Assembly: GCF_964204645.1 (NCBI RefSeq)
Contig: NC_134032.1
Span: 3,248,175-3,312,174 of the forward strand
Direction: 5' to 3'
Source: Tubulanus polymorphus
Lineage: Eukaryota > Animalia > Nemertea
DNA length: 64,000 nt
Shown here: positions 1 through 64,000 of the stretch, in pieces
How the letters are laid out: the number at the start of each line of letters is the position of its first letter
Position numbering within the stretch: position 1 is the stretch's first letter
Made by a program: the position numbers and the translations under genes
The notes under the pieces: model-generated
Told to the model about the DNA's origin: nothing
Seen by the model: the letters and a program-made list of their open reading frames with translations, nothing else
Database searches by the model: none

Positions 1-1005
1 TCATGAAAACAATCAGCTGATAGTAGATATTTGTTAGTAAAAGTTGAGATGAATTATACATTTTCTAGCTATGTTTTCTGTTTCGCAGCCGAACCATTCG
101 ACTTTCGTCGAGTCGTCGAAAGTAGAGTCGGGAAATCAGATAGCCCGTAGGCAAATTCTGCAAGTATGTCGAGATGAAAAATGAAAAAGGCGCTTTAAAT
201 GGATGGAAACGGAAAAAATAATGATACCTTTTTCTATTATTTAATTATTATCCACGGAAAACTCTGACCGCAGACAAACATTTTAATTGAGCGAAAATTG
301 TAGTTTATTATGATGGGAGGTATAGAAAAAAAGAAATTAAGGTCGACTTTTTCTGCACTTGTAACGGAACGGGGATAAATAAATAACCCCGGCAAAATAT
401 TCTTCCTCTGAAGTCCGGTTCCATGTCATTGGTAGCGTTCATAAAACCGAATTCAAATTGGCGTCCGCCACTGGGTCCGTCTCGGGTCCTTCCAGTGCCG
501 GAAGGGAACTGGATAAGGGGATGCGTGGTTTAACATCCACCCCGAGATAAGTAAATAAAAAGAAAGAAAATAACCACTAGAGAATATCCGTCATTATGAT
601 TCGACCATCAAGGACCGTCATAAAGGGTAAGTAAATAAAGTGAGGCCTATCGCCGCCGGCAAACACCTCTTCCACTGTTGTCGCTCACACTTTCCGTGAC
701 TCGAGTCACATGGCCAAAGTAACCACCCCCAACCCACTCAGGATAGAAGTCAGGGGATTTCTCACATCATCGCTCTATCGCGTCCTCAGAGCGGCACAAA
801 ATTCCGTCTACCCCCCTGGGCCGAGTCACACAACATTCCAAGTGCCCACCGCACAAACTCGTCCCTCGCACAGTCTCATGGGATCGGCGAACAACTAGTC
901 TGGACCTCAACCAAATATCTTCGTGCAACGTTGGCGACAATCGTCTCCCAAATCTACATACAACTGCGTCATCTAGTTCGAATCCTGTCATTGGGGCTTG
1001 CGTGG

Positions 1006-2106
1006 TGATGCAGATAAGAAAAAGGAATCCAGGATCTCGATACTACGTAAACCAACTCTCGTATAGAATATAGTACGAAAAGGTGCGTGTCCTTATTTAC
1101 TCGATGGACATCCCGACAACACTAGCAACCGTTATCGATATCAATAGGCATACTTGTAATATACACTTGAAAATAAACCTTCGCATACTGATTACTAATA
1201 CGATACGTTGACTAAAAACGATATAAAAGAAACGTAAGGCGTTCTCGAGCTCATCCTCAGGCTTCAGATCCGAAAGCTAGAAACTGGCTTGGAGCTTAAA
1301 GCTTAAACTGCGGTCCGATGATAAGTTGGTAAGCTTGAACTGGTAAGCTGGTTGATAAGCTTGCACAGAGTCGATGTTGAAGCTGAAAAACTGGTTCAAG
1401 ATTCGCAGACACAAGCTTCGGCGAGCTTGTCCCGGAGCTACGGCTAAAATCTTCGTTGAATAATTTGGACATCTCGCATTAGCTTGAGGATGAGCTTGAG
1501 CAACGAAATCAAATTCCGGGACCCGGAGGTCCGGAGGAGCTCAGAGAGTAACACACGTACCAATAGTGAGCGGAGAACTGTCGAATCTCCGGCCGCGAGC
1601 CGTATTTATAGGCGATGCAGTGACGTCATAATCAGCTTGGGATGCTGATTGGACCACTGAGGCAGAGCGCCGCGCGGCTAGAGACACGATCACATACAAC
1701 GATTTAACAATAATAGAAACAAGTACAATACTAATACACATATATTGAACAAAACACTATACGATTCACCGATTCGTAAAATCGTCTGTAAACCTATTCC
1801 AACTTTATCTTGACAGTGCTAACACAAAAAAAAACAAATAATATCTTTACATACACCATTACCATCCGGACGGGACTCGAGCCGTGCTGACTCGTACAGC
1901 GGAGCACAGCTCGAGCTAAAAACAATATATACAAACAGCCGGTATAAAAATAGATCGGATACAAAAAATATTATAGCCTGAGTTATAGCTAAATCCATTT
2001 GTCAAAATAATCTAAAATCTATAAAATAAAATGATTGTCATGCAATGCTACGGATTAATACTTAATATCGAACACGAGGGATGGTATAGGGAGAAAACCA
2101 CCATCA
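1006..2106 (-). mobile_element. Probable solo LTR
   Basis: TGATG...CATCA inverted ends, ~1.1 kb non-coding, contains an ordered minus-strand Pol II promoter. No matching TSD (GTGG vs GCGC), so tentative. Confidence 0.4.
1575..1652 (-). promoter_or_regulatory. Pol II core promoter (CCAAT - CRE - TATA - Inr-like)
   Basis: Minus strand: CCAAT 1652-1648, TGACGTCA 1628-1621, TATAAATA 1610-1603, CAGT about 25 nt downstream of TATA. Confidence 0.55.
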
Positions 2107-2366
2107 GCGCTGACCCAGATTGGTCGACCTGACACGACCGCAATCGCTTCCCAGCAATTTTCGCCACACAATCATAAGAGTCAGATTAAACCCACACAAC
2201 TGTGGAACTGAATCAAGAATCAAATTAAACCCACACTACTGTGGAACTGAATCAGCTGTCCTAGAACAAGCTATAATTCCACGTAACTCTTTCGTTTTTA
2301 CGAGTTTTCAAAGGATTTGGAAATCGAATATAAGGAGCAATAGTTAATTTTTTCAGGATAAAGTAG

Positions 2367-2514
2367 AGAGAATCCCACAATGATAAGAAAAAGTCCGAAA
2401 ATGTAACTTCGAGATAGTAGTTTATTTCAACGTTTCAACTATATCCTAATTGTCATCTTCAGGAATCGAAGTTACGTTTTCGGACTTTTTCTTTTCTTAT
2501 CATGTGGGATTCTC
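2367..2514. repeat. Fold-back inverted repeat enclosing a degenerate hammerhead-like motif (Penelope-type remnant)
   Basis: GAGAATCCCACA...AAAGTCCGAAAATGTAACTTCGA is mirrored at ~2466-2514; the loop reads CTGAAGA-stem-GAAAC on the minus strand (2428-2463). Confidence 0.5.
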
Positions 2515-2883
2515 TGTACATCCCGTCAACACGGATATAGTGTTCTATCAATCGTTTTCAGCATAAAATCGGGTAGATGTTAGATCCTATAACCGACTCG
2601 TCGCGCATGACTGTCTGGAATTAGAAAACTCTAGATAAATGACTAAAAAATCGGGATTCGAACTGGCAAACACGAGAGTGTAAGCGTTGCTAGCTTCCGG
2701 AATCACCAATTTTGTAACTACATGTAGCCTTACACTAAGCTACCGACGTATGTTAAGAAAGAAAAATTTTGAGTCCCAACTGCAAATAACAGTGTAACCC
2801 CGAGAAAGTCTTAAGAGAGGGCCCTTTTTATAAGTTTTTATGGAGCAGAGTTTAGTTCATGTATGTCTCCAACGACAGCCAAC

Positions 2884-2950
2884 GCCAGAGGTGGTTTCGA
2901 ACTAGGGACCTATTTGTTCCCAGTCCTCCATTCAACAAACTGAGCTAACT
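2884..2950 (-). mobile_element. tRNA-derived SINE head or tRNA pseudogene
   Basis: Minus strand TAGCTCAG (A box) and GTTCGAA (B box) at tRNA-like spacing; no clean cloverleaf. Confidence 0.4.
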
Positions 2951-3327
2951 GCACAGGACGATAAATGAAGGATATTTCGTACAATTTCACTTTAAGAAGT
3001 AGATCATCCATGAATTATTTCATCGAGGCAGGAAGAAGTTATTGTCACGGAATTGACCGGTTTAGCTGCTAATAATAGGCCTAATACGTCTCGCGATTAG
3101 TTACACAATAGGATGATTCATCTGATATTTCTGTGAGGAAAAGTTTTCAATTGAAAAAATGAGAATCAAATTACGATTACAATAACTTTAACAAATAGAT
3201 GAATAAAGACGTCGATAAAGCTAGTTTATGTCACTGTTAAGATCGAAGTCAAACCGCTTCGTTTTCATTAGGCGTTCGATTATACTTGCTCACATTGTTC
3301 GAGAGAAAAATCTGAATCCGAACGACG

Positions 3328-4287
3328 ATGAATTCTAGCAGCGATATCTCCGCGATCAGTCGACCTTACAACAGCTATATAATACTGATGTCCACGATGA
3401 ACGAGACGGGTCGCACGCGTCTGCTTTCGCTGGTATTGTTACCGATACTATTCGCGTCGGGTGCGTTCGGGAACACGTGCACTTTGCTGATAGCCGGCAG
3501 CCGACAGTTCCGCGCTTTGTCCTATTCGAATTATCTCATAATGTTGTCGGTTAGCGATATGCTCGTCTGCGTCGCTTTGGAGGCGATGCCGCTGTTGCAT
3601 TTCTGGCTACGGGAACTAGGCTTCGGCGGCGTGCTTCTAAACAGCGCGGCCGCCTGCGCCGTCTATGAGGTCGTGTTCCTCGCGTCGTACTGTAACAGTT
3701 CCTGGCTCGTCGTTGCTATTTCGCTCGAGCGTATGGCGGTCGTTTCGTTCCCACTGTCGTCGCGCCTAATTTGCACGAGAACCTTCGCGCGAAGCGCCGT
3801 GGCTTGCGTCACGGTCGGCTGCTTCGCCGTGTCGTCGGGCTTCTTCTTCAGCATGCGTTTTAAGGTATCGCTGGGTTGTTACACCGTACCGGGTCGGCAC
3901 GACGAATACATGACCGCCGTCGGAAGTCTATGCTACTTCGTGCCGCAGTTCCTGATCGTGGCGGCTAACACGGCCATCGTGGTTCTACTCTTCGCGCGTA
4001 AAGGCCCGCGCTCGACCGATAGGAAGTCGGCCACCGCTACCCGTACGACCGTCATGCTGGTCACCGTATCCGTCGTTTTTACGGCTACGACTTTCCCGTC
4101 GATGTTAATCACGTTGCTGAACAAGCTCGGAGTTCATGTAATCGCAGACGAGAGAATGGTACAGGTCGCCTCGCGTCTACAAGCCCTGAACTACTGTATC
4201 AATTTCTACGTATATCTCCTACTAGGCAAAGACATGCGCGCGTATTTTTGTCGACATTTCTGTAAATGTTCAACAATTCGTCACTAA
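3328..4287 (+). CDS. Intronless class A (rhodopsin-like) peptide-type GPCR
   Basis: 319 aa, seven hydrophobic segments; GN (TM1), LSVSD (TM2), SLERM (DRY-like), TM5/TM6 prolines, NYCINFYVY (TM7). Confidence 0.9.
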   Translation: MNSSSDISAISRPYNSYIILMSTMNETGRTRLLSLVLLPILFASGAFGNTCTLLIAGSRQFRALSYSNYLIMLSVSDMLVCVALEAMPLLHFWLRELGFGGVLLNSAAACAVYEVVFLASYCNSSWLVVAISLERMAVVSFPLSSRLICTRTFARSAVACVTVGCFAVSSGFFFSMRFKVSLGCYTVPGRHDEYMTAVGSLCYFVPQFLIVAANTAIVVLLFARKGPRSTDRKSATATRTTVMLVTVSVVFTATTFPSMLITLLNKLGVHVIADERMVQVASRLQALNYCINFYVYLLLGKDMRAYFCRHFCKCSTIRH

Positions 4288-4469
4288 TGTCGTTTACAAT
4301 CCACATAAGACCGTAAATGCGGGTAGTGCATCCTATGGCCAAAAGATGCCTTTTTGTCCACGGTCGTTTAGCGCCATTCGTCACAATAGATTACACTACA
4401 ACTTTAAAATATCGACAACCCAGAAGTTCTCAGTAAGATATAAACGCTGTAATGCTGCTATAGGACGGT

Positions 4470-5183
4470 ATAAATAAGATATATACCCCAGAAAGCTGCT
4501 ATAAGACTGTCAGTAAGATATATACCACAGAAAGTTGCTATAAGACTGTGTCAGTAAGATATATACCCCAGAAAGCTGCTATAAGACTGTGTCAGTAAGA
4601 TATATACCCCAGAAAGCTGATATAAGACTGTGTCAGTAAGATATATACCCGGAAAAGCTGCTATAAAACTGTGTCACCCCAGGAAAGCTGCTATAAGACT
4701 GTCAGTAAGATATATACCACAGAAAGTTGCTATAAGACTGTGTCAGTAAGATATATACCCCAGAAAGCTGCTATAAAACTGTGTCACCCCAGGAAAGCTG
4801 CTATAAGACTGTCAGTAAGATATATACCACAGAAAGCTGCTATAAGACTGTGTCAGTAAGATATATACCCCAGAAAGCTGTTATAAGACTGTGTCAGTTA
4901 GTTATATACCCCAGAAAGCTGCTTTAAGACAGTGTCAGTAAGATATATACCCCAGAAAGCTGTTATAAGACTGTGTCAGTTAGTTATATACCCCAGAAAG
5001 CTGCTTTAAGACAGTGTCAGTAAGATATATACCCCAGAAAGCTGTTATAAGACTGTGTCAGTAAGTTATATACCCCAGAAAGCTGCTATAAGACAGTGTC
5101 AGTTAGATATATACCCCGGAAAGCTGCTATAAGACTGTGCCAGTAAGATTTATACCCCAGAAAGCTGCTATAAGACTGTGTCA
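4470..5183. repeat. Minisatellite, ~41-bp unit CAGTAAGATATATACCCCAGAAAGCTGCTATAAGACTGTGT
   Basis: Tandem copies read directly, with some shortened units. Confidence 0.95.
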
Positions 5184-6248
5184 TTTAGGAGCAATAAAAG
5201 TTAAAATAGAGGATGTGTTTGACGAAGATCAAATTGAAATCTATCGGCCAATTTGTCCGTCGGTCCTATACTCGGGCGTCAGTCATCACTGGGTTCATCT
5301 CTAGTTTGGTGGAGATTACCAAACTGCAGGCATTTTACACAAAACAGAATCCGTTTATACGAATAGAAAAAAAGAAATGTCCCCGAACAACAACTAAAAA
5401 CAACAAGCAACGTGATCACAACTGATGTAGAATTTATTAAACATTTAAGAAAGAGGAATAAAGTAAAAAGATAGCCCCCGGTGTCTACCAGTTTGTAACG
5501 TGGATTTTTTTTTGAATGTCCTTGAAGTGACGATGATTTTCTCGTCGATTATTTATTGAAAATATTCACGCATTAGCCTTAGGGTATCATTTACAAACCG
5601 ACCAATCAAACCCACCGGGAACGAAACAGAGGTTGGATTTTGAAATCTGAAATCGATGTACAGTTTATGTTGTTGCAGGATCGGTCCAATTCACAGAACT
5701 TTTTGATAATCGTTAATTTTGTATCCAGTTCGTGTAAACAATCTTCCAACCAGCCTGAACCGGTCAGCGACTGATTGTGGTTTACATTATTAGCCAACAT
5801 TGTGTTATCAATACTTAGTTTCACAGCGCAGTATTGAGCTAAATATGTAATGGTGATGGTGCGAATTTTAAACACCTTTAAGTCCGATTGCTACCTGATG
5901 AAGTTCAACTCAAATTCATGGTGTTATTACAATTTTATAATTCGCCACCTGGTGTTTTCGATGAGAACAGGAATTCAAACTTAACCGCTTTTTAGGTTAA
6001 TACTTTTTCAGGAAACTGGACCCTGGGCCAAGGGCGCAGTCGTGGGGTTAGATTTAAGACCAATTTTACACCTTAGTTCTATAATCAATCTAACAACTCA
6101 AGACCAGTCTATGACCTGGTCTTAAGATTTAATACCACTTTTTTACTTATCGTATCGCCCCTTGTTAAAAATTTGGAGTCGCAGTAAAGCTAACGGTGAA
6201 AAAAAAACAAATTCGACGGTGAAAAAGCTCCTTTTTGCGGACCATAAA

Positions 6249-7239
6249 TCAAGCTTTGGCGGCCGAGCTAGCGGATGACTTATTGGTCAGCGGAGTTTGA
6301 CACCTTAACATGTAGGACAACTGGTTTCTGAAATTCGGGCTGCGAATGCAGTAGATATAACCGTTGATCGCGTGTCCGATCACGTGCAGAAGTTGCGCCG
6401 ACGAGTCGAACATGATCAGGGAGTGAAGGAGGCTCGTGCAGGCTAACTTGATGTAATTGTAGAGATCCTGGACGAAGAAATTCACGCAAAACGGTACGTT
6501 CGAAACCAGAAACGATACCGACACGGACATCAGCGTCACCGTCAGTTCTTTCTCTTTCGTGGCTGCGGTCATCTCCGAGGTGGACGCCGCCGCTCGCAGC
6601 AGCGTCATCACGATCGCCGTGTTGAACAGAAACAGGCTCGGTATCGGCAGATAGAATAATAAACTGTTGCTGACGTGCGACCAGATGTCGTACAGAGACT
6701 CGCCTATGTGATTGCTCGACAAACAGGCGAACAGGTCGCAGATTTTGATGGTATCGTAAAACACGTAAGCCGGCCCTCCCCCTAGACGGGCCAGAACGAA
6801 TATAGCCACCGTGATTGCGATGGCTTTTTTCACCGTGCAGAATTCGGTAGCTTTGAACGGGAATAGCACGACGAACGATCGGCGGTCATCGCTATGACCG
6901 TCCAGGTGCCCGCCGTATTCGCGGTGAACAGCCAGGCTTGCATAAGTTTGCAAACGTACTCGTTTTCGTAGCCGTACGCCAAAACGGGTCGCATAAACAG
7001 GTAAACCGTGTCGACGGCCGCTATAGAGCACATGTACCACGAGGCAGAGCTACGCAAGGCCTGACCCCGGCCGCCAACAGGGTCAGGACGTTCCCGACGA
7101 TGCCGATTGCCACAACGACGTAAATAGCGTAACGACCGAGGATGTAAAACATGTTCACGTAGAACGGGTCGCACAGTAAATTCGTCTTGGCCATTTCGCA
7201 AAATTCTGCGGTGAAACCGCCGGCGCTCGCGTTCGTCAT
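6249..7239 (-). pseudogene. Class A GPCR broken by two frameshifts
   Basis: TM1 GIVGN in ORF 7021-7239, TM2-3 (IAAVD...AMTADR) in ORF 6830-7201, TM4-7 (AINGYIY) in ORF 6249-7040: three different frames, breaks near 7058 and 6878. Confidence 0.85.
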
Positions 7240-9022
7240 CCTGGTTGGTCTCGAGATAGTTTAGCTCTTCTAATTCTATAGCTGCTGGAATCGACTTCGT
7301 TCTAAAAAGATTGAGAAAAGAGAATGAAATTATTCGTATACGGAGAGATGTAATTTGTAGCTATCCGCAGATATGGGTGAGTCATGTAACACTGACGGTC
7401 AGCCGCGGGTTCAACGGGATTCGAACCCATTCGAGTCCAACCCCGCGTAGCACGGGCTCAATGGGATTCGACCCCACCTCATCTGGTTTGAGAGTCAAGC
7501 ATGTGTATTACCTCTGCGACTAATCTTTCTCATCAATTCCTTGCGATGTCAATTCAACACGTCCATTTTTTTGATACCGCTGTGTGATACCGCTTTATGG
7601 ACGCTTGACACAATCGAACCGGTGACAGTCAGCTCATTATCGTGAACTAACGAAACGCGAGCCGAATTGAGAGTGTTTAAAGAGACACTTTTATTATACG
7701 AAATAATTCACCAGGTTCTGAATACTGTCTAAAAAGGGTCTACGTACTCAACACCAGCGATGTAAACAAATTAGCGTAATTTTACGTTTCATTGAAACAC
7801 TGAACTCTCAAGTTGGTTTTTACTACAGACCAGGATTCGACAAATCACGATGTAGATCACACATAAATTAATCTGTGGAACTGAGTGAAATTAACCCCAG
7901 ACGAATGCGGAACTGGATTTAAAAGGCAAAATATAGCTGCACAGCAGCGATAACGGGTTTCTGCCTAATTGTTTCATATGTCGAACTGGGAAGCGTACGA
8001 AGATTTCATCGAAATAATTCTAGCCCATAACATATGACTATTGCCAAGAAGCGCAATCTGGGTCAACATTATGCTGGATATGTGGATATGATTTGTCAAA
8101 GCATCGAAGCAATACAGTCCAACTTGTTTATGTCTCAGATGGAGCGCGCGGGACAGGGCCGTCATTATACTGGTGACATCCAAATTACACCTTCACAGCG
8201 CAACGTCTTTCAGTGTGTAAACTCCATCGTACTCGGCATTAAAGGACAGTGAGGAATTGAATTTTAGCCACCTAAGCCCTTGGCTTGATTCGAGCAAAAG
8301 ACCTAACGAACCCGGCAGTTGACTAAATGCACACCTTACGCCCTGTTTGTCTCAAATATGAGTTACAACATGTGACTGAACTGCATGAATTAACAATTCA
8401 ACAATTTCAGTTAATCAATGATTTTATCAAGTTCGTCGAAATCGAAATGTTTTGCCTTTTAAATTCGAGTTAAGATTGTGCAGGAATGTACTCAAGACAA
8501 TGCGGGCAACAGTACAATATGCCGTATAGCCCCCCCCCCCGCCTATGATTAGAGATGTCGGCAGTTTAATATTAATATTTTTAGCGCCTGTTATGCCTAA
8601 TTCTAGTTACACAATGTGTTTGGTTTGAATCAATTGAATTATGTAAATTTCACGCAATAAATGATTATGACAATTATGAAAATGAATGAGTTTTTAATAA
8701 GCTCCAGGTTAACAATGTTTAGAATTCATTTATCGATTGGAAATGAGGAAGTAGCTTCAGTCGAAGCAGTCAGTTGTTTCATTTTTTTTGTGTTCAAATC
8801 GTTGGAAAGCTATGTTAGAGAATCCATTGAAACAAAAACCATCTGTAGAAAGAGCTTTAGAGATGAACAATATCGAGTTTTCGCTTGATATTTGTTATGT
8901 AAGAATTTGATTTTTTTTTCTATAAGGCTTATTCGGTGGAACTGGGATCAGTGAGGTGAATGTTTATCAAGCTCCAGAACGGAACATGCTGAGAACAATA
9001 GCCCAAAATTTTATTCAACGGC

Positions 9023-9143
9023 AGTAATTAGAAAAGTGGGGTTTCATACCAGAGGGCGAGAGGGCGAGACACCACTCATCACCACAAGTAATTTTTTTCC
9101 TAACACTCATTACCACAAGTAATTTTTTTTCCTAATAAATGGG
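9023..9143 (+). repeat. Left terminal inverted repeat
   Basis: Reverse complement of 24710-24831 apart from one substitution and a 1-nt T-run difference; runs into the polB start codon. Confidence 0.95.
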
Positions 9144-12100
9144 GGAGAATGAACACCAACTAGAAAACAATAATGTCAATAAAAATCAATATTATTGTCA
9201 ATATTGTAAAAAAAACATCGATACATCTCATAAAACACGACATGAAAAAACTGCAAATCATATAAAAAATGTAATAGATTTTGAAACTCCAGAAAATTCC
9301 AATGAAAGAAAAGAACGATTAGAAAATATGAATGTGGATGAAATAAAATGTGAAGTTTGTAATGAATTTATAGTAAAAAGGAATTATAATAGACATCTCG
9401 AATCACAAAAACACCACCAAAATTTGAGTAATAATGTTTTAGGAAAAGATTATTTTGATAATAAACCTCAAAAAGTAAAAGAATCAACTTCAAAAACTAA
9501 ATCCATTTCAAATAAACCTTACATGGAAAATGTTAGAAATTATATTGATTCACTAGAAATAAAAGATACAATTGAAATCTTAGAAACATTACATAGTAAA
9601 ATTGGTCCTGCAGCTATTATATTTAGATTTTTTAAAGGTACAACAATAGAAGATTATAGTAAATTTAATGAAATAATAGAAAAAATACTAGATTTGATAA
9701 CAGATGTTGAATATCCAAAAATTAGTATCTCTGGGAAAGTAAGTTTTATAAAGTCAGAAGAAAAAATGAATTATAATATTCAAACACACTCTGAAGAAAT
9801 AATTTCAAAAACACAAATAAAAGAGAAGTTAGAAAAAATATTTAATGAATTTAAACGTCATATTGAAGAAAGATATTTTGAGGGTTCTGGCTTAACATTG
9901 AATGAAATAATATATTTAGATTTAAATGTTTATAATACAAAAAGGAATAAAACATCAAAAAGTAATAAAATGTTTAAAAATGATTCAAACTTTACAACAG
10001 AAAAGGATATTAAAGCATCATCTTATATTAAATTACCATTTACAACAAAAGCAGTAATAAATGTTCAAAATGAAGATAATAAATGTTTTCTATGGTCAAT
10101 TATTAGTTGTTTACACCAAACAGAAGATACGACGCATAGTTTTAGAATAACAAATTACCGGAAATATGAAACATTATATAAAATTGATCAATATCCAGTA
10201 ACTATAAAAATGATTCCTAAAATAGAAAAAATTAATAATTTAAAAATAAATGTATTCGAATTAATGCAATTACCAAAGACAAAAGGTGAAAATATTAAAG
10301 ATTATACATTGGAAGCTTTATATTTAACAGAATATTATGATGATGAAAATGCTATAGATTTGTTATATTACAAAAAAGATGAAAATGAACATTATATGTG
10401 GTTAAAACAAATTGATTTATTCTTTAGAACAACAGAAAGTGATCATCATCGTAAAATTTATCTATGTAGAAAATGTTTATCTAAATTTATGACTGAGAAT
10501 ACATTATTAAAACATAAAGAATTATGTGATAATAAAGATTTTTGTAAATTAATAATGCCAACAGAAAAAGATTATGAATTGAAATTTCCTAATCATAAAT
10601 TTAAAAATATTGTTCCATTTGTAATTTATGGGGATTTTGAATCGTTGAATAAAGAATTAACTGATCAAGATAGAAAAGAAATATATAACAAAAAGCAATT
10701 ATTAAAATCAATGGATAAAGGAAGTGAATTAAATGAAGATATAATTCAAGACCCACCAATCATAAATACAATTAAAAAAGTTCATCAAAGAGCTGCTGCT
10801 TATGGAATTTATATAAAATCAAATTATCCTGAATTATATGAAAGTCAATATATTTCTTTTAGAGGTGAAAATGTAGTTAATGATTTTTGTGATAAAATTA
10901 TTGAATTAGAAAGTGATTTTGCAAAATTATTAAACAAAAATAAAAGAATAGTTATGACAAAAGAAGATGAAATTGATTTTAATTATGCAACTCATTGTTG
11001 TTATTGTGAAAAACGTTTTTATTCATTTGATAAAAGAGTTAGAGATCATGATCATTTGAATTCAAAATATCGTGGAGCTGCTCATGAAGATTGCAATTTA
11101 CAAGCTAAGAAAGTTAATTTCGTACCAATATTATTTCATAATTTATCAGGCTATGATACCCATCTATTTATAAAACAATTATCGGGAAAATTGGGTGCAA
11201 TTAATCAAGAAATAGAAGAATATAATGCTATGAATGGTGTAAATGTAAGAAAATATGATTTTAAACTATTAGCTAAAACATCTGAAAATTATATTTCATT
11301 TCAATTTGGTTGCATTAGATTTTTAGATTCTTATAGATTTCTAGCAAGTTCATTAGATAATTTATCAAAATCATTAGTTGATAATGATTTTGTTATAACT
11401 CGATATTATTATCCAAATGACCAAGATTTTAAATTACTGAGATATAAAGGCGCAATTCCTTATTCATTTTATAAAACACATGATGATTTTAATGTAACAG
11501 AATTATTAAAAGATCAATTTTATGATAAATTAAAAGAGGAGTATGTGAAAGACGAAGTGTTTAATAGAACATTAAATATTTGGAACCATTTTAAGATGAA
11601 AAATCATGGCGAATTAGTTGATTTATATTTAAAATCAGATGTTATGATATTAGCTGACATATTTGAAAAATTTAGAGAAGTTAATTTGAATCATTTTAAT
11701 GTTGATCCTTGTTATTGTTATTCTAGTCCTGGTTTAACCTGGCAATGTGGTTTAAAATATACAAATGTAGAATTAGATTTATTAAAAGAACCAGATATGG
11801 TTTTATTATTTGAAAAATCAATTAGAGGTGGAATTAGTGGTGTTATGGGAGATAGGTATTTTAAAGCAAATGATGAATATAAATTATTATATATTGACGC
11901 CAATAATTTATATGGTTGGGCAATGATGCAACCTCAACCATATAAAAATTTTATATTAACAGAAGTTGAAAATGGTGATAAAACTGATTGGGAAAACGCA
12001 ATTGCGAGTTTAAAAGATGAAGCACCAATTGGTTATTTCTTTGTAGTTGATTTAGAATATCCTGAAAATATAAAGTTTAAAACAAGAAACTTACCTTATT

Positions 12101-14203
12101 GCCCAGAACATTTAACTGTAGATGATAGTTATTTAAGTGAATACCAGAAGAAAATAAAACCGAAAGATCATGTTTTTACAGAAAAATTAATACTTACTCA
12201 AAATGATAAATACAATTATATTGTTCATTATAGAATGTTAAAATTTTATCTAAAACAAGGAATGAAATTAAAGAAAGTACATAGATATATTGAATTTAAT
12301 CAATCGAAGTGGTTAGAAAAATATATAGATTTCAATACTCAACAGAGAACCATATCAAAAACAGATTTTGAAAAAGATTTCTTCAAATTAATAAATAATA
12401 GTTTTTATGGTAAAACATGTGAAAATATTAGAAATAGAAATGATATTGAATTAGTGAATAATTCTGAAAGATTAAGACATTTACAATCAAGTCCTAGACA
12501 TTTAGGAAATAAAAGATTTGAAGATTATTTAACAGCAGTTAAATTAAAAAGAACATCATTAAAATTTAATAAACCTATATTTATAGGTTCAACTGTTTTG
12601 GAAATATCAAAATTATTGATGTATAATTCTTATTACAATGTTTTGCAGCCACTTTTTGGGGAAAAACATATAGAAATATTATATTTTGATTCTGTAACGG
12701 CTGACACCCCAATATTATTAAAATGTAATAATAAAATATTGGTAAGAAGAATTTCAGAAATAATTCCTAATCAAAATAAATCTTATATTTCATATGGTGA
12801 AAAAGAACTAATACAAATAAATGGTTTAATGGATGTTTGGACAAGAAATGGATGGAAAAAATTAAAGAATATTATTAGACATAAAACAAATAAGAAAATC
12901 TATAGAGTTAGAACTAAATTAGGATTTGTAGATGTTACTGAAGACCATAGTTTGATTAAACTAAATGGTGATGAAATAAAACCAACTGATATAAAAATTG
13001 GAGATGAATTATTACATAAAAGATTTTTCCCAAGAATGAATCATATGTCATTTGATGAAATAATTAATAATACTTATAATATAGAACCCGAAACATTGGA
13101 AGAAAAAGAATATTTTATCAAAGGATTTTTCATGGGTGATGGTTCAGCAGGTGTGTATAATTATGTTAGTGGAACTAAATATTGTTGGTATTTATGCAAT
13201 CAAGACTTAAAATTATTAGAAAGAATTACGAAATTCTGTGAAGAAGTTTATTCACATAAAACATTTAGAATCATGGATGTTATGAAATCATCAGCAGTTT
13301 ATAGAATACTTATAAATAATCCTAAAGATTTTGCTATAGAATATAATGATGAATTCTATATTCATGCAATAGTGAAAAGTAATACTTCGACAAAAGAAAA
13401 GATAGTTCCAGATTATGTATTGAATGCAAAAAAATAATTTAAGAAAATGGTTCTTCATTGGATTATATGCAGCAGATGGTTCAAAAAGTTTCAAAACAAT
13501 ATCTTTAGCTCAAAAAGGAAAAGTTGCTATATCAGGATTGAATATATTATGCACTTCATTAGGATTTAATATGAATATTGGATTGATTAAATCTAAACCA
13601 AATTGCTTTAATTTAAGCCATGTAGAAAATGAGTTAACTGAAGAAGTTAAAGATTTATTTGAAATATATAACCCAACGGATTATGTTTATGATTTATCAA
13701 CTGAAGATGGTACATTTAACTGTGGATTTCCATTAATAGCGGTCAATACTGACGCCTACATACTAAAAATCAAGACAAATGACATAACAAAAGACTTAAA
13801 AACATTAAAACATCATTTTGATTTTAGCAATTATCCTAAAGATCATGAATTGTTTAGCAATGATAATAAAAAGATTCCTGGTAAATTTAAAGATGAATTA
13901 GGGGGTGATGAAATGATTGAATTTGTTGGGATAAGAAGTAAAATGTATAGTTACAGAACAAAAGATCATGAAGCTAAAAAGTTAAAAGGAATAACAAAAC
14001 ATGTGGTTGATAAACATATAGAATTTCAAGATTATATAAAGTGTTTATATAAATCAATTGTAATGAAACACAAAATGAATTGTTTAAGATCAGAAGATCA
14101 TGAGATGTACATTAATGAAGTTGAAAAAACTAGTTTAAATCCATTTGATGATAAAAGGCATATTTTAGATGATGGTATAAAAACATTACCTTATGGTTAT
14201 TAA
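9139..14203 (+). CDS. Protein-primed family B DNA polymerase with N-terminal zinc fingers, endonuclease VII-like insert and an intein; +1 frameshift at A7 (13428-13434)
   Basis: YGDFES (ExoI), FHNLSGYD (ExoII), YIDANNLYG (motif A), KLINNSFYGK (motif B), YFD//TDA (motif C split by intein), KLKGI; CCYC...RDHDH...GAAHEDCN EndoVII-like motif. ORF 13424-14203 supplies the C-terminus. Confidence 0.95.
12691..13747 (+). mobile_element. Intein with LAGLIDADG homing endonuclease in PolB motif C
   Basis: Starts SVTADTPIL, block B VDVTEDHSL, endonuclease motifs GFFMGDGS and GLYAADGS, block F VYDLSTEDGTF, ends AVN followed by +1 Thr; excision restores YFD-TDA. Confidence 0.93.
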
Positions 14204-15513
14204 AATGGATCTATATCATCAAACTCGAAATCACTATTGGCTTCTTCATTTTCATTTAATTGTTCAGGTTCTTCTTCCATTCCATTTTTCTCATTTAAAT
14301 AAAGTTCTATCTTGTTCCACATTTCATCTCGCTCTCTTTGTTTCTTTTTGTTTGTTAATTCATCAAATGGAATTATAATATCTAGGTTTAAATAATTTAC
14401 AATCTTATTTAAAAAGAATTCATAATTTATTGAATCTGTTATTCTATTTTCCAAATGATACATTAATATTTGTTTAAATATTTTTTTTATATTTTCCATA
14501 TCTTCTTCTGTTAATTTAGGTTTTTCATAATAATCGTTAAATAATAAATATAAATACATTTTCTTTTGTTTTGTGTTAAATGTTGGTGGAATAATTGTTT
14601 TTATAATATCTTTTTTAGTTATTTCACCATTTTTATTTTCTATTATTTTCATTTTTTCAAGCCATTGCATATATTCTGGTGTATGATCTTCTATAGAAAA
14701 TATTTTAAAAATTTCATCTAGATAATTTAATTTTGGTTCTATGAGAAAATTTCTAGTTTTTTCTTCACCCCATAAATTCTTTTGCCATCCACATTCAACA
14801 CAAAATAACACAGTACCTTCTTGCCTTAAGGTCGCATAAATACATTGTGGGCATTTTTGTTTATAATTTACTAGTAATAGATCTTCATTAAGCTCTTGGT
14901 ATTTTCTTACGTTTTCTTTATGTTTTATTGTTCTATTATGTAGATTTGAATTACTTGTTGTAATAATCAATTTACAATATTTACAATAATATGTTTTTCT
15001 TGTTAATTCATTATATTGTTTTTCTAACTTTTCAACTGTTTCTTCATTATCTGGTAACGTTTTCTCATATTTTATTTTTTCTAATAAATTATTTTTTCTT
15101 GCATTGAATTCAGTTTCAAATTTATTAGAAATTTTATCTTTATGTACTTTACGAAATTGATGATTCTCCCAATCTTCTATATTTTCAGGGTTATATTTTA
15201 TTCGACAAGGCTCACAGAAATAATCGTTTATATTATCCTTATCATAGAATAAGAAAGGTCTTTTCCAAATAATTTCAGGTTCAACTTCAACAGAATTATT
15301 ATTACTTTCGTAACTGTCAACATTATCTATTAAGTTATTATTTTTACACTTCTCTAAATGTTTTTTGAAATAATTTCTAGAGAATGTTTTATTACAATTT
15401 GGACAGTTTATTTTAGGGGGTTTATAATTTTCATCATGTTTTTTCATATGTCGAGCCATATTACTTTTTCTTAGAAGTTCACCACAAATTTCGCATGCTA
15501 TCTTCTCATCCAT
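14200..15513 (-). CDS. Multi-zinc-finger protein with a C-terminal poxvirus VLTF3 (A2)-like late transcription factor domain
   Basis: Four Cx2C...H fingers, then zinc ribbon CPQC-x13-CVECG and IFKQIL...SINYEFFLNKI...DEMWNKI, matching by eye the VLTF3 pattern (vaccinia A2 IFKHLV...[11 protein letters not shown], recalled from memory). Confidence 0.75.
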   Translation of the reverse strand: MDEKIACEICGELLRKSNMARHMKKHDENYKPPKINCPNCNKTFSRNYFKKHLEKCKNNNLIDNVDSYESNNNSVEVEPEIIWKRPFLFYDKDNINDYFCEPCRIKYNPENIEDWENHQFRKVHKDKISNKFETEFNARKNNLLEKIKYEKTLPDNEETVEKLEKQYNELTRKTYYCKYCKLIITTSNSNLHNRTIKHKENVRKYQELNEDLLLVNYKQKCPQCIYATLRQEGTVLFCVECGWQKNLWGEEKTRNFLIEPKLNYLDEIFKIFSIEDHTPEYMQWLEKMKIIENKNGEITKKDIIKTIIPPTFNTKQKKMYLYLLFNDYYEKPKLTEEDMENIKKIFKQILMYHLENRITDSINYEFFLNKIVNYLNLDIIIPFDELTNKKKQRERDEMWNKIELYLNEKNGMEEEPEQLNENEEANSDFEFDDIDPF

Positions 15514-15581
15514 TTATTAAGGAAAAATTTTATTAAAATTAATTTTTAGTGATGAGCGGTAATTTTTTTATGTTATAAATA

Positions 15582-16331
15582 ATGGTAGAATTAAAAGAAT
15601 ACAGAATATTTGTTGATTCTAGAAAACTTACAAATTATAAATCACATAATTTACTAATACAATTAGATAGAGAATTCAAGAATTGTGTAGATTTAAAATT
15701 AGTAAATATAAGTTTATGTAACTCATTTTATAATATAACAGCTAAAAGTCTTGAACATTTATTTTTTTCAATCAAGAGTAAGGATAAATGGAATTATCTA
15801 TTTTTAAAACCAGGATTATATAATTTAAATACATTAGCGCAGGAAATTAATAAAAAAGCTCGGATCAAATTAGGTAGTGATGCTGAATTTAACATTAGAT
15901 TTTTGAAAAGTGATAATTCTAATAAAATGAAGATAAGGTTAGCTCATAATGAAAAATATCAATTTTCAGTTAAAAAACCTATAGCTAAACTATTAGGAAT
16001 TACACCAGATAAATATTATTCAAATGTTGATACTACACCAAATATAATACCTTTTACACACTTTTATATTTATTGCAATTTAATCGATCCTACAAAAACA
16101 TTCGAAGCAACTAAAGATATAACTTGTAATTCTGGTTTACTAATTTTACCAATAAAGAATGTTAAACAATTTGGAACTCAAATAAATTATAATTTAGCTG
16201 AATGTGATTTCAAACCTTGTATTCCTCAATTTAATAATTTTAAATTAGAAATAAGAAATCATAATGGATACTTAATTGATTTGAATAACTTTCCTGTAAT
16301 TTATGAATTAGTTATGAGATGTAAAGAGTAA
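15582..16331 (+). CDS. Minor capsid (penton-like) protein
   Basis: IFVDSR at the start, NSFYNI, PGLY, C-terminal NGYLIDLNNFP: pattern and size typical of Polinton/virophage minor capsid proteins. Confidence 0.75.
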   Translation: MVELKEYRIFVDSRKLTNYKSHNLLIQLDREFKNCVDLKLVNISLCNSFYNITAKSLEHLFFSIKSKDKWNYLFLKPGLYNLNTLAQEINKKARIKLGSDAEFNIRFLKSDNSNKMKIRLAHNEKYQFSVKKPIAKLLGITPDKYYSNVDTTPNIIPFTHFYIYCNLIDPTKTFEATKDITCNSGLLILPIKNVKQFGTQINYNLAECDFKPCIPQFNNFKLEIRNHNGYLIDLNNFPVIYELVMRCKE

Positions 16332-16347
16332 TTTTTCACCTATATAA

Positions 16348-16671
16348 ATGAATATAACTGTTGGACCGAGTATATGTTTTGGGTTTGATTTTAAACGTGA
16401 GAAAGATTATATCAAAAATATTGCATTTTCTAATGAAACAACATTTGAGTATGAAACAACAATAGATAAAGAAACTTTAAATGTAGAAAAGATTACTAAT
16501 TTAATTAGAGAATCTTTAAGATTTTATGAATTAGATGAAGATTTTATAATCGATGATATTAAGAAAATAATAATTGAAATATATACAAATGAAACTAGTA
16601 ATAAAATAAATGTTGAATTAATCATAAATAAGTTAACTAAATATTTTGAAGATAGTAATTTTTTTGATTAA
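16348..16671 (+). CDS. Hypothetical acidic viral protein
   Basis: 107-aa ORF preceded by the element's TAAATG motif, packed between neighbours. Confidence 0.65.
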   Translation: MNITVGPSICFGFDFKREKDYIKNIAFSNETTFEYETTIDKETLNVEKITNLIRESLRFYELDEDFIIDDIKKIIIEIYTNETSNKINVELIINKLTKYFEDSNFFD

Positions 16672-16674
16672 TAA

Positions 16675-16896
16675 ATGAGTGATAATAAGTGGATAATAAC
16701 TGGATTATATAATGGCGCATTACTATCAGTTGGAACGGTTGGTTATTCAATGGTATTAAAAAAAGTATTCAAAATGGGAAGTGTTAATGTTGATAGATTT
16801 GATATAAATGATATTTTAAAGTTAACATTAGCAGTTACTTTATCTAATTTAACTATTGATTATTTGGAAAAACAAAAATATATTCCTCCCATATAA
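16675..16896 (+). CDS. Small hydrophobic viral protein
   Basis: 73 aa, two hydrophobic segments, TAAATG start. Confidence 0.7.
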   Translation: MSDNKWIITGLYNGALLSVGTVGYSMVLKKVFKMGSVNVDRFDINDILKLTLAVTLSNLTIDYLEKQKYIPPI

Positions 16897-16921
16897 ATGT
16901 GTAATTTTTTTTATTAAATAA

Positions 16922-17344
16922 ATGGCTTCTGCAATTATAACTATTATAGGATCGGCAATTGTTAACGCTTTAGCATTTACTGGTGGTGGTTATTTATTTA
17001 AACATATTGATAAAAATAGTTCATTAGGAGAACAAAGAAGACATAACTTAGCGTTAGAGAAATACAATAAAGCTGCAGAAGAATATAGAGAAAAGAGGCA
17101 AAACTATATGGATTACATCAATAAAGAATTATATGATCAGAAGATTTCACATAGAGATTTTCAATCAGTTGATGATGCAATGAGTTTATATAACGCAGTA
17201 ACAAATAAAGAAAAATTACATCTATACAAACCTAAATTTTCAGATTATTATACCCCAAGTAAAGAACAACAGAAATATGAAATAATATGGATTTTAGGTG
17301 GAACAGTTATTGTTATATTTGTTGCTTATAAGTTTACTAATTAG
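16922..17344 (+). CDS. Viral membrane/coiled-coil protein
   Basis: Hydrophobic N-terminus (AIVNALAFTG), RRHNLALE coiled region, C-terminal TM; TAAATG start. Confidence 0.75.
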   Translation: MASAIITIIGSAIVNALAFTGGGYLFKHIDKNSSLGEQRRHNLALEKYNKAAEEYREKRQNYMDYINKELYDQKISHRDFQSVDDAMSLYNAVTNKEKLHLYKPKFSDYYTPSKEQQKYEIIWILGGTVIVIFVAYKFTN

Positions 17345-17363
17345 TAATTTTTTTTCTAAATAA

Positions 17364-17798
17364 ATGGAAGATAAAGTTGATAGTATTGATATTATTCCTC
17401 ATGATATAAATAAAACTAAATTAAAAACATATTTAGAAAAACAAATATTAGAATTTGAAAGTGACTTAAAGATAAAAAAGAAAAAATATTTAAAAAGTAA
17501 AATTATATATTATTTGATTATAAGTGGTTCGGTTACAATTAGTTCTGTAATAACATTTTTAGCAATATTCAGTCCATTAACACCTTTAGCTATATCAATT
17601 GGTGTATTAGGATTAAGTTCAAGTGTTTTAACTGGTATAAGTTCAAAATTTAATATAAAAAGTAATAAAGAAAAAATTAAAACTAATATAAAAGAAATAA
17701 ATAAATTAAAGAACACACTAGATTATATCATAAGTTTAAATGGTCATATAACAGTTGAAGAACAAGATAAATTATTAAAAGAATTAATAAATTATTAA
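17364..17798 (+). CDS. Viral two-TM protein
   Basis: 144 aa, central hydrophobic hairpin flanked by coiled segments; TAAATG start. Confidence 0.7.
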   Translation: MEDKVDSIDIIPHDINKTKLKTYLEKQILEFESDLKIKKKKYLKSKIIYYLIISGSVTISSVITFLAIFSPLTPLAISIGVLGLSSSVLTGISSKFNIKSNKEKIKTNIKEINKLKNTLDYIISLNGHITVEEQDKLLKELINY

Positions 17799-17815
17799 TT
17801 TTTTTAATTATATAA

Positions 17816-19204
17816 ATGGTAGATAGTTTTCCAAAAGCTTTCCAATATAATAAATCAATTAAATATAATATTCCGGCAATAGATTTTAATAAAGATATTA
17901 CATATAGCAATGAAGTTTTAAATTCATTAATTGATTTATATATTTATGTTACTGAAACTAATAATTTTAATGCAAAGATGGAAAATATATTTCATGTATA
18001 TTTAATTAATTTTAAAAAATTGAAAGATGAAAAACAATGGTTATTAAAATCTAATATGAAGTATTGGCAGAATCAATTAAATTTTGCTGTTTATTGTGCA
18101 ACAACAGGATGTGGAATTAGTTGGAATGATCATTTGAATAATTCTAAATATAAATTAATTCAAAGTTTATTTAGATTTCATACATACTTTCAAATCAGAA
18201 TAATATTAAATGAATTAGAGTGCGCTTTACCAGGATCTAGGTATTTTAAAGAATTAGATAATAATATTAATTTATCTAAGTTTTATAAGATTTGTAATGA
18301 ATTTAATATAGATATAAATAATTCTGATTTTAGAACAAAAATTGGAACAATAAGATCACTTCCTTGCCCTAAAAAGATTGCAGAATATTGTGCACTTCCC
18401 ATACCATCTAATAGTTTTTATAATATCTATAATAATAAATTAGGTTATGGTAAAATAGAAACAAAGGATTTAGAAACATTAAATTTCAATAAATTACCGA
18501 AATTTTATGATAATTTAAAACAAGAAAACAATAATGGTTGGGTATATTTTATTTTAGAAAATAGTGAAGGTTTTACTAAATCAGGTATAGAAAGAATAAA
18601 TCAATCTATTAGAACTTATTTGATTTGTATTCTAGGATCACAAGTTGAAACAAGATCACCGATAATTGGAAATTTGAATACATCATTCGATACACAAAAA
18701 CAATTTAAAGTATTATTTGAAGATTCCATACATAATGATAAAAATAGATCGATTCCAGAAAACATTATAAGATATCAAAATTATTTAGATAAATCTCATG
18801 TAAGACTTAATTATTGTATAGGCCCTAATCTATTAATTATTTCTAATGATTTAGTATTAAAGATGGGAAACATAATTGGTTATAATAATCTAATTAAAAC
18901 TGCAACAATAAATAATTCATTTGGGTTAAATGATATAAATAAAAAGATTATTACTGCTCCAAAATTAATGGAAGGTGAAAAAAATAAAAAACACATTCAA
19001 TCAACAGAAACTAAAACTAATAATATTAAATTAAATAATGATTCTAAAATAAAAGATTACAATACATCAGAAAATAATAGAACTGATAAAATTCAACATG
19101 ATATAATTAAAACTGATAATGATAATAAATCACATGAAAATACTAAATTAGCTATAACTTGTATAGGAATTGTAATCGGAGGAATATTATATTTTAAATT
19201 TTAA
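17816..19204 (+). CDS. Hypothetical viral protein with C-terminal TM anchor
   Basis: 462-aa ORF with WQNQLNFAVYCATTGCGIS motif; TAAATG start. Confidence 0.8.
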   Translation: MVDSFPKAFQYNKSIKYNIPAIDFNKDITYSNEVLNSLIDLYIYVTETNNFNAKMENIFHVYLINFKKLKDEKQWLLKSNMKYWQNQLNFAVYCATTGCGISWNDHLNNSKYKLIQSLFRFHTYFQIRIILNELECALPGSRYFKELDNNINLSKFYKICNEFNIDINNSDFRTKIGTIRSLPCPKKIAEYCALPIPSNSFYNIYNNKLGYGKIETKDLETLNFNKLPKFYDNLKQENNNGWVYFILENSEGFTKSGIERINQSIRTYLICILGSQVETRSPIIGNLNTSFDTQKQFKVLFEDSIHNDKNRSIPENIIRYQNYLDKSHVRLNYCIGPNLLIISNDLVLKMGNIIGYNNLIKTATINNSFGLNDINKKIITAPKLMEGEKNKKHIQSTETKTNNIKLNNDSKIKDYNTSENNRTDKIQHDIIKTDNDNKSHENTKLAITCIGIVIGGILYFKF

Positions 19205-19220
19205 TTTTTTCATTATGTAA

Positions 19221-20664
19221 ATGGATGTAGAAGGTGGAGAAGATATTGGAATGGATGACATGGGAAATGATAATGAAGGATATATTGATAATGATTATAA
19301 TAATGCAGGCGCTAATATTGATAATGATGAATCAGCATATAATTCTAATTTAACTACACCTCAATATATTGACAAAGCACGTTCAAAGATAAGTATTGAA
19401 AATGAAGTACCAGAAATAACAGAAAAAGAATACAATTATAATGAAATTATTCATGAATTTAAACCAATATTAAAAAAATCTGGTTTCAATATAACAGATA
19501 ACGGTATGGATAAATTAGCAAAAGATTTGAAATATTTAAATGGTGATTATTATTGGAAATTGAAAGGCGACTATTATTTTAAGATTTCAAATCTTAAAAG
19601 TAGCAGTAATGATAAAATAATAACACAATCAACTTCTAATTTATTAGAACAATCTAGAATTAAGAAAATCAATAATGATGTTATAACTGATGTTACAAAA
19701 AAAGAAAGAACTGTTAATTTTAAAGAATTTAAACAAAGAAATGCTAAATTTTTTGATATAATTAATGCAAATTTAAGACAAAAAAAAAATTCCTAAAGAA
19801 GTTATTAATTCCAAAACTAGTAAACCTAATTCAAGCGAAGTTCAAACTGAAAAACTTTTACCAAATGGATTACTTGATGCAACAGATCAACAATTAGAAG
19901 ATTTAAATATATTTTCTGATAAAACAATTAGAGAAATTATTAGTATAAGAAATGAAACTGATAAAATTGCACATAATAAAAGTATAAGAGATATTAAAAT
20001 TAACAATTTAGAAAAAGAATTAACTGATAAAAATAAAGAAATAGAACAATTAAAGTCTGATTTAGATCGTCAAGTAATTGATGAAATAGAATATAGGCAA
20101 AAAGAATCACGTTTAGAAAAAGAAATAGATGATTTAAAATATAACAAAGAATTACAAAAAGAAGAAATAGATACATTGTTAAAATCATATGATTATAATA
20201 TTAATAGATTAAAAGTTATTTTTAAAGATTTGTTGATTAAACCAAATTCTGAAATATCATTAAAAGACAGAATAAGATTATTATTTAAATTAGAAGGAAT
20301 AACAATTCTTTCAATTCTAACAGCTGTAACTATGTTATTTACAACAATTGGTTTAGCAATATCAAATGCTTTGAAATCTACTTCTACTCCCACTCCCAAT
20401 AAACCAGATAAACCTCCAGGTAATAATTCTATACAAGATAAAGTTAAGGATGGTTTAAAGAAATTAGCAAAATATTTATGGGAACTATCAAAGAAATCTG
20501 CTGCAGCATTGCCAGGAGTTATTGCTTCAATTGTTGGTTTTATATTGAAATCTGCTGGGAATATTCTTAACTTTGCTGCTGAACATATTATTTTATTTTT
20601 AATCACAGTTGTAAGTGCTATTATTTTTGGGTTAGTAAATATGATATCAAAAAATATCAAGTAA
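19221..20664 (+). CDS. Coiled-coil/multi-TM viral protein, +1 frameshift at A10 (19780-19789)
   Basis: The frame of ORF 20176-20664 is stop-free back to ~19790; removing one A joins it to ORF 19221-19796. No separate TAAATG before 20176. Confidence 0.8.
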
Positions 20665-20710
20665 ACCATGATATCAAAAAATATCAAGTAAACCATGATA
20701 TCAAAAAATA
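20641..20710. repeat. 27-bp tandem duplication (~2.5 copies) over a stop codon
   Basis: ATGATATCAAAAAATATCAAGTAAACC repeated. Confidence 0.9.
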
Positions 20711-20735
20711 AATAATTAATTTTTTTGTTAAATAA

Positions 20736-21851
20736 ATGAGTGGGAGTTATATAAGTCCTTCGAAGAATCATAGAATATCTAATGCTATTAAAGCAGAAAG
20801 ATCACATCATATAATTACTCATAACCCTTCAAATATTAATCCCGATGAAACTTTATATGTGAGGATTCCTCGATTAACACAAAATACTTTTTATGTTCCA
20901 AATAGTATTTATTTATCAGCCGATATAAAAGTAACTGGTCATGATAATAATTATGTTGTCGATAATGTTGGAAGATATTTGATTAAAAAGTTAACAATAA
21001 AGATTGGTCCAGAAACAGTTTTCTCATTAGATGATTATAATTTATTTATGTATAATAAAGATTTATGGTTAACTAAAGAAAATAGAAATAATATGATATT
21101 TCAGGGTATTCAATCGGAAAACCATAATAAATTAAGATCTGAAGCCAATAACGCAGTAGTAAATAATAGCGTAGATAATTTGATTAAAAAGATTTATGGA
21201 AGTAAATATAAAATTCCATTAGACTTTGAATTGATAAATAATAATGCACCTTTATATAAATACGCAATTCAAGAAGATATTATATTTGAGATAACATTTG
21301 CTCCTGTAAATGAAATTGTATTATCTAGCGTTGTTAAAGATATGGGTTATAAATTATCGAATATATGTTTAGAATATAACACAGTAACTAATGAAAATAT
21401 TGCTAGCACAATTCAAACTCAATACAATCAAGGATTTTCATTATTATATGATTATATTGATAAATTTAAAACTGTAACTATTAATGCAAATGATGAAATA
21501 ATTAATGAGAATATTAACTTTCCTAGAAGATCTATTAAAGGTATATTAATGTTTTTTACCATTGCAACATATTCTAATGGCGCAATAAATGTTGATAATT
21601 ATTATAATCCTGAAATAACAAAAGTAGAAATAACTATCGAAGGAATAGCAAATAAAATATTTTGTCAAGGAATGAGAATGATTGATCAATGGCCAGAAAT
21701 TAGAAAACATTTTATGAATGAAAAAGTAAAATCATCTGAAAATTGTAATATTAATCAAATTGATTATTATACCGGCAATAAATATGCATTATGGTTAGAT
21801 TTTAGAACAACAGAGGATAATTCATTACATGGTTCTGGAATATATGGATGA
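20736..21851 (+). CDS. Major capsid protein (double jelly-roll), probably C-terminally truncated
   Basis: ITHNPSNI...LYVRIP, VDNVGRYLIKKL, YYNPEITKVEITIEG, LWLDFRT...LHGSG resemble invertebrate Polinton MCPs; stops three codons after LHGSG. Confidence 0.75.
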   Translation: MSGSYISPSKNHRISNAIKAERSHHIITHNPSNINPDETLYVRIPRLTQNTFYVPNSIYLSADIKVTGHDNNYVVDNVGRYLIKKLTIKIGPETVFSLDDYNLFMYNKDLWLTKENRNNMIFQGIQSENHNKLRSEANNAVVNNSVDNLIKKIYGSKYKIPLDFELINNNAPLYKYAIQEDIIFEITFAPVNEIVLSSVVKDMGYKLSNICLEYNTVTNENIASTIQTQYNQGFSLLYDYIDKFKTVTINANDEIINENINFPRRSIKGILMFFTIATYSNGAINVDNYYNPEITKVEITIEGIANKIFCQGMRMIDQWPEIRKHFMNEKVKSSENCNINQIDYYTGNKYALWLDFRTTEDNSLHGSGIYG

Positions 21852-21921
21852 GTTGAAAAATATTAAAAGATCAAAATTACTATTTAGATTACAACACCCA
21901 TTTAAATATGAATTTATTTAA
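21841..21921 (+). pseudogene. Orphan 3' gene fragment, possibly the packaging ATPase C-terminus
   Basis: Reads YMDELKNIKRSKLLFRLQHPFKYEFI* with no TAAATG start; resembles from memory the tail of Polinton A32-like ATPases. Confidence 0.4.
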
Positions 21922-21929
21922 ATTCAATT

Positions 21930-22152
21930 AGTTTGTTAATCTAGTTGAATTCTAGTTATTGGTAGTTGTAACAAAAATCAAATAGATTTAACAATATTTT
22001 AACTAGCTTGTTAATCTATTTTAATTCTAATTACATTCTAGTTGAATTCTAGTTGTTAGTAGTTGAAACAAAAATCAACTAGATTTAACAATATTTCAAC
22101 TAGCTTGTTAATCTAGTTGAATTCTAGTTACATTCTAGTTAAATTCTAGTTG
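21930..22152. repeat. CTAGTT/AACTAG-rich intergenic repeat, ~100-bp unit duplicated
   Basis: Many CTAGTTGAATTCTAGTT units in direct and inverted arrangement. Confidence 0.8.
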
Positions 22153-22185
22153 CAACATCACACAATTAATTTTTTTGTTATATAA

Positions 22186-22791
22186 ATGGGAGGTGAAAAG
22201 AAAATAAAATCTAAAAATGGTGATGTTCCAATTGAAAAAACTTTAGATGATTTAGGAATAACAGAAACAAAATTAACTCCAGATGATGGTGCTTTAAATA
22301 ATGTTACAACAAATAATAATTATGAATATTATCTTTATTGTAAACATCAATTAGAAATATTAATAGCATCTGGAAAATGTAAAAATTTTGTCGGTAAAAA
22401 TTTAACTTATAATGAATTAGACACAATGAAATCAGATGAAATTATTAGATTATTTAAGATTTATGAAGCCGCGAGAACAGCTAGAATTAATGACGCGATA
22501 TCAGAAAATGTAGTAAAAGGTTATAGTAAATTATGTAATTATATACTACCAATTGAAAATGAAAATAGATTATATTCTGATTTAAAAAATGATTATTTAG
22601 TTATGACTGAATTAAATAAATGGATTGGATATTTATCATTTCAATTAGGTGGATTTATGACATTATTATCAACTGGAGTTATAACATTTTCAAATATTGA
22701 AAGTAAAGATATTTCTATAATAAATGAGCGAGGTGAAAGAAGTGAAGGAATTAACTGTGAAGAAAAAACCGAGAACTCAGAAACAAATTGA
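22186..22791 (+). CDS. Hypothetical viral protein
   Basis: 201 aa, TAAATG start, hydrophobic segment near the C-terminus. Confidence 0.75.
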   Translation: MGGEKKIKSKNGDVPIEKTLDDLGITETKLTPDDGALNNVTTNNNYEYYLYCKHQLEILIASGKCKNFVGKNLTYNELDTMKSDEIIRLFKIYEAARTARINDAISENVVKGYSKLCNYILPIENENRLYSDLKNDYLVMTELNKWIGYLSFQLGGFMTLLSTGVITFSNIESKDISIINERGERSEGINCEEKTENSETN

Positions 22792-23092
22792 ATGGTCTCG
22801 GCAATTAGGAATTAAATCACAAGAATATAAAAAAGCTGTAAAAGAAAAAATAAGTAATAAAAATGTTAATAAAAATGGTGAAAATATTGTTATTTCTACT
22901 CCTTCTGATAATAGAATATTTGATAAATATTTATATTTTACAGTTGGATTTGTAATTGTATTCATTTTGATTGGGTGTAATTGGTATAAGAAATCAAATA
23001 AAATTCATGATATTAGTAATTCTGAACCAACTGCTATCAAAAATGAAAGTACTTCTGAAATTCCAAAATTGATAATAAAAAAAATGGATTAA
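22724..23092 (+). CDS. Basic single-TM viral protein
   Basis: 122 aa, KKPRTQKQIEW basic N-terminus, TM YLYFTVGFVIVFILIG; TAAATG start inside the previous gene. Confidence 0.7.
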   Translation: MSEVKEVKELTVKKKPRTQKQIEWSRQLGIKSQEYKKAVKEKISNKNVNKNGENIVISTPSDNRIFDKYLYFTVGFVIVFILIGCNWYKKSNKIHDISNSEPTAIKNESTSEIPKLIIKKMD

Positions 23093-23455
23093 TATTTTAG
23101 AAAAAAAGCAAAAAAAAAAATAATTGAATATCTCACTACTTTTGTCTATCACTGTGGAGCAATTAAATTGTCCAGATAAGTCATTTCGGATTCTAGATAT
23201 TCATTATTTTATTAATTTATTTTGTTTTTATTTGAATATTTGAATTTGAATTTGTTAATCAATTAACATAGTAATTGATTACTAATTTGATTAAAAATTA
23301 TATCATAATGAAGTTAAAAATACATAATTCATTTATCAGTTTTCATTCTTACATTCTTTTCATTCGGAATAATCTATAATTTCAAATTTCACATATTTTT
23401 TTAGCACCAACAACATTTACTTAGGTGTTTTAGCTAAGTATATAAGGTAATTCAT

Positions 23456-23720
23456 TCAACCACTGGAGTAGCTCTGGCCAGCAGAGGCATTTTGAAAATG
23501 CACCTTCGTCCACTCTCCGGGTTTCTCCTTCGGTTTCGAATTTCGAGGTTGGTAGAAATTACATTAGGCGCCTTTAATATAATGTGATTTCTACCAATCA
23601 TTGAAGGAGATCCCGGTTGACGTGGGTCGCCGGGGGTGTAAGTAGAAATGACGGGGGATAAGCGTCCCGTGGCGCCTTTCAATAATGGGATGCTTATCCC
23701 CTGAAAACTCTGTAGGTTGA
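23456..23720 (+). ncRNA. Predicted structured non-coding RNA of the element
   Basis: Closing stem 23456-69/23707-20, long interrupted hairpin 23499-23640, 19-bp hairpin 23652-23703; ~12 G-U pairs on + strand; shared loop GGCGCCTTT(C)AATA. Confidence 0.65.
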
Positions 23721-24075
23721 GGATAGGGCAATTTTGCTAAAACTTACCGTAAAAACATTGAAATATTCCTTTTAATCACGAGAGAATGATGACTATCCTC
23801 CTGTCGTCACGGCCGAGCTAATTTAAATAAACCTCGTTTTCAGCAACTAATGAAAACGCAGTAATTCAATACCAGCTAACTGGTTTGTGTGTGTTGTATG
23901 TACTGCGTGCTTATTATATAACAACAACGTTGTGCAACACCTGTTTGATTGATCAATATTCAAATAAAGCACTCTCTTATAATAATATGTAACAGATGTA
24001 CTGTATGATTATAGTTGTTTATAAAACGACTAAGGTCATTTTGGATTCTAGATATTCATTATTTTTATTTCTTAT

Positions 24076-24402
24076 TTAATCAACAATTTCTAAATCATGA
24101 TGACCGTCTTCATTTTTCCCATGATATATTATTTTAAATCCTACTAAATCTTTCAATTCCTCCATACTCAATGAAACCCATTTATCGGGTAAAAACACTT
24201 TAAATTCTCGTGATGTACTAACATTACAGTAGCTTAAATTAGCTGATTCTTTCTCTCCATATTTAGTTTTTATCTTTTCTAATTTCAATATTTTATGTTC
24301 AATTTCTTTTGTAACATCAACTAACTTTTTTATTTCAAATTGTTTTTTTGCTGGTTTTATTCTGTTATTTATTGTTGCTAAGAATGCTTTTCTATCTCCC
24401 AT
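24076..24402 (-). CDS. Hypothetical basic viral protein
   Basis: 108 aa, preceded by a copy of the TIR motif CTCATCACCACAAGTAAT...CCTAATAAATG. Confidence 0.7.
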   Translation of the reverse strand: MGDRKAFLATINNRIKPAKKQFEIKKLVDVTKEIEHKILKLEKIKTKYGEKESANLSYCNVSTSREFKVFLPDKWVSLSMEELKDLVGFKIIYHGKNEDGHHDLEIVD

Positions 24403-24510
24403 TTATTAGGAAAACAAATTACTTGTGGTGATGAGTAATTACTTCCCTTGTATATAACAAGCTCACAGCATCTATTTATCCGGGTACAGTTGACACACGC
24501 GCAGCTGTTG

Positions 24511-24714
24511 TTACGCGCACTCACTGTTTATGTATGTCACAATTTTACTACGTAATATTTCTAAAATTTCAATTGCATCTTTTATTTCTAATGAATCAAT
24601 ATAATTTCTAACATTTTCCATGTAAGGTTTATCGATGTATTTTTTACAATATGGGCAATAATATTGATTTTCATTAACATCACTTTTTTCTGTTTGGAAC
24701 TCACTGTCTCCCAT
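24511..24714 (-). CDS. Short paralogue of the pPolB N-terminus
   Basis: NQYYCPYCKKYID-KPYMENVRNYIDSLEIKD matches PolB aa 1-28 joined to aa ~126-155. Confidence 0.65.
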   Translation of the reverse strand: MGDSEFQTEKSDVNENQYYCPYCKKYIDKPYMENVRNYIDSLEIKDAIEILEILRSKIVTYINSECA

Positions 24715-24831
24715 TTATTAGGAAAAAAAAATTACTTGTGGTGATGAGTGTTAGGAAAAAAATTACTTGTGGTGATGAGTGGTGTCTCGCCCTCTCGCCC
24801 TCTGGTATGAAACCCCACTTTTCTAATTACT
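24710..24831 (-). repeat. Right terminal inverted repeat
   Basis: Mirror of 9023-9143, followed by TSD AACGGC. Confidence 0.95.
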
Positions 24832-25447
24832 AACGGCAGCACATCAAATTCGTGAAGTCCGAAGAGGACGGCATCGATAACAGGTTTCTAATAAAATTTC
24901 TCATATGTTTATTTACAGTACCAAGAAAAGCTAAACATTTACAATACGCTACAAATAGGTATGCACGTGTCCACAAAATGCAAACCTCGTCTCAAAGGTA
25001 GAAAATATTCTATTTAGTATTGGTGAGTTTACAAAACTTGCACAAAACCTGACATGACGATTGGGAGAAATTGAGACCGACCAAGCAATGAGCCCCGACG
25101 ACCGCGCACCGATAATACAATAAAACATGAGGGCGTAACCTGGAAACGGATATGCCATGACACTTGAAGGCGGACAAATAACACAAAATACAACTACACC
25201 AGAGAACGACAATTCGGTGAAATAAGTTAACACGAAATATGTAGAGTACTGACTAAAGAACGGTTTAGACAAAAGCTTGACTACAATAATATAGAATACA
25301 TGCTGAAAAGCTGAAATAACGGGTTTTCCGCCTCGTTGGGTTAGATATCTACCATCATGCGTAAAGAGTTTGGTTGAAAGCGGCAGAAAACCCTGATAAG
25401 AGGTCGTTTCATCGCTGGGTACATCCAGCGGATCTCCGGCCTTCATA

Positions 25448-26812
25448 TCAAATATCTCGCACGGCAAGCGACGCGAATGAGTAAACTAAATGCAAAACAC
25501 CGACGCCTACAAAAATATACGGATATCCGAGAACCGGCTGAAGCGCCCCGATTATCAAGAGGCAAACATTACCGACGATTCGCGATACAGCGGCATCCAA
25601 CGCGTAAATCGTTTCGTAATTGCCGTCGAATTTCCGGTCGGCGACGTCCGAAAGCCACGAAAAATAGAAACTGTTCAAAAGCGCGAACGCCACAGTGCTG
25701 ACGAAATGCGGACCGAAAGACTGCCAGATGTTACCGATGAACCGATACCAGACGAACGCGCAGGCGATCGCCAGACAGTAGACTGTTAGATAAATCCATC
25801 GATAGCGACGGGTGACCGCGACGATTATTCCGAAGAGGAAATTCGTGCACAAAAAGAAAATGGCCGCCGATACGAGTAAAACGGTGGCGAGTTGCCAATT
25901 ATCGGCTTTTGAAAAACGCGAGATCAGCAACGGCGCAAAAACTACGTTCATATTTGCACTCGTGACAAAAAGGCATTTCAGACCGATCAACACTAACGTC
26001 TGTGCGTCTGTCAACATCGATTTTACGACGCTGCTCTGCAGAATTTCTTTCACAATCTCGTCTGCAGGTGTAGACGCCCGATTGTTATCGATTTTAATGA
26101 AAGCGCGAATTACCATTATCACCACCGCTACCGCGAATAGTATCCAGAACGGCACAGCGCCATCTAGCGATTTTATTTCGTATAAACGTCCGCCGTATCC
26201 GAACGCTGTACCGGCGAATATGCAGCTGTAAACAAGGTTTAACGCTAAAACGCGACCGGACTCCCTAGCGACGAATGCGATGGCGACCATCGTCGAGCCG
26301 GCGTTCAGAACGACGGCGCGGGAAAACCCGAATACGAAGTTCAGAATCGCCAGCGACCACCAGTGACGCGACGCGAACACGGAGGAGAGAATAGCGACCA
26401 GCGCCGACACCAGTCCGAACCAGAACGGTAAAACGTGGCCGTATCGAAAAGCGAGACGTCCTGAGACCAGGTTTCCGACGATGAGTCCCGTGTCGTAGAA
26501 GACTTTAGTAACGGCGACGCTGATGCCGATATGAGGATGGTCGGATACGCGCGTTCGGTTGTTGTAGAATCCGTCTTGTATGTCGGCGACCTCGGCCATC
26601 AACGTCCCGCACCCTGTGTTTATAACGAGCGACGCGGCGCTTACGATACACACTATCAGTACCGGAGTCGCCCGCGAGCGAACGTCGCATTTCGTCTGCG
26701 TTTCTCCGCCCTTCGTATTTTCGTCGTCGGTCAGAGATCCGTAATCCGGGTCACCGATGGTTGACGGATGGTTTTCGAACAAACGTTCTTTCATTTCGAC
26801 TTCGTTGCTCAT
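25448..26812 (-). CDS. Intronless MFS transporter, SLC18 (vesicular amine transporter)-like
   Basis: About 12 TM segments; GRLAFRYGH (MFS motif A-like), YETIYAL...VLGYPY resembles SLC18 TM11-12; first ATG at 26812; AATAAA on minus strand at 24913-24908. Confidence 0.8.
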   Translation of the reverse strand: MSNEVEMKERLFENHPSTIGDPDYGSLTDDENTKGGETQTKCDVRSRATPVLIVCIVSAASLVINTGCGTLMAEVADIQDGFYNNRTRVSDHPHIGISVAVTKVFYDTGLIVGNLVSGRLAFRYGHVLPFWFGLVSALVAILSSVFASRHWWSLAILNFVFGFSRAVVLNAGSTMVAIAFVARESGRVLALNLVYSCIFAGTAFGYGGRLYEIKSLDGAVPFWILFAVAVVIMVIRAFIKIDNNRASTPADEIVKEILQSSVVKSMLTDAQTLVLIGLKCLFVTSANMNVVFAPLLISRFSKADNWQLATVLLVSAAIFFLCTNFLFGIIVAVTRRYRWIYLTVYCLAIACAFVWYRFIGNIWQSFGPHFVSTVAFALLNSFYFSWLSDVADRKFDGNYETIYALDAAVSRIVGNVCLLIIGALQPVLGYPYIFVGVGVLHLVYSFASLAVRDI

Positions 26813-28698
26813 GTTTCTGTTCTCGGAAATATACAATAGAACTTACTTAATTCGGGTCACCTGCGACTGGCCCGATTTAGCGCTATCATTCGAATAGTCG
26901 AAATAACTTAAAAACGAACTGGAATTCTAGCCCGGAATAAGTGAAACTCCGAAAATGAATCGATCGGAATTGCGCGAGTTATTACTGTAGCTGTAGAATT
27001 TCAAGTCAGTGTAATACATTTCCAGTCGTTCCAGATATAGTTCGGTGCAGAAATGGCCCGGTGCTGAAGTGCTACGTTGTATGGTCGAACTGTGGCCTTT
27101 ATATTCACTATTCAATAAGTTATATAGGCCAACAGTAGTACTTCGAAGTCACCTTACCATAAGGTGATATGAACAATGTAGTTTAATGCCTATAATATAA
27201 TAACATTCATAGGTCGGCCTACTTTATTACAGTAATGTGTATGCATTGCTTCAATGAAATTTATTTTCACATTTTTTGGAAAAAAAAATTCGTATGTATA
27301 TGTTAGTATTAAATTGATTTACTTACGATAATAATTGGACTAGATAATTAACCTGTATGTTTTTTGATAATAAATAAAATTCTGCCTGCCTGGTGCAGAG
27401 TTTCCATAAATCTGTGTTGTTTCTTTTGATAAATAAAAAAAACCCTCTGCAACGCGATCTCAAATGTTTTGATACTTTCTCAGTTTGTACCAAAAATATT
27501 GCCAATTTTTGGTCCTCCAGTCCTGAAAAGTTATTTATTTTCAGCACAAATTCATACAAACGTGTCATCTATACCACAAAACACTATATTCGCGGACCAA
27601 TTTATGATGTATGTGTGGGCCTATCTATCGTCAATATCTGCCTGTGATCACAACTTTCAATTAAGATTACGTAAGCTACTCGTGCACAAAACGCGGCAGG
27701 CGCACAATAGAAACTACGCGGTATGTGTACTTTTATTATCGCCGACAAAGAGGACCGATATTTCGCAAATTGGATTCGGGAGGTTTAAACCTCCCAAGGT
27801 CAAATGTCCAAAATCGTGACCTTCAGGGAGATTCTACGAAAGGCCGATCGTAATCCATGTTGGTTGAACTTGATACCATAATGCTCAATGGTTTGAATGT
27901 CAAACCATAGTCCGTATTTGGTAAAAGTTGTAAATTACTTAAAACCGAAAGAAATACCCACTATTGGATCAAGTTTTTCCTAATTACACAAATTACTTGA
28001 AATATCCACGTAATGAAATGTCTACACAATACCAAGAACAACCTGATTTTATTCTGTACGGAATTCATTCCTATATTTTCGTCATTATAATCGGAGGCAG
28101 TATTTCTCATTGATTTTTTCAATAGCGTCATTTCAGCCATGGACTGTAAAAAAAAACGTTACTGATTCCATGGTAACAAGCTCATCTCCCAGCAGAATAT
28201 TGCATTTGATTCCTTTCTCGTTGTGGTTTTGTCAAAGCTATATTTTCACAGTCCGATCAGTGATGCAAATAGCTAGTCAGTAACGTTATAACCAATAATC
28301 TACAGAACCACCCGAATTGTCATATATTTTGTTTCACAGGAACAAAGCTTCTATGCATAACCGAATATTCGATGACCCTGAGTTAAAACTTGCTCCTTTA
28401 TAATGTTAAGATATCGTGAAAATGATCACAGGTTCGAACCAAAAATAAAAACGAATTATTCTTAACAGATTTTTGCAAGTACGATATTATGAGAGATTAT
28501 ACAATAACCGATTGCTCTACATGGCAAATATCAAACGTAATACCCTTATATTGCATGGGTTTTGCATTGTAATTCGTTAACGCGTAGGCCGATGTTAAAC
28601 CTCGTTTTGCATTTTTCCCGTATCAGCAAAGCCTAGGCGTAGTTCGACTTTCAACGCGATCATCTTATAATATCTTTCAATGCTTCTAGTGAGCCCAC

Positions 28699-28884
28699 TT
28701 ACTTCAAGCCTTGGTTGGCCTTATAGAGTCGACTACGATTAGTGCTATCGATAGCTTTAACAATCTCTTTTTGCCAAATGGTTTCCTTTTCACTGGGGAT
28801 ACATGGGAACCAATTAGATGTTTGTTGCTTGATGAATGCTAACTTTTGTGGATCAAGCTTACCTTTGGCTTTCACGCCGTTCAC
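28699..28884 (-). pseudogene. BEN-domain fragment
   Basis: GKLDPQKLAFIK...W...VKAIDSTNR fits the C-terminal half of a BEN domain; no upstream part visible. Confidence 0.55.
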
Positions 28885-30354
28885 CTTCTACCTCGAATGT
28901 CATCAAGACTAAACCCCCGTGAAGCTGGCACCTGGTTCCCGGTTGCCGGTTCAGCTCCCAATTCAAAATCATTTTGAATCGGGAGCCGAACCAGTAGCTA
29001 GCTACCGGTTCCCGGTTCCCAGTTCGGCTCCCAATTCAAAATGTCACTTTCCTGTATATTTTGAACCAGTAGCTGAACCAGTAGCCCGTCAGTAGCCGGG
29101 GTCAAGACTAAACAGTTCACAACATAGTTTACTGACAAAACATGTTCTAGACCCTTTACTTTTATATACAAGATTTCTCAGAGATATAATTGAAAAATAT
29201 TCCACTCTACCGGCATCAACTGCTACATGTCGTTAGAAACCACATCAGACGTGAAACGCTGTATTGGTGAATCAAATGGCACATTCAACATTGCAGTGGC
29301 ATTTTTGCCAGCTGGGCTTGTAATGGGTTTAGTAGAATCAGAAATACTGGCATTTTCAATCAAATATGCCTGCAAACAGTTTACATTAGATTCCGCAGAG
29401 ACATCAACAAAGTAATCACTACCGTACATGAAAAGAATTGTGCCATTTTATCCTGTGAAGTACATTGGGAGGAATCGGTCTGTACAGAATCTCTGGATAT
29501 CTTAAGCAGGCAAATTTCCACTTCAATGAGGCTTTTACGTGAAGCGCTCATCATCATTATCATTATCATTATCATTATCATCGTCCATCGTTATGGTCGT
29601 CGAAATATAATTAAAAATTCAGGAAACAGTACAGGTTTACTAGACTCAGGCACCGCAGTGGTCCGTAGTGTGTGATTAAGAAATCTATATTCCGGCGGTG
29701 AATACGCGTTACTTAGTATTTTCTATTTCATAGAATTCCCGCTATCGTTATTCATAGGGGCAGCACTGATCGGTTGAGATCTAGCAGAGTCGCCCATCTG
29801 CTGTGTCATGTAAGGAATATAGACTACGCAGGCCAGATTACGCTTCTTGTGCCCGGTTCTGCCATCCTCGCTTGCCGGGGTTTGATTGCCTCCCGCCGAA
29901 GCTATCGTCAAAATTCATTATTATGAACGCCAATATTGATTACGTAGTGCACATCGACTCGCACAGTACCCCCGTAAATAACGCGTTTTAAGCATCAATG
30001 CATATTAAAATTATTGTGACGGGTTTAAAGGCGTCAAACAGGGTTAGGGTTAGGATAACGTCCTCTATTTGACCTCGTGAACATTGATTTATGAGGACTA
30101 GAGAAATCTCACAATAACGAAGCCAAGATTTGAAAATTCTTTATCAGAATGATTGTATTTGATGAGCGACGTTTCGGCTAACAACTGTTAGCCATCATCA
30201 CACGTACTGAGAACAAAATCAAATGACAGGATATTTATACAAGAATATGACAAATGATAAAGATTAAAGGATTAAAATTAAAGTAATTAAATAACACTAA
30301 GGAAGAAAACAAAGAAGACAAACGACAAACTCAGGGGATGTAGTGCGAGATTAA

Positions 30355-31798
30355 AGGGTAACTGACACTTTTTAAAAGATTTTCTACTTTTTACACTAAA
30401 CGATATATTATAGTATACAATAAGGCTAGGTGATTTCATAATTGGACAAATCTTTTCAATCTAGTCAGAATTGATGATTTTGATGTTCGCGCACCTGTTC
30501 AGTGTATGCATTGCTTCTGCTGAACGCGTTGTACTGTGTCTATTAATAGAACTACGTCACTAAAGTAACGGCTCGGAAATGATGTCTATAGAAATGAATA
30601 GGAAATAAGCTACAAGAGCAATTCAACTTAATTTCAAACCTATTTGGCATTCGAATTGAGCCAAAATGCCTCTTGATTTTGAAAGTCTACATATTAATGA
30701 TTATAATTAGCTGTTGAACGGACCATATCCGTTCAAACTAAGCGCAAAAATAGGATTTGAATAGCAATCCATGGCATTTTCTAGTAGACACCAGGGAACA
30801 TGGATGTTTACATCATCGTTTTGTAATATCATTTAGTGATAGTAAGTAAGATCATGGTTAGATCTAAGAATATTTTGACTAATGAACTGATGATGAAACT
30901 TAGACAGAATTAGCCGCAAGAATAATTTCAATTCTTTTCTTGAAATATACCTCGTATTGGTAGCGGCTTTGGTCACAAAATACGAATATTTCCTCATCCA
31001 TCCTATTTTAAAACTAAGAAATAACGTTTGTGAAAGATTTGTGATGTAATCTATCAAAACTCTTCTGCAGCGTGAAACTTTAATCGAAAAACATTATTCC
31101 TTTGAATATTTGTTGTAAAGGCTGTAGAAATTTATGAAAGTTTTTGTAGAGTTTTGAAGTGTTAGTTTTAAAACTAGGCCTACTTAGTCTTAAATGACTT
31201 TGAAAAATAGTAAATAGTAAACGAATATGAATCTATTTATTCTTTAGCGAGATCGAAATCTGTGATTACATAAGACACTGTAGTATGCTTGTGGTGCTGA
31301 ACTATAGGTGAACTATGGAGCAGCAGTAACAGTGCTGAGAGCTTAGCATAGTGTACTTTAAAATAGCTTCATAGCAGCGGATTGAAATCTGCATCTTCAA
31401 TTTGATCGATTTAGCCTATTCAAATTACTCATTGATTCTTTGAAATAGGTTTATGCAATAGACAATAGATCCTTTTAACTCCCTGGCCAGTTTCAAAGCT
31501 GTAAAACAATCTGGCATTGAGATATAACAGAAAATACACGCAGTTTCCTCAAAATTCAACGCATTTCTATAGACGCTATTTCTCAGCTCTGCCTGTAATG
31601 ACGTTGCAGCGCGCACCTGCTGATTAGCCGACGCTGAACAGTAAGCGATGTAAACAACGAAATGAGGTCAAAAATCTTGTTACAAAATCACAAATTGCGC
31701 GTTAACTAAACATTTTGGAACAGAACGGTTGAAGATGAGTGTATAGATCAATAGAATACATCATACTTTGAAATAAAAAAAAAAGTGTCAGTTACCCT
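30355..31798. mobile_element. Non-autonomous DNA transposon, Kolobok-like
   Basis: TIR AGGGTAACTGACACTTTTT / AAAAAGTGTCAGTTACCCT, TTAA on both sides (30351-54, 31799-802), purine-purine 5' end, no transposase ORF. Confidence 0.85.
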
Positions 31799-32829
31799 TT
31801 AAAGTAATCTAAAAACAAAGCCCAGACAGTTGAATTATGATTGATAAAAGCTGCTGTAGATTTTGCATATTGTGCGTATATAACTGTGTTTCATTAAGGT
31901 TAAAGGATTCACGCTAAATCGGTCACTTATAACCTACAATATGGCGCTTTGAAAATAATCCTTTTCGAAACAGCTTTATTGTGGAGCATCGCGCGCATAG
32001 GTAGGTTTGGATTGGTTTATCCCGGAATTCTCTTCTTCGTTTCGACCAGAATGTGCTCTACTTGCTCCGGAATAGGAAAATCCTGTAAACCTGATAGGTT
32101 TAATGGCCTCTACTTATTCGGGAATACTCATCTGGAGCTTTCGTTCGACCAAGATACGCTAAAATATCCGGAATATAACGTTCTGTACACCTGATAGAAG
32201 CGACCGGGAGAGAGTTTGGCAGGTTTGATTGGTTATCTATCGATTCAGGAGTTCTCTTCTGGCGGGGTCGCGTCGACAAGAATATGCCTGAACGGTTCGA
32301 TGGCGATCGGAACCTGTCTAAAATGGCACCCAGAGTATACTGAGATCAGTGACTCAAAAGTGGATTTAAGATAACCGACGGATTAATAGCATAGTAAAAA
32401 TGAGCTTTCAATTGTCACTATGTCAACTATCCACTGATTAGCTATAATACAACTTTTTGTTTCTTTTTAGCAGACGACACCCAAGTTACGAAGATGAACG
32501 ATCAGAAATACGGCGAAAGTCTCCGATTTTTTCTTCTGCATTGCAGCCAAATGAACTTCGGACTGAAGAGATTATGTGAAGCAGTTCGTGTCGTCTGTCG
32601 GACCGCTACCGACAAACTGATGACAGCAGGCGGTAGGCGAAGAGGTTTGAGAGTGCTATCAGTCGGTGCGGCTCACGGGTATCTGTTAGAAGATGCGTTC
32701 ACCGAACTCGGCGATGAAGTTGGTTTCGAACGCGTCGACTGTGTTGAACCGAACGAGGTCATGTCGCTGGAGCTGGAGACTCGAATGACTGAACTCGCCA
32801 GTAAGTACGACTTCCAGTCCGAGGTCTAT

Positions 32830-34092
32830 TGATACACCGGTCACAATCCTCTCTTTAATCGTTATCTATAAAATACTTGAGTAAGGCCCTGGCGAGAGAA
32901 CGTGTCCGTGCACAAATCCGAATGAATAAATTGAAATACCGGATGATGATATTGAAGATAATATATTTTATTTACCTTGAACCTGAGAATGATTTTCCTA
33001 ATCCCTATATTATGAATTCCTATCGTTCCGAAGCTTCTCCTGTCCTGCTGTCGACACTCGTCTTACTAATGTACAGATTCTCCCGATTGACTGCTCTCTC
33101 AAGATGCGGGTCCCTTTTATAGAAAGAATCGGCATTCTTTAAATACCGACTCTCCCACTCGACTTTTGGCAAGGAGCAGCAACCTTACTATCATGACTGT
33201 TTTGGTCATATAGAATTTGGCCTTAATGATTCGCTGATCTAACATTATTTTCAAAACTGATTTGCTAAACTAACTTTTTCCTTCCAACCCTCCTGTCATG
33301 ACGCGTTGTGATTTACTCACTCCTTGCTAGTCGTTGTTGAGAGATCAGCTATTGTCTGTGAATTACCAACGAGCGCATACAGACAACAGAAACTTCAGAC
33401 AGCTAGTTTTAACATTTAACTCAAATTAATTTTTCTAAAACATTAGCGATTATTAACAATTTGTTCTTTAACAACATCTAGATTACTCAAATTAAATATC
33501 TTTTCAAAACTTTGTTTTCTTTTCTAATTACAGTACAAATTCATTGTTTCTTTTTTAAATATAATTATAATTAACTACGATTCAGAATACATTGTGATTG
33601 ATTATCAATTCATAGATTATTTGAAATACTATACTAACTATTTTATCTACAATTTAACTAATTCTATTTTAATACAGGATAAGCAAAACAACCACATCTT
33701 CCTAAACTTCCGGTTTTTCCTTTTACGGAAAGTAGCCGGGAATATCATCAAGTATCAGCGTGATCCCTTCACGAGCCTCATTATAAATACACTCCATTGT
33801 CCCGACCCAACCAAATATGGTTCCAACTATTTAAAAGTTTTATATAAAGATTTTCTGAATGTTTGCCAGATCTCACAGCAGAAGAACCGAGAAAGAATTG
33901 TTGTTTATAGACTGATTTATGGTTTGCGTTGGTAGATGAAAGCATCAAACAAGAACTTTCGTAATTCTTACTACTAGTACGTTCCTGTCTGACGGCTTTA
34001 ACGTAACCCCTACGCATACGGAAACAACATTAAGAACATTTCTAAATACTACGAAACATTTTCAAATACAACGAAAATCTAGCTGTGGATCA
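32830..34092 (-). repeat. 3' LTR
   Basis: Direct repeat of 39185-40444; about 18 substitutions and one small indel counted by eye. Confidence 0.95.
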
Positions 34093-35515
34093 ACACTCCC
34101 TATCCAGTTTAAATTTCGTCCCGAAATTTTGAATTAAAACGAACTCGTGAATATCCCGCTGATACCTCTAGAACAAATCCTGAAAAAGAACATTAGTAAA
34201 CAATTCATTATAACGAGTAACTATTTCTTAGAATTCGACACTACAACGCATATTAAAGTTCATGATATAGTTTATCATAAAACCGTATTTAAAGTTCTGG
34301 ATACCCAATCGGAAAAAAGTTCATTCGAGACCGCTGTCCCCGCACACTAAACAGTCGAAAGTTAAGCACAAAACAGTTCACAGTTTGAGTTTAGAATTTA
34401 CCGCGAAGTGACGCAACAGCTACCAGACACAACAAGGTACGTCATGGACGGACGAATGACGTCATCCACCGCAGTTCCTCGAAGCGCGTACTGCTACGTC
34501 GATAGTACGGCAAAACGCATTGATGTTCAGCTGATACTTGCTCGCTATTCATAGACGCTATAGTACTACGGTTACTATATCGGAGTCTTTTCTCCACAGT
34601 TAATATAGAAACGGAACAGTAATGTATCTGCATCATATACTGCTTGCGCGAACAACATTCCATTGAACGTAAATGTGAATACACGGGAGCCATCTTGAAC
34701 ACACTCGACTTCATCCCGCTAAAATGTCTACGGAATTTCTCATTTTTTTTCTGCTCCTTTCGTATCGCGTTGGCCAGGTGTCTTTGTCCACCCTTCATCA
34801 CTTAAGTTTGTGAGTATATAGCAAGTCTTCGAGAGTGACAAGCACCGCTAACCATGGCCATAATCGCATGACTAACATCGAGCATGAATCCATCCCGTTA
34901 AAACCAACGCCCAAAGTTCGCTGTTGTATGTCGAATATTCGCTCCGTTTCTTCGTTATTTGACGAATCGGGAAATTAATATATTATATTAATATATATTA
35001 ATAAAGTTGCTTGTTTATCATACTATCAGTTGCGTCGAATAGTTTCAGGATACCTCCCAACAAGTCCCCATCTCCATATGGTCACTATCAGGGGGGTACC
35101 CATCAACATCTATTGCGGTTGACAGAAGAAGGCATTCTTCCATCGTAGTGCTGTCATATTCCGACGGTCTCATCTTCACATCCGATAAGGGTACCTTACA
35201 ATCAAATAAAAACACAGAGATTATATAAAAATTTCATAACTCTTTCTTAACTGACAATCAATGACATCCATTCAGACTACAGATAATAAACCCTAGAGAC
35301 TAGTGATATTTCAGCAAAAAAACCAATATTACGACAATCAAGCTATTATTCACTTTTATTTATGGTTGTCTTTATCTCCTGTATTAGATTAAACCCAGAC
35401 CAGGAGTTAACTCATTGGCAACAATGCGTTATATATACTTCAGTTTTACAACACTTAAGTAATTATATTTTGATAACTTACTGAAGAGACGCTTACCGTA
35501 TACAATTCATAATTT

Positions 35516-37489
35516 TCAATAGGACGTATGCATCTTGATCCAAACTCTAAATAATTCGATTATACTTACAAATTTCGTCTGACGTCTGAGGGTCTTCCAC
35601 ATGTGTGACAGACACCTCGGTGGCCGAGGAAGCTGTCCTGACTTCGCCTCTGTTTTGAGTGATCGGTCAAGTGACCACCCATCTGTCCACGAATCACTAC
35701 GACACGTATCTTCAAAGAGGGTGACGTGTCGTGATGTAGGGTTCGTGACTCGAAGCCTATGCCTCGATGGCATGACGCTAACAACTGACCTTGCGCTCAT
35801 GAGATCACGCATTCTCAAATCATGTACTGGCTCAAAGGCTGCAATCGATGACTGAGACTTGTCAATTAACCACTTACGGTCTACGGTGACATCGCATGAA
35901 GGGGAAATAATAGTCATACGCGTGACTTTAACCGACGAAGATTTCCCCAAGATGACATCATTACTAAAGTAAATTATGTCGGCGCCTGGCAACAAGGGAG
36001 CCTTTTTAGCATAATCGATAACTGCCTGGTTTCGTTCCAGGAAATCAACTCCGAGAATGAAGTCCGAGGTGACTCCATCCACCACGTACATAGAATGTGA
36101 CACGTCCAAATTTCCTAGTACAAAATCTACGGAAATAACACCTTTTAAATCAAACTTAGTACCATCTACCCCACGGGCGGACTGAAATTGTCCCTCCTGC
36201 AAAGGGCCATTCGATATCTGAGGATGATTGATGAAGTAATTGTTTGACACTACAGAAATATCGGCACCCGTATCAATCAAAATGTTTAACGGTGTCCCTG
36301 AATGACTACCAGTCACTCGGTTGGCGGCACTTGCCATGATTGACGGGGAATAAGCCTCCTGTCCAATAGTGTTGTTCTGACTGGAAAAGGACCCTATGTC
36401 GTTGGTTGACGTGTTACCTAAAATCATCGTAACAGGTGGAAATTGTTCCTGACAGTGAACAGTTGGTTGACAATCGGAGTTCGAATCTCCTATCCCAACC
36501 TTTTCGTTGATTGGTATATTCGGTTTAGACGTGAGAACAACTTGACCTCTATCCTGTTCATGGGACATTCCATTCCCAACCGGATGGTGAAAACTGCTGG
36601 CATTTGAGGTGACAGGAAAGTTCTGTCCTCTTTCAAACGAGTGACACAAATTCTCCGAAATTGACTCCTGACTAGATATCTTTGATAAAATAGTTTCCAT
36701 ATTACTCTGATCATTAAGACATTCCGATCGTGAATTATTACTACTACTTGAACCTGATGACACAAGATCACATTGTATTGCTGATTCGGAGGTTGCTGGG
36801 TACCTATACTGATCAAAAGCGCCTTCGTGACAATCTAAATGAGACTTCCTATCTCTAAAAAGGTCATCTGCCGAATCCGTCGGACCATTAACCCCTCTAG
36901 GGTGTGACCTATCCATACTAATATTGTCACTCGAGCACGCCATATCAGCACGTACCTCCTGCAATTTAACCGGATCGCTAACCGTAACCCTCCTGTGTCT
37001 TTTTATATGCTCGTAAGTAGTCGACAACTGGGAATTGTCCCTCCAGATGTCCTCAAAATTGGATCCCTGATCCATATAAAAATTTCCATCTAACGACAAC
37101 TGGGAATTGTCCCTCCAGCTATCCCCAAAGTTACGATCTTGAATGTCATAAACGTCATCAGCACCCCATGAAGGAGTGTGATGGCCGGCAAACCTATCTA
37201 AATTCAGAGACTCACTGTCATGAAAGTAATACGCAGTACAATTTTCCTCAGGTCCAAAATAATCGTCAACTGAATCAGCTAGCATGTCGCCCTGATCAAA
37301 TGACATGTCAAATATATCCTCCCTATCGTCCTCAAAATAATCATCATCATCATCAAAAATATAATTATCAATTACCGGACTGTCATTATCATAACTATGA
37401 TAACCCGAATATGTGTCATCCCACCAATAATCACTCCTTATTAACGAGTCCGGCGAGGGCTCAGTTGACCATTCATTGCGCGACCCCAC
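35516..37489 (-). CDS. Retropepsin-type aspartic protease preceded by a long acidic/Ser-rich region
   Basis: LIDTGADIS catalytic motif and ILGVDFL; different frame from gag. Confidence 0.8.
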   Translation of the reverse strand: MGSRNEWSTEPSPDSLIRSDYWWDDTYSGYHSYDNDSPVIDNYIFDDDDDYFEDDREDIFDMSFDQGDMLADSVDDYFGPEENCTAYYFHDSESLNLDRFAGHHTPSWGADDVYDIQDRNFGDSWRDNSQLSLDGNFYMDQGSNFEDIWRDNSQLSTTYEHIKRHRRVTVSDPVKLQEVRADMACSSDNISMDRSHPRGVNGPTDSADDLFRDRKSHLDCHEGAFDQYRYPATSESAIQCDLVSSGSSSSNNSRSECLNDQSNMETILSKISSQESISENLCHSFERGQNFPVTSNASSFHHPVGNGMSHEQDRGQVVLTSKPNIPINEKVGIGDSNSDCQPTVHCQEQFPPVTMILGNTSTNDIGSFSSQNNTIGQEAYSPSIMASAANRVTGSHSGTPLNILIDTGADISVVSNNYFINHPQISNGPLQEGQFQSARGVDGTKFDLKGVISVDFVLGNLDVSHSMYVVDGVTSDFILGVDFLERNQAVIDYAKKAPLLPGADIIYFSNDVILGKSSSVKVTRMTIISPSCDVTVDRKWLIDKSQSSIAAFEPVHDLRMRDLMSARSVVSVMPSRHRLRVTNPTSRHVTLFEDTCRSDSWTDGWSLDRSLKTEAKSGQLPRPPRCLSHMWKTLRRQTKFVSIIELFRVWIKMHTSY

Positions 37490-37491
37490 CC

Positions 37492-38559
37492 TTATCGGTC
37501 CATAGGATGAGGTCTCCGGTCGTTTCCCTGACCAAATGTTCGATTAACCCGTTGGGAATCACACCCAAGATTCTGTGACCGAAACTGACCCCTACCAGAA
37601 TTTTGGGGACGGCGATTATCACGCTGAAATGCGTCCCGGTTTGGCGAGACCCGTGACCTTTGTTGGTCGTAACGCCACGTCGGGCAATTCCTGGCGTAAT
37701 GACCAGGGGCGTGACATTGAAAGCACACCACCTGGCCATCCTGTGACCTTTGTGACGGGCGGCTTTCGCTATAAAATGTGGCTCTATCATTCCGCTGAGT
37801 ACGGGTAGACTTCTGGATGTCCATAATTTGGCGGAACATGTCCCGTAACTCAGTCATAACGTCACCCATCGCTTTATTTGGTTCGGTCCCAATTTGCGAT
37901 ACCTTGGGAGAAGACAGAGCTTTACGTTGTTCGATATGCTCCGCCATTCTGGCTGCCTCCCATGCATCCCTAAATGTCGTCGGACGCTGTGACAACAGGT
38001 AGACAGAGATGTCAGGGCGAGAGTTGTTAATTAGTAACATCTTTTTCTGGTGGTCCGAAAATTTCAAACTCGAGGCCACACGATCGATCTCTTCCGCAAA
38101 CCTATCGACCGGTTGTGTCTCCCCCTGTCGCATCGTCGTCAAAGCCGACTCCTTGACCAAAGCCCACGAGGTGGGGCTAAATCGCGCGCAAAACGCACGG
38201 ACAATATTTTCCCAGGGAGTGACAACTTTGCCACCGGCCGCATCGGTTCCCTGATCAATTCGAAGATCATTAAATAAGATTAGGGCCGGGCCAGCCATAA
38301 ACCAATACAACTGTTTCTTTTAAGCGTCATCGTTCCAACCCCTTAGATCGGCCAAACGGTCAAATCCTTTGAACCAATCAGAGACGCACTGGTCGTCTCG
38401 TCCCGTAAATTTAGGGAGCAAAGAGAAATTCATGAACGCCGTGGCTGTGTCCACCTGTTCGCGAAGGCCAGAGAGGGCCTGCAGAACAGTGTCGTTGCTT
38501 ACAGCGGATCGTTCCCGTGAGCCACCCGCACCGTACGTCGTCTCCCCTCCAGTCGACAT
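37492..38559 (-). pseudogene. gag: Gag with CCHC zinc knuckle and a premature stop at 38320-38322
   Basis: LPKFTG...WF, RQGETQPVDRF, CFQCHAPGHYARNC; ORFs 38320-38559 and 37492-38310 share one frame. Confidence 0.85.
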
Positions 38560-38625
38560 TGTATATCTTTAAACGAATACTAATCTTAAATAACATTTTA
38601 AAAATGTCCAACCCAAAAAACAGAT

Positions 38626-38989
38626 GTAGGTTCGATTCCCCATCCTGGCTGGACGGTTTTGGCAATTCACAAGGTGGAGGGTTCGAACCCCTCAATGGCT
38701 GTAGTGCAGCCCCATCGGTGTCGACCTGCATGGCGAGTGGGTTAGAATCCCACAGAGGTCCCCGACACTCCTCCGGTATTACACATGAGCGTGCAGTGGT
38801 GGGTTCGAATCCCACGACGGCTCTCGAAGTTCCTCCGGAATCTCAAATGGTCGTGCACTTCGCGGGTTCGAATTCCGCAATGTCTCAACAGGGACGACCG
38901 GTGTTGGCAGTGGGTTCGAATCCCACAATGGTTCCCGAAACTCCACCGGAATTTCAAATGGTTTCGTTTGAGGTGGGTTCGACTCCCAC
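38626..38989 (+). repeat. Array of seven tRNA T-arm / B-box-like hairpins in the element leader
   Basis: GTGGG-TTCGAAT-CCCAC and variants every 48-63 bp. Confidence 0.85.
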
Positions 38990-39165
38990 AATAGCTTTTC
39001 GAATGTTGGGTTGGTTGTAGCGCGGCGCTTCTTAGAAAATGCGTTCTTCGCACGACAATGTGAGCATATAAAAATGTATACCATTTGAACAACAATTAAT
39101 TACTAATGCAAAAGTTTCCGGCACAACTGAACAGTATGGGTTTCGGCACCAGTGATACGCCAATA

Positions 39166-39183
39166 TCCCGGGTTTCGGCACCA
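39166..39183 (-). promoter_or_regulatory. Primer-binding site for tRNA-Phe
   Basis: Minus strand TGGTGCCGAAACCCGGGA, complementary to the eukaryotic tRNA-Phe 3' end, 1 nt from the 5' LTR. Confidence 0.9.
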
Positions 39184-39184
39184 G

Positions 39185-40444
39185 TGATACACCGGTCACA
39201 ATCCTCTCTTTAATCGTTATCTATAAAATACTTGAGTAAGGCCCTGGCGAGAGAACGTGTCCGTGCACAAATCCGAATGAAAAAATTGAAATACCGGATG
39301 ATAATATTGAAGATAATATATTTTATTTACCTTGAACCTGAAAATGATTTTCCTAATCCCTATATTATGAATCCCTATCGTTCCGAAGCTTCTCCTGTCC
39401 TGCTGTCGACACTCGTCTTACTAAGGTACAGATTCTCCCGATTGACTGCTCTCTCAAGATGCGGGTCCCTTTTATAGAAAGAATCGGTATTCTTAAAATA
39501 CCGACTCTCCCACTCGACTTTTGGCAAGGAGCAGCAACCTTACTGTCATGACTGTTTTGGTCATATAGAATTTGGCCTTAATGATTCGCTGTTCTAAAAT
39601 TATTTTCAAAACTGATTTGCTAAACTAACTTTTTTCTTCCAACCCTCCTGTCATGACGCGTTGTGATTTACTCACTCCTTGCTAGTCGTTGTTGAGAGAT
39701 CAGCTATTGTCTGTGAATTACCAACGAGCGCATACAGACAACAGAAACTTCAGACAGCTAGTTTTAACATTTAACTCAAATTAATTTTTCTAAAACATTA
39801 GCGATTATTAACAATTTGTTCTTTAACAACATCTAGATTACTCAAATTAAATATCTTTTCAAAACTTTGTTTTCTTTTCTAATTACAGTACAAATTCATT
39901 GTTTCTTTTTTAAATATTATAATTAACTACGATTCAGAATACATTGTGATTGATTATCAATTCTTAGATTATTTGAAATACTATACTAACTATATTATCT
40001 ACAATTTAACTAATTCTATTTTAATACAGGATAAGCAAAACAACCACATCTTCCTAAACTTCCGGTTTTTCCTTTTACGGAAATTAGCCGGGAATATCAT
40101 CAAGTAACAGCGTGATCCCTTCACGAGCCTCATTATAAATACACTCCATTGTCCCGACCCAACCAAATATGGTTCCAACTATTTAAAAGTTTTATATAAA
40201 GATTTTCTGAATGTTTGCCAGATCTCACAGCAGAAGAACCGAGAAAGAATTGTTGTTTATAGACTGATTTATGGTTTGCGTTGGTAGATGAAAGCATCAA
40301 ACAAGAACTTTCGTAATTCTTACTACTAGTACGTTCTTGTCTGACGGCTTTAACGTAACCCCCACGCATACGGAAACAACATTAAGAACATTTCTAAATA
40401 CTACGAAACATTTTCAAATACTACGAAAATCTAGCTGTGGATCA
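39185..40444 (-). repeat. 5' LTR
   Basis: Direct repeat of 32830-34092, adjacent to the PBS. Confidence 0.95.
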
Positions 40445-41640
40445 CTATAGACGTAAATTCTCTAGCGAGGAGGTGCCTTCTTTCTTGCCGAACGACTTCT
40501 ACGATTTGATCATTTTTTCGCACGTTCTCTATTACTTCGACGATCCGGCGGAATGTCTGGAAGTGTCGCTTTATAAGTTAACTAACGAGTGTGGACGAGT
40601 TTTCCTGAGCTCATCGACGAAGACCTATTATTTCAGCATCACTCGAGAAATCAAAGCCCTCACCGATGACGGTTCATCGCCCATTCCCTGCGGACTAGTT
40701 GAAATAGATGAACACCTACGCGCTGAAGCTGCTAAGATGAAAGCGGTTTCGCGCTCGACCGACGAGGGCGCGATTTCTGGTGCACCTAGCTCTGAAACCG
40801 GTCAGATCGTGCCTCAACGAACAGGACGCAGCCATTCGTAGAATGGGTGATGCGATACTGACGTTCATCGCGGGTCGGGATATCGATACCTTACTGGAAA
40901 CATCGCGCGCACAACTTCAGATTATCATCCGTAAATACGTCGTCTATAATTATGGATTCCCGATGTTGCCTATAACCCTCGAACACTTTTTATTGGCCAG
41001 AAACGTCTGAGGAACTGACGCACGTTTAAATACCGTATATTCGTGGGTCCAAGGACTGACTCTCAAATATACGTTGATCCATCGAATAAACCTGACCGGG
41101 CCCGTACCGAGCGAACCCTTGAATTTTCAAAGTACCCTTCTATCAATCGCTGGGGTCAGAAAATTCGGTTCAAGATTTTTTTTGAGATTTAGAAATAGGT
41201 TCCCTGTTTTTTATCTTTGGAAATTGTAATCCAATAATATGTAGAAATTAAAATGGATATTTTTTACTTATCCTTATAATTAAAAACCGGAAGACACGAT
41301 GCTTCAGCCTCTCTTTCTTTAGGGACCATCGTCGGGTGTTGGGTATATAGTATTTTCTTGATTCCGATCGCGGATACAAAAATGACGCGTTCTATGTCAA
41401 ACAAATCGTTATTTCTCTCTGCTTATATACATGCAGGTCTATATGCGAATAGTTTTGTCAAATAAAATGTCATGGAATACAATTCTATACATTTCACCTT
41501 TTTGTTGTTGTGATTGAGTTTTTATTGGCGGATTTCCAAATAGCCAGAACCTGATATTCATTTCATAATGCGACGATTGACCCTCCAAATGTAACGTGGC
41601 TCTGCCCTGTCTGTCCGGGGGGCACTCCACCAACCAGCAC

Positions 41641-42745
41641 AAACTAGGGGTCCAGGGACACCATGCCCACTTGGGAAGTGGTTCCAAATGCTCAACAATC
41701 TAACAATTTCAATATTCAACACCCCCTGGTGACCATATTCAAAACCCAATGACCTCGAAACTCACCACAATCATAGAACATGTCATGAACTACAACTTTG
41801 CAATTGATCATGGTAACAAAATATGCCTAGGTACCAATATAATAAGGAAATACTAAGTTATTCTACTATTCAACGCCCCCTGGTGACCATATAGAAAAAC
41901 TTATGTCCTTAAAACTCGCAACAATCATAGATGATGTCATGAGCTACAACTTTCCAATTGATTGTGGTTACAAAATATGCTTAGGTACGAATATAATAAA
42001 GAAATGCTAAGATATTGCATTATTCAACGCCCCCTGGTGGCCATATACAAAATCCAATGACCTTGAAACTCACCACAATCATAGAACACGTTATGAGCTA
42101 CAACTTTCTAGATGATTGTGGTAACAAAATACGCTTAGGTATCAATATAATGTGGAAAAACTTTTTCCCACTTTTGAAATTTTTAAATTTGATGGCCGCC
42201 AATTGCATCATAATTGGCTGATGAAAAATACCTGTCTCAGGTATTAAACATCCCTTTCCAAAGAATACCCATCACAAATTGCAATAAGAAATGGTAAACC
42301 AGTAGGAAGCTACAGGACTCAGGATTCGGGCCAAAATTAACATTTTTGGGCACTGAAAAGGTCATAGGACGGCCATCTTGAGTCTGATCGACCTAATTTT
42401 TGTAATGCTGATGAACCCTGGAGGGATTCACATATATCCGAAAGATCAAGCTAATTGATCAAAGCGTCTTCAAAATTTCCCTCAAAAAGTTCAAAAATGT
42501 GTAAAAAGTGCTGATTTTGGCGAACAGCAATGGCAGTCGGGCATCTTGATTCTGACAGGGCCAGTTTTTGGGCTGAAGATGGGTCTAGGGTAGATACATG
42601 TGTAACCCAAATATCAAGACGTTACCTTGAAGCATCTTCAAAACTTCCCAAAATAACTGGATTCCGTCTACGGACGGACGGACGACGGACGAAAAGTGAA
42701 CGCAATAGCCCGCTGGGACTAAAGTCCCAAGTGGGCAAAAAAAAG
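41641..42745 (-). mobile_element. Helentron-associated non-autonomous element (HINE/DINE-like)
   Basis: Subterminal inverted repeat TGCCCACTTGGGA (41664-76)/TCCCAAGTGGGCA (42725-37), (GGAC)n tract, three ~154-bp internal repeats, end palindrome then CTAG, T/A-rich flanks. Confidence 0.6.
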
Positions 42746-43469
42746 AAAGAACAACCTGCGGGAACGCATATATACTATATATTTCAGTGGTTGCCTGAAA
42801 GGCGGCCGCCAACAAACTAACCCCATTCCCGCCAAAACTTCGAAATATATACGTTACATGAAGGTGGCAGCACCGAACGGAGGCTGTTGAATAAACTGCC
42901 GAATAAAGAAACGGCAACTGAGATAAGAACACTCAGGCTATAAACAACACAACAGGGCTCAGTTTCACAAAACAAAAATTTAACTCAAATTTTTGGTGTA
43001 ATTGCCATTGGTTACTTTATGTTTTCTTTCGCGCACTCCTTGACAAACCAGGAAGTAAAATATACATGCATCAACGACCTTGATAATATCGCGCATGAAA
43101 AAAGTGTCTGTGTAACCGAAACTAAGTATTAATCCATAGTTCAATTAGGGTCGAATCCCGCAGTAGACAATAATAATTATTTTGTCATTCAACTCAAGAA
43201 AAGAGTCGACTTAAGCAGCCAAAGGGAATTTATTATCAATCCTCATATAGGCCTGCAAAGAAACCATCGACATAATAGGGATGTTGTAGCGAAAAAATGT
43301 TTTTTTAAGCCGGCCTCTGCTAAATAAAAAGTTTCGGTCCCCAATTTCCTTAACAAAAAATGACATTGGTCGGTGTTCTTATCTGTTACTAATACTTGCA
43401 TTTCGAAAGATAAACCGTACTTACCCGGAATGATGTTACCAATTCTATATGTCAACGTTAGATCGTTCA

Positions 43470-45470
43470 CGCGTTGAGTTTTAATTGCGCCCCTCTTCTC
43501 GTTCCGTGCTACAAAAAAACTTCCAACTTCCGCTTCCAACTTCAATGGCCGGATCAGTCGGTCTTGGGTTCCGTTAGTGAAAACCATGATAACGTTCAAA
43601 GGTTCAAATATGTGAACAACACTGCTGTTTACGACAGTTCATTACTTCTTAGTTTAGACCTTGAGGGTCTAATTACGCCTCAAGATGTTTCGTCATTGAT
43701 GTTGGTAAAACGCAAAACTGCATGCATTTTGCGAGCGGTAAGAAATTTTGCTGCTAAAATTCCCAGGCTGGGTATGACAGCTATAAAATCCAAATATCTT
43801 TTACCAGAGGAATTAAATGATGCAGAGATGTGTTTAATTGTAAATGCGCAACGGGAATCGTACCCGAGCGAGTATAATTCGCTGCATCAAGGCATAGTAG
43901 CTATAAGAGTAGGTTACGTTGTCTCGATCCATTCATAGATGGTTCCTGTATAAGAGTCGGGGGTAGGATACGTAACGCGCCCTATATTCCAAATGAAGCA
44001 AAGCATTAATTATTACTCCCATTTGGTCACCATACGAATCTAATCGTGAAACGTGAACATTTATTGTCATTGCATTCTGGGCCTGAACATGTCATAGCGT
44101 CTGTACGACAAAAGTATTGGCCTATCAAGGCTCGAATTGTGGTGAAATCAGTCATTCGCAAATGTTTTACTTGTTGGCCACGAACGGCAATGCCTAAGAT
44201 ACCTTTTATGTCTGATTTACCGGACTTTCGTTTAACTGCGTATTCTCGCCCATTTGAATATACAGGAGTTGATTACCTTGGACCTCTGTTGATAAAAAGA
44301 GATCGTTCTGTTATTAAACGATGGGTTTGTCTATTCACTTGCCTTGTGACTCGGTCAGTTCACCCTGAATTAGCAGATTCCCTCGAAACTGATAGTTTCA
44401 TGTTGGTTCTACGTAGTTTTATTGGTAGACGTGGTACGCCTAGGGAGTTGTATAAAGACAATGGAACCAATTTCATTGGTGCTGAAAGGGAATTAAAGTC
44501 TTGTCTTTCAGAATGGAATCAGTCATTCATATCAAATTTTTTAGTAGAAAAAGGCACGAAGTGGATTTTCATGCCGCCCAACGCGCCTCACTTCGGTGGC
44601 GTATGGGAACGTTTAGTAAGGTCGGTTAAGAGAGCTTTGAAGTCATTACATGGGGAGCAATGTATCTGTGAAACTGTATTACGTACTACCCAGGGTGCCA
44701 TTAACAGTAGACCCCTTACATATAACAGCTCAGACCCGAACGATCTAACACCAATAACCCCTAATCATTTTCTCGATGGTGGAGCATCTTCAATAGTCTC
44801 ATTTGGTAAGTTTGAAAACAGAGAGATCAATAGCCGTAAAAGGTGGCGGCAGTGTCAGGTTCTGGCGGACCGTGTGTGGAGACGATGGATCATTGAATAC
44901 TTGCCTTCCCTCACTGTAAGAGGTAAGTGGACTGATGAAACCTCTAATGTAAAAATTGGAGATTTAGTAATTATCGTTGATAAGAATATCCCAAGGGGAC
45001 AATGGTCGTTAGGTAGGGAAACAAATACTATACCCGGTAAGGATGGACGAGTAAGAGCCCTTAAGGTCAAAACATGAGGTTCTGAGTACATACCTGTATC
45101 TAAAATTTGTGTATTAGAGGAAATATCGCTGATTGAATTATTATCAAAATTATTATTAGATAATAACCGTATCATGGGTACATGTGCTGTCACACGAGTG
45201 ACTAAGCGTTGTTTAATTTTGCCAACATTTGTATTGTTGCCAAGGAGGTGCTATGTTAGAAATTAGCTTTAATTTATAATTAGATTAGTAAATGATTTTG
45301 TCATATAAGAAATTATTCATTAGCTATGGTTTTGTATTTGTTATGATTTGTAATTTCATACTTTCTTTGTGTTTTTTACACTCTGCAAGTTTTGATATGG
45401 ATTATAGATTTATGAGTTGTGCATTTCCGTGTAGGCGAATGCCTTATATCATGCCTTAACGGCTCAGTAA
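43470..45470 (+). mobile_element. 5'-truncated BEL/Pao LTR retrotransposon remnant
   Basis: Degenerate pol fragments, integrase ORF, purine tract then TGTT at 45254 (likely 3' LTR start); right boundary approximate. Confidence 0.75.
44046..45077 (+). pseudogene. BEL/Pao integrase (zinc-binding region, DDE core, DUF5641-like tail)
   Basis: GVDYLGP, FTCLVTRSVH, DNGTNFIGA, APHFGGVWERLV, INSRPLT, ITPNHFL, GKDGRVR. Confidence 0.9.
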
Positions 45471-46074
45471 CTTTTGGCTTATATAATGTTTGATCAGAAA
45501 TCTGTGTATTCAGTGTCAGCTCTACATGTCGCACAGTGAACATGAAATTGTGAGTAGCCGGTCTTTAAATATGATTATACATGTATCAGTTATTTCAAAT
45601 GCTATAATTTGTGGTACATGATGTAAAATGAGCATAATTATTGTTGCTGTAATGTTTGTTTGTTTATTCTTTGTAGCAAACCGTGAATACATAATAAATA
45701 ATGTGTTTGAAACGTTCGCTGTAGTTAGTCTAGATCGTTGCCAGTCGCCTGTCAGCCAAGGGACGACAGCATCCACCAATACCTTCATAAACAGATTATC
45801 CCTCTCCTTAGTCCATAGTAGAGCCATTTTCGCCGTTTGAATTCACTGGAATATCATGTTACCACATCACTGAAAATTAGTCCCCACTTCAGTGCCATTT
45901 TGCCTTTTGTTTTACCATAAAACTTGTCAAAAGTTCATAAAACTTTCATATTCGCTCACAAATGCCAGTTAGCCCTAAGTGGTAAATAGCTTCTCATATT
46001 CCATGCAATATCCAAATTACATATTTCATATGCAAAACTCCAAACGCGTGTGGTATTTTTATGGTGGCTAATAA

Positions 46075-46772
46075 GGGCCATAGCGTAAAATTTCTGGTAT
46101 GTAAATGAGGGCGCCAGAACGCCAAAACGAAAAAAAAACGTCCAATTTTCTCTGAAAGTTCGTTTTGGCGCGCCAAAACAAAGAAAATTCCATTTTGGCG
46201 ACCCCGCCAAAACGAACTTTCATTTTGGCACCCCCGCCAAAACGAACTTTCGTTTTGGCGCTCCCGCTAAAACAACGAAAAACGTCAAATTTTCTCTGAA
46301 AATTCGTTTTGGCGCGCCAAAACAAGGAATATTCCGTTTAGGCGCGGTTATTTCCGTTTTGGCGCCCCCGCCAAAACAAGCATTCAACCACAGTAAAATT
46401 ATTTTTCAATTTGGCGCGTTGATCTTGTGTGTAATTTGCATAAATTTGCATATATAGAATTATTTTACGTATATATAAATTTATTTTGTGTGGTTTAAAG
46501 TTCGTTTTGGCGGGGGCGCCAAAATGGAATTTTCTTTGTTTTGGCGCGCCAAAACGAACTTTCAGAGAAATTTCGACGTTTTTCGTTGTTTTGGCGGAGG
46601 CGCCACAACGAAAGTTAGTTTTGGCGGGGGTGCCAAAATGAAAGTTCGTTTTGGCGGGGGCGACAAAACGGAATATTCTTTGTTATTATGAAAATTTGAC
46701 GTTTTTATTCGTTTTGGCGTTCTGGCGTTCTGGCGCCCTCATTTACATACCAGGAGTTTTACGCTATGGCCC
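46075..46772. mobile_element. Fold-back MITE with long modular inverted repeats
   Basis: GGGCCATAGCGTAAAA...TTTTACGCTATGGCCC ends; internal GGCGCGCCAAAAC modules mirrored; no TSD seen. Confidence 0.75.
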
Positions 46773-46859
46773 GTTTGAGAGCTACTTTGGAAAGAAGTTG
46801 AAGAAGAAAACGCAGACGGCGACAACCTAATTATCAGTACGCGCTGATAATAAAAATGC

Positions 46860-48640
46860 ATTAAAGAAAACTCATCGTCTTAAAATAGGGTGGAAACATT
46901 ACAACGATTTGCAGAAACTATTTGAACTGGTTCAGCCAGCAAAAGGTGGTGGGACACACTCAGTGGGTGTTGATAAAGAATGCTCCAAAGCAGACCTAAT
47001 AAGGATTTGCTGTGACGTGTTTTTTTCCTGGCGGTACCTCAGCTGCTCATAGATAATCCCTCCTTCACTGGTTCAGAGATTACAGATAATCTTTGAATAG
47101 TCAGGAAATGCATTTACGATTAATGAATGCATATCTGAGCAGCTCACCGTGACTCAAGTTCCCAGAATATATCTGCATACAAAGGTAAGAGAAATACTTA
47201 TATTGTATAGCCCTATTGAATAATTAACTGCGGAATTATTTTTTAACATGCTTTTATATTTGAACTCTCTGGTAGCCAAAACTTGGGCCAATCAAAATCT
47301 TGATGGCCGATCGGTGGCCATTGTTGTGTGAATCTGCGCTTTAAAAATTTCAAAAGGAAATTGTGAGAGCACCTTGAACAATTGTCTTGAGATTTAAGAC
47401 GTTAGTTTTTTATGATTTCTAGATCAGAGAACAATCGGAAACTGAGAGCACGACTGACTCTCAATTAGCCACAGCGGAGAACAACAAGCGGTTCAGCGGA
47501 GGACTCCACGGAACCAAAAGTAATGGAAAATGAAATTGACGAAGAACGTGGCTTGAATGCGACCGACGATATTGAAGAATTTCTCCAATTAGACCTATTC
47601 CAGTAGCCAGACACACCAACAATTCGATTTCGTATTCGAAAATTCAGCTAATGATGTGGCCATCGTGGAACAACCTATTCCAGATATAAACTATCTGAGT
47701 GCGTTTGAAGACCATGTGCTTATAATCTATAAGCCTAGTACCTAGGTCAAATATCATTAATGATACGATACCTGCATTTACAGATGAGACTATATTGAAC
47801 ACAATGATAAGTGTACGTATGGTACTTCCAAATGGAGATTTGGAAGCTGGTGAAGGTTGTGGCGTTTTTGAATATGAGTGGTAATGATGAAATGGTGCCC
47901 TTGCTTCGCCATGATTATGGCTCAGATAACTGGCAATCGGTGGCTAGAATACTTGTTGCGGGTTATAAGCATTGTCATGGCTATTTCCCTATTTTCTTAG
48001 CAAGACCATTTATTGAATTGATACTTTTTGATCATGTGTCAAACCTTTTTGAGTCGATCGAATCATTTCTGAATTAAATGTCCGCCTTAGAATCAGTTGT
48101 TATTAAAAGGGCTTTGGATAATTTCGATGACGATAAAAACGATTGCGATGAAATCATAGAAATTCTAGGGGGGGATACGATTGTAGGAAAATTCCCAACA
48201 AGGAAAATTTTCACACGTTGATCAGTGAGATCAGCAACAAAGAGCTAATTCAGAAAACTTTGTTTATTGTTGACAGTATAAAGGTCGTAGTCCGAGGCAA
48301 TTTCGGGACAACGCGCGACCAGTTCACTAAAATGTACGAAGAATTAAAACCGATAGCCAAAAAAATTGTAAATGCTTTTTCGTTCCCAGAAAATATGAGG
48401 CCATTGGAGTCTTCAGTTACTACGTATCTACGTATCGTTATATCGGCTCTCTTGACACGAAAGAGCAGCAGAGATTTTTTCGCGATTTTGTGCTGTCTCC
48501 GACCTCTGCAATACACCTGTTATAAAGGTTTTATTCAATCAGATGCCAAATGGGCTTACAAGGGCTCAATTTGGCTGAACGTGTACTAAAATGCTGGAGC
48601 TATATATGAAATTGCCGACTGTTGCTCACACTCGACAATT
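46860..48640 (+). pseudogene. Decayed gene, possibly HECT/G2E3-like
   Basis: Fragments KIGWKHY...KGGGT...FFPG, VPLLRHDY...WQSVARILVAGY...FPIFL; many stops and frameshifts. Confidence 0.4.
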
Positions 48641-49309
48641 TAGCCACTCAATAATTCTCATTAACTACTCCAGATCCGATTTTAATATATAAACTACCTA
48701 CATTGACCTTATGCTGATATGTTTTCGTTGTTTACACTTTCCGGACCATATCTTAAGTTCATTGTGCTAAAATTGCCTCTGATGAATAATATGGTAATAG
48801 TCTACTGTCTATCCCAAATGCGATTGCCAACCATCATTGAGCCATAGAATTATAAAACACTCGCAGTACAACCAAAGCTGCAGGTTGTGCCTCTTTTGTA
48901 AAAACACCTGCATTTTGAAAATCAGACGGATTTCAGAGCTATGTAAATTCGCGTCGTCGACGAAGAAGAAAAATATGTCCCGAACAAAACGCAGTTGTTT
49001 CTACATTTGCAGTTGCCATACAATGGCTTTCCACATAAATTCATGTTAGTTTTGTACATTGTCAATATTCAAACATACAATAGATCCACGGAGATTCATT
49101 CTAAGTCTGTTCACGCCTGATTAAATATTATGCAATTCGTAAAATGAATAAAACAGTTCAGTTTCCGAAGGGAAGTTGTTGTGTTTTGCAGTGTTGAGAA
49201 ACAGTGACGTCTTACAAGCTACAAATTTAGGGCAAGTACGGCATAGACTAGAGTTATAGTTTCATCATGGGCTCAACGAACAGTTTTAGAATTTGCGAGT
49301 CCACGGTTT

Positions 49310-51002
49310 TATAGACTAGGAGCCAGTTTGGTAGACTATGAATCAGTTCAATAGATTATGAGTCAGTTTCATAGACAAGGAGTCAGTTTCATAGACTATC
49401 AGTCAGTCTCATAGACTAGGAGTCAGTTTCATATACTAGGAATCATTTTGATTCACTATTAAAGTCAGCGTCATTGATTGGAGTTAGTTCCATAGACAAG
49501 AAGTCAGTTTCATAAACTTGGAGTCTGTTTCATAGACTAAGACTCAGTTCCATAGACTAGGAGTCGGTTTCTTAAAATTGGAGTCAGTTTTATAGACTAC
49601 GAGGCTTGTATTTGACTATAGAAGTGAGTTTCATCGATTAAGAGTTAGTTCCAATGACAAGAAGTCAGATTCATGGGAGTCTGCGTCATAGAATAGGAGT
49701 CAGGTCGATAAACTTGTAGTGTGTTTCATGGACTAGGAGTCAGTTCCTTAGACTAGGAGTCAGTTCCATAGACTAGAGTAGAGTCAGTTCCATAGACTGG
49801 TAGTCAGTTCCATAGACTAGAGTCAGTTCCATAGACTGGGAGTCAGTTCCATAGACTAGGAGTCAGTTCCTTAGACTAGGAGTCAGTTCCATAGACTAGA
49901 GTAGAGTCAGTTCCATAGACTGGGAGTCAGTTCCATAGACTGGGAGTTAGTTCCATAGACTAGGAGTCAGTTCCATAGACTAGGAGGCAGTTCCATAGAA
50001 TAGGAGTCAGTTCCATAGATTAGGAGTCAGTTCCATAGACTAGGAGTCAGTTCCATAGACTTGAGTCAGTTCCATAGACTGGAAGTCAGTTCCATAGACT
50101 AGGAGTCAGTTCCATAGACTAGGAGGCAGTTCCATACAATAGGAGTCAGTTCCATAGACTAGGAGTCAGTTCCATAGACTAGGAGTCAGTTCCATAGACT
50201 GGGAGTCAGTTCCATAAACTAGGAGTCAGTTCCATAGACTAGGAGGCAGTTCCATAGAATAGGAGTCAGTTCCATAGACTAGGAGTCAGTTCCATAGACT
50301 AGGAGGCAGTTCCATAGACTAGGAGTCAGTTCCATAGACTAGGAGTCAGTTCCATAGACTAGGAGGCAGTTCCATAGACTAGGAGTCAGTTCCATAGACT
50401 AGGAGTCAGTTCCATAGAATAGGAGTCAGTTCCATAGACTAGGAGTCAGTTCCATAGACTAGGAGTCAGTTCCATAGACTAGGAGGCAGTTCCATAGACT
50501 AGGAGTCAGTTCCATAGACTAGGAGTCAGTTCCATAGACTAGGAGTCAGTTCCATAGACTAGGAGTCAGTTCCATAGACTAGGAGGCAGTTCCATAGACT
50601 AGGGGTCAGTTCCATAAACTAGGAGGCAGCTCCATAGACTGGGAGTCAGTTCCATAGACTACGAGTCAGTTCCATAGACTAGGAGTTAGTTCCATAGGCT
50701 AGGAGTCAGTTCCATAGACTAGGAGGCAGTTCCATGGACTGGGAGGCAGTTCCATTGACTAGGAGTGAGTTCCATAAACTAGGAGTCAGTTCCATAGGCT
50801 AGGAGACAGTTCCATGGACTAGGAGTCAGTTCCATGGACTAGGAGTCAGTTCCATAGACTAGGAGTCAGTTCCATAGACTAGGAGTTAGTTCCATAGACT
50901 AGGAGGCAGTTCCATAGACTAGGAGTCAGTTCCATGGACTAGGAGTCAGTTCCATAGACTAGGAGTCAGTTCCATGGACTAGGAGTCCGTTTCATAGACT
51001 AT
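49310..51002. repeat. Minisatellite, 20-bp unit GACTAGGAGTCAGTTCCATA
   Basis: Homogeneous core ~49730-51000, degenerate left flank. Confidence 0.97.
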
Positions 51003-51238
51003 TGGAGCCTGAGACTCAATTCTATAAGCGATTTTCAAATACTAAAATAGTCATTGACGTTTAGATTCCGCGGACACAGGTTGTCTATGTTCTCCCAATA
51101 GACACCACATTGTCTCTATTGACAATGGGGATACTTCCTAATTTCGCAGTTAATATATCGAACATTTTAAATTATTTTAAGCTAACGAACTAGTCTGTTT
51201 TTGTTTCGTTAGTAGAATTTTTACTTGTAGTTTCAGAC

Positions 51239-54200
51239 ATGGACTATTATCTAACCTTTGGAATCACGCTACTGATGATGTCGTATGTGACGTCATGCGC
51301 CACACCGGCCCAGAATAACAACAGTAAGTATCAAATGATCCGGAAAACATTCTTCTAGTACATCCTCTACCGGAACGGATTCGAAATTTTCGATGGAACG
51401 AACTTGCTTAAAAACTACCCAAAATGTTCGAATGACTGTCCTGAATAACTACCAGTAGTGAATTTAGAATAACTGAATTTTTGAAACTATTTGTTTGGGC
51501 GGAGGTGAGTGAATGGAGAGATAAGAAGGCATATACGTGAGTACGAGTGAAGTAGAACTTTTGAAGACGTAGTCAGAATTTTAAAGCTAGATACGATATG
51601 TTGTCAATGAAGATTGAAATATAAATCATTATCTTTATTTCCAGCTCAAAACTTTTGCACTTCGAACTCGACCAACGACTGCGGAGTGGGAGTCGATTGT
51701 GTCGATACAAAGAATTCTTATTATTGTAAATGTCAGGATGGTTTTGTGCTCAGCGCAGACCAGAAACAGTGCAAAGGTAAGCAAGCACGCAATTTCTTAT
51801 ACCGACAGCCCCCGTGTGCCATTAGCTATCAATCCAGGAAGCGTATTAGCCGATTGTTTGTTCCTGTTTTTGTTTATTTCTATGGATTTAGGCTGTTATT
51901 TATTTAATTGATAGATTTCGTTTGATTTGTCTTGAGTTGGTGTCCCTCACAAACGAACCACACCTACCGGGAGCGAAACAGGGGGTTCAATTCTGAAATT
52001 GGAAGTTGTTTAAATGGAAATAATTGGAAATTGTCATTCAAACAATCTTGCAACAAGCCCGAATCGACAAGTGACTCATTGGGGTGAATTTTGTTGGCTG
52101 CCTGATTTGATACATCGAGATCTTGGAAGTAACTGTACTACAAGGTTGAAGATCATTACAGTTTGGTCGTTTTCTACTTGTAAATAGTCCGATTATAGTA
52201 CATTGTGATGTCGTTCTAGATAGATGTTGGTGATGAAGTCCTCTAAGTCGATTGTCCCGCGTGTTGACTAGATTGAAAAGAAACCAATTTCGAAACGCAA
52301 ATTATCCATCTACACATTTAAATCAAATATGCCATACGAATGCTATACCCATTTCCATAAAATTTCCTTCCTTTTGTAGCTATCAAAAACCTAATATTTA
52401 CCAGATGAAATAAGCAGGGATGAGATGCAAGATTCTTAAATTTTCAAATTTTCTTACATTGCGATTTTCCACTTTTTTCACATTTCTTTACACAAAAATC
52501 AGGTTTTTCACATTTTTTACACAAAACCTTTCAGAGGTGCCATACTAATAGATGTCTTCTTTTTCTACGTAGATTTATGCAAGAGGGAAGTTTCCAGCTT
52601 CCAGGTGCCACTTTGAAGTTGTCCCACGTGTCCCGCATTGTTGGTCAGATTTTAACATTTTTTTCAGATTGCGTAGTTTCTACAAACCGATACTTTTATT
52701 TACAATATTGATAACTATATCAAATTGGAAGGCACTCGATATCGCTGCTTTGCAGCTATATTCATTCTTATTATTTTATCATTTTTCGTTCAGTCGACAT
52801 CTATGTTATTTTTCAGAGCATCAATAAACGTATTTGTTATAACAATATCTGTATAGGTTTCCGTGCTATTGTTATTTCCATTTACACAGAACTGAATTGC
52901 GCATGCGATAGCGGTTGGACGCGAGCCTCACCAGGCAAATGCTTCAAATACACTGCGTCGGGCCGGGATGAAATTCGCTCACAATTGGCCAAAATCGACA
53001 ACGCAAACGAAAACGGAGTGGCCAGAAGTAAGTATGCCATACATTTTTCGGTGCAATTTTACGATTTGTTAAATCTCGTTCACTCCCGCATTTGTAATAG
53101 CTTGTACAGTGCTGGGGATAGTGATCGGAAAAGGCCGTTGCATGCCGGCCCAGGTCTTTCTGTATCGGTAAACGAACTTTTTTATCAACGCTTTTTATAG
53201 AGCTCATATCGAACTACACCAGCGCGTTTATTGGTTTTAGAAGACCGTTCAAAATGGTGAGTGTGGTGACTAATTGTAGGACTAAGACCAGGAATGAGTA
53301 GGGGGGGGGGGGGGGCTTTCGCATCCGCAGCAATCAGACTCGTCGGCTGTCCACCGTAACAACATTTTATTGCAGGCATACACAAATTGGAATTGGGGTG
53401 AACCTAACAATAGACCTGCGCCTGAAAACTGTGTTGAAATGTTTCCCAATAGTGGAAAGTGGAACGACATCAACTGCGCAGATTCGAAAGCCGTTATCGA
53501 ATATTATTCCTGTAGTTGTCGTGACGGTTACGAATTAAGTGATGATAAAAAGAAATGCATCGGTACGTAGTGCGCCGTCTTCTTACTCATAACTTCTGCA
53601 GATATGAACAGATCTGCCTGATAACCCTTTAGACAATCTACTGTCTGTACCCTGCATCCCCTCAGATAGTCTGCTGTCTGTACCCTGCAACCCGTCAGAC
53701 AATCTGCTGACTGTACCCTGCACCCCTTCAGACAATCTGTTGACTGTACCCTGCACCCCTTCAGACAATCTGCTGACTGTACTCTGCACCCCTTCAGACA
53801 ATCTGTTGACTGTACCCTGCACCCCTTCAGACAATCTGTTGACTGTACCCTGCATCCCTTCAGACAATCTGCTGACTGTACCCTGCACCCCCTCAGACAA
53901 TCTGCCGTCTGTACCCTGCACCCCTTCAGACAATCTGTTGACTGTACCCTGCACCCCTTCAGACAATCTGCTGACTGTACCCTGCACCCCCTCAGACAAT
54001 CTGCCGTCTGTACCCTGCACCCCTCAGACAATCTGCTGTCTGTACCCTGCGCCCCTCAGACAATCTGCTGTCTGTACCCTGCACCCCTCAGACAATCTGC
54101 TGACTGTACTCTGCACCCCTTCAGACAATCTGTTGACTGTACCCTGCACCCCTTCAGACAATCTGTTGACTGTACCCCCCTCAGACAATCTGCTGTCTGT

Positions 54201-57200
54201 ACCCTGCGCCCCTCAGACAATATGCTGTCTGTACCCTGCACCCCTCAGGCAATCTGCTGACTGTACCCTGCACCCCCTCAGACAATCTGCTGTCTGTACC
54301 CTGCGTCCCTCAGACAATCTGCTGTCTGTACCCTGCACCCCCTCAGGCAATCTGCTGACTGTACCTGCACCCCCTCAGACAATCTGCTGTCTGTACCCTG
54401 CACCCCTCAGACAATCTGCTGACTGTACCCTGCACCCCTTAGGACAATCTGTTGACTGTACCCTGCACCCCTTCAGACAATCTGTTGACTGTACCCTGCA
54501 CCCCTTCAGACAATCTGTTGACTGTACCCTGCACCCCTTCAGACAATCTGCTGACTGTACCCTGCACCCCCTCAGACAATCTGCTGTCTGTACCCTGCAC
54601 CCCTCAGACAATCTGCTGTCTGTACCCTGCGCCCCTCAGACAATCTGCTGTCTGTACCCTGCACCCCCTCAGGCAATCTGCTGACTGTACCCTGCACCCC
54701 TCAGACAATCTGCTGTCTGTACCCTGCAACCCCTCAGACAATCTGTTGTCTGTACCCTGCAACCCCTCTGACAATCTGCTGTCTGTACCCTGCGCCCCGT
54801 CAAACAATCTGCTGTCTAAACCCTGCACTCCTTCACACAACCTGCTGTCTGTACCCTGCAACCCCTCAGACAATCTGCTGTCTCTACTCTGCACCCCTTC
54901 AGACAATCTGCTGTGTGTACCCTGCAACCCTCAGATAATCCGCTGTCTGTACCCTGCACCCCCTTCGGACAATCTGCTGTCTGTACCCTGCAACCCGTCA
55001 GACAATCTGCTGTCTAACATGAAATTGTTTTTTTTAGATATAAACGAATGCGCTTTAGGGCTCGAAAAGTGTGGTCACGTGGGAACGTGCGTCAACACTG
55101 AGGGTTCCTATCGGTGTAATTGTAGCGACGGTTATGAATTAAGCGCCGACCAGAAACGATGTGACTGTAAGTTCCGTCATTCCAATCGCTCTCGTCATTA
55201 TTCTCATTCCCGCTATCTTGTTCCTCTTTATTTTCTCCCTCTCTCCTCTCTCTCTCTCTCTCTCTCTCCACCTCAGGCTCTATCCCTCTCTATCCTCCCT
55301 CCTCCTCTACTCCCCTACCCTCCCCAATCCATATCCCTCTCCCCTGGCTTTCGCTAGGCAAATAATAGAGCCTTCTCAATTCTATTTTTGTTTTGCCTAT
55401 ACATGTTTTTACACAGCCCAGTTTTACAACAAGCATTGCCAGTCCCCTAACTTCACATTTTAATATTGTCTTAGTAAAAACACGGTGATAAAAATGCCGT
55501 TTCTATTTCTATTTCATACCAATGCAGTTTCAGCGAATGGTGGTTGGATCCCGGTGGGAAACAACAAATGTTTCAAGATTTCTGCGCTTGCTAGTACGTT
55601 CAATCGGACCAAACTTTGTCCCGGCTTTTCAATAGCTGAAATGGAGAGCTGGACTGAAAATCAAGCAGCCAGAAGTAAGTACAGAAACGAGTCGATGATG
55701 ATACACCCGGGTCTCGTACGTAGAAGGCAAGTGTGCTAACAAGTAGACCAATAGAACCAGCCCAAGTTCGGTAGATATGAGCTTCTAGTTGTCCGTCGAT
55801 TTACATTTTTACTTTAATAAGATCAATTTTAATAGTGACGATATTCAAATTCAAGATATCTACCGACTAACTTCGCCCAACTTCCTTTCTTTATTCGCAT
55901 TGAGAAAATTGCGATTTTGAATTTTATAACCGTTTTCATTTAGGGCTCATTCCTGCAGACTACGGATCAGCGTGGCTTAATTACACTAGACCGTTTACAA
56001 TGGTGAGTCTATTTCCTGGAAGTAAGTAGCGAATTGATTAACTGTTAATTATATCGATGCAAATTGATATATTTATAAAACCCTATCAATATTGATGGCT
56101 TTTTTGGTGTCCACAGTTTCCTTGACATGGTGAAAATGAATTACGATATCTGCTACTGTCCGTCACGCCTGCTCTCCGTGCGACGTTTTGGTCCGTAATT
56201 TCGTTAATTATCGGTTTATTTACCTTTATTATGCATCAATTTTTTCAGTGGGGAATTTGCGTTCAGAAAGAAACAACAATTTTTGCTTAAAATGTTTTTG
56301 TTTTCATTTATCAGCGATAGTTTACTCAGCATACACTCGCGTAATGTTGAAAAATCCGCCCTGCGGACGCTCGGAAACGTTACAGTGACGTCATGACCTG
56401 CTCATTAGCATAACAAAATACAGTAGACGGCGCCACGTGACGGGCTACAAAAGCCGTTTTTCAGCATTACGCCAGCGAATGCTACGTAAACAATCAACGA
56501 TAGATAAAAACACCAAAAAAAATTATGCAAATTCATGATAAATTTCTGAATGCAAATTAATTACTGAACAAATTGATGCATAATATTCACAGATTAATTG
56601 ATAATTAACGAAACTACGGACCAAAACGTCGCATGGAGAGCAGGTGTGACAGACAGTAGATGAATTATGCCACCAAGACTTTTCACAGAGAAGTAAAATG
56701 GAACAAATATTTTGGTTTTTTAGTTTTGGCGAGTTTGGCTAAAGCAGCATTTTTCAAGAAACTATTTACCCTGGATGACTAGAAACGACGCTATTTTCAA
56801 AAATCTTATAATAGCAATAATTCATGCTTTTGTTCACGAGGTTCATAAGCGTCCATTATCGTAATCGAACACACATTCATCGACAATTTCACGTCCAGTC
56901 ATTTTTACTACCGGACACACCTCCCGGGAACGAAATGGGTTTTTCTTTTCTTGAAGTGGGATACCGATACCAACCGAAATATTAGGTCGGTTGGAAACGG
57001 GTAAATTCCTTTTTTTATCGAAGTGCTGGACACTTCGGTTTCGGTTTGGATGAACAACCTTCCATTCACGACCATTAATTTATGTCCGTTGCCTTAATCT
57101 AATACCGATAACTTTAACCCAGAGAGTAGAACATCATACTTCTCCGGAAGCTAGCTCAATTCTCATTATCATGCACATGACGTCGTGGTTTGTTCGCCAA

Positions 57201-57692
57201 CCAGTCGTGGATACTTGTCGTACTATATTGAGATGATTGCTCGCAGGTCGTACATATATACTTTCTCATGTTTGGAGTTAATATGGCCACTTAAACCATG
57301 ACCATAGGCAGAAACTGACCCGAACCAGACTCGTGTGAAATTTGGCCCGTGTCAAATTAAAAGGGCACATGAAGCTTGTTGGACCAATTAGCATTCACAC
57401 GAAAATGCATAATTTGGCGCGGGTCTTACGTTTTGTTCGGGCTATGTTTTTCCCGTTTCAAACAAGCACGGACCTACGCTTAGTCCGGCACCTCCACGCC
57501 CGGGCGCAGGTCAGAAATTCTCGGTGATCGCGACGAATATCATTTCAGAACTACACCAACTGGAAGTGGAGAGAACCAAACAATCGGAATAATGATGAAA
57601 ATTGCGTCGAAATTCAACGCTATTTCGGCGGATGGAACGATCTTCGATGCACCTCCAAACGTGTGCCTGCTGTTTGCTCGAAGGCTTGCTGA
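51239..57692 (+). CDS. Secreted EGF / C-type lectin protein, 9 coding exons (SP-EGF-CTLD-half EGF-cbEGF-CTLD)
   Basis: Exons 51239-51323, 51645-51776, 52890-53027, 53201-53256, 53376-53562, 55038-55166, 55528-55674, 55944-56002, 57549-57692; GT-AG introns with compatible phases; EPN and WND in both CTLDs, DINEC cbEGF; AATAAA 57936-41. Confidence 0.85.
53615..55016. repeat. Intronic minisatellite, 32-33-bp unit TCAGACAATCTGCTGTCTGTACCCTGCACCCC
   Basis: Tandem copies fill most of intron 5 of the lectin gene. Confidence 0.97.
56156..56656. mobile_element. MITE with TA target site (Tc1/mariner-type)
   Basis: ~57-bp imperfect TIR CTGTCCGTCACGCCTGCTCTCC.../...GGAGAGCAGGTGTGACAGACAG, TA on both sides. 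Confidence 0.85.
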
Positions 57693-60379
57693 TAACAAAA
57701 AAAATATGCGACCAGGCGAAAAAGCACTTTAGATAGGTTAACTATAGTTTTCTAGACTAATTCGCCCGATGAAGCTACTATACATAAATAGCGAAAACTC
57801 GTGCGGCTAATTAATTAGTTAACCTATAAAGTACTAGTAGTATCGACACCTGGTAGCCTGTCTTAATACATTTTTACCCGATTTACTTATCTTAATCCTT
57901 ATGATTTAAATGAATCATACTTCATAAGAAACGGAAATAAAAGTATATCTTCCCAGCTCTGCATACATACGCTTAGTTGTTTTCTTTTTAAGAATATATC
58001 CATTTGAAGGCTGCAAAAACTAATCCATTTTACTAATCCATTGCTAACCGATATTCGTTCAGATCGCGAGTTCAGTTATTTTCAACTGGTTCCCGCGCTG
58101 CGCCCACCAGTCTATGTATTAATCAGATCAGATGCGTTGTTTCTCACCGATTATTATTGTTACCATATTTATTGCTGTGTATCAAAGTAAAATTTCATGC
58201 TCAAAATCACTTACAGCATATCAAAAAATGATGTTTAAAACATGACTACAAAATGCCTTGATCAATCACCTATGATCGGGTGGTAGGACATTCCAGATAA
58301 AAAGCGCACTCCATAGCGGCAATCAAACCCTGGCAAGGTCAAGTTCATGTTCAAATGCATTTCACGGAAAGCATGACAGGCTATGTACAGAGATCGAGAG
58401 AAAAAAACAAACATACAAAAGAAATTACAATTTCTAAACAAGCACAATTATAAAAAGAGAGAGAACATTAGCTTTCTGTGTGTGAGCAAAGCAAAGCTTC
58501 TCGCGAGCACCCAGTAAATAGTAGCAGCGGCAATTACCGTAGTTTTATTGAAGAATGTATTTTCTCTGAAACACCAGGCGTCATACCGACTTGACCGAAT
58601 ACGTGCGCCGTTATTCTAGTACACAGAAATTCCGCTATCGTTATTCGTAGGGGCAGCACTGGACGGTTCAGATCATCAAACAGAGCCTCGCTATTCTACT
58701 GTGGCATGCGAGGAATACAGATATCAAGTCAAACTTCGTCCATCTATAAATACCAGTTTGTCTAGAAAAATAATCGTAACAACGCGAAAGCTTGATTTCA
58801 GTAGAATATTCTTTTTAGATAATATTCTTTTATTCTTCCTTTAAGCAGTATATTGTATTGTATTAGCATCTAGACAGACTCGCTTGCCACATCAGGAATA
58901 TCTAGTCAATCTGATTCTATTCCCCGAAGAATTTCAGAATAAACAGATCAATTATAACAACAGTACTAATACAGTAGACCGCACTCGCCACGGATCTCAA
59001 AGACCAATGAATTTCTCCCAATTTTATGTTTCAGCCGAAAATTCATCGCTGTAACGAGGGTGTTTCAGATAACCCGACCTGGTCTCTCTATACAAGAGAC
59101 AATTAAAATGTGTACTAATTTCTGACTTTCATCGAAAACCTTTTATAATTCTGTTGATTATTATTATTATCATTATTACATATTTTCCAGAAATATGACG
59201 GTATGAATCTGCACACGCAGATTCTATGTATGTACTATACATCCAATTTTAAACTAAATCCTATCTTAAACTTCTACTTAAGGCGATCGGCAATCGATAA
59301 CCGTGATACCGTGGAGTTACCGGCGATCCCCGAAACCTGGACGGAGCGCCCCTGATGTCGAACGTTTGCGAAGCTATCGTTTTGTGGCGCCCTCTTGTGG
59401 AGGACCATCTTCAATCTGTGTCGAATTACAACGGTTTATATCCAGGAATCGGAACGATTTTTTTTTTCAAACCAGGATGCTCCTTTATTGATTAAAAAAT
59501 GATGGCCAAAACATGCTATTTTGTTAATTTCTTAATAAGGGTCATCGGGAAGGGTTTGTGTTGGTTTGAGCTTCGGCAGGAGGCAGTTTAACCCCGGGCC
59601 CTACAAGCAAGGATGCTTTGAGTCTGTGTACTCAAGTTGAAGAAATTTAACAATAATAGCATATAACGGCTATCATATTTGAATCTACATGTATTCTATT
59701 TGTATATATTACATCGAGTGAGAACAGAATTCCACGTTGGATAAGCGTACAAAATCAGCCAAGGCGCTGTTGGGAATCGACGGATTCGAAATGGCATCTC
59801 GGTGAAATAACCAATCCGAACTAGTTATAGCGTTGCAGGGGGGAAGACCTAGGAGTGACATGTCTGCCATGCGAGTCACGAGATGGGAACTTCAATTCAC
59901 ATATGACGCCCATAATTGAAGTCCAATAACTATCATGAAATGATAATCCCAAACGGTATTATCACTTGAACAAACAAACTTTTTGCCAGGTGCGGCGGGC
60001 TCAGAGACCGAAGCTAAAGTTAGTTACGATGAAATTCACATTGAATTTTTCGTAGTTGAGACGCTCAATTTATATGAAAAATTATATGAAAAATACAATA
60101 AAGACACTTTATACTGTCAACCCCCGAATACTGTCAATACCACCCAAATCGGTGCAGAACGATTTTGGCGGTATATCGAGGGGTTTTACTACATATTTCT
60201 ATAGAAGTGTACATCGAGAAAACCTGGCGGTAGGCGGGGTGGCTGTTAATTGGAGGGCAGTATATCGGTGGTAGACTGCATGTATTTACAATACAGTATA
60301 GGGAAAAATTAGATGGCGGAAAAAGAGCAAAGTTCGGGGTTTCGAAATACCAATAACTGCGTGGTTATAGGGGGTAAGA

Positions 60380-60780
60380 CGTGAAACGAGACCGTGTTTT
60401 ACTATATAGAGCCGGTGCTTCAAAAATGATAAAATCCAAAATAACTGATATTGCTATTTCCCGTATAAACTGTAGTAGCGTTAATATCAATATTTCTTCT
60501 TTACGTATTTCTTCTTTACGTATCTTCTTTATCTTCTTTACGTTTAGCCTGAATTTGTTGCAGTTTTATTATCATAACTGTATTGAGAATAATAAACAAC
60601 GCGATCGGTAAATGCTCTTTAAAAATTGGTTCGTAAACAGAAAAAGTCGACGAAAATAAAGTCCTCAATAATATCTGAATCACTTTTATTGGACACCATT
60701 TGAAGAGTATTTGTGCAGACATCCCGAAAAGAACAACTCTAGTAGTATCGAGATACGGACTGTGTAAATTGCTGCAGAAA
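60380..60780 (-). pseudogene. Degenerate partial duplicate (TM5-TM6) of the adjacent GPCR
   Basis: VYEPIFKEHLPIALFIILNTVMIIKLQQIQAKRKED versus VYGPIIKEYLPVILLIISNTIMIVKLRQIQAKRKED in the neighbour. Confidence 0.8.
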
Positions 60781-60895
60781 TTGCTACCATCAAACTACGT
60801 AGTTGTTAGTCGTCAAAAATCACAACATACAATTAGTAAGTTATGTTCGAACTGTTCAAATAAGAATTAGCAATAGCAAGTTAACGTTCATTTGA

Positions 60896-61962
60896 TCATG
60901 TCGCGTTTCGTCGACATCGGTCTCGCATAAGTTTCAGAGCTGTTTTCCTAAACGTACCGTTTACGATACAGTACAGGAAAAAATTGGACGCAGAATTCAA
61001 CATAGGAAAGAAAGCGCTGACAACTCGACCGAAATACCAATAATCATTTGGCAAAGGGGGTAAAGACGGGAAACCCCATCGTATGTAATGATATATCGAA
61101 GAGAAAGATCCGGGTGTCTCAAAAACGCTGAACACCAAAACAACCGATATCGCCATTTTCGTAGCCTTGATATCAATATTTCTATTCTTATCCTCACCTC
61201 CGTGTGAGGTGAAATCCTCTTTACGTTTAGCCTGAATTTGTCGCAGTTTTACTATCATAATTGTATTGGAAATGATTAGTAATATAACCGGTAGATATTC
61301 TTTGATAATCGGTCCGTAAACAGCCGAAATCATATTTTGTATAGTTTTCGATAATGTTCCTTTGTTTTCGCGGATGAACATTTGAATACGGTCCGAGCAG
61401 TCGTCCCAAAAATGATGAACTCCGTCGATTGTAGCGAAATAAGGCGCTTCGATCAGTCTACGAAGAATACGAAGCCTACAACTATCAGGACTTTGATTCG
61501 AAATTGTGTAATAGTTCGTTTCGCGAAAAATGGAAATATAATCGATAGAGTTCGTTGTACGACGACACCGACAGTTATCCAGTTACGTGTCATTTGGGAT
61601 GCAGTGCGCGGAATACGCGATATCAGAAAGATCCACGGCATAGTCCCTATCTTACTGTAATTTGCGAGCACGTATTCTCCTTGTATCATCAGCGCTAGTA
61701 TAATGCGTACCGGTCCTTGTATCCCGCGCCATATTAAAAACACAATGTCCATAACAGCCAAACAGCGTAGAAGATAATAAGAAATGTGAGTCGAACTCAA
61801 TATCTTTAAAGTAACGACGACCAAAATGTTCAACAGAATGCCGAGTATCATGACGGCGAGGGACGCGATTCGCGTAGATACCTCGAATGTAATGTGGAAC
61901 GTTCTGACCTTACATTTATGTTCCGATGAGACATCGGGTGGAGTCGTTGAGTTACCGTCCAT
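60896..61962 (-). pseudogene. Class A peptide (FMRFamide-receptor-like) GPCR with one frameshift near 61456
   Basis: LAVMD (TM2), VVQR (DRY position), FETP (TM6), LNSASNFFLY (TM7); the two ORFs are out of frame and a 1-nt correction joins them. Confidence 0.8.
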
Positions 61963-64000
61963 AGGAGCGGATCATGCCGCGGTCCGATCTACGCGACGTA
62001 GAAAAATATTGTGTCTAGTGTCGACCAAAACCTAATTAACGCTGCCTATATCAGTATCGCGAATCATAAAAACGATAATACGCTATTTTGCGACCTGACT
62101 TGAGATTTTTTGTAACGGCTGTCGAACATTAACTATTCTATATGCCACTAATTGATGATGTACAGGTATGCACGTGTCGAGATATCTGTACTATAAGAGT
62201 AACGGCGAAACTTAGTCAATGGTTGGCGCGGTCTGTGCGCTTTGGATTACCAAGTTTTTGGTACAAAATGAAAGATACAGGTCGTGTGTATGTTCGACGA
62301 GCATTTATCTCAACAGGAGAGGTTGGATATAGCAGCGCTGCGCGTTGATTCTAAGATCAATCCGTTTAGGTAGTTTTAAAAGATGATGTAGCCAATTGGC
62401 ACCGCAATGACTGCGCTTATAAAATCCACAGCTCGGCGAAAACATTTTGAAAATCGGTTGTTAATTAAGATTTTTACGATATCGTTGCATCTCCCAAGAT
62501 TTTTAGTATGTTACGCAATGAATATATTTTATAAATCACATATTTTATATGTTCCTGACGGTAAATGCGAATAAAATATCCAGTTTTGAGTAGATGAAGT
62601 GTTGATGAACGCCCGGATTACATTCCGAAGAATGCGGAATAACGCGGATTCAGATTAAATGCCCCAAAAACTTACAAAAATACGATATTTATATTCATCC
62701 TACAATATGGCCGATCATGGTCAGGACATCTATCACATGGACGGACTTTTTCAAGAAATGCTGATCATTAGGTAAATTGTTAATTTTCTCGTAACATAAA
62801 TCAGTTAGAAATTACAAGGACGCTGTTCATTTACTATACGAATACACAGAATTCCAGAAAAAAATAAATCTCAAGAATACGCGAATCCCGAACTACCAAC
62901 TCCACACCGCTTTTTACCAATAAAGATAGTTGTACAAATCGCAGCCGTTTTTTCGAATTTCTCACGATTTCGTTGAATGTTTTGATAGTGAACTTTTATA
63001 GATAGCTAAATCGAAAATAAAAACAGAAATAACCCCCCCCCCCAAAAAAAAAAATCCTTTTTAATGAATGTGGGCAACGTAGAAATATTAGATTATTTTC
63101 TAGCGATGTGTTTGCCTGAATTCCGGGTTCTGGATCCGTAGTCTACTCTTTACGAGTTTTCAGCACTTATCAATCCATACGTCATACGTTACTCAATCGT
63201 AAACAAACGATTCAGAAAACTGTATTTCTTTTATTTGATATCATTTGAATCCGTTTGAATCAAATCCATGCAAAGACAAAAATTATGCAGCTTACGACTC
63301 CAGAGTCGATGACTCCGAATTTCGAGCGAGGTTGCAGCTTGTGACTCCGAATCAATGACTCCAAATTTCACGTAAAGTTGTGAATGTTGCGGCTTGTTAC
63401 TCCAGAGTCAATGATTCCAAATATTTGTGAATATGGGTTATATTTGTATCTAGACGTGGTACCACTGGTGGTCTAATTTAGAATTTGGATTCCGCGAAGT
63501 CATTAGAAATGCCAGCAATTTTCCGGTATTGATATCGTATCAGGTGTCCACATGAGTTTATCTGTGAAATGTAAAGAGTAATATGTAATATCTACACAGG
63601 TATGAATGAAGAGAAATATACAATTTTCACCGAACAAGTTCTATGAATATATGAAATATATATGAATAGATGCTTTCGGACCGAAGTGTCAGATGATACC
63701 GGAGCATGTTTCAGCTCGAATATGAATTATCAAGTCTATACACGCTCGTAGAGTTTCATTTTGCGCAGTGACAAGTAGAAAAGAACAATTATATAAACAC
63801 TTAAATATCAATAAACACTTAAATATCAAATATCAATCATTTCATCACCCCCTAATTCATCTTTAAACTTTCCAGGAATGTTCTTATTATCATTGCTAAA
63901 TAATTCATGATCTTTTGGATAATTGCTAAATTCAAAATGATGTTTTAATGTTTTAAGTCTTTTTTATGATATTTGTCTTGATTTTTAGTATGTACGCATC

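What the first reader, a model, noticed from the sequence alone, without database searches (positions are those of the whole stretch)
9023..24831. Endogenous Polinton-like virus that looks wired for poxvirus-type transcription: candidate animal virophage of a pox-like helper
Seen: intact ends, TAAATG before almost every gene, a VLTF3-like gene, a PolB intein, no introns, no RNA polymerase or capping enzyme. Known: Polintons are generally assumed to use host nuclear Pol II, whereas virophages carry their giant-virus helper's late promoter and are transcribed in its factory. Inference: this element is silent until a pox-like cytoplasmic virus infects the cell, then recruits the helper's late machinery with its own VLTF3, which would also imply such a helper virus infects this host. 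Polinton-like satellites of entomopoxviruses have been reported, so novelty must be checked against those.
Basis: partly seen in the sequence, partly recalled or inferred. Interest (0 to 1): 0.93.

Follow-up and report, generated by a model that had tools for sequence, protein, structure and literature searches.

The report
Polinton clade with poxvirus-style promoters
This is a damaged copy of a virus-like jumping element (Polinton/Maverick) in an invertebrate genome, from a branch whose genes start at poxvirus-style promoter sequences; this copy also carries a poxvirus-like late transcription factor, so the branch likely depends on a co-infecting pox-type virus, not yet found in this host, to express its genes.

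Summary
Observation confirmed, with corrections. 9023-24831 is a Maverick/Polinton insertion (6-bp target duplication, terminal inverted repeats, empty site in reads, many sister copies). 12 of 13 genes start at TAAATG, 10 behind a T-run: the poxvirus late-promoter layout. The motif is not a composition effect: it marks one capsid clade (37 of 43 core genes, loci of 20-44% GC) and is absent from the other polintons fetched (0 of 29 AT-rich, 1 of 144 GC-rich), which keep a purine at -3. The VLTF3 call holds, and its only non-polinton hit was an entomopoxvirus-type A2. Corrections: this copy is defective (polymerase frame broken, capsid-to-ATPase deletion, no integrase); the intein is a giant-virus allele, not pox, and one clade member lacks it; TAAATG is also twofold enriched in non-pox giant viruses; no helper or transcript was seen. 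Best reading: a virophage-like lineage transcribed by a pox-type helper polymerase (0.5). The scan reported the same idea in another genome (e1-8580207). [quoted passage not shown]

The parts
9017..9022 (.). Target-site duplication, left copy (AACGGC)
   Evidence: empty-site joint 9016->24832 in one contig of run X1
9023..9228 (.). Left terminal inverted repeat; holds the polymerase promoter and its first ~30 codons
9139..14203 (+). Protein-primed DNA polymerase B, in two frames (9139-13437, 13424-14203); broken inside the intein; TAAATG start
   Evidence: PF03175 E 2.5e-18
12691..13747 (+). Intein with LAGLIDADG-type endonuclease in polymerase motif C; same site as giant-virus PolB inteins; frame broken
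   Evidence: TIGR01445 E 1.3e-7
14200..15513 (-). Zinc fingers + A2-type zinc ribbon + VLTF3 domain (poxvirus late transcription factor 3-like), 437 aa; TAAATG start
15582..16331 (+). Conserved 249-aa gene, probable minor capsid protein (label by size and position only); start TAAATAATG
   Evidence: family of 23 ORFs, the window's included; function inferred
16348..17798 (+). Four small genes (107, 73, 140, 144 aa), each with a TAAATG start; the 73- and 140-aa genes are conserved across the loci
17816..19204 (+). Conserved 462-aa gene of unknown function; TAAATG start
   Evidence: 69% to L001; hits in 25 loci
19221..20664 (+). Conserved coiled-coil/membrane gene, split over two frames here (one 485-aa ORF in L001); TAAATG start
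20736..21851 (+). Major capsid protein, truncated at 371 of ~415 aa; TAAATG start
   Evidence: 575 homologues; weak Capsid_N hits in 17 of 37 members
21802..21921 (+). Remnant (last ~40 codons) of the A32-type packaging ATPase at the internal deletion
   Evidence: tblastn with L001 ATPase, E 1e-8; PF04665 in L001
22186..23092 (+). Two overlapping conserved genes (201 and 122 aa); TAAATG starts
23450..23740 (+). GC-rich non-coding island between converging gene blocks that folds into long stems; role unknown
   Evidence: z -8.6 on +, -4.7 on -; no Rfam family
24076..24402 (-). 108-aa gene, possible phi29-type single-strand binding protein (lead only); TAAATG promoter copied from the terminal repeat
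   Evidence: 74% to L001; Atlas score 0.89
24625..24831 (.). Right terminal inverted repeat (its 24511-24714 ORF is a by-product of the duplicated polymerase start)
24832..24837 (.). Target-site duplication, right copy

Best explanation
This is an internally deleted copy of a multicopy Maverick/Polinton family whose clade starts its genes at a poxvirus-type late promoter and likely has them transcribed by the RNA polymerase of a co-infecting pox-type cytoplasmic virus, as virophages do with their giant viruses. SHOWN: insertion with target duplication; many sister copies; T-run + TAAATG at gene starts across one capsid clade; a VLTF3/A2-like gene; no polymerase of its own; integrase and ATPase in relatives. 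INFERRED: (1) complete copies integrate with their rve integrase and lie in host chromosomes; (2) on infection, element DNA reaches the cytoplasmic factory (how is unexplained); (3) the helper polymerase and its late factors start at the AAA of TAAATG, so the T at -3 is not in the mRNA and the poor host-type start context does not matter; (4) the element's own VLTF3 would bias that machinery to its promoters; (5) pPolB copies the DNA, which is packaged in the element's capsid. This particular copy could only be moved in trans by complete sisters.
For: Motif at 12 of 13 starts against 36 of 605 other ATGs. Clade-specific: 37 of 43 core genes in 15 loci against 0 of 29 (AT-rich) and 1 of 144 (GC-rich) in other polintons; one branch, SH-aLRT 99, 15 of 60 rows (quick tree); kept at 36-44% GC. 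Not stop-start coupling: TAA is the upstream stop in 1 of 67 cases, and the motif is at head-to-head and terminal genes. T at -3 in 86%, against A in 79% of AT-rich sister genes. Layout matches the vaccinia late promoter as reviewed in PMC5294985, and TAAAT as initiator in PMC6211774. Entomopoxvirus control: 8 of 22 starts, commonest heptamer the same as in the clade. VLTF3: among 1.84 billion representatives only 4 hits at E<=1e-3, three element-type and one (P0283) 63% identical to an entomopoxvirus-type A2; a profile of the four element-type proteins finds entomopox A2 at E 1e-12 but not the L049 VLTF3-like gene. Ranks 1, 3 and 4 of the fold search are poxvirus A2. Two more clade lineages probably carry the gene (equal contig lengths for P0285/P0121 and P0282/P0027; inferred). 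Precedent: virophages share late promoters with their helpers (PMC6428243); Polinton-like viruses occur in entomopoxvirus occlusion bodies (PMC11296320).
Against: No helper virus was found or searched for in this host (no genome held), and no transcript or start site was seen. TAA-ATG is also twofold enriched in non-pox giant-virus loci (91 of 845; 6 of 16 in L087, 5 of 14 in L091). The intein points to contact with Mimivirus-like giant viruses, not poxviruses, and L007 lacks it. VLTF3-like genes occur in polintons without the motif (L049) and in other small viruses. The VLTF3-A2 likeness is short (36% over 74 aa), both sides are AT-rich, the fold model was built with three entomopox rows in its alignment, and non-pox VLTF3s score almost as well (E 9e-5 against 8e-6). 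None of the 16 clade loci reached a VLTF3 gene (they are fragments). No poxvirus RNA polymerase subunit was seen among the clade ORFs scanned. How a chromosomal copy with only late-type promoters escapes the nucleus is unexplained.
Confidence: 0.5

Rival explanations
1. Helper-dependent, but the helper is a non-pox nucleocytovirus (Mimivirus-like, asfuvirus-like or an undescribed order) whose late genes also start at a TAAAT-type initiator next to the ATG.
For: The intein clade of five pPolBs nests among giant-virus PolB inteins at the same site, which needs shared infection at some time. Some non-pox loci have 30-38% TAA-ATG starts. Long hairpins at converging genes in 4 of 10 clade junctions against 0 of 45 in other polintons recall the hairpin termination of Mimivirus and Sputnik (recalled, not from a call).
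Against: The best VLTF3 matches are pox-type. The intein was acquired once and spread among polintons, including ones whose promoters are unknown, so it need not mark the present helper. Hairpin counts rest on three independent cases and AT-rich DNA.
Confidence: 0.2
2. Autonomous nuclear element: host RNA polymerase II, steered by the element's captured VLTF3, starts at or near a TATA-like TAWATAAATG box; the motif came from a poxvirus-like donor but no helper is needed today.
For: Polintons integrate and are generally taken to be nuclear; many starts read TATATAAATG or TAAATAAATG, which resemble a TATA box. The family has spread to many chromosomal copies. It explains expression from an integrated copy without an escape step.
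Against: A TATA box lies about 30 nt before a Pol II start (established knowledge); here it abuts the ATG, so the mRNA would lose its start codon. T at -3 in 86% of genes is unfavourable for host-type initiation, and sister clades keep a purine. Poly(A) signals after stops are not enriched (17 of 88 against 18.1 in shuffles), though they are not enriched in the sister clades either, so this test does not discriminate.
Confidence: 0.22
3. The motif is an artefact of AT-rich DNA, tight gene packing (stop-start) or an overlapping poly(A) signal.
For: The element is 24% GC; AATAAA overlaps the start in 22 of 43 clade genes.
Against: AT-rich sister polintons have 0 of 29; GC-richer clade members keep it; TAA is the upstream stop in 1 of 67; the motif is present where no upstream gene runs in the same direction.
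Confidence: 0.03
4. The motif is a relic of a past helper-dependent stage and is no longer used.
For: This copy is decayed in several genes.
Against: The motif is kept across capsids only ~50% identical and across 20-44% GC, and on variable accessory genes too (63 of 76 ORFs), which implies continued selection.
Confidence: 0.05

Closest known systems
Mavericks/Polintons (Polintoviricetes; animal 'adintoviruses', PMC8502044)
   Same: pPolB (PF03175), terminal inverted repeats, 6-bp target duplication, capsid gene; rve+chromo integrase and A32 ATPase in close relatives L001, L002, L005.
   Different: Clade-wide poxvirus-type promoter; A2-like VLTF3; giant-virus intein in some members; no cysteine protease found in the window or among the relatives' ORFs scanned. 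This copy lacks integrase and most of the ATPase. 'Promoter' and 'intein' do not occur in the main text of PMC8502044.
Entomopoxvirus-associated Polinton-like viruses AHEV_PLV1/2, CBEV_PLV1 (PMC11296320)
   Same: Small Polinton-type elements proposed to parasitise a poxvirus; gene exchange with poxviruses.
   Different: Those are ~12 kb, found physically in occlusion bodies, have adenovirus-type proteases and divergent capsids, and no rve integrase. The paper has no mention of promoter, VLTF3, TAAAT or intein. Their sequences were not on hand, so they may carry the same motif.
Virophages mavirus and Sputnik (Lavidaviridae)
   Same: No RNA polymerase; share the late promoter of a cytoplasmic helper (PMC6428243); mavirus has pPolB and rve and integrates.
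   Different: Protist hosts, Mimiviridae helpers, different promoter motifs and capsid lineage; dependence is shown by experiment there and only inferred here.
Yeast cytoplasmic linear plasmids pGKL1/2 (PMC6211774)
   Same: pPolB elements with a TAAAN initiator like that of poxvirus post-replicative genes.
   Different: They encode their own RNA polymerase and capping enzyme, have no capsid and do not integrate.

Membership tests
Maverick/Polinton | Protein-primed PolB | tested here: met
   PF03175 E 2.5e-18; frame broken in this copy
Maverick/Polinton | Terminal inverted repeats and 6-bp target duplication | tested here: met
Maverick/Polinton | rve integrase | tested here: inconclusive
   Absent from this copy; present in L001, L002, L005 with capsids 72-77% identical. 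Met for the family, not the copy
Maverick/Polinton | A32-type packaging ATPase | tested here: inconclusive
   Only a 40-codon remnant here; whole in relatives
Maverick/Polinton | Double jelly-roll major capsid protein | tested here: inconclusive
   Weak Capsid_N hits in 17 of 37 members, best E 1e-4; no PDB hit; not folded
Adintovirus (Starrett et al.) | Adenain-type maturation protease | tested here: not met
   No protease family among the ORFs scanned; the loci are fragments and a diverged protease could be missed
Adintovirus (Starrett et al.) | OTU-like domain at the PolB N-terminus | not tested
   No profile for it was run
Poxvirus late promoter | TAAAT(G/A) initiator overlapping the start | tested here: met
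   12 of 13 exact, 13th displaced by 3 nt
Poxvirus late promoter | A/T core with T residues 5-7 bp upstream | tested here: met
   T-run at 10 of 13 starts; T 58-86% at -15 to -11 in the clade
Poxvirus late promoter | Transcription starts in the AAA and gives 5' poly(A) leaders | not testable with these tools
   No RNA reads available
Poxvirus A2/VLTF3 | Zinc ribbon plus PF04947 domain | tested here: met
   PF04947 26.5 bits over cut-off 25; four aligned cysteines; fold matches
Virophage (Lavidaviridae) | Replication depends on a co-infecting large DNA virus | not testable with these tools
   Inferred from promoters only
Virophage (Lavidaviridae) | Virophage-type capsid lineage | tested here: not met
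   Capsid homologues are polinton-type, in animal and metagenome contigs; no virophage family hit. It may work like a virophage but is not filed as one
Entomopoxvirus-associated PLVs | Physical association with poxvirus occlusion bodies; capsid kinship to AHEV/CBEV elements | not testable with these tools
   Their sequences and a host virus sample were not available

The most novel reading that the evidence does not exclude
A whole clade of animal Mavericks are integrating virophages of poxviruses: they captured the poxvirus A2 late factor, switched all promoters to the pox late type, and so record an undescribed poxvirus lineage that infects non-insect invertebrates.
Probability: 0.35. Interest if true: 0.9.

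Novelty: new variant of a known kind. Interest (0 to 1): 0.72.

Why it matters
Whether animal Mavericks are autonomous nuclear viruses, transposons or parasites of larger viruses is an open question with almost no experimental handle. A clade whose promoters differ sharply from its sisters gives one: a simple reporter test and a start-site test can decide whose polymerase reads it. If the helper is pox-type, the elements also point to large DNA viruses not yet seen in these animals, and possibly to an inherited antiviral defence like mavirus in protists.

Tried and rejected
Whole-protein Pfam, NCBIfam, phage tblastn and the word-index search gave nothing for the 437-aa protein; a single-sequence fold was useless (pLDDT 43); only the trimmed domain worked. 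The window's own genome is not held, so copies could not be collected and a helper could not be searched for. Viral-contig scans with the capsid, intein and P0130 found no relatives. Sequencing runs: no RNA holder listed, which says nothing on expression; the small share in organism B was laid and gave only short low-depth pieces, so I draw nothing from it. The read-level view of the deletion junction and of a possible RNA run was not obtained, so the share of complete copies is unknown. Composition, stop-start coupling and poly(A)-signal explanations of TAAATG were rejected. The intein as evidence for a pox helper was rejected. No PDB fold match at E<=1e-3 for the VLTF3 domain. The structured island has no Rfam match, no clean Pol III A/B boxes and no copy in the fetched loci or viral contigs. 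The poxvirus RNA polymerase subunit reported in note e1-8580207 was not seen in the clade ORFs scanned here. TTTTTNT is depleted in coding strands (8 against 15.7 in codon shuffles, 1 of 500 as low); that it is the poxvirus early termination signal is recalled, and I treat this as a weak hint only.
Full report
1. The insertion. The stretch 9023-24831 is 24% GC in a 35-50% GC background. It begins AG and ends CT, is flanked by the 6-bp duplication AACGGC, and has terminal inverted repeats of 108 nt at 99% that extend to about 200 nt and include the polymerase promoter. One contig of run X1 joins 9016 to 24832, the empty site. In raw reads of run X6 (about 12% read) the element's bins have depth 120-950 against 4.9 in one flanking bin, so dozens to perhaps 200 related copies exist at 85% likeness or more; this rests on one single-copy bin. 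The flanks hold rhodopsin-type GPCRs and LTR-retrotransposon remnants, so the host is an animal, likely an invertebrate; I did not determine the phylum.

2. This copy is defective. The polymerase (PF03175) is in two frames, broken inside its intein. The capsid ORF ends at residue 371 where the nearest relatives have 415, and the last 40 codons of the packaging ATPase follow at once. The closest relative, L001 (capsid 77% identical, same gene order), has an rve+chromo integrase and an A32 ATPase in that gap. The gene at 19221-20664 is also split. So the element is a non-autonomous member of a Maverick/Polinton family, not an intact virus.

3. The promoter motif is real and marks a clade. 12 of 13 genes start TAA-ATG and the 13th TAAATA-ATG, against 36 of 605 other ATGs; 10 have a run of five or more T just upstream. 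I fetched the best 80 of 157 related loci by capsid similarity. Grouped by capsid identity of 50% or more, and counting only core genes of near-median length, TAA-ATG stands at 37 of 43 starts (15 loci, window included), against 0 of 29 in 12 AT-rich and 1 of 144 in 39 GC-rich other loci. Over all ORFs of 90 aa or more the counts are 63 of 76 and 4 of 338. The motif-bearing loci form one branch of 15 of 60 capsids with SH-aLRT 99 in a quick tree (20 or so partial capsids were left out); the one row without a scored TAA-ATG, L015, has TAAATG four bases upstream. Members at 36-44% GC keep the motif. TAA is the upstream gene's stop in 1 of 67 cases and the motif stands at head-to-head pairs. Sister polintons have A at -3 in 79% (AT-rich) and a purine in 80% (GC-rich); the clade has T in 86%. 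That fits a polymerase that starts inside the AAA, as poxvirus polymerase does (PMC5294985 and PMC6211774, passages).

4. How pox-specific is it? In two entomopoxvirus-type loci (identified by Pox_Rif, VETF, VLTF3 and MSV199 families) 8 of 22 starts are TAA-ATG, with the same commonest heptamer as the clade. In 80 loci of intein-bearing giant viruses 91 of 845 are, about twice the composition expectation, and single loci reach 6 of 16. So the motif fits poxviruses best but does not exclude another nucleocytovirus.

5. VLTF3. The C-terminal 236 aa of 14200-15513 pass the PF04947 cut-off, and the Atlas puts VLTF3 clusters on top (0.90). Among 1.84 billion representatives four proteins hit at E<=1e-3: three resemble the element's protein, and P0283 is 63% identical to the A2 of an entomopoxvirus-type record. 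Direct comparison gives E 3e-9 over 74 aa to that A2 and E 0.04 to the VLTF3-like gene of L049, a polinton without the motif. A model with pLDDT 80 matches cowpox and two entomopoxvirus A2 models at ranks 1, 3 and 4, with non-pox VLTF3s close behind; the alignment held three entomopox rows, so this is not independent. Two other clade lineages likely carry the gene, judged from equal contig lengths. VLTF3 alone is not new in small viruses (PMC8502044 legend; 10.64898/2026.06.19.733378 passages).

6. The intein. It sits in motif C at the same site as the inteins of giant-virus PolBs, Mimivirus among them; of the best 120 hits four are protein-primed polymerases and the rest RNA-primed ones, none listing a poxvirus-specific polymerase family in its precomputed domains. 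On the N-terminal part, the five pPolB inteins form one branch (99) inside the giant-virus set (FastTree, 106 rows). L007, in the TAAATG clade, has no intein. It shows past contact with giant viruses and spread among polintons; it is no evidence for a pox helper.

7. Mechanism. The reading I commit to (0.5): complete copies integrate; a pox-type cytoplasmic virus supplies RNA polymerase, capping and late factors; the element's VLTF3 would tilt them to its own promoters; pPolB and the capsid module do the rest; deleted copies such as this one ride along. A non-pox helper (0.2) and host Pol II steered by the captured factor (0.22) remain open. The weak point is that an integrated copy with only late-type promoters must first leave the nucleus. 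No transcript, start site or helper was seen.

8. Novelty. Ten literature searches of an open-access library found no paper that describes TAAATG promoters in Polintons. PMC11296320 (parts 1-3 of 8 read, whole text term-searched) reports Polinton-like viruses in entomopoxvirus occlusion bodies but has no mention of promoter, VLTF3, TAAAT or intein; its supplements were not seen and could hold such data. PMC8502044 (sections 3.1 and 3.2 and passages), PMC11161782, PMC10748475, PMC12220804, PMC11071296, PMC11464507, PMC6428243, 10.1101/2024.03.23.586382 and 10.64898/2026.10.13.758929 were seen as passages or term counts only. Subscription journals and Repbase were not searchable. The idea of a poxvirus parasite of this kind is therefore published; the clade-wide promoter switch with an A2-like factor in integrase-bearing animal Mavericks appears undescribed. 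This scan reached the same reading in another genome (e1-8580207), an unchecked note that is not independent support; its report of a viral polymerase subunit was not reproduced in the loci scanned here.

9. Verdict. Real, well supported as a sequence feature, new variant of a known kind, mechanism inferred and directly testable. Interest 0.72.

Noticed in passing
window 23450-23740 (+): GC-rich non-coding island that folds far better than shuffles (z -8.6) and better on + than on -; two long stems share the loop motif GGCGCCTTT. No Rfam family, no clean Pol III boxes. Could be a 3'-end signal between converging genes or a small-RNA precursor.
   Followed up: partly
L002 3687-3853, L003 3043-3209, L005 3120-3278: Long palindromes (30 bp perfect arms in L005) between converging genes in the TAAATG clade; 0 of 45 such junctions in other polintons have one.
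   Followed up: partly
L001 10340-10981, L008 2895-3377: Deoxynucleoside kinase genes in two TAAATG-clade elements, a gene type usual in large DNA viruses.
   Followed up: no
protein cluster of P0131: A polinton polymerase family with 136 members on long contigs has members of 1537 aa and of ~1190 aa, the difference expected for intein-plus and intein-minus alleles in one genome.
   Followed up: no
window 63827-64000 (-): Second fragment of the same polymerase gene, 93% identical, at the window's end.
   Followed up: no
window 21901-22152: 97-nt tandem repeats just after the internal deletion.
   Followed up: no
window 16348-16407 and L001 1333-1392: Two otherwise unrelated small proteins share only their first 20 residues (80% identical).
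   Followed up: no
window 3316-7360, 60896-61971; 35516-38319; 44010-45077; 49266-51000; 53528-55357: Host context: intron-poor rhodopsin-type GPCR genes (7tm_1, Srw-like), LTR-retrotransposon remnants, and 20-nt and 33-nt minisatellites.
   Followed up: no
window 46068-46779: Nested inverted repeats with 30-nt units, probably a fold-back or MITE-type element.
   Followed up: no

Follow-up and report, generated by a model that had tools for sequence, protein, structure and literature searches.

A described parallel to the element reported here is mavirus, in which all genes sit behind the late promoter of CroV (available part of PMC6723459). For poxviruses, the Polinton-like viruses AHEV_PLV1/2, CBEV_PLV1 and Ca_PLV1, which carry terminal repeats and one of which is integrated in an insect chromosome, have been proposed as hyperparasites (PMC11296320, available in part); the text of that paper mentions none of VLTF, promoter or TAAAT. 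In vaccinia, late promoters carry TAAAT(G) at the start codon, preceded by a T conserved at −10 (PMC11980589, available in part), and the vaccinia polymerase core reads the TAAA initiator directly (PMC12917281). Vaccinia A2, or VLTF3, is the one family member shown to be needed for late transcription by a viral multisubunit polymerase, according to the title of a reference in PMC11980589. VLTF3 has been reported from stony-coral polintoviruses (PMC11131425, section 8) and MELD viruses (PMC8502044, Fig. 6), and also from Zephyrvirus VC123/VC126 (10.64898/2026.06.19.733378) and mriyaviruses (PMC11253617), each of these sources being available in part. TAAAT is not mentioned in PMC8502044, nor VLTF in one supplement file of PMC11131425, and the texts of the three sources other than PMC8502044 nowhere use the word promoter. 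The initial annotation of the locus was right that VLTF3 is not a core Polinton gene, yet a polintovirus subgroup that carries it is thus already in print, and a VLTF3 gene taken alone, without its promoters, would for this reason be a modest finding. No paper was found on a finger fusion or on pox-type promoters in such elements.

The window analysed is a stretch of 64,000 nucleotides from the nemertean Tubulanus polymorphus. Polinton/Maverick elements are defined by terminal inverted repeats (TIRs) with AG...CT ends and a 6-bp target duplication, all of which were found at 9023..24831. The features of this copy are as follows.

9023..24831, no strand assigned: Polinton/Maverick copy of 15,809 bp with AG...CT ends, 108-bp TIRs (99%) and the 6-bp target duplication AACGGC
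9139..14203, plus strand: protein-primed DNA polymerase B (pPolB), with two N-terminal fingers, an intein-like insert and a TAAATG start
14200..15513, minus strand: zinc-finger/VLTF3 fusion gene, 437 aa, intact, no internal stop
15582..16331, plus strand: probable minor capsid protein, judged by its length, its place in the element and a weak match to DUF5901
16348..20664, plus strand: conserved gene block (107, 73, 140, SLATT-like 144 and 462 aa, and a 191+295-aa pair), the real starts all TAAATG
20736..21851, plus strand: probable major capsid protein, with a weak Capsid_N match (E 0.082) and 75-77% identity to relatives of 414-415 aa
22186..24402, both strands: three further conserved genes (201 and 122 aa on plus, 108 aa on minus), all with TAAATG starts

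An empty site was recovered in one contig of sequencing run X1, which links position 9016 to 24832. The family comprises tens of copies, of which 9023..24831 is a deleted one. Its pPolB gene (DNA_pol_B_2, 66.7 bits) is broken into two ORFs near 13424-13437; the 191+295-aa pair is a single 485-aa ORF in the relative L003; and the probable major capsid gene is truncated by an internal deletion near 21838, beyond which the A32 ATPase gene continues with its tail, with sequencing reads departing from the copy at 21838 on both sides. Apart from this tail, the ATPase and the rve integrase are missing from the copy. Both are found in relatives L003-L005, which were identified via the capsid, and the integrase there is of the rve-chromo type. 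Across the elements, proteins are 43-90% identical and gene order varies. No cysteine protease was matched in the copy or among the scanned L003/L004 ORFs, nor were other vaccinia late factors matched among the element ORFs. A rhodopsin-family GPCR and retroelement ORFs lie beside the element and point to an animal host.

The product of 14200..15513 was confirmed to belong to the VLTF3/A2 family; it is complete and bears four additional zinc fingers, which are conserved. It is laid out from N- to C-terminus as follows.

15436..15495, minus strand: finger 1, C2H2, aa 7-26; zf-C2H2 matched in two stretches with 27.2 bits (cut-off 25.2)
15346..15405, minus strand: finger 2, C2HC, aa 37-56; Sgf11 and zf-C2HC_2 matches below cut-off
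15142..15216, minus strand: finger 3, C-x2-C-x14-H-x5-H, aa 100-124
14920..14985, minus strand: finger 4, U1/matrin type, aa 177-198; zf-U1 30.2 bits, cut-off 22
14791..14853, minus strand: VLTF3 C4 zinc ribbon, C-x2-C-x13-C-x2-C, aa 221-241; a beta-ribbon in the model
14284..14751, minus strand: VLTF3 helical domain of seven helices, aa ~255-410, from profile, hhalign, model and fold matches
14203..14283, minus strand: acidic tail, 12 D/E and no K/R in 27 aa

The ORF, four fingers, ribbon, quoted motifs and downstream Trp that the initial annotation had listed are all present, the motifs at aa 255, 334 and 397 and the Trp at aa 399. The segment aa ~220-410, for which it had proposed VLTF3 homology, does resemble the family. 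In a comparison of the isolated domain with Pfam Pox_VLTF3 (cut-off 25), aa 200-412 reached 27.4 bits at E 3.3e-6, and the shorter segment aa 292-412 reached 28.5 bits; hhalign to entomopoxvirus VLTF3 gave E 3.7e-9. A phmmer search over 1.84 billion representatives returned four matches, the fourth being P0005, a protein with both Pox_VLTF3 and the A2L ribbon (E 5e-5); tblastn matched two giant-virus VLTF3 genes, and ESM-Atlas feature matches to Pox_VLTF3 clusters reached 0.92. In a 20-sequence VLTF3 alignment, the four ribbon Cys (20/20), one Phe and the C-terminal Trp were invariant, and the motif block aligned with named entomopoxvirus VLTF-3 proteins. The similarity is a distant one, because the full-length 437-aa protein had no VLTF3 profile match at E ≤ 1 and the isolated ribbon no match to A2L_zn_ribbon; identity to sampled VLTF3s outside its own family is 15-25%. 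Neither the full protein nor the domain gave any match in word-index protein searches, and an alignment-based search returned six proteins, a set skewed to entomopoxviruses since the query contained P0005.

A structure model built from an alignment of known VLTF3s (pLDDT 86.5) had the complete domain, and its Foldseek search bore out the claim at the level of the fold, with cowpox VLTF3 matched at E 1.9e-6 and TM 0.61. Of ten matches at E ≤ 0.001, six are named as VLTF3 or late factor, two are otherwise named and the rest are nameless; pox and non-pox VLTF3s rank close together. A model made from the single sequence reached a pLDDT of 43, too poor for use, and had no significant fold match. 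Against the PDB there was no significant match by sequence or Foldseek, so that these searches yielded no A2 relative with a solved structure; absence from the VIA-align lists carries no weight either way.

The fusion is retained in three diverged homologue clusters (P0001, which is the 437-aa protein, P0002 and P0003) at 37-50% identity, whereby all 16 finger ligands stay Cys or His. Finger 1 is conserved in P0002 and P0003, finger 2 is C2H2 in P0003, and the P0003 counterpart of finger 3 scores 26.6 bits with zf-C2H2_jaz (cut-off 22.6). A P0002/P0007-type fusion sits in L003 with the same gene block, integrase and A32 ATPase. Krueppel-type tandem C2H2 arrays that read DNA consist of regular fingers on short canonical linkers; the fingers of the fusion are of mixed C2H2, C2HC and U1 types with spacers of 10, 43 and 52 aa. 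Similar fingers were also seen on pPolB of the element itself (19.6 bits) and in one L004 ORF (21.4 bits). With such fingers on other proteins of the family, those of the fusion may act as a general tether. The initial annotation had suggested that they target the polymerase to the element's promoters, a role that is not favoured, given the non-tandem layout, the U1/matrin type of finger 4 and the like fingers on pPolB and the L004 ORF.

With a GC of 23.8% and GC3 of 15%, the fusion gene resembles the element's other genes (12-13%) and not a host-side MFS gene (62%); recent capture is disfavoured by this match in composition. Descent of the element's VLTF3 from a poxvirus is not clearly indicated by sequence or model comparisons. 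A profile of the fusion family scored entomopoxvirus proteins at 22-48 bits, values possibly inflated by shared AT bias, and giant-virus proteins at −2 to 34 bits, so that the ranges overlap. In the VLTF3 tree the fusion family forms its own clade (83/87) on long branches; the tree is unrooted and has three groups, entomopox and Megaviricetes-like rows being the only others and chordopox, asfar and irido sequences being absent, so it cannot show sisterhood. Pattern-based scans of viral_contigs (MCP, alignment A1, pPolB tail and ATPase alignment) found no free relative, a result that by the nature of the method weighs neither way; two distant giant-virus loci were the sole matches of one scan.

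The exact string TAAATG was found at 12 of 13 gene starts in the element and at 15/15 and 7/7 in two relatives, a total of 34/35 that is not independent, since the relatives were found through their capsids; it occurs at 40 of 675 other sense ATGs. These starts span the VLTF3, polymerase and capsid genes and are mostly preceded by a T-run, T frequency being 69-94% at −13 to −7 upstream of TAAAT. The start of the fusion gene is one of them.

15511..15533, minus strand: pox-late-type start of the VLTF3 gene, comprising T-run, spacer and TAAATG; matrix rank 8 of 31,572 positions

Trained on L003/L004 only, the matrix gave its 14 highest ranks, among 31,572 positions of the window, to 12 of the gene starts, to a TAAAT lying 3 nt ahead of the 13th start and to the pPolB start as repeated at the right end. 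The minor capsid gene, head-to-head with the VLTF3 gene, has TAAAT 3 nt upstream of its ATG. Starts created by breaks or contig ends carried TAAATG in 0/4 cases. Controls, all drawn from viruses and host-side ORFs, gave 7/14 in an entomopoxvirus stretch, 1/14 in two mimivirus-like giant-virus contigs and 0/4 in host-side ORFs. AATAAA is contained in 20 of the 35 starts. The motif is not merely the poly(A) signal or stop of an upstream gene, because genes without an upstream gene on the same strand also carry it (exact TAAATG in 7/8); two head-to-head ATGs in L004 are just 19 bp apart. Judged by sequence, the single promoter class of the element has the vaccinia late-promoter layout, TAAAT(G) at the start codon with T around −10.

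Two other signals were looked at. The early-terminator signal TTTTTNT was seen 13 times in coding strands against 32.8 expected; the controls were likewise low (TNTTTTT 0.57, TTTTT 0.55), so the depletion is nonspecific. An 8-mer occurs both in the TIRs and upstream of the VLTF3 gene, with one site outside the terminal repeats, near chance by a rough estimate.

From these promoters we infer a pox-type helper, and the idea of a helper polymerase, put forward in the initial annotation, gains support from pox-late-type starts on nearly all genes, evidence it did not cite. By analogy with mavirus, we give an even chance to the element being a provirophage that depends on such a helper and carries its own late factor; the fusion protein would then likely serve the element as a late initiation factor of its own, with RNA polymerase supplied by the helper. 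Having no RNA polymerase of its own and one promoter class only, the element would be silent in the chromosome. During pox-type infection, element DNA in the cytoplasmic factory would be transcribed by the helper polymerase, and helper late machinery would first produce the element's VLTF3, whose gene bears the same promoter. This VLTF3 would then replace helper A2 in initiation complexes. As TFIIB suggests by analogy, the ribbon would contact the polymerase and the helical domain the promoter region, and the fingers would keep the protein bound to nucleic acid of the element or to partner proteins. Late transcription would shift in the element's favour, with a loss to the helper as a by-product.

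A bolder form, which we offer tentatively and hold to be possible at best, takes this animal Polinton family as an endogenous virophage of an undescribed poxvirus, the fusion swapping into the helper late complex and redirecting the polymerase in the manner of a sigma swap, with the tens of chromosomal copies as a possible inducible antiviral defence. Poxvirus late transcription initiates inside the A-run, giving 5' poly(A) leaders; a pox-type helper thus predicts such leaders on element RNAs and a pox-type virus in the host. One pox-late-like promoter class is found on replication, capsid and regulatory genes alike, beside the element's own copy of a late factor. For one family, this gives a testable answer on animal Polinton transcription and on autonomy versus helper dependence, and the fusion would be a natural divergent variant of A2 for the poorly resolved initiation step of poxvirus late transcription.

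The fold permits a helper-independent account, doubtful in our view, in which VLTF3 is a TFIIB-like adaptor for host RNA polymerase II at T-run and TAAATG initiators in the nucleus and the fingers read DNA or chromatin. Among solved structures, the fold of ribbon and helical domain is best matched by chains of TFIIB (Z 6.3 and 6.1, rmsd 4.1-4.4, 92-94 residues), but a Z of ~6 is within the tool's stated noise and cyclins tie with TFIIB, so the likeness is weak. The acidic tail might be an activation region, and tens of integrated copies require nuclear access. The overlap of initiator and ATG, however, gives a Pol II leader no space. In eukaryotes a T at −3 makes for a poor start context, unfavourable here unless the RNA starts in the A-run. 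The VLTF3 gene shares its promoter with all others, so nothing would start the cascade, and no TBP-like ORF was seen among the element ORFs.

The initial annotation had also raised a dominant-negative inhibitor of the helper. As a decoy, the fusion would tie up late-factor partners or polymerase of the helper unproductively and damp its late genes, in defence of host or element. Its divergence from all sampled VLTF3s and big extra N-terminal part would suit this role, and integrated virophages do serve as defence (PMC6723459, available in part), but ribbon and helical domain are complete with the invariant residues kept, and a plain inhibitor would silence the element's own late-type promoters too, which makes the proposal distinctly improbable. 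It is very unlikely that the helper came from another cytoplasmic Nucleocytoviricota lineage with a TAAAT-like late initiator, for example asfar- or egovirus-like: VLTF3 is a shared gene of the phylum, and descent of the element's copy from poxviruses is not clear-cut, but the full layout, with T around −10 and TAAAT at the ATG, is that described for vaccinia, and the two mimivirus-like contigs lacked it. Least credible is a relic, in which promoters and VLTF3 date from an ancestral pox-like tie and the motif of what is now a transposon serves translation or 3'-end formation in a packed genome; the broken genes of this copy, the AATAAA content and the failure to find a helper speak for it, but an unused promoter would decay, and the motif is retained at almost all starts across the diverged relatives, despite differing gene order and at head-to-head starts.

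Compared with poxvirus VLTF-3/vaccinia A2 (PF04947 Pox_VLTF3 and PF08792 A2L_zn_ribbon) and its Nucleocytoviricota orthologues, the preferred candidate, a late factor working with a pox-type helper, has the same C4 ribbon followed by a helical domain and shares the invariant Cys, Phe and Trp. Unlike pox VLTF-3, it comes from an integrated element of 16 kb that lacks RNA polymerase. Entomopoxvirus VLTF3s are 226-228 aa long with the ribbon at the N-terminus, whereas the element family has 210-330 aa with four fingers before the ribbon; two giant-virus VLTF3s have a ~150-aa extension there that, unlike the element's, is finger-free. The VLTF3-bearing polintoviruses and Polinton-like viruses, compared by description only, are likewise small, Preplasmiviricota-sized elements with a SLATT-like gene nearby in the gene keys, and the available descriptions mention neither a finger fusion nor a promoter. 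The Polinton-like viruses linked to entomopoxviruses measure about 12 kb and have a cysteine protease and no rve integrase, whereas the element family has an rve-chromo integrase and VLTF3. Like mavirus with CroV, as far as the available description goes, the family combines pPolB and an rve integrase with residence in a host genome and a helper-type late promoter on all or, in the element, nearly all genes. Helper dependence is shown for mavirus and suggested by the promoters for the element, which differs from mavirus in residing in an animal, in a gene set of Polinton type, in the pox-type motif and in a late factor of its own.

The open reading frame that the initial annotation had read as a VLTF3/A2-like late transcription factor fused to four zinc fingers is real and intact. 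It lies within a Polinton, and the features of both are as follows.

Layout of the element and of the fusion protein
9023-24831: Polinton element, AT-rich (24% GC), bounded by 108-bp TIRs and flanked by a 6-bp target duplication
14200-15513, minus strand: fusion gene, 437 aa
aa 7-26: finger 1, Cys/His
aa 37-56: finger 2, Cys/His
aa 100-124: finger 3, Cys/His
aa 177-198: finger 4, Cys/His, U1/matrin-type
aa 221-241: ribbon, C-x2-C-x13-C-x2-C
after the ribbon, up to about aa 410: helical domain
C-terminal to the helical domain: acidic tail

A search of the full-length protein against Pfam Pox_VLTF3 gave no match; the C-terminal half scored 27.4 and 28.5 bits against the curated cut-off of 25. 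Four matches were returned by phmmer from 1.84 billion representatives. Two of these, P0002 and P0003, have the same architecture as the fusion protein (50% and 39% identity, respectively), and P0005 carries Pox_VLTF3 and A2L_zn_ribbon domains and shares 62% identity with a protein named as VLTF-3 in Betaentomopoxvirus amoorei. The remaining match, P0004 (281 aa), consists of the C-terminal VLTF3 block only and has no Pfam VLTF3 match. Profile-profile comparison with five entomopoxvirus VLTF3s gave a probability of 96% (E 3.7e-9, 133 columns), two mimivirus-like VLTF3 genes were matched by tblastn, and ESM-Atlas features indicated Pox_VLTF3 clusters (0.92). A structure model built from, and leaning on, a 20-sequence alignment (pLDDT 86.5) matched cowpox VLTF3 (E 1.9e-6, TM 0.61) as well as VLTF3s across the phylum; a single-sequence model gave no significant match. 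The domain is complete and the invariant VLTF3 residues are kept. Pfam, profile-profile and fold matches thus supply the profile and structural similarity to VLTF3 on which the proposed identity turned, and that identity is upheld; the wider interpretation given by the initial annotation has partial support. The closest solved folds to the model are TFIIB and cyclins (Z about 6), a likeness that is suggestive only. It bears on the main rival to the reading developed below, in which a TFIIB-like VLTF3 would recruit host Pol II.

The fingers form no tandem DNA-reading array. Finger 3 of P0003 is JAZ-type, and the U1/matrin and JAZ classes bind RNA or protein. Fingers resembling fingers 3 and 4 were also seen at the N terminus of pPolB (window 9196-9414) and in a 408-aa ORF (2461-3687) of L004, a related element on a metagenome contig; judged by sequence likeness, the finger module is common to several element proteins.

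With the family profile, entomopoxvirus VLTF3s scored 22-48 bits (6 sequences) and giant-virus VLTF3s -2 to 34 bits (12 sequences). A 22-row tree, omitting the near-identical loci L013-L015, L022 and L024 and the split L023, placed the three fusion proteins in their own long-branched clade (support 83/87) and named no donor. These sequence comparisons are compatible with a poxvirus source. GC at the third codon position is 15% in the VLTF3 gene, matching the element (12-13%) and not a host-side gene (62%), so the gene appears to be a long-standing resident.

A repeat finder recovered a 30-mer common to the upstream regions of several element genes. Of the 13 genes counted in the window element, 12 have TAAATG overlapping the start codon; in the 13th, TAAAT stands three bases upstream of its ATG. 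TAAATG is likewise present at the start in 15/15 and 7/7 genes of the relatives L003 and L004, and at 40 of 675 other sense ATGs of the same genes. These counts cover 13 of 18, 15 of 18 and 7 of 10 ATG ORFs, respectively, with 7 nested or antisense ORFs left out unscored and L005 omitted as a near-copy of L004; internal starts created by breaks or contig ends, outside the gene count, have the motif in 0/4. Because genes were chosen, by homology and length, after the motif was known, more weight is given to a blind test, whereby a matrix trained on L003 and L004 alone was scored over 31,572 window positions. The 14 top-ranked positions were 12 gene starts in the window element, the upstream TAAAT in the remaining gene and the duplicated pPolB start. 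T predominates at -13 to -7 and sets true starts apart from 37 other TAAATG sites (p 1e-6). The upstream gene's stop supplies the TAA in one case only, and the motif also occurs at starts with no same-strand gene upstream. Counting against a promoter reading, AATAAA is also spelled at 20/35 starts, and the counts come from three related elements. The controls, which included no VLTF3-less AT-rich Polinton, were an entomopoxvirus stretch (7/14, with weaker T-runs), giant-virus contigs (1/14) and host-side ORFs (0/4). The vaccinia late promoter is described in PMC11980589 as a TAAAT motif to which a G is usually added at the start codon, preceded at a distance of ten bases by a conserved T; according to PMC12917281, TAAA is read directly by the vaccinia polymerase core in the intermediate complex. 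Promoter-like units were also noted twice per TIR and once before a 108-aa gene, and at the right end (24395-24831) the beginning of the pPolB gene occurs again, promoter included.

The element encodes pPolB and, probably, capsid proteins, along with conserved ORFs that form a block. A capsid query against metagenome contigs found three relatives, L003-L005 (75-77%). L003 has homologues of 11 window ORFs (tblastn), an rve-chromo integrase, an A32 ATPase, a deoxynucleoside kinase and the initial 143 codons of a P0002/P0007-type fusion gene (98.6% to the homologue P0007). Its kinase gene (10340-10981; dNK 110 bits) has a TAAATG start and lies head-to-head with the finger-VLTF3 gene; an HNH-like ORF in L004 also has a TAAATG start. 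The window copy has two split genes, and a deletion near 21838 has cost it the integrase along with most of the ATPase; at that point raw reads of run X6 diverge from the copy on both sides. Behind 21838-21840, 570 X6 reads continue unlike the window copy and 147 enter from other sequence; at 21838-22160 the deletion fuses a capsid gene to the ATPase tail, followed by 97-bp repeats. X6 depth is about 250-265 over the VLTF3 gene, about equal over pPolB, and 4-6 in the right flank, and the element family is therefore present in tens of copies. Over parts of the capsid block (16376-21834) depth reaches about three times that of pPolB and VLTF3; this block may be common to more subfamilies or to deleted derivatives without this VLTF3 allele. 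One contig of run X1 holds an empty site. In pPolB, an intein-like insert (12682-13750) with a LAGLIDADG-like part directly follows the YxD motif and scores 26.9 bits against Intein_splicing, below the cut-off of 35.8; the gene is split within the insert. A second-copy pPolB fragment (92% identical) lies at 63827-64000 on the minus strand, and host DNA holds a nested, MITE-like palindromic repeat (46068-46779) and a long tandem array of 20-bp units (49266-50800).

VLTF3 is already known in polintoviruses: it is reported in stony-coral polintoviruses (PMC11131425, citing Krupovic and Koonin 2016) and in gene keys of MELD viruses (PMC8502044) and PLVs (10.64898/2026.06.19.733378), although the mriyavirus paper still treats it as diagnostic of Nucleocytoviricota (PMC11253617). 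Poxvirus-associated PLVs from occlusion bodies are described in PMC11296320 with VLTF and promoters unmentioned, and passages of 10.64898/2026.10.13.758929 and 10.1101/2024.03.23.586382 hold nothing further on promoters. A literature search outside subscription papers and closed supplements turned up neither a VLTF3 fused to fingers nor a Polinton described with TAAATG promoters, and sequence look-ups returned no look-alike. The weight of the finding comes mostly from an own late factor together with element-wide pox-type promoters.

A single promoter class spans the polymerase, capsid, integrase, ATPase and VLTF3 genes. As the element has neither an early promoter class nor an RNA polymerase, its expression would need an outside trigger. 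We infer the functional steps as follows: the onset of late phase in a pox-type helper virus would lead to production of the element's VLTF3 fusion, which would then compete with the helper's A2. A decoy acting as pure inhibitor fits less well than an active factor, since the VLTF3 domain is complete with its invariant residues and such an inhibitor would also silence the element's own genes. Given the single promoter class, the lack of an own polymerase and the mavirus precedent, the element is likely a provirophage of a pox-type virus, with the fusion protein as its putative own late factor. In that precedent (PMC6723459), the late promoter of the helper, CroV, stands on all mavirus genes.

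Follow-up and report, generated by a model that had tools for sequence, protein, structure and literature searches.

The chemistry of intein splicing and homing is well established (PMC5874633, PMC549080), and a review has described multicellular organisms as devoid of inteins (PMC5874633; this and the following papers are cited from their accessible parts). Among viruses, mimivirus PolB carries an intein of 351 aa at YGD/TDS, and an insect iridovirus harbours an intein as well (PMC549080). Inteins in viral-like DNA polymerases were further found on nuclear scaffolds of the algae Klebsormidium and Tetrabaena and of the labyrinthulid Hondaea (PMC10710043); in the main text of that paper, as far as accessible, the words 'animal', 'metazoa' and 'polinton' do not occur. 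Polintons/Mavericks are 13-25 kb long with target-site duplications (TSDs) of 5-8 bp (PMC10748475), and members with an HNH- or VSR-bearing protein-primed PolB (pPolB) have been described (PMC10748475, PMC8502044), the word 'intein' appearing in the accessible text of neither paper. Krupovic et al. suggested intein invasions as the origin of HNH/VSR-type nuclease insertions in pPolB; no Hint domain is shown in the accessible part of that work (PMC11071308). Literature searches brought up no Hint-domain intein in any Polinton polymerase or animal genome, though one might be contained in subscription papers, InBase or supplements. That pol-c homing inteins reside as a family in the Polinton polymerases of animal genomes is apparently an unreported combination of two known element kinds.

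The window analysed here is a stretch of 64,000 nucleotides from the nemertean Tubulanus polymorphus, and its features are compiled in Table 1. With the mimivirus PolB intein and other pol-c inteins (PMC549080, accessible part), the intein in the window shares the motif C site, Ser1, the terminal Asn and the +1 Thr, the TxxH motif, the double LAGLIDADG motif and the size (351 versus 352 codons). Unlike the mimivirus intein, it resides in the protein-primed polymerase of a Polinton in an animal genome, at YFD/TDA instead of YGD/TDS; the likeness to mimivirus was gauged through its family (ChoanoV1, 40%), the mimivirus sequence itself not being identified among the compared rows. The Klebsormidium, Tetrabaena and Hondaea cases (PMC10710043, accessible part) are likewise inteins in virus-derived DNA polymerase genes of eukaryotic nuclear genomes, whereas the carrier in the window is a multi-copy mobile element of an animal host, in which full alleles coexist with empty ones. 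We establish the anatomy of the intein, its exact site, the coexistence of full and empty alleles in the species, a single clade of Polinton inteins and their residence in two very distant polymerase types. Judged by sequence comparison, a full-size pol-c intein in the pPolB of a multi-copy animal Polinton-type element, likely splicing in unbroken copies and likely homing by means of its LAGLIDADG nuclease, is by a good distance the most credible reading.

Table 1. Features of the intein-bearing element in the window (positions count from the first letter of the window).
Feature	Position	Strand	Description
Target-site duplication, 6-bp	left 9017..9022; right 24,832-24,837	+ (left)	
Left terminal inverted repeat	9023..9130	+	108 nt, 99% complementary to the right one
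pPolB N-extein	9139..12690	+	Zinc fingers, HNH/EndoVII-like motif, exonuclease, motifs A and B, first Asp of motif C
pol-c intein	12691..13747	+	LAGLIDADG endonuclease with two motifs, set within a Hint splicing domain (Ser1, TEDH, block F, terminal Asn)
Frame-break stretch	13424..13437	+	Between the two LAGLIDADG motifs; from ORF limits
pPolB C-extein	13748..14203	+	Begins with the +1 Thr, then the catalytic Asp (TDA)
Eleven further element ORFs	14200..23092	unspecified	73-462 aa
Probable double jelly-roll major capsid protein	20736..21851	+	3' end apparently cut short; ESM Atlas lead
Right terminal inverted repeat	24724..24831	-	108 nt

The carrier is an AT-rich, Polinton-type element of 15,809 bp (9,023-24,831). 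Terminal inverted repeats, the 6-bp TSD, a length of 15.8 kb and a pPolB are features it has in common with Polintons/Mavericks, including adintoviruses (PMC10748475, PMC8502044, accessible parts), and a probable capsid gene is a candidate for a further one. The protein-primed PolB was identified by a PF03175 match (66.7 bits), while the HNH/EndoVII-like motif of the N-extein was assigned by likeness to the relative P0400, where PF02945 matches; this profile gave no match on the window's own polymerase protein. The capsid candidate is a lead from ESM Atlas matches (0.96-0.98, recognition 1967, below 2300) that include clusters with PF16903, PF04451 or PF21738 on a minority of their members, and 322 reads diverge from the window within this ORF at 21,840. 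Unlike complete Polintons/Mavericks, the element is without integrase, packaging ATPase and protease: no Pfam match to any of the three was obtained among its ORFs of at least 100 aa or in nine reading frames over 21,852-24,832. It is therefore regarded as a defective derivative and termed 'Polinton-type' rather than a complete Polinton. An empty chromosomal allele was found in sequencing run X1, where a read joint skips 15,815 bases, that is, the element plus one TSD; the insertion is thus recent and polymorphic, and the window copy is a recently inserted yet defective Polinton-type derivative.

The flanks of the element encode rhodopsin-type GPCRs, an EGF_CA domain and Bel/Pao-type LTR-element ORFs, which fits an animal host chromosome. 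An earlier note on this DNA, made from the sequence alone, had placed the intein inside an animal chromosome; the flanks bear this out, with the qualification that the intein resides in a viral gene within that chromosome and not in an animal cellular gene. Around the element lie three rhodopsin-type GPCR ORFs (3,316-4,287, 6,249-7,049 and 60,896-61,582) and a long single-ORF MFS transporter (25,448-26,842), and pieces of LTR retrotransposons at 35,516-38,319 (-) and 44,010-45,077 (+) comprise a zinc-knuckle gag, an aspartyl protease and a Bel/Pao-type DUF5641 integrase region.

The intein spans 1,057 nt (352 codons plus one base) and interrupts motif C of the protein-primed PolB after its first Asp, with YFD upstream, Ser as first residue, AVN at the end and TDA downstream. 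The class-1 intein residues Ser1, the block B TxxH (TEDH, residue 83), the Asp of block F (YDLSTE), the terminal Asn and the +1 Thr are present, and the LAGLIDADG-like motifs read KGFFMGDG and GLYAADG. TIGR01445 (intein_Nterm) matched the N-terminal part with 33.6 bits against a curated cut-off of 24.5. Pfam Intein_splicing (27 bits) and LAGLIDADG_3 (17.6 bits) matched the two halves of the window intein, both below cut-off; PF14528 stayed below its cut-off on the window half and exceeded it on the relatives P0400 and P0005. The top PDB sequence match of the first half was the intein endonuclease PI-PkoII (E 5.7e-6). Independent support for the boundaries came from 36 raw DNA reads that jump exactly 1,057 bases. 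The insert, with the splicing and endonuclease hallmarks and the extra base that the earlier note had described, was thereby confirmed from sequence and reads alike, and a HINT domain match was obtained, as were the intein-free alleles that it had proposed to look for. Its remark that the penultimate Val is atypical holds insofar as Val occupies this position in just 6 of the 312 complete pol-c inteins collected; since residues other than His are in the majority there (His 126, Lys 119, Ser 24), Val is no sign of inactivity. The G+C content of the insert (25-27%) is similar to that of the exteins (23-25%), as expected for a long-time resident.

In the window copy the polymerase gene consists of two ORFs, 9,139-13,437 and 13,424-14,203, pointing to a single frameshift, and the intact relative P0001 matches both halves (62% and 61%). 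This break may be genuine, or it may be an assembly or consensus error in a mononucleotide run. As it stands, the frameshifted copy would give a nonfunctional polymerase in which the second half of motif C is missing. Programmed frameshifting at this position was considered and dropped, because most copies do not have the break. To assess other copies, we used run X5, raw whole-genome reads from a different sample and study under the same species label, of which 12% was read. Unique flanks were covered at a depth of 4-14, the intein at 95-135 (93% likeness) and 100-260 (85% likeness), so that intein-bearing copies should number on the order of tens. Empty polymerase alleles were represented by the 36 skipping reads, compared with about 250 reads that enter the intein, and 35 further reads connect the exteins via three other codons (Thr-Asp-Ser). 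Of the reads across the frame break, 130 of 164 (85% likeness) and 77 of 94 (93% likeness) stem from copies without it, the short reads resolving single sites and not whole unbroken copies in this species. The 40 listed of 406 variant rows included 23 intein variants (11 at third, 7 at first and 5 at second codon positions), too few and too biased to show any selection on the intein.

That the window copy is frameshifted is what would be expected if the insert were a dead fossil, an intron or an assembly artefact. Its ends are not GT-AG and the skip is present in genomic DNA reads, which rules out an intron; the insert is covered 100-260 reads deep in an independent sample, and unbroken versions exist in other clusters. 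We give this explanation next to no probability, and for the intein family as a whole it is refuted.

The best database matches of the window gene were Polinton-type pPolBs whose motif C site holds the same intein. They fall into 13 clusters at 90% identity (P0001, P0002, P0003, P0004, P0005, P0008, P0010, P0259, P0286, P0287, P0288, P0289 and P0420), several of which are unbroken across polymerase and intein; the hosts of most are not established as animals. The record of P0287 belongs to a symbiont bin of clam origin, and Mytilus records supply the empty relatives of P0005 (81% identical). The nearest relatives of the window intein are other Polinton-type inteins (43-63% identity). P0005, whose polymerase may be of the 'VSR-like' type, shares 19-24% identity with the other Polinton-type pPolBs in the extein and 41-48% in the intein. 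Relatives that are empty at the homologous site comprise P0290/P0411, P0127 and P0514-P0519; in the empty alleles P0512 and P0514, Cys replaces Thr at +1 of motif C. The best RNA-primed PolB inteins were about 37-41% identical to the window intein, with that of ChoanoV1 at 40%, and further matches in the wider family included relatives of GVMAG contigs, T4-like phage polymerases (phrog_262) and a few topoisomerase II inteins. Searches of viral contigs returned no related loci either for the intein half or for P0001, and metagenome contigs gave two distant ones (28%). A pol-c intein of the same wider family is present in P0076, the DNA polymerase delta of Chloropicon primus. In P0385, a phage-type protein-primed PolB (phrog_1907), a short intein occupies the same motif C site, apparently by a separate invasion of a pPolB.

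Intein trees were calculated with IQ-TREE (LG+G4 without mixture option) from rows picked to thin near-copies, 55 of 274 in one run and 50 and 48 of 358 in later runs; the 48-row tree leaves out P0385 and the long row P0344. The Polinton inteins were monophyletic (100/100) in the 55-row and the 48-row tree, on a long stem of 0.40 changes per site. Rooted on two Micrarchaeota-labelled inteins, the 48-row tree placed this clade among giant-virus-type PolB inteins, with a sister (98/95) of 14 rows that holds giant-virus-type inteins, including ChoanoV1 and GVMAG relatives, and four T4-like phage gp43 inteins. The sister grouping was weak in the 55-row tree and was displaced once P0385 (wrongly delimited there) and P0344 were included, when the Polinton clade opened at the root; the donor is thus not pinned down. 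In the larger polymerase group, the inteins and the exteins gave trees with the same main clades, and pairwise identities of inteins and exteins correlated weakly (rho 0.43, p 0.11, 15 pairs). The AU test did not reject a placement of P0005 outside the other Polinton inteins (p 0.126), which leaves the direction of the P0005 intein jump unfixed; that the intein did jump between Polinton polymerase types, P0005 versus the rest, is indicated by the sequence identities. On a 29-row extein tree, which excludes five empty pPolBs, the intein state changes at least six times. The T4-like phage polymerases P0011, P0014, P0019 and P0166 carry pol-c inteins nested among giant-virus-type ones, suggesting exchange between phages and giant viruses.

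From these trees, the entry of the intein into Polintons looks old and single, not recent. The earlier note had assigned the intein to the pol-c site and the giant-virus PolB intein family, and had proposed that it crossed between RNA-primed and protein-primed PolBs; both proposals are supported, with about 37-41% identity to the best RNA-primed PolB inteins. Its further claim of a recent transfer did not hold, as the nearest relatives are Polinton-type inteins on a long stem and the comparison of intein and extein phylogenies, which it had suggested, gave shared main clades in the main polymerase group, the very outcome that the note had named as speaking against recency. Recent and repeated acquisition from a giant virus that co-infects animal cells as a helper would agree with ChoanoV1 and GVMAG-type PolB inteins in the sister clade and with giant-virus polymerases as top structural matches in BFVD, but the closest giant-virus intein is at about 41%, the Polinton inteins form one clade on a long stem, and T4-like phage inteins are found in the sister clade too. 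We consider such capture very unlikely and already largely refuted. Nor was the support for a helper-virus model that the note had drawn from the intein sustained: the four phage inteins imply that the family crosses between unrelated viruses without a helper relation, and one old transfer needs just one co-infected cell. An old, single entry is no test of that model, and the finding says little on whether animal Polintons need a helper virus.

Several comparisons bear on whether the intein still homes. Both LAGLIDADG acidic residues and the splicing residues were kept in all seven full-length Polinton inteins aligned, and over 21 pairs the endonuclease part was about as conserved (38-81%) as the Hint part (44-75%). 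For the unbroken relative P0004, not the window protein itself, an AlphaFold model with intein block means mostly of 84-98 and a lowest value of 73 supported a Hint fold with an inserted LAGLIDADG domain. Its best PDB matches were the intein homing endonucleases TliVMA (E 3.8e-15), PI-PkoII, PI-PfuI and PI-SceI, and its best structural matches in BFVD were giant-virus polymerases. Mini-inteins were not significantly depleted among Polinton inteins (0 of 8 versus 63 of 291, p 0.21).

Full and empty alleles occur together inside the 90% clusters of P0004 and P0420, and P0124 and P0127 likewise are a full and an empty allele inside a 90% cluster. Among 15 listed of the 136 members of the P0420 cluster, seven were full, six empty and two uninformative. 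When compared with the full reference, all six empty copies had 8-10 of their 22-64 differences within 12 residues of the site, where about 2-3% would be expected, versus none of the 7-17 differences in the six other full copies; the 12-residue window was fixed after inspection of the data, and the compared pairs are not independent. Near-site differences also clustered in P0287 versus P0369 (10 of 38) and versus P0379 (10 of 31), and did not in P0124 versus P0127 (none near the site), P0287 versus P0382 (2 of 103) and P0005 versus P0525 (4 of 280). The pattern in P0420 fits co-conversion from a foreign donor or the survival of cleavage-resistant empty alleles.

Alternatively, the intein might splice but no longer home. 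It would then be inherited with the element, empty copies being never-invaded lineages or rare precise losses and clustered differences the result of ordinary recombination between families. This would be in line with the agreement of the main intein and extein clades within the larger polymerase group, with P0124/P0127 having no flank differences, and with the full P0420 copies, whose inteins differ at 1-16 of 346 positions and exteins at 1-10 of 600; since these inteins diverged at least as much as the exteins, there was no very recent sweep in that cluster. Against it, endonuclease motifs and length are kept despite 43-63% divergence, the patchy presence requires at least six changes, a jump between polymerases of 19-24% identity is indicated, and differences cluster around the site in two families. 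We therefore regard loss of homing as unlikely, if clearly less so than capture from a helper virus. The stronger proposition, that an active homing intein in animal germlines cuts and converts empty Polintons, selects for resistant active-site sequences and jumped between distant polymerase types in marine invertebrates, we hold to be slightly favoured.

In the reading we prefer, that of a splicing and homing intein, unbroken copies would be translated as a precursor and then undergo class-1 splicing, with an acyl shift at Ser1, transesterification to the +1 Thr and cyclisation of Asn. Splicing would rebuild motif C, the active site of the polymerase, and would be obligatory, since the two halves of this motif are held apart by the insert. 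The freed LAGLIDADG nuclease could cut empty alleles by a double-strand break, gene conversion from a full copy spreading the intein, either among integrated copies or among element genomes that replicate together in the nucleus. After one old entry from the pool of large-DNA-virus PolB inteins, the intein may have resided in Polintons for long, being lost and re-invading repeatedly, and may have moved from one Polinton polymerase type to another at least once. Should the stronger proposition of active homing in animal germlines hold, no intein family before this one would have been shown to persist and home in animal genomes. The family occupies animal chromosomes as a passenger of a multi-copy virus-like element, and this element provides the requirement for homing, a multitude of full and empty alleles per nucleus, which offers a natural test of the homing cycle of invasion, resistance and loss in a metazoan germline. 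Any element that replicates with the intein in place must carry out protein splicing inside animal cells, given that the insert divides the active site of the polymerase. In addition, the intein traces past co-residence of Polintons, giant viruses and different Polinton groups, and new pol-c inteins and meganucleases might be drawn from the family.

Some minor observations concern the remainder of the element. A T-rich motif that ends in the start codon recurs in front of most element ORFs (9,118-22,193; repeat families D4-D6) and is likely a promoter or initiator signal. At the right end of the element, the 5' end of the polymerase gene is repeated in inverted orientation and with an internal deletion (24,395-24,730 (-), matching 9,105-9,228 and 9,512-9,604), and there a second start-site repeat precedes a 108-aa ORF and 57 reads skip 344 bases. 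Right behind the apparently truncated capsid ORF, tandem repeats of 97 nt and 22 nt occupy 21,901-22,152. Finally, 43-nt direct repeats spaced 855 bp (23,180-24,077) enclose a stretch of higher G+C content without long ORFs, perhaps a nested insertion.

What the first reader, a model, noticed from the sequence alone, without database searches (positions are those of the whole stretch)
23456..23720. Predicted structured RNA with twin palindromic (GGCGCC) loops in the viral non-coding region
Seen: a GC-rich island in AT-rich DNA. Nested helices 23499-508/23631-40, 23509-13/23622-26, 23517-21/23612-16, 23524-33/23601-10, a 20-bp apical stem 23547-66/23580-99 and a second 19-bp stem 23652-70/23685-703, all closed by 23456-69/23707-20. 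About 12 non-Watson-Crick pairs in these helices are G-T on the + strand, pointing to selection on a + strand RNA. The two stems differ in sequence but their loops are nearly identical (GGCGCCTTTAATA, GGCGCCTTTCAATA) and begin with a self-complementary hexamer. TATATAAG lies ~10-15 nt upstream. Inference: kissing-loop or multimerising RNA (phi29 pRNA analogy), VA-RNA-like dsRNA decoy, or small-RNA precursor. I know of no described ncRNA of this kind in Polintons.
Basis: partly seen in the sequence, partly recalled or inferred. Interest (0 to 1): 0.87.

Follow-up and report, generated by a model that had tools for sequence, protein, structure and literature searches.

The report
Twin-loop Pol III RNA in Polinton
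A virus-like transposon (Polinton) in an animal genome carries a 265-base stretch predicted to fold into a tight RNA, likely made by the host's RNA polymerase III, whose two matching loops are predicted to pair with each other and which most likely acts as a decoy against the host's double-stranded-RNA defences; I found no description of such a gene in these elements.

Summary
The structure is real: + strand z = -11.1 against -5.6 on the - strand, with 13 G-U and 0 A-C pairs. The RNA is best placed at 23471-23735. TATA then sits at -32 and TTTT follows the terminal stem, with no A/B boxes: the layout of a U6-type (type 3) Pol III gene. The two GGCGCC loops are near-identical on unrelated stems and are predicted to kiss (-14.1 kcal/mol). 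There is no Rfam match. Four of four related Polintons with that flank lack the RNA; one has a kinase gene in the slot. It is therefore an accessory gene, not a packaging RNA, and read depth argues against a host MITE. Best guess: a VA-RNA-like dsRNA decoy closed or multimerised by loop kissing (0.4). It is not a VA RNA family member. Expression and function are untested.

The parts
9023..24831 (.). Endogenous Polinton/Maverick copy with AG...CT termini, long TIRs and a 6-bp target-site duplication (9017-22, 24832-37). Deletion derivative: integrase and most of the ATPase are absent.
   Evidence: gap against L001; L001 rve and Pox_A32
9139..14203 (+). Protein-primed DNA polymerase B, split into two ORFs (9139-13437, 13424-14203); the split appears by eye to lie in an intein-like insert (not tested)
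   Evidence: PF03175 E 2.5e-18; ORFs
20736..21851 (+). Double jelly-roll major capsid protein, shorter at the C-terminus than its closest relatives (371 against 414-415 aa)
   Evidence: vaccinia D13 and PBCV-1 capsid, Foldseek probability 1.00
23180..23222 (+). Left 43-nt direct repeat bracketing the RNA cassette
   Evidence: D14, 86% identical; 4 reads skip the 855 nt between the repeats
23230..23251 (+). Three octamer-like sites at -241, -233 and -227, a possible distal element; weak, the motif is common in AT-rich DNA
   Evidence: 3 of 11 exact sites in the element; octamer consensus recalled
23405..23423 (+). Position where a proximal sequence element (PSE) would lie (-66 to -48); identity untested
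   Evidence: position from PMC8362101 passages; region shared by both subfamilies by read depth
23439..23445 (+). TATA box, -32 to -26 from the inferred start
   Evidence: no difference listed inside it
23471..23735 (+). Predicted non-coding RNA, about 265 nt, 97 pairs of which 16 are G-U
   Evidence: ends inferred from subfamily junctions
23471..23486 (+). 5' strand of the terminal stem (pairs with 23708-23729)
   Evidence: an equivalent stem of different sequence in the second subfamily (read by eye)
23488..23650 (+). Long arm: 39 bp in six helices, with a small side hairpin (23536-46) before stem 1. Includes an internal run of four T at 23490-93.
23547..23599 (+). Hairpin 1: 20-bp stem and 13-nt loop (23567-79) starting with GGCGCC
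23652..23703 (+). Hairpin 2: 19-bp stem and 14-nt loop (23671-84) starting with GGCGCC
23708..23729 (+). 3' strand of the terminal stem, with a 6-nt bulge
23732..23735 (+). T4 run 2 nt after the terminal stem, the predicted Pol III terminator; a second T4 lies at 23770-73
   Evidence: hairpin-aided T4 termination in PMC9278858 passages
24035..24077 (+). Right 43-nt direct repeat bracketing the cassette

Best explanation
This is a predicted ~265-nt non-coding RNA gene in an accessory slot of a multi-copy animal Polinton, likely transcribed by host RNA polymerase III from an upstream U6-type promoter, whose two GGCGCC loops are predicted to pair and which likely works as a double-stranded-RNA decoy in the manner of adenovirus VA RNA. 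Shown: the fold, the + strand G-U bias, the twin loops on unrelated stems, TATA at -32, T4 right after the terminal stem, no A/B box, and absence from related Polintons. Shown in part: a second subfamily with a different but still complementary terminal stem. Inferred: Pol III starts at about G23471 and stops at 23732-35 (about 0.75). Inferred: the loops form a 6-bp kiss (about 0.6), either within one molecule, folding it into a compact two-helix bundle, or between molecules. Inferred and least certain: the wobble-interrupted helices, none longer than 20 bp, bind dsRNA sensors or Dicer without triggering them.
For: TATA at -32 together with a T4 within 8 nt of the end is found at 0.14% of 31,000 element positions (post hoc). 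Type 3 promoters have TATA at about -30 and no internal boxes (PMC8362101 passages). A-box scans (up to 2 mismatches) and B-box scans (up to 1) found nothing. A hairpin next to T4 aids Pol III release (PMC9278858 passages). In one search the subfamily contig of X2 (record 12) joins 23469 to 23547 and diverges again at 23713. By eye, the loose ends printed at these two places pair at 22 of 23 positions, 5 as G-U, and end at the same T run. Read depth upstream of the start (674 at 23417-63) is well above that over the RNA's 5' part (380 at 23464-510), so the promoter region is better kept than the RNA's 5' strand. No difference is listed in either loop or in the TATA box. The loop-loop duplex is -14.1 kcal/mol. 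The return path stem 1 + kiss + stem 2 is 45 bp against a 47/51-nt proximal arm, which fits a kiss within one molecule. VA RNA is a wobble-rich Pol III decoy with terminal, central and apical domains (PMC7589676 passages). Polintons are linked to adenoviruses (PMC6431247 passage). The same slot holds an accessory kinase gene in L001.
Against: No transcript was seen. This copy has an internal T4 at +20 to +23, just after a possible small hairpin, which could stop Pol III early. Of 6 listed differences in stem 1, two (23587, 23590) break a pair unless the partner also changed, and no partner change is among the rows shown (158 rows hidden). The loops of the second subfamily were seen only as an absence of listed differences, firmer for loop 1 than for loop 2. 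The 5' and 3' loose ends come from different runs and are linked only through one contig's junctions. No PSE could be compared with host snRNA genes. TATA-like and octamer-like words are common in 24% GC DNA. The VA RNA GGGU-ACCC stem is absent. The loops share 7 nt beyond the palindrome, which a decoy role does not explain. Nothing tests the decoy function itself.
Confidence: 0.4

Rival explanations
1. The same Pol III RNA, but the twin loops are repeated binding sites for a host or helper-virus protein, or antisense handles on an mRNA (EBER-like sponge or guide). The palindrome would then be incidental.
For: The loops share 13 nt, 7 more than a kiss needs. EBER1 binds L22 at three stem-loops and EBER2 pairs with viral RNA (PMC4378190 passages). 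Loop 2 has an 11-nt complement in a + strand ORF at 19559-69; 9 of 600 simulated elements reach 11 nt.
Against: Both loops start with a GC-only palindromic hexamer. The arm lengths fit a loop-loop contact. The antisense match is post hoc, holds for one loop only and is weak.
Confidence: 0.22
2. A Pol III primary transcript that is cut into microRNAs or siRNAs, like foamy-virus or MHV68 Pol III pri-miRNAs.
For: Two long hairpins in one Pol III-like unit; such viral precursors exist (PMC4378190 passages). A 23-bp terminal stem in the second subfamily could be a Dicer substrate, as in VA RNA.
Against: Stem 1's 3' arm differs at 5 of 20 positions between subfamilies while no loop change is listed, the reverse of the usual miRNA pattern (own knowledge). 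Stem 2 is only 19 bp. No miRNA family reaches the Rfam threshold.
Confidence: 0.13
3. A DNA-level or mRNA-end structure: an ssDNA hairpin used in replication, or a 3'-end signal between the convergent genes 22724-23092 and 24402-24076.
For: It lies between convergent genes. It also folds as DNA (z -7.0). Relatives carry palindromes between convergent genes.
Against: Those palindromes are AT-rich single hairpins that fold equally on both strands. This one is GC-rich, branched and strand-biased. The terminal stem and junction do not form with DNA parameters. TATA and T4 frame it exactly.
Confidence: 0.08
4. A host-derived insertion (SINE, MITE or captured host RNA gene) with no role for the element.
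For: A GC-rich island in a cassette bracketed by 43-nt direct repeats; a few reads lack the cassette. It is absent from related Polintons.
Against: Read depth over the RNA (380-786) is not above the flanking element (338-835) at 80% likeness. No A/B box, no second copy in the window, no Rfam family. The fold is kept across two diverged subfamilies. An old capture of a host type 3 promoter remains possible.
Confidence: 0.07
5. A packaging RNA that multimerises on the capsid, like phi29 pRNA.
For: Loops able to pair between molecules.
Against: Relatives with 71-77% identical capsid proteins and their own A32-type ATPase have no such RNA beside these genes. pRNA belongs to a different motor family (own knowledge).
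Confidence: 0.04

Closest known systems
Adenovirus VA RNA I/II (PMC7589676, PMC4378190; passages seen)
   Same: Predicted Pol III RNA of a related virus group; 5' and 3' ends paired in a terminal stem; four-U terminator; wobble-rich long helices around a central junction.
   Different: 265 against ~160 nt; no internal A/B boxes; no GGGU-ACCC stem; upstream TATA at -32; two apical hairpins with identical palindromic loops; invertebrate host; no Rfam match.
EBV EBER1/EBER2 (PMC4378190, PMC8362101; passages seen)
   Same: Viral structured Pol III RNA with upstream promoter elements and several stem-loops that can act as repeated binding sites.
   Different: EBERs use hybrid promoters with A/B boxes; no sequence or Rfam similarity; much longer helices here.
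Host type 3 Pol III genes: U6, 7SK, RNase P/MRP RNA, Y RNA (PMC8362101; passages seen)
   Same: TATA near -30, no internal boxes, T-run terminator.
   Different: No match to any of these RNA families; the gene sits in a viral element; PSE identity untested.
Foamy-virus and MHV68 Pol III pri-miRNAs (PMC4378190; passages seen)
   Same: Pol III unit with two hairpins.
   Different: Here the stems vary and the loops are kept; extra long arm and terminal stem; no tRNA-like leader seen in Rfam.
Palindromic kissing-loop RNAs: OLE, GOLLD, ROOL (PMC12286853; passages seen); retroviral dimer-initiation loops and phi29 pRNA (recalled)
   Same: Self-complementary loop sequences that can bridge helices or molecules.
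   Different: Those are bacterial or phage RNAs, or parts of genomic RNA; none is a stand-alone Pol III RNA of a Polinton; two copies of one palindromic loop in one small RNA.
Polinton/Maverick elements, adintoviruses (PMC8502044, PMC11296320, PMC6431247; passages seen)
   Same: pPolB, double jelly-roll capsid, TIRs, 6-bp target duplication; relatives carry rve integrase and A32 ATPase.
   Different: No non-coding RNA gene appears in the passages found; genes here start at TAAATG.

Membership tests
Adenovirus VA RNA | Internal box A and box B | tested here: not met
   No A box with up to 2 mismatches and no B box with up to 1; the best long B-box match has 3 mismatches (consensus motifs recalled)
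Adenovirus VA RNA | Complementary GGGU-ACCC stem in the central domain | tested here: not met
   GGGT at three places, ACCC absent; feature from PMC7589676
Adenovirus VA RNA | Terminal stem and four-U terminator | tested here: met
   stem ends inferred
Adenovirus VA RNA | Match to the family model | tested here: not met
   Rfam: no hit at gathering threshold in the window; only weak unrelated hits at E up to 10
Adenovirus VA RNA | Binds and inhibits PKR or Dicer | not testable with these tools
   needs an assay
Type 3 Pol III gene | TATA box near -30 | tested here: met
   TATATAA at -32 from 23471; the start site itself is inferred
Type 3 Pol III gene | Proximal sequence element near -50 to -65 | tested here: inconclusive
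   Region shared between subfamilies by depth, but no host snRNA promoter was available for comparison
Type 3 Pol III gene | Distal element near -200 to -250 | tested here: inconclusive
   Three octamer-like sites at -241 to -227, but 38 one-mismatch sites in the element
Type 3 Pol III gene | First run of four or more T is the terminator | tested here: inconclusive
   T4 follows the stem, but this copy also has an internal T4 at 23490-93; none at the equivalent place in the second subfamily (by eye)
Type 3 Pol III gene | Transcribed by Pol III | not testable with these tools
   no RNA run was available
Viral Pol III pri-miRNA | Conserved arms, variable loops, 21-23-nt products | tested here: not met
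   Arms vary and no loop change is listed; products not testable
phi29-type pRNA | Present with the packaging genes throughout the family | tested here: not met
   Absent in L001, L002, L004 and L022
Host SINE or MITE | Many more copies than the surrounding element; A/B boxes or own TIRs | tested here: not met
   Flat read depth; no boxes; the whole genome was not available
Polinton/Maverick (the carrier) | pPolB, jelly-roll capsid, TIRs, 6-bp TSD | tested here: met
Polinton/Maverick (the carrier) | rve integrase and packaging ATPase | tested here: not met
   Missing from this copy by deletion; present in the syntenic relative L001

The most novel reading that the evidence does not exclude
A Polinton whose protein genes are wired for a poxvirus-like helper's polymerase has added a separate U6-type gene read by host Pol III from the integrated copies. 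Its RNA locks itself, or polymerises, through twin palindromic kissing loops into a dsRNA-presenting particle that tunes antiviral sensing during helper infection. It would be the first Polinton non-coding RNA gene, an independent counterpart of VA RNA, and a natural two-helix kissing-loop RNA architecture in an animal.
Probability: 0.25. Interest if true: 0.9.

Novelty: new variant of a known kind. Interest (0 to 1): 0.72.

Why it matters
Viral Pol III RNAs are few and, in the review passages read, come from vertebrate adenoviruses, herpesviruses and retroviruses (PMC4378190). One in a Polinton of an invertebrate, using an upstream promoter rather than a tRNA-type one, would show that relatives of adenoviruses evolved such an RNA separately, and that Polintons carry RNA genes that protein-based annotation misses. 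The RNA is short, has natural variants in one genome, and makes sharp predictions about its start, its end and its loop pairing. It offers a direct handle on how Polintons deal with host dsRNA defences, and a compact target for structure work.

Tried and rejected
Rfam: no family. No whole genome is held for this window, so copies and host snRNA promoters could not be compared. Sequencing runs: no RNA holder listed, which is no evidence either way. The partner changes in the two stems of the second subfamily remain unseen, because 158 rows were not shown. Capsid relatives in viral contigs: none. Loop patterns in viral contigs: 3 loci that are short tandem arrays by their spacing, unrelated, and none in two further scans. 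Loop pattern in genome contigs: none. Phage records: one chance 33-nt hit. Of 44 capsid-bearing metagenome loci, none matches the RNA by blastn. A 160-nt fold scan of 2,232 windows ranked only strand-symmetric inverted repeats above or beside it; most loci are too short to reach the slot. Avoidance of T4 inside the RNA is not significant (shuffle mean 1.1 runs, observed 1). The DNA downstream (23736-24034) and upstream folds equally on both strands. The protein atlas did not answer. Earlier notes of this scan hold nothing like this sequence. No covariance model was built, for lack of homologous sequences.

Full report
OBSERVATION. Across its seven helices there are 13 G-T pairs and no A-C pair. 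A G-T pair on one strand reads as A-C on the other, so this bias favours a structure on the + strand. The + strand folds to -129.9 kcal/mol (z -11.1) and the - strand to -92.4 (z -5.6). The island is 49% GC in an element of 24%. The two loops differ by one inserted base, a match with chance of at most 2e-7, while their stems share only 6 of 19 bases in register. The hexamer occurs nowhere else in the element. Rfam gives no family, either at the curators' thresholds for the whole window or among weak hits.

THE CARRIER. The island lies in an element at 9023-24831 with AG...CT ends, long inverted repeats and a 6-bp target duplication. It encodes a protein-primed polymerase, split into two ORFs, and a double jelly-roll capsid protein. 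Against its closest relative L001 (77% capsid identity, same gene order) this copy lacks the capsid's C-terminal part, the integrase and most of the ATPase. It is a deleted Polinton provirus. A flanking host gene has its named relatives in a ribbon worm. In the DNA run X5 the region has depth 149-835 from 1,934 million letters. The host contig alone is 16.7 Mb, so single-copy depth cannot exceed about 116, and the family is multi-copy. No single-copy control was laid.

THE ENDS OF THE RNA. One search shows a second subfamily, in contigs of X1, X2 and X3 (one study) and in reads of X5 (another study). It follows the window up to 23469, differs until 23546, follows it again, and differs from 23713 until the T run at 23732. 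One contig (X2 record 12) carries both junctions. Read by eye, the loose ends printed at the two junctions are complementary at 22 of 23 positions, 5 of them G-U, and the pairing starts at the first divergent base and ends at the T run. The two ends come from different runs, so their joining rests on that contig. In the window, 23471-23735 folds with an equivalent terminal stem (23471-86/23708-29; -127.4 kcal/mol, z -9.9). I therefore place the RNA at 23471-23735.

PROMOTER AND TERMINATOR. With that start, TATATAA lies at -32 and four T follow the stem after 2 nt. Both together occur at 0.14% of 31,000 element positions (a post hoc figure). No A or B box was found (consensus recalled). Type 3 Pol III promoters have TATA, PSE and DSE about 30, 50 and 200 nt upstream and no internal boxes (PMC8362101, passages). 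A hairpin close to a T4 aids termination (PMC9278858, passages). Read depth is 674 just upstream of the start and 380 over the RNA's 5' part, so the upstream DNA is better shared between subfamilies than the RNA's own 5' strand, as an upstream promoter predicts. Three octamer-like sites lie at -241 to -227, but such words are common here. The PSE could not be tested. Against this reading, the window's copy has an internal T4 at +20, which may attenuate it. By eye the second subfamily has no such run there.

VARIATION. Of the 40 differences shown (158 more were hidden), 18 fall in the RNA. Against the window's partners 8 keep a pair, 6 are unpaired and 4 break a pair unless the partner changed. 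Those at 23611-23632 belong to the subfamily whose 5' strand differs, so they are not a fair test. In stem 1, 4 of 6 keep the pair and 2 do not, with no partner change among the rows shown. None is listed in either loop or in the TATA box. For loop 1 the only X2 contig there is of the second subfamily, so a change would probably have been listed; for loop 2 it could be hidden. True two-sided covariation is thus seen only for the terminal stem.

RELATIVES. Of 44 capsid-bearing loci from metagenomes, none matches the RNA. Four reach the slot after the 122-aa gene (L001, L002, L004, L022) and none has a GC island there. L001 has a deoxynucleoside kinase gene in it. Strong hairpins in relatives are strand-symmetric inverted repeats. 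Pattern scans of viral and prokaryotic collections and of phage records found nothing related. The RNA is an accessory of one lineage, in an 855-nt cassette between 43-nt direct repeats. Its read depth is not above that of the flanks, which argues against a host repeat family.

MECHANISM. I commit to a host-Pol III transcript that folds into a terminal stem, a three-way junction, a long arm ending in hairpin 1, and hairpin 2. The loops are predicted to form a 6-bp kiss (-14.1 kcal/mol for any pairing of the two). Stem 1, the kiss and stem 2 add to 45 bp, close to the 47/51-nt proximal arm. If stem 1 turns back at its side hairpin, the loops could meet within one molecule; being palindromic, they could also link molecules, as palindromic loops do in OLE and GOLLD (PMC12286853, passages). 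The most likely use of about 97 wobble-interrupted pairs in a viral Pol III RNA is that of VA RNA: binding dsRNA sensors or Dicer without firing them (PMC7589676, passages). This last step is analogy only. The protein genes start at TAAATG, the poxvirus start element (PMC4542343, passages). That suggests a helper virus transcribes them, while the RNA gene would be read by the host from integrated copies. Rivals are a repeated-site sponge or guide (0.22), a small-RNA precursor (0.13), a DNA or mRNA-end structure (0.08), a host insertion (0.07) and a packaging RNA (0.04).

KNOWN KINDS AND NOVELTY. It may work like VA RNA but is not a member: boxes, tetranucleotide stem and family model all fail. 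Searches pairing Polinton terms with non-coding RNA, Pol III, VA RNA, small RNA and kissing loop (listings seen; also 34, 38, 52) showed no paper on a Polinton RNA gene. The adintovirus paper has no occurrence of 'noncoding', 'VA RNA' or 'polymerase III' (PMC8502044, term search). The passages found in the entomopoxvirus PLV paper describe none (PMC11296320). PMC11346459 was seen as passages only. The library lacks most subscription journals, and no supplements were read, so an earlier mention cannot be excluded. Earlier notes of this scan hold no look-alike. One note agrees on poxvirus-type gene starts in another genome, and another reports a group I intron in a Polinton, a different kind of RNA.

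VERDICT. A real, selected RNA structure (about 0.9). Probably a type 3 Pol III gene (about 0.75). Loop kissing likely (about 0.6). The full decoy model stands at 0.4. New variant of a known kind; interest 0.72. The main gaps are expression, full covariation across copies, and function.

Noticed in passing
window 9139-24714, gene starts; L001, L002: 12 of 13 gene starts checked carry a T-tract followed by TAAATG, as do 11 of 11 checked in L001 and 3 of 3 in L002. TAAAT is the poxvirus transcription start element (PMC4542343 passages).
   Followed up: partly
window 23180-23222 and 24035-24077: 43-nt direct repeats bracket the RNA cassette; 4 reads from 3 starts skip the 855 nt between them. The cassette may be gained or lost as a unit.
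   Followed up: partly
window 19559-19569: 11 consecutive bases complementary to loop 2 inside a + strand ORF; 9 of 600 simulations reach this length. Weak and post hoc.
   Followed up: partly
L001 10340-10981: A deoxynucleoside kinase gene (PF01712, E 1.7e-31) occupies the slot that holds the RNA in the window.
   Followed up: yes
L002 ~3735-3825, L003 ~3090-3180, L004 ~3180-3250: Long AT-rich palindromes between convergent genes in related Polintons, possibly transcript-end signals.
   Followed up: no
window 24395-24730: The right end repeats the start of the polymerase gene and its upstream motif in inverted orientation, and carries an ORF (24076-24402) that lies elsewhere in L001.
   Followed up: no
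window 22900-23228 and 24075-24300, run X1: Summed contig depth is mostly about ten times higher over the flanking genes than over the cassette in X1, but not in the DNA run X5. The kind of run is not on record; unexplained.
   Followed up: no
window 23786-23885: Many copies replace these 100 bases with a short stretch (88 reads in X5), so the DNA downstream of the terminator is dispensable.
   Followed up: no
window 21901-22160: Tandem repeats of about 97 and 22 nt fill the place where relatives have integrase and ATPase genes.
   Followed up: no
window 25448-26812: Intronless host MFS transporter ORF; its named relatives (42-44%) are from the ribbon worm Tubulanus polymorphus, so the host is likely a nemertean.
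   Followed up: partly
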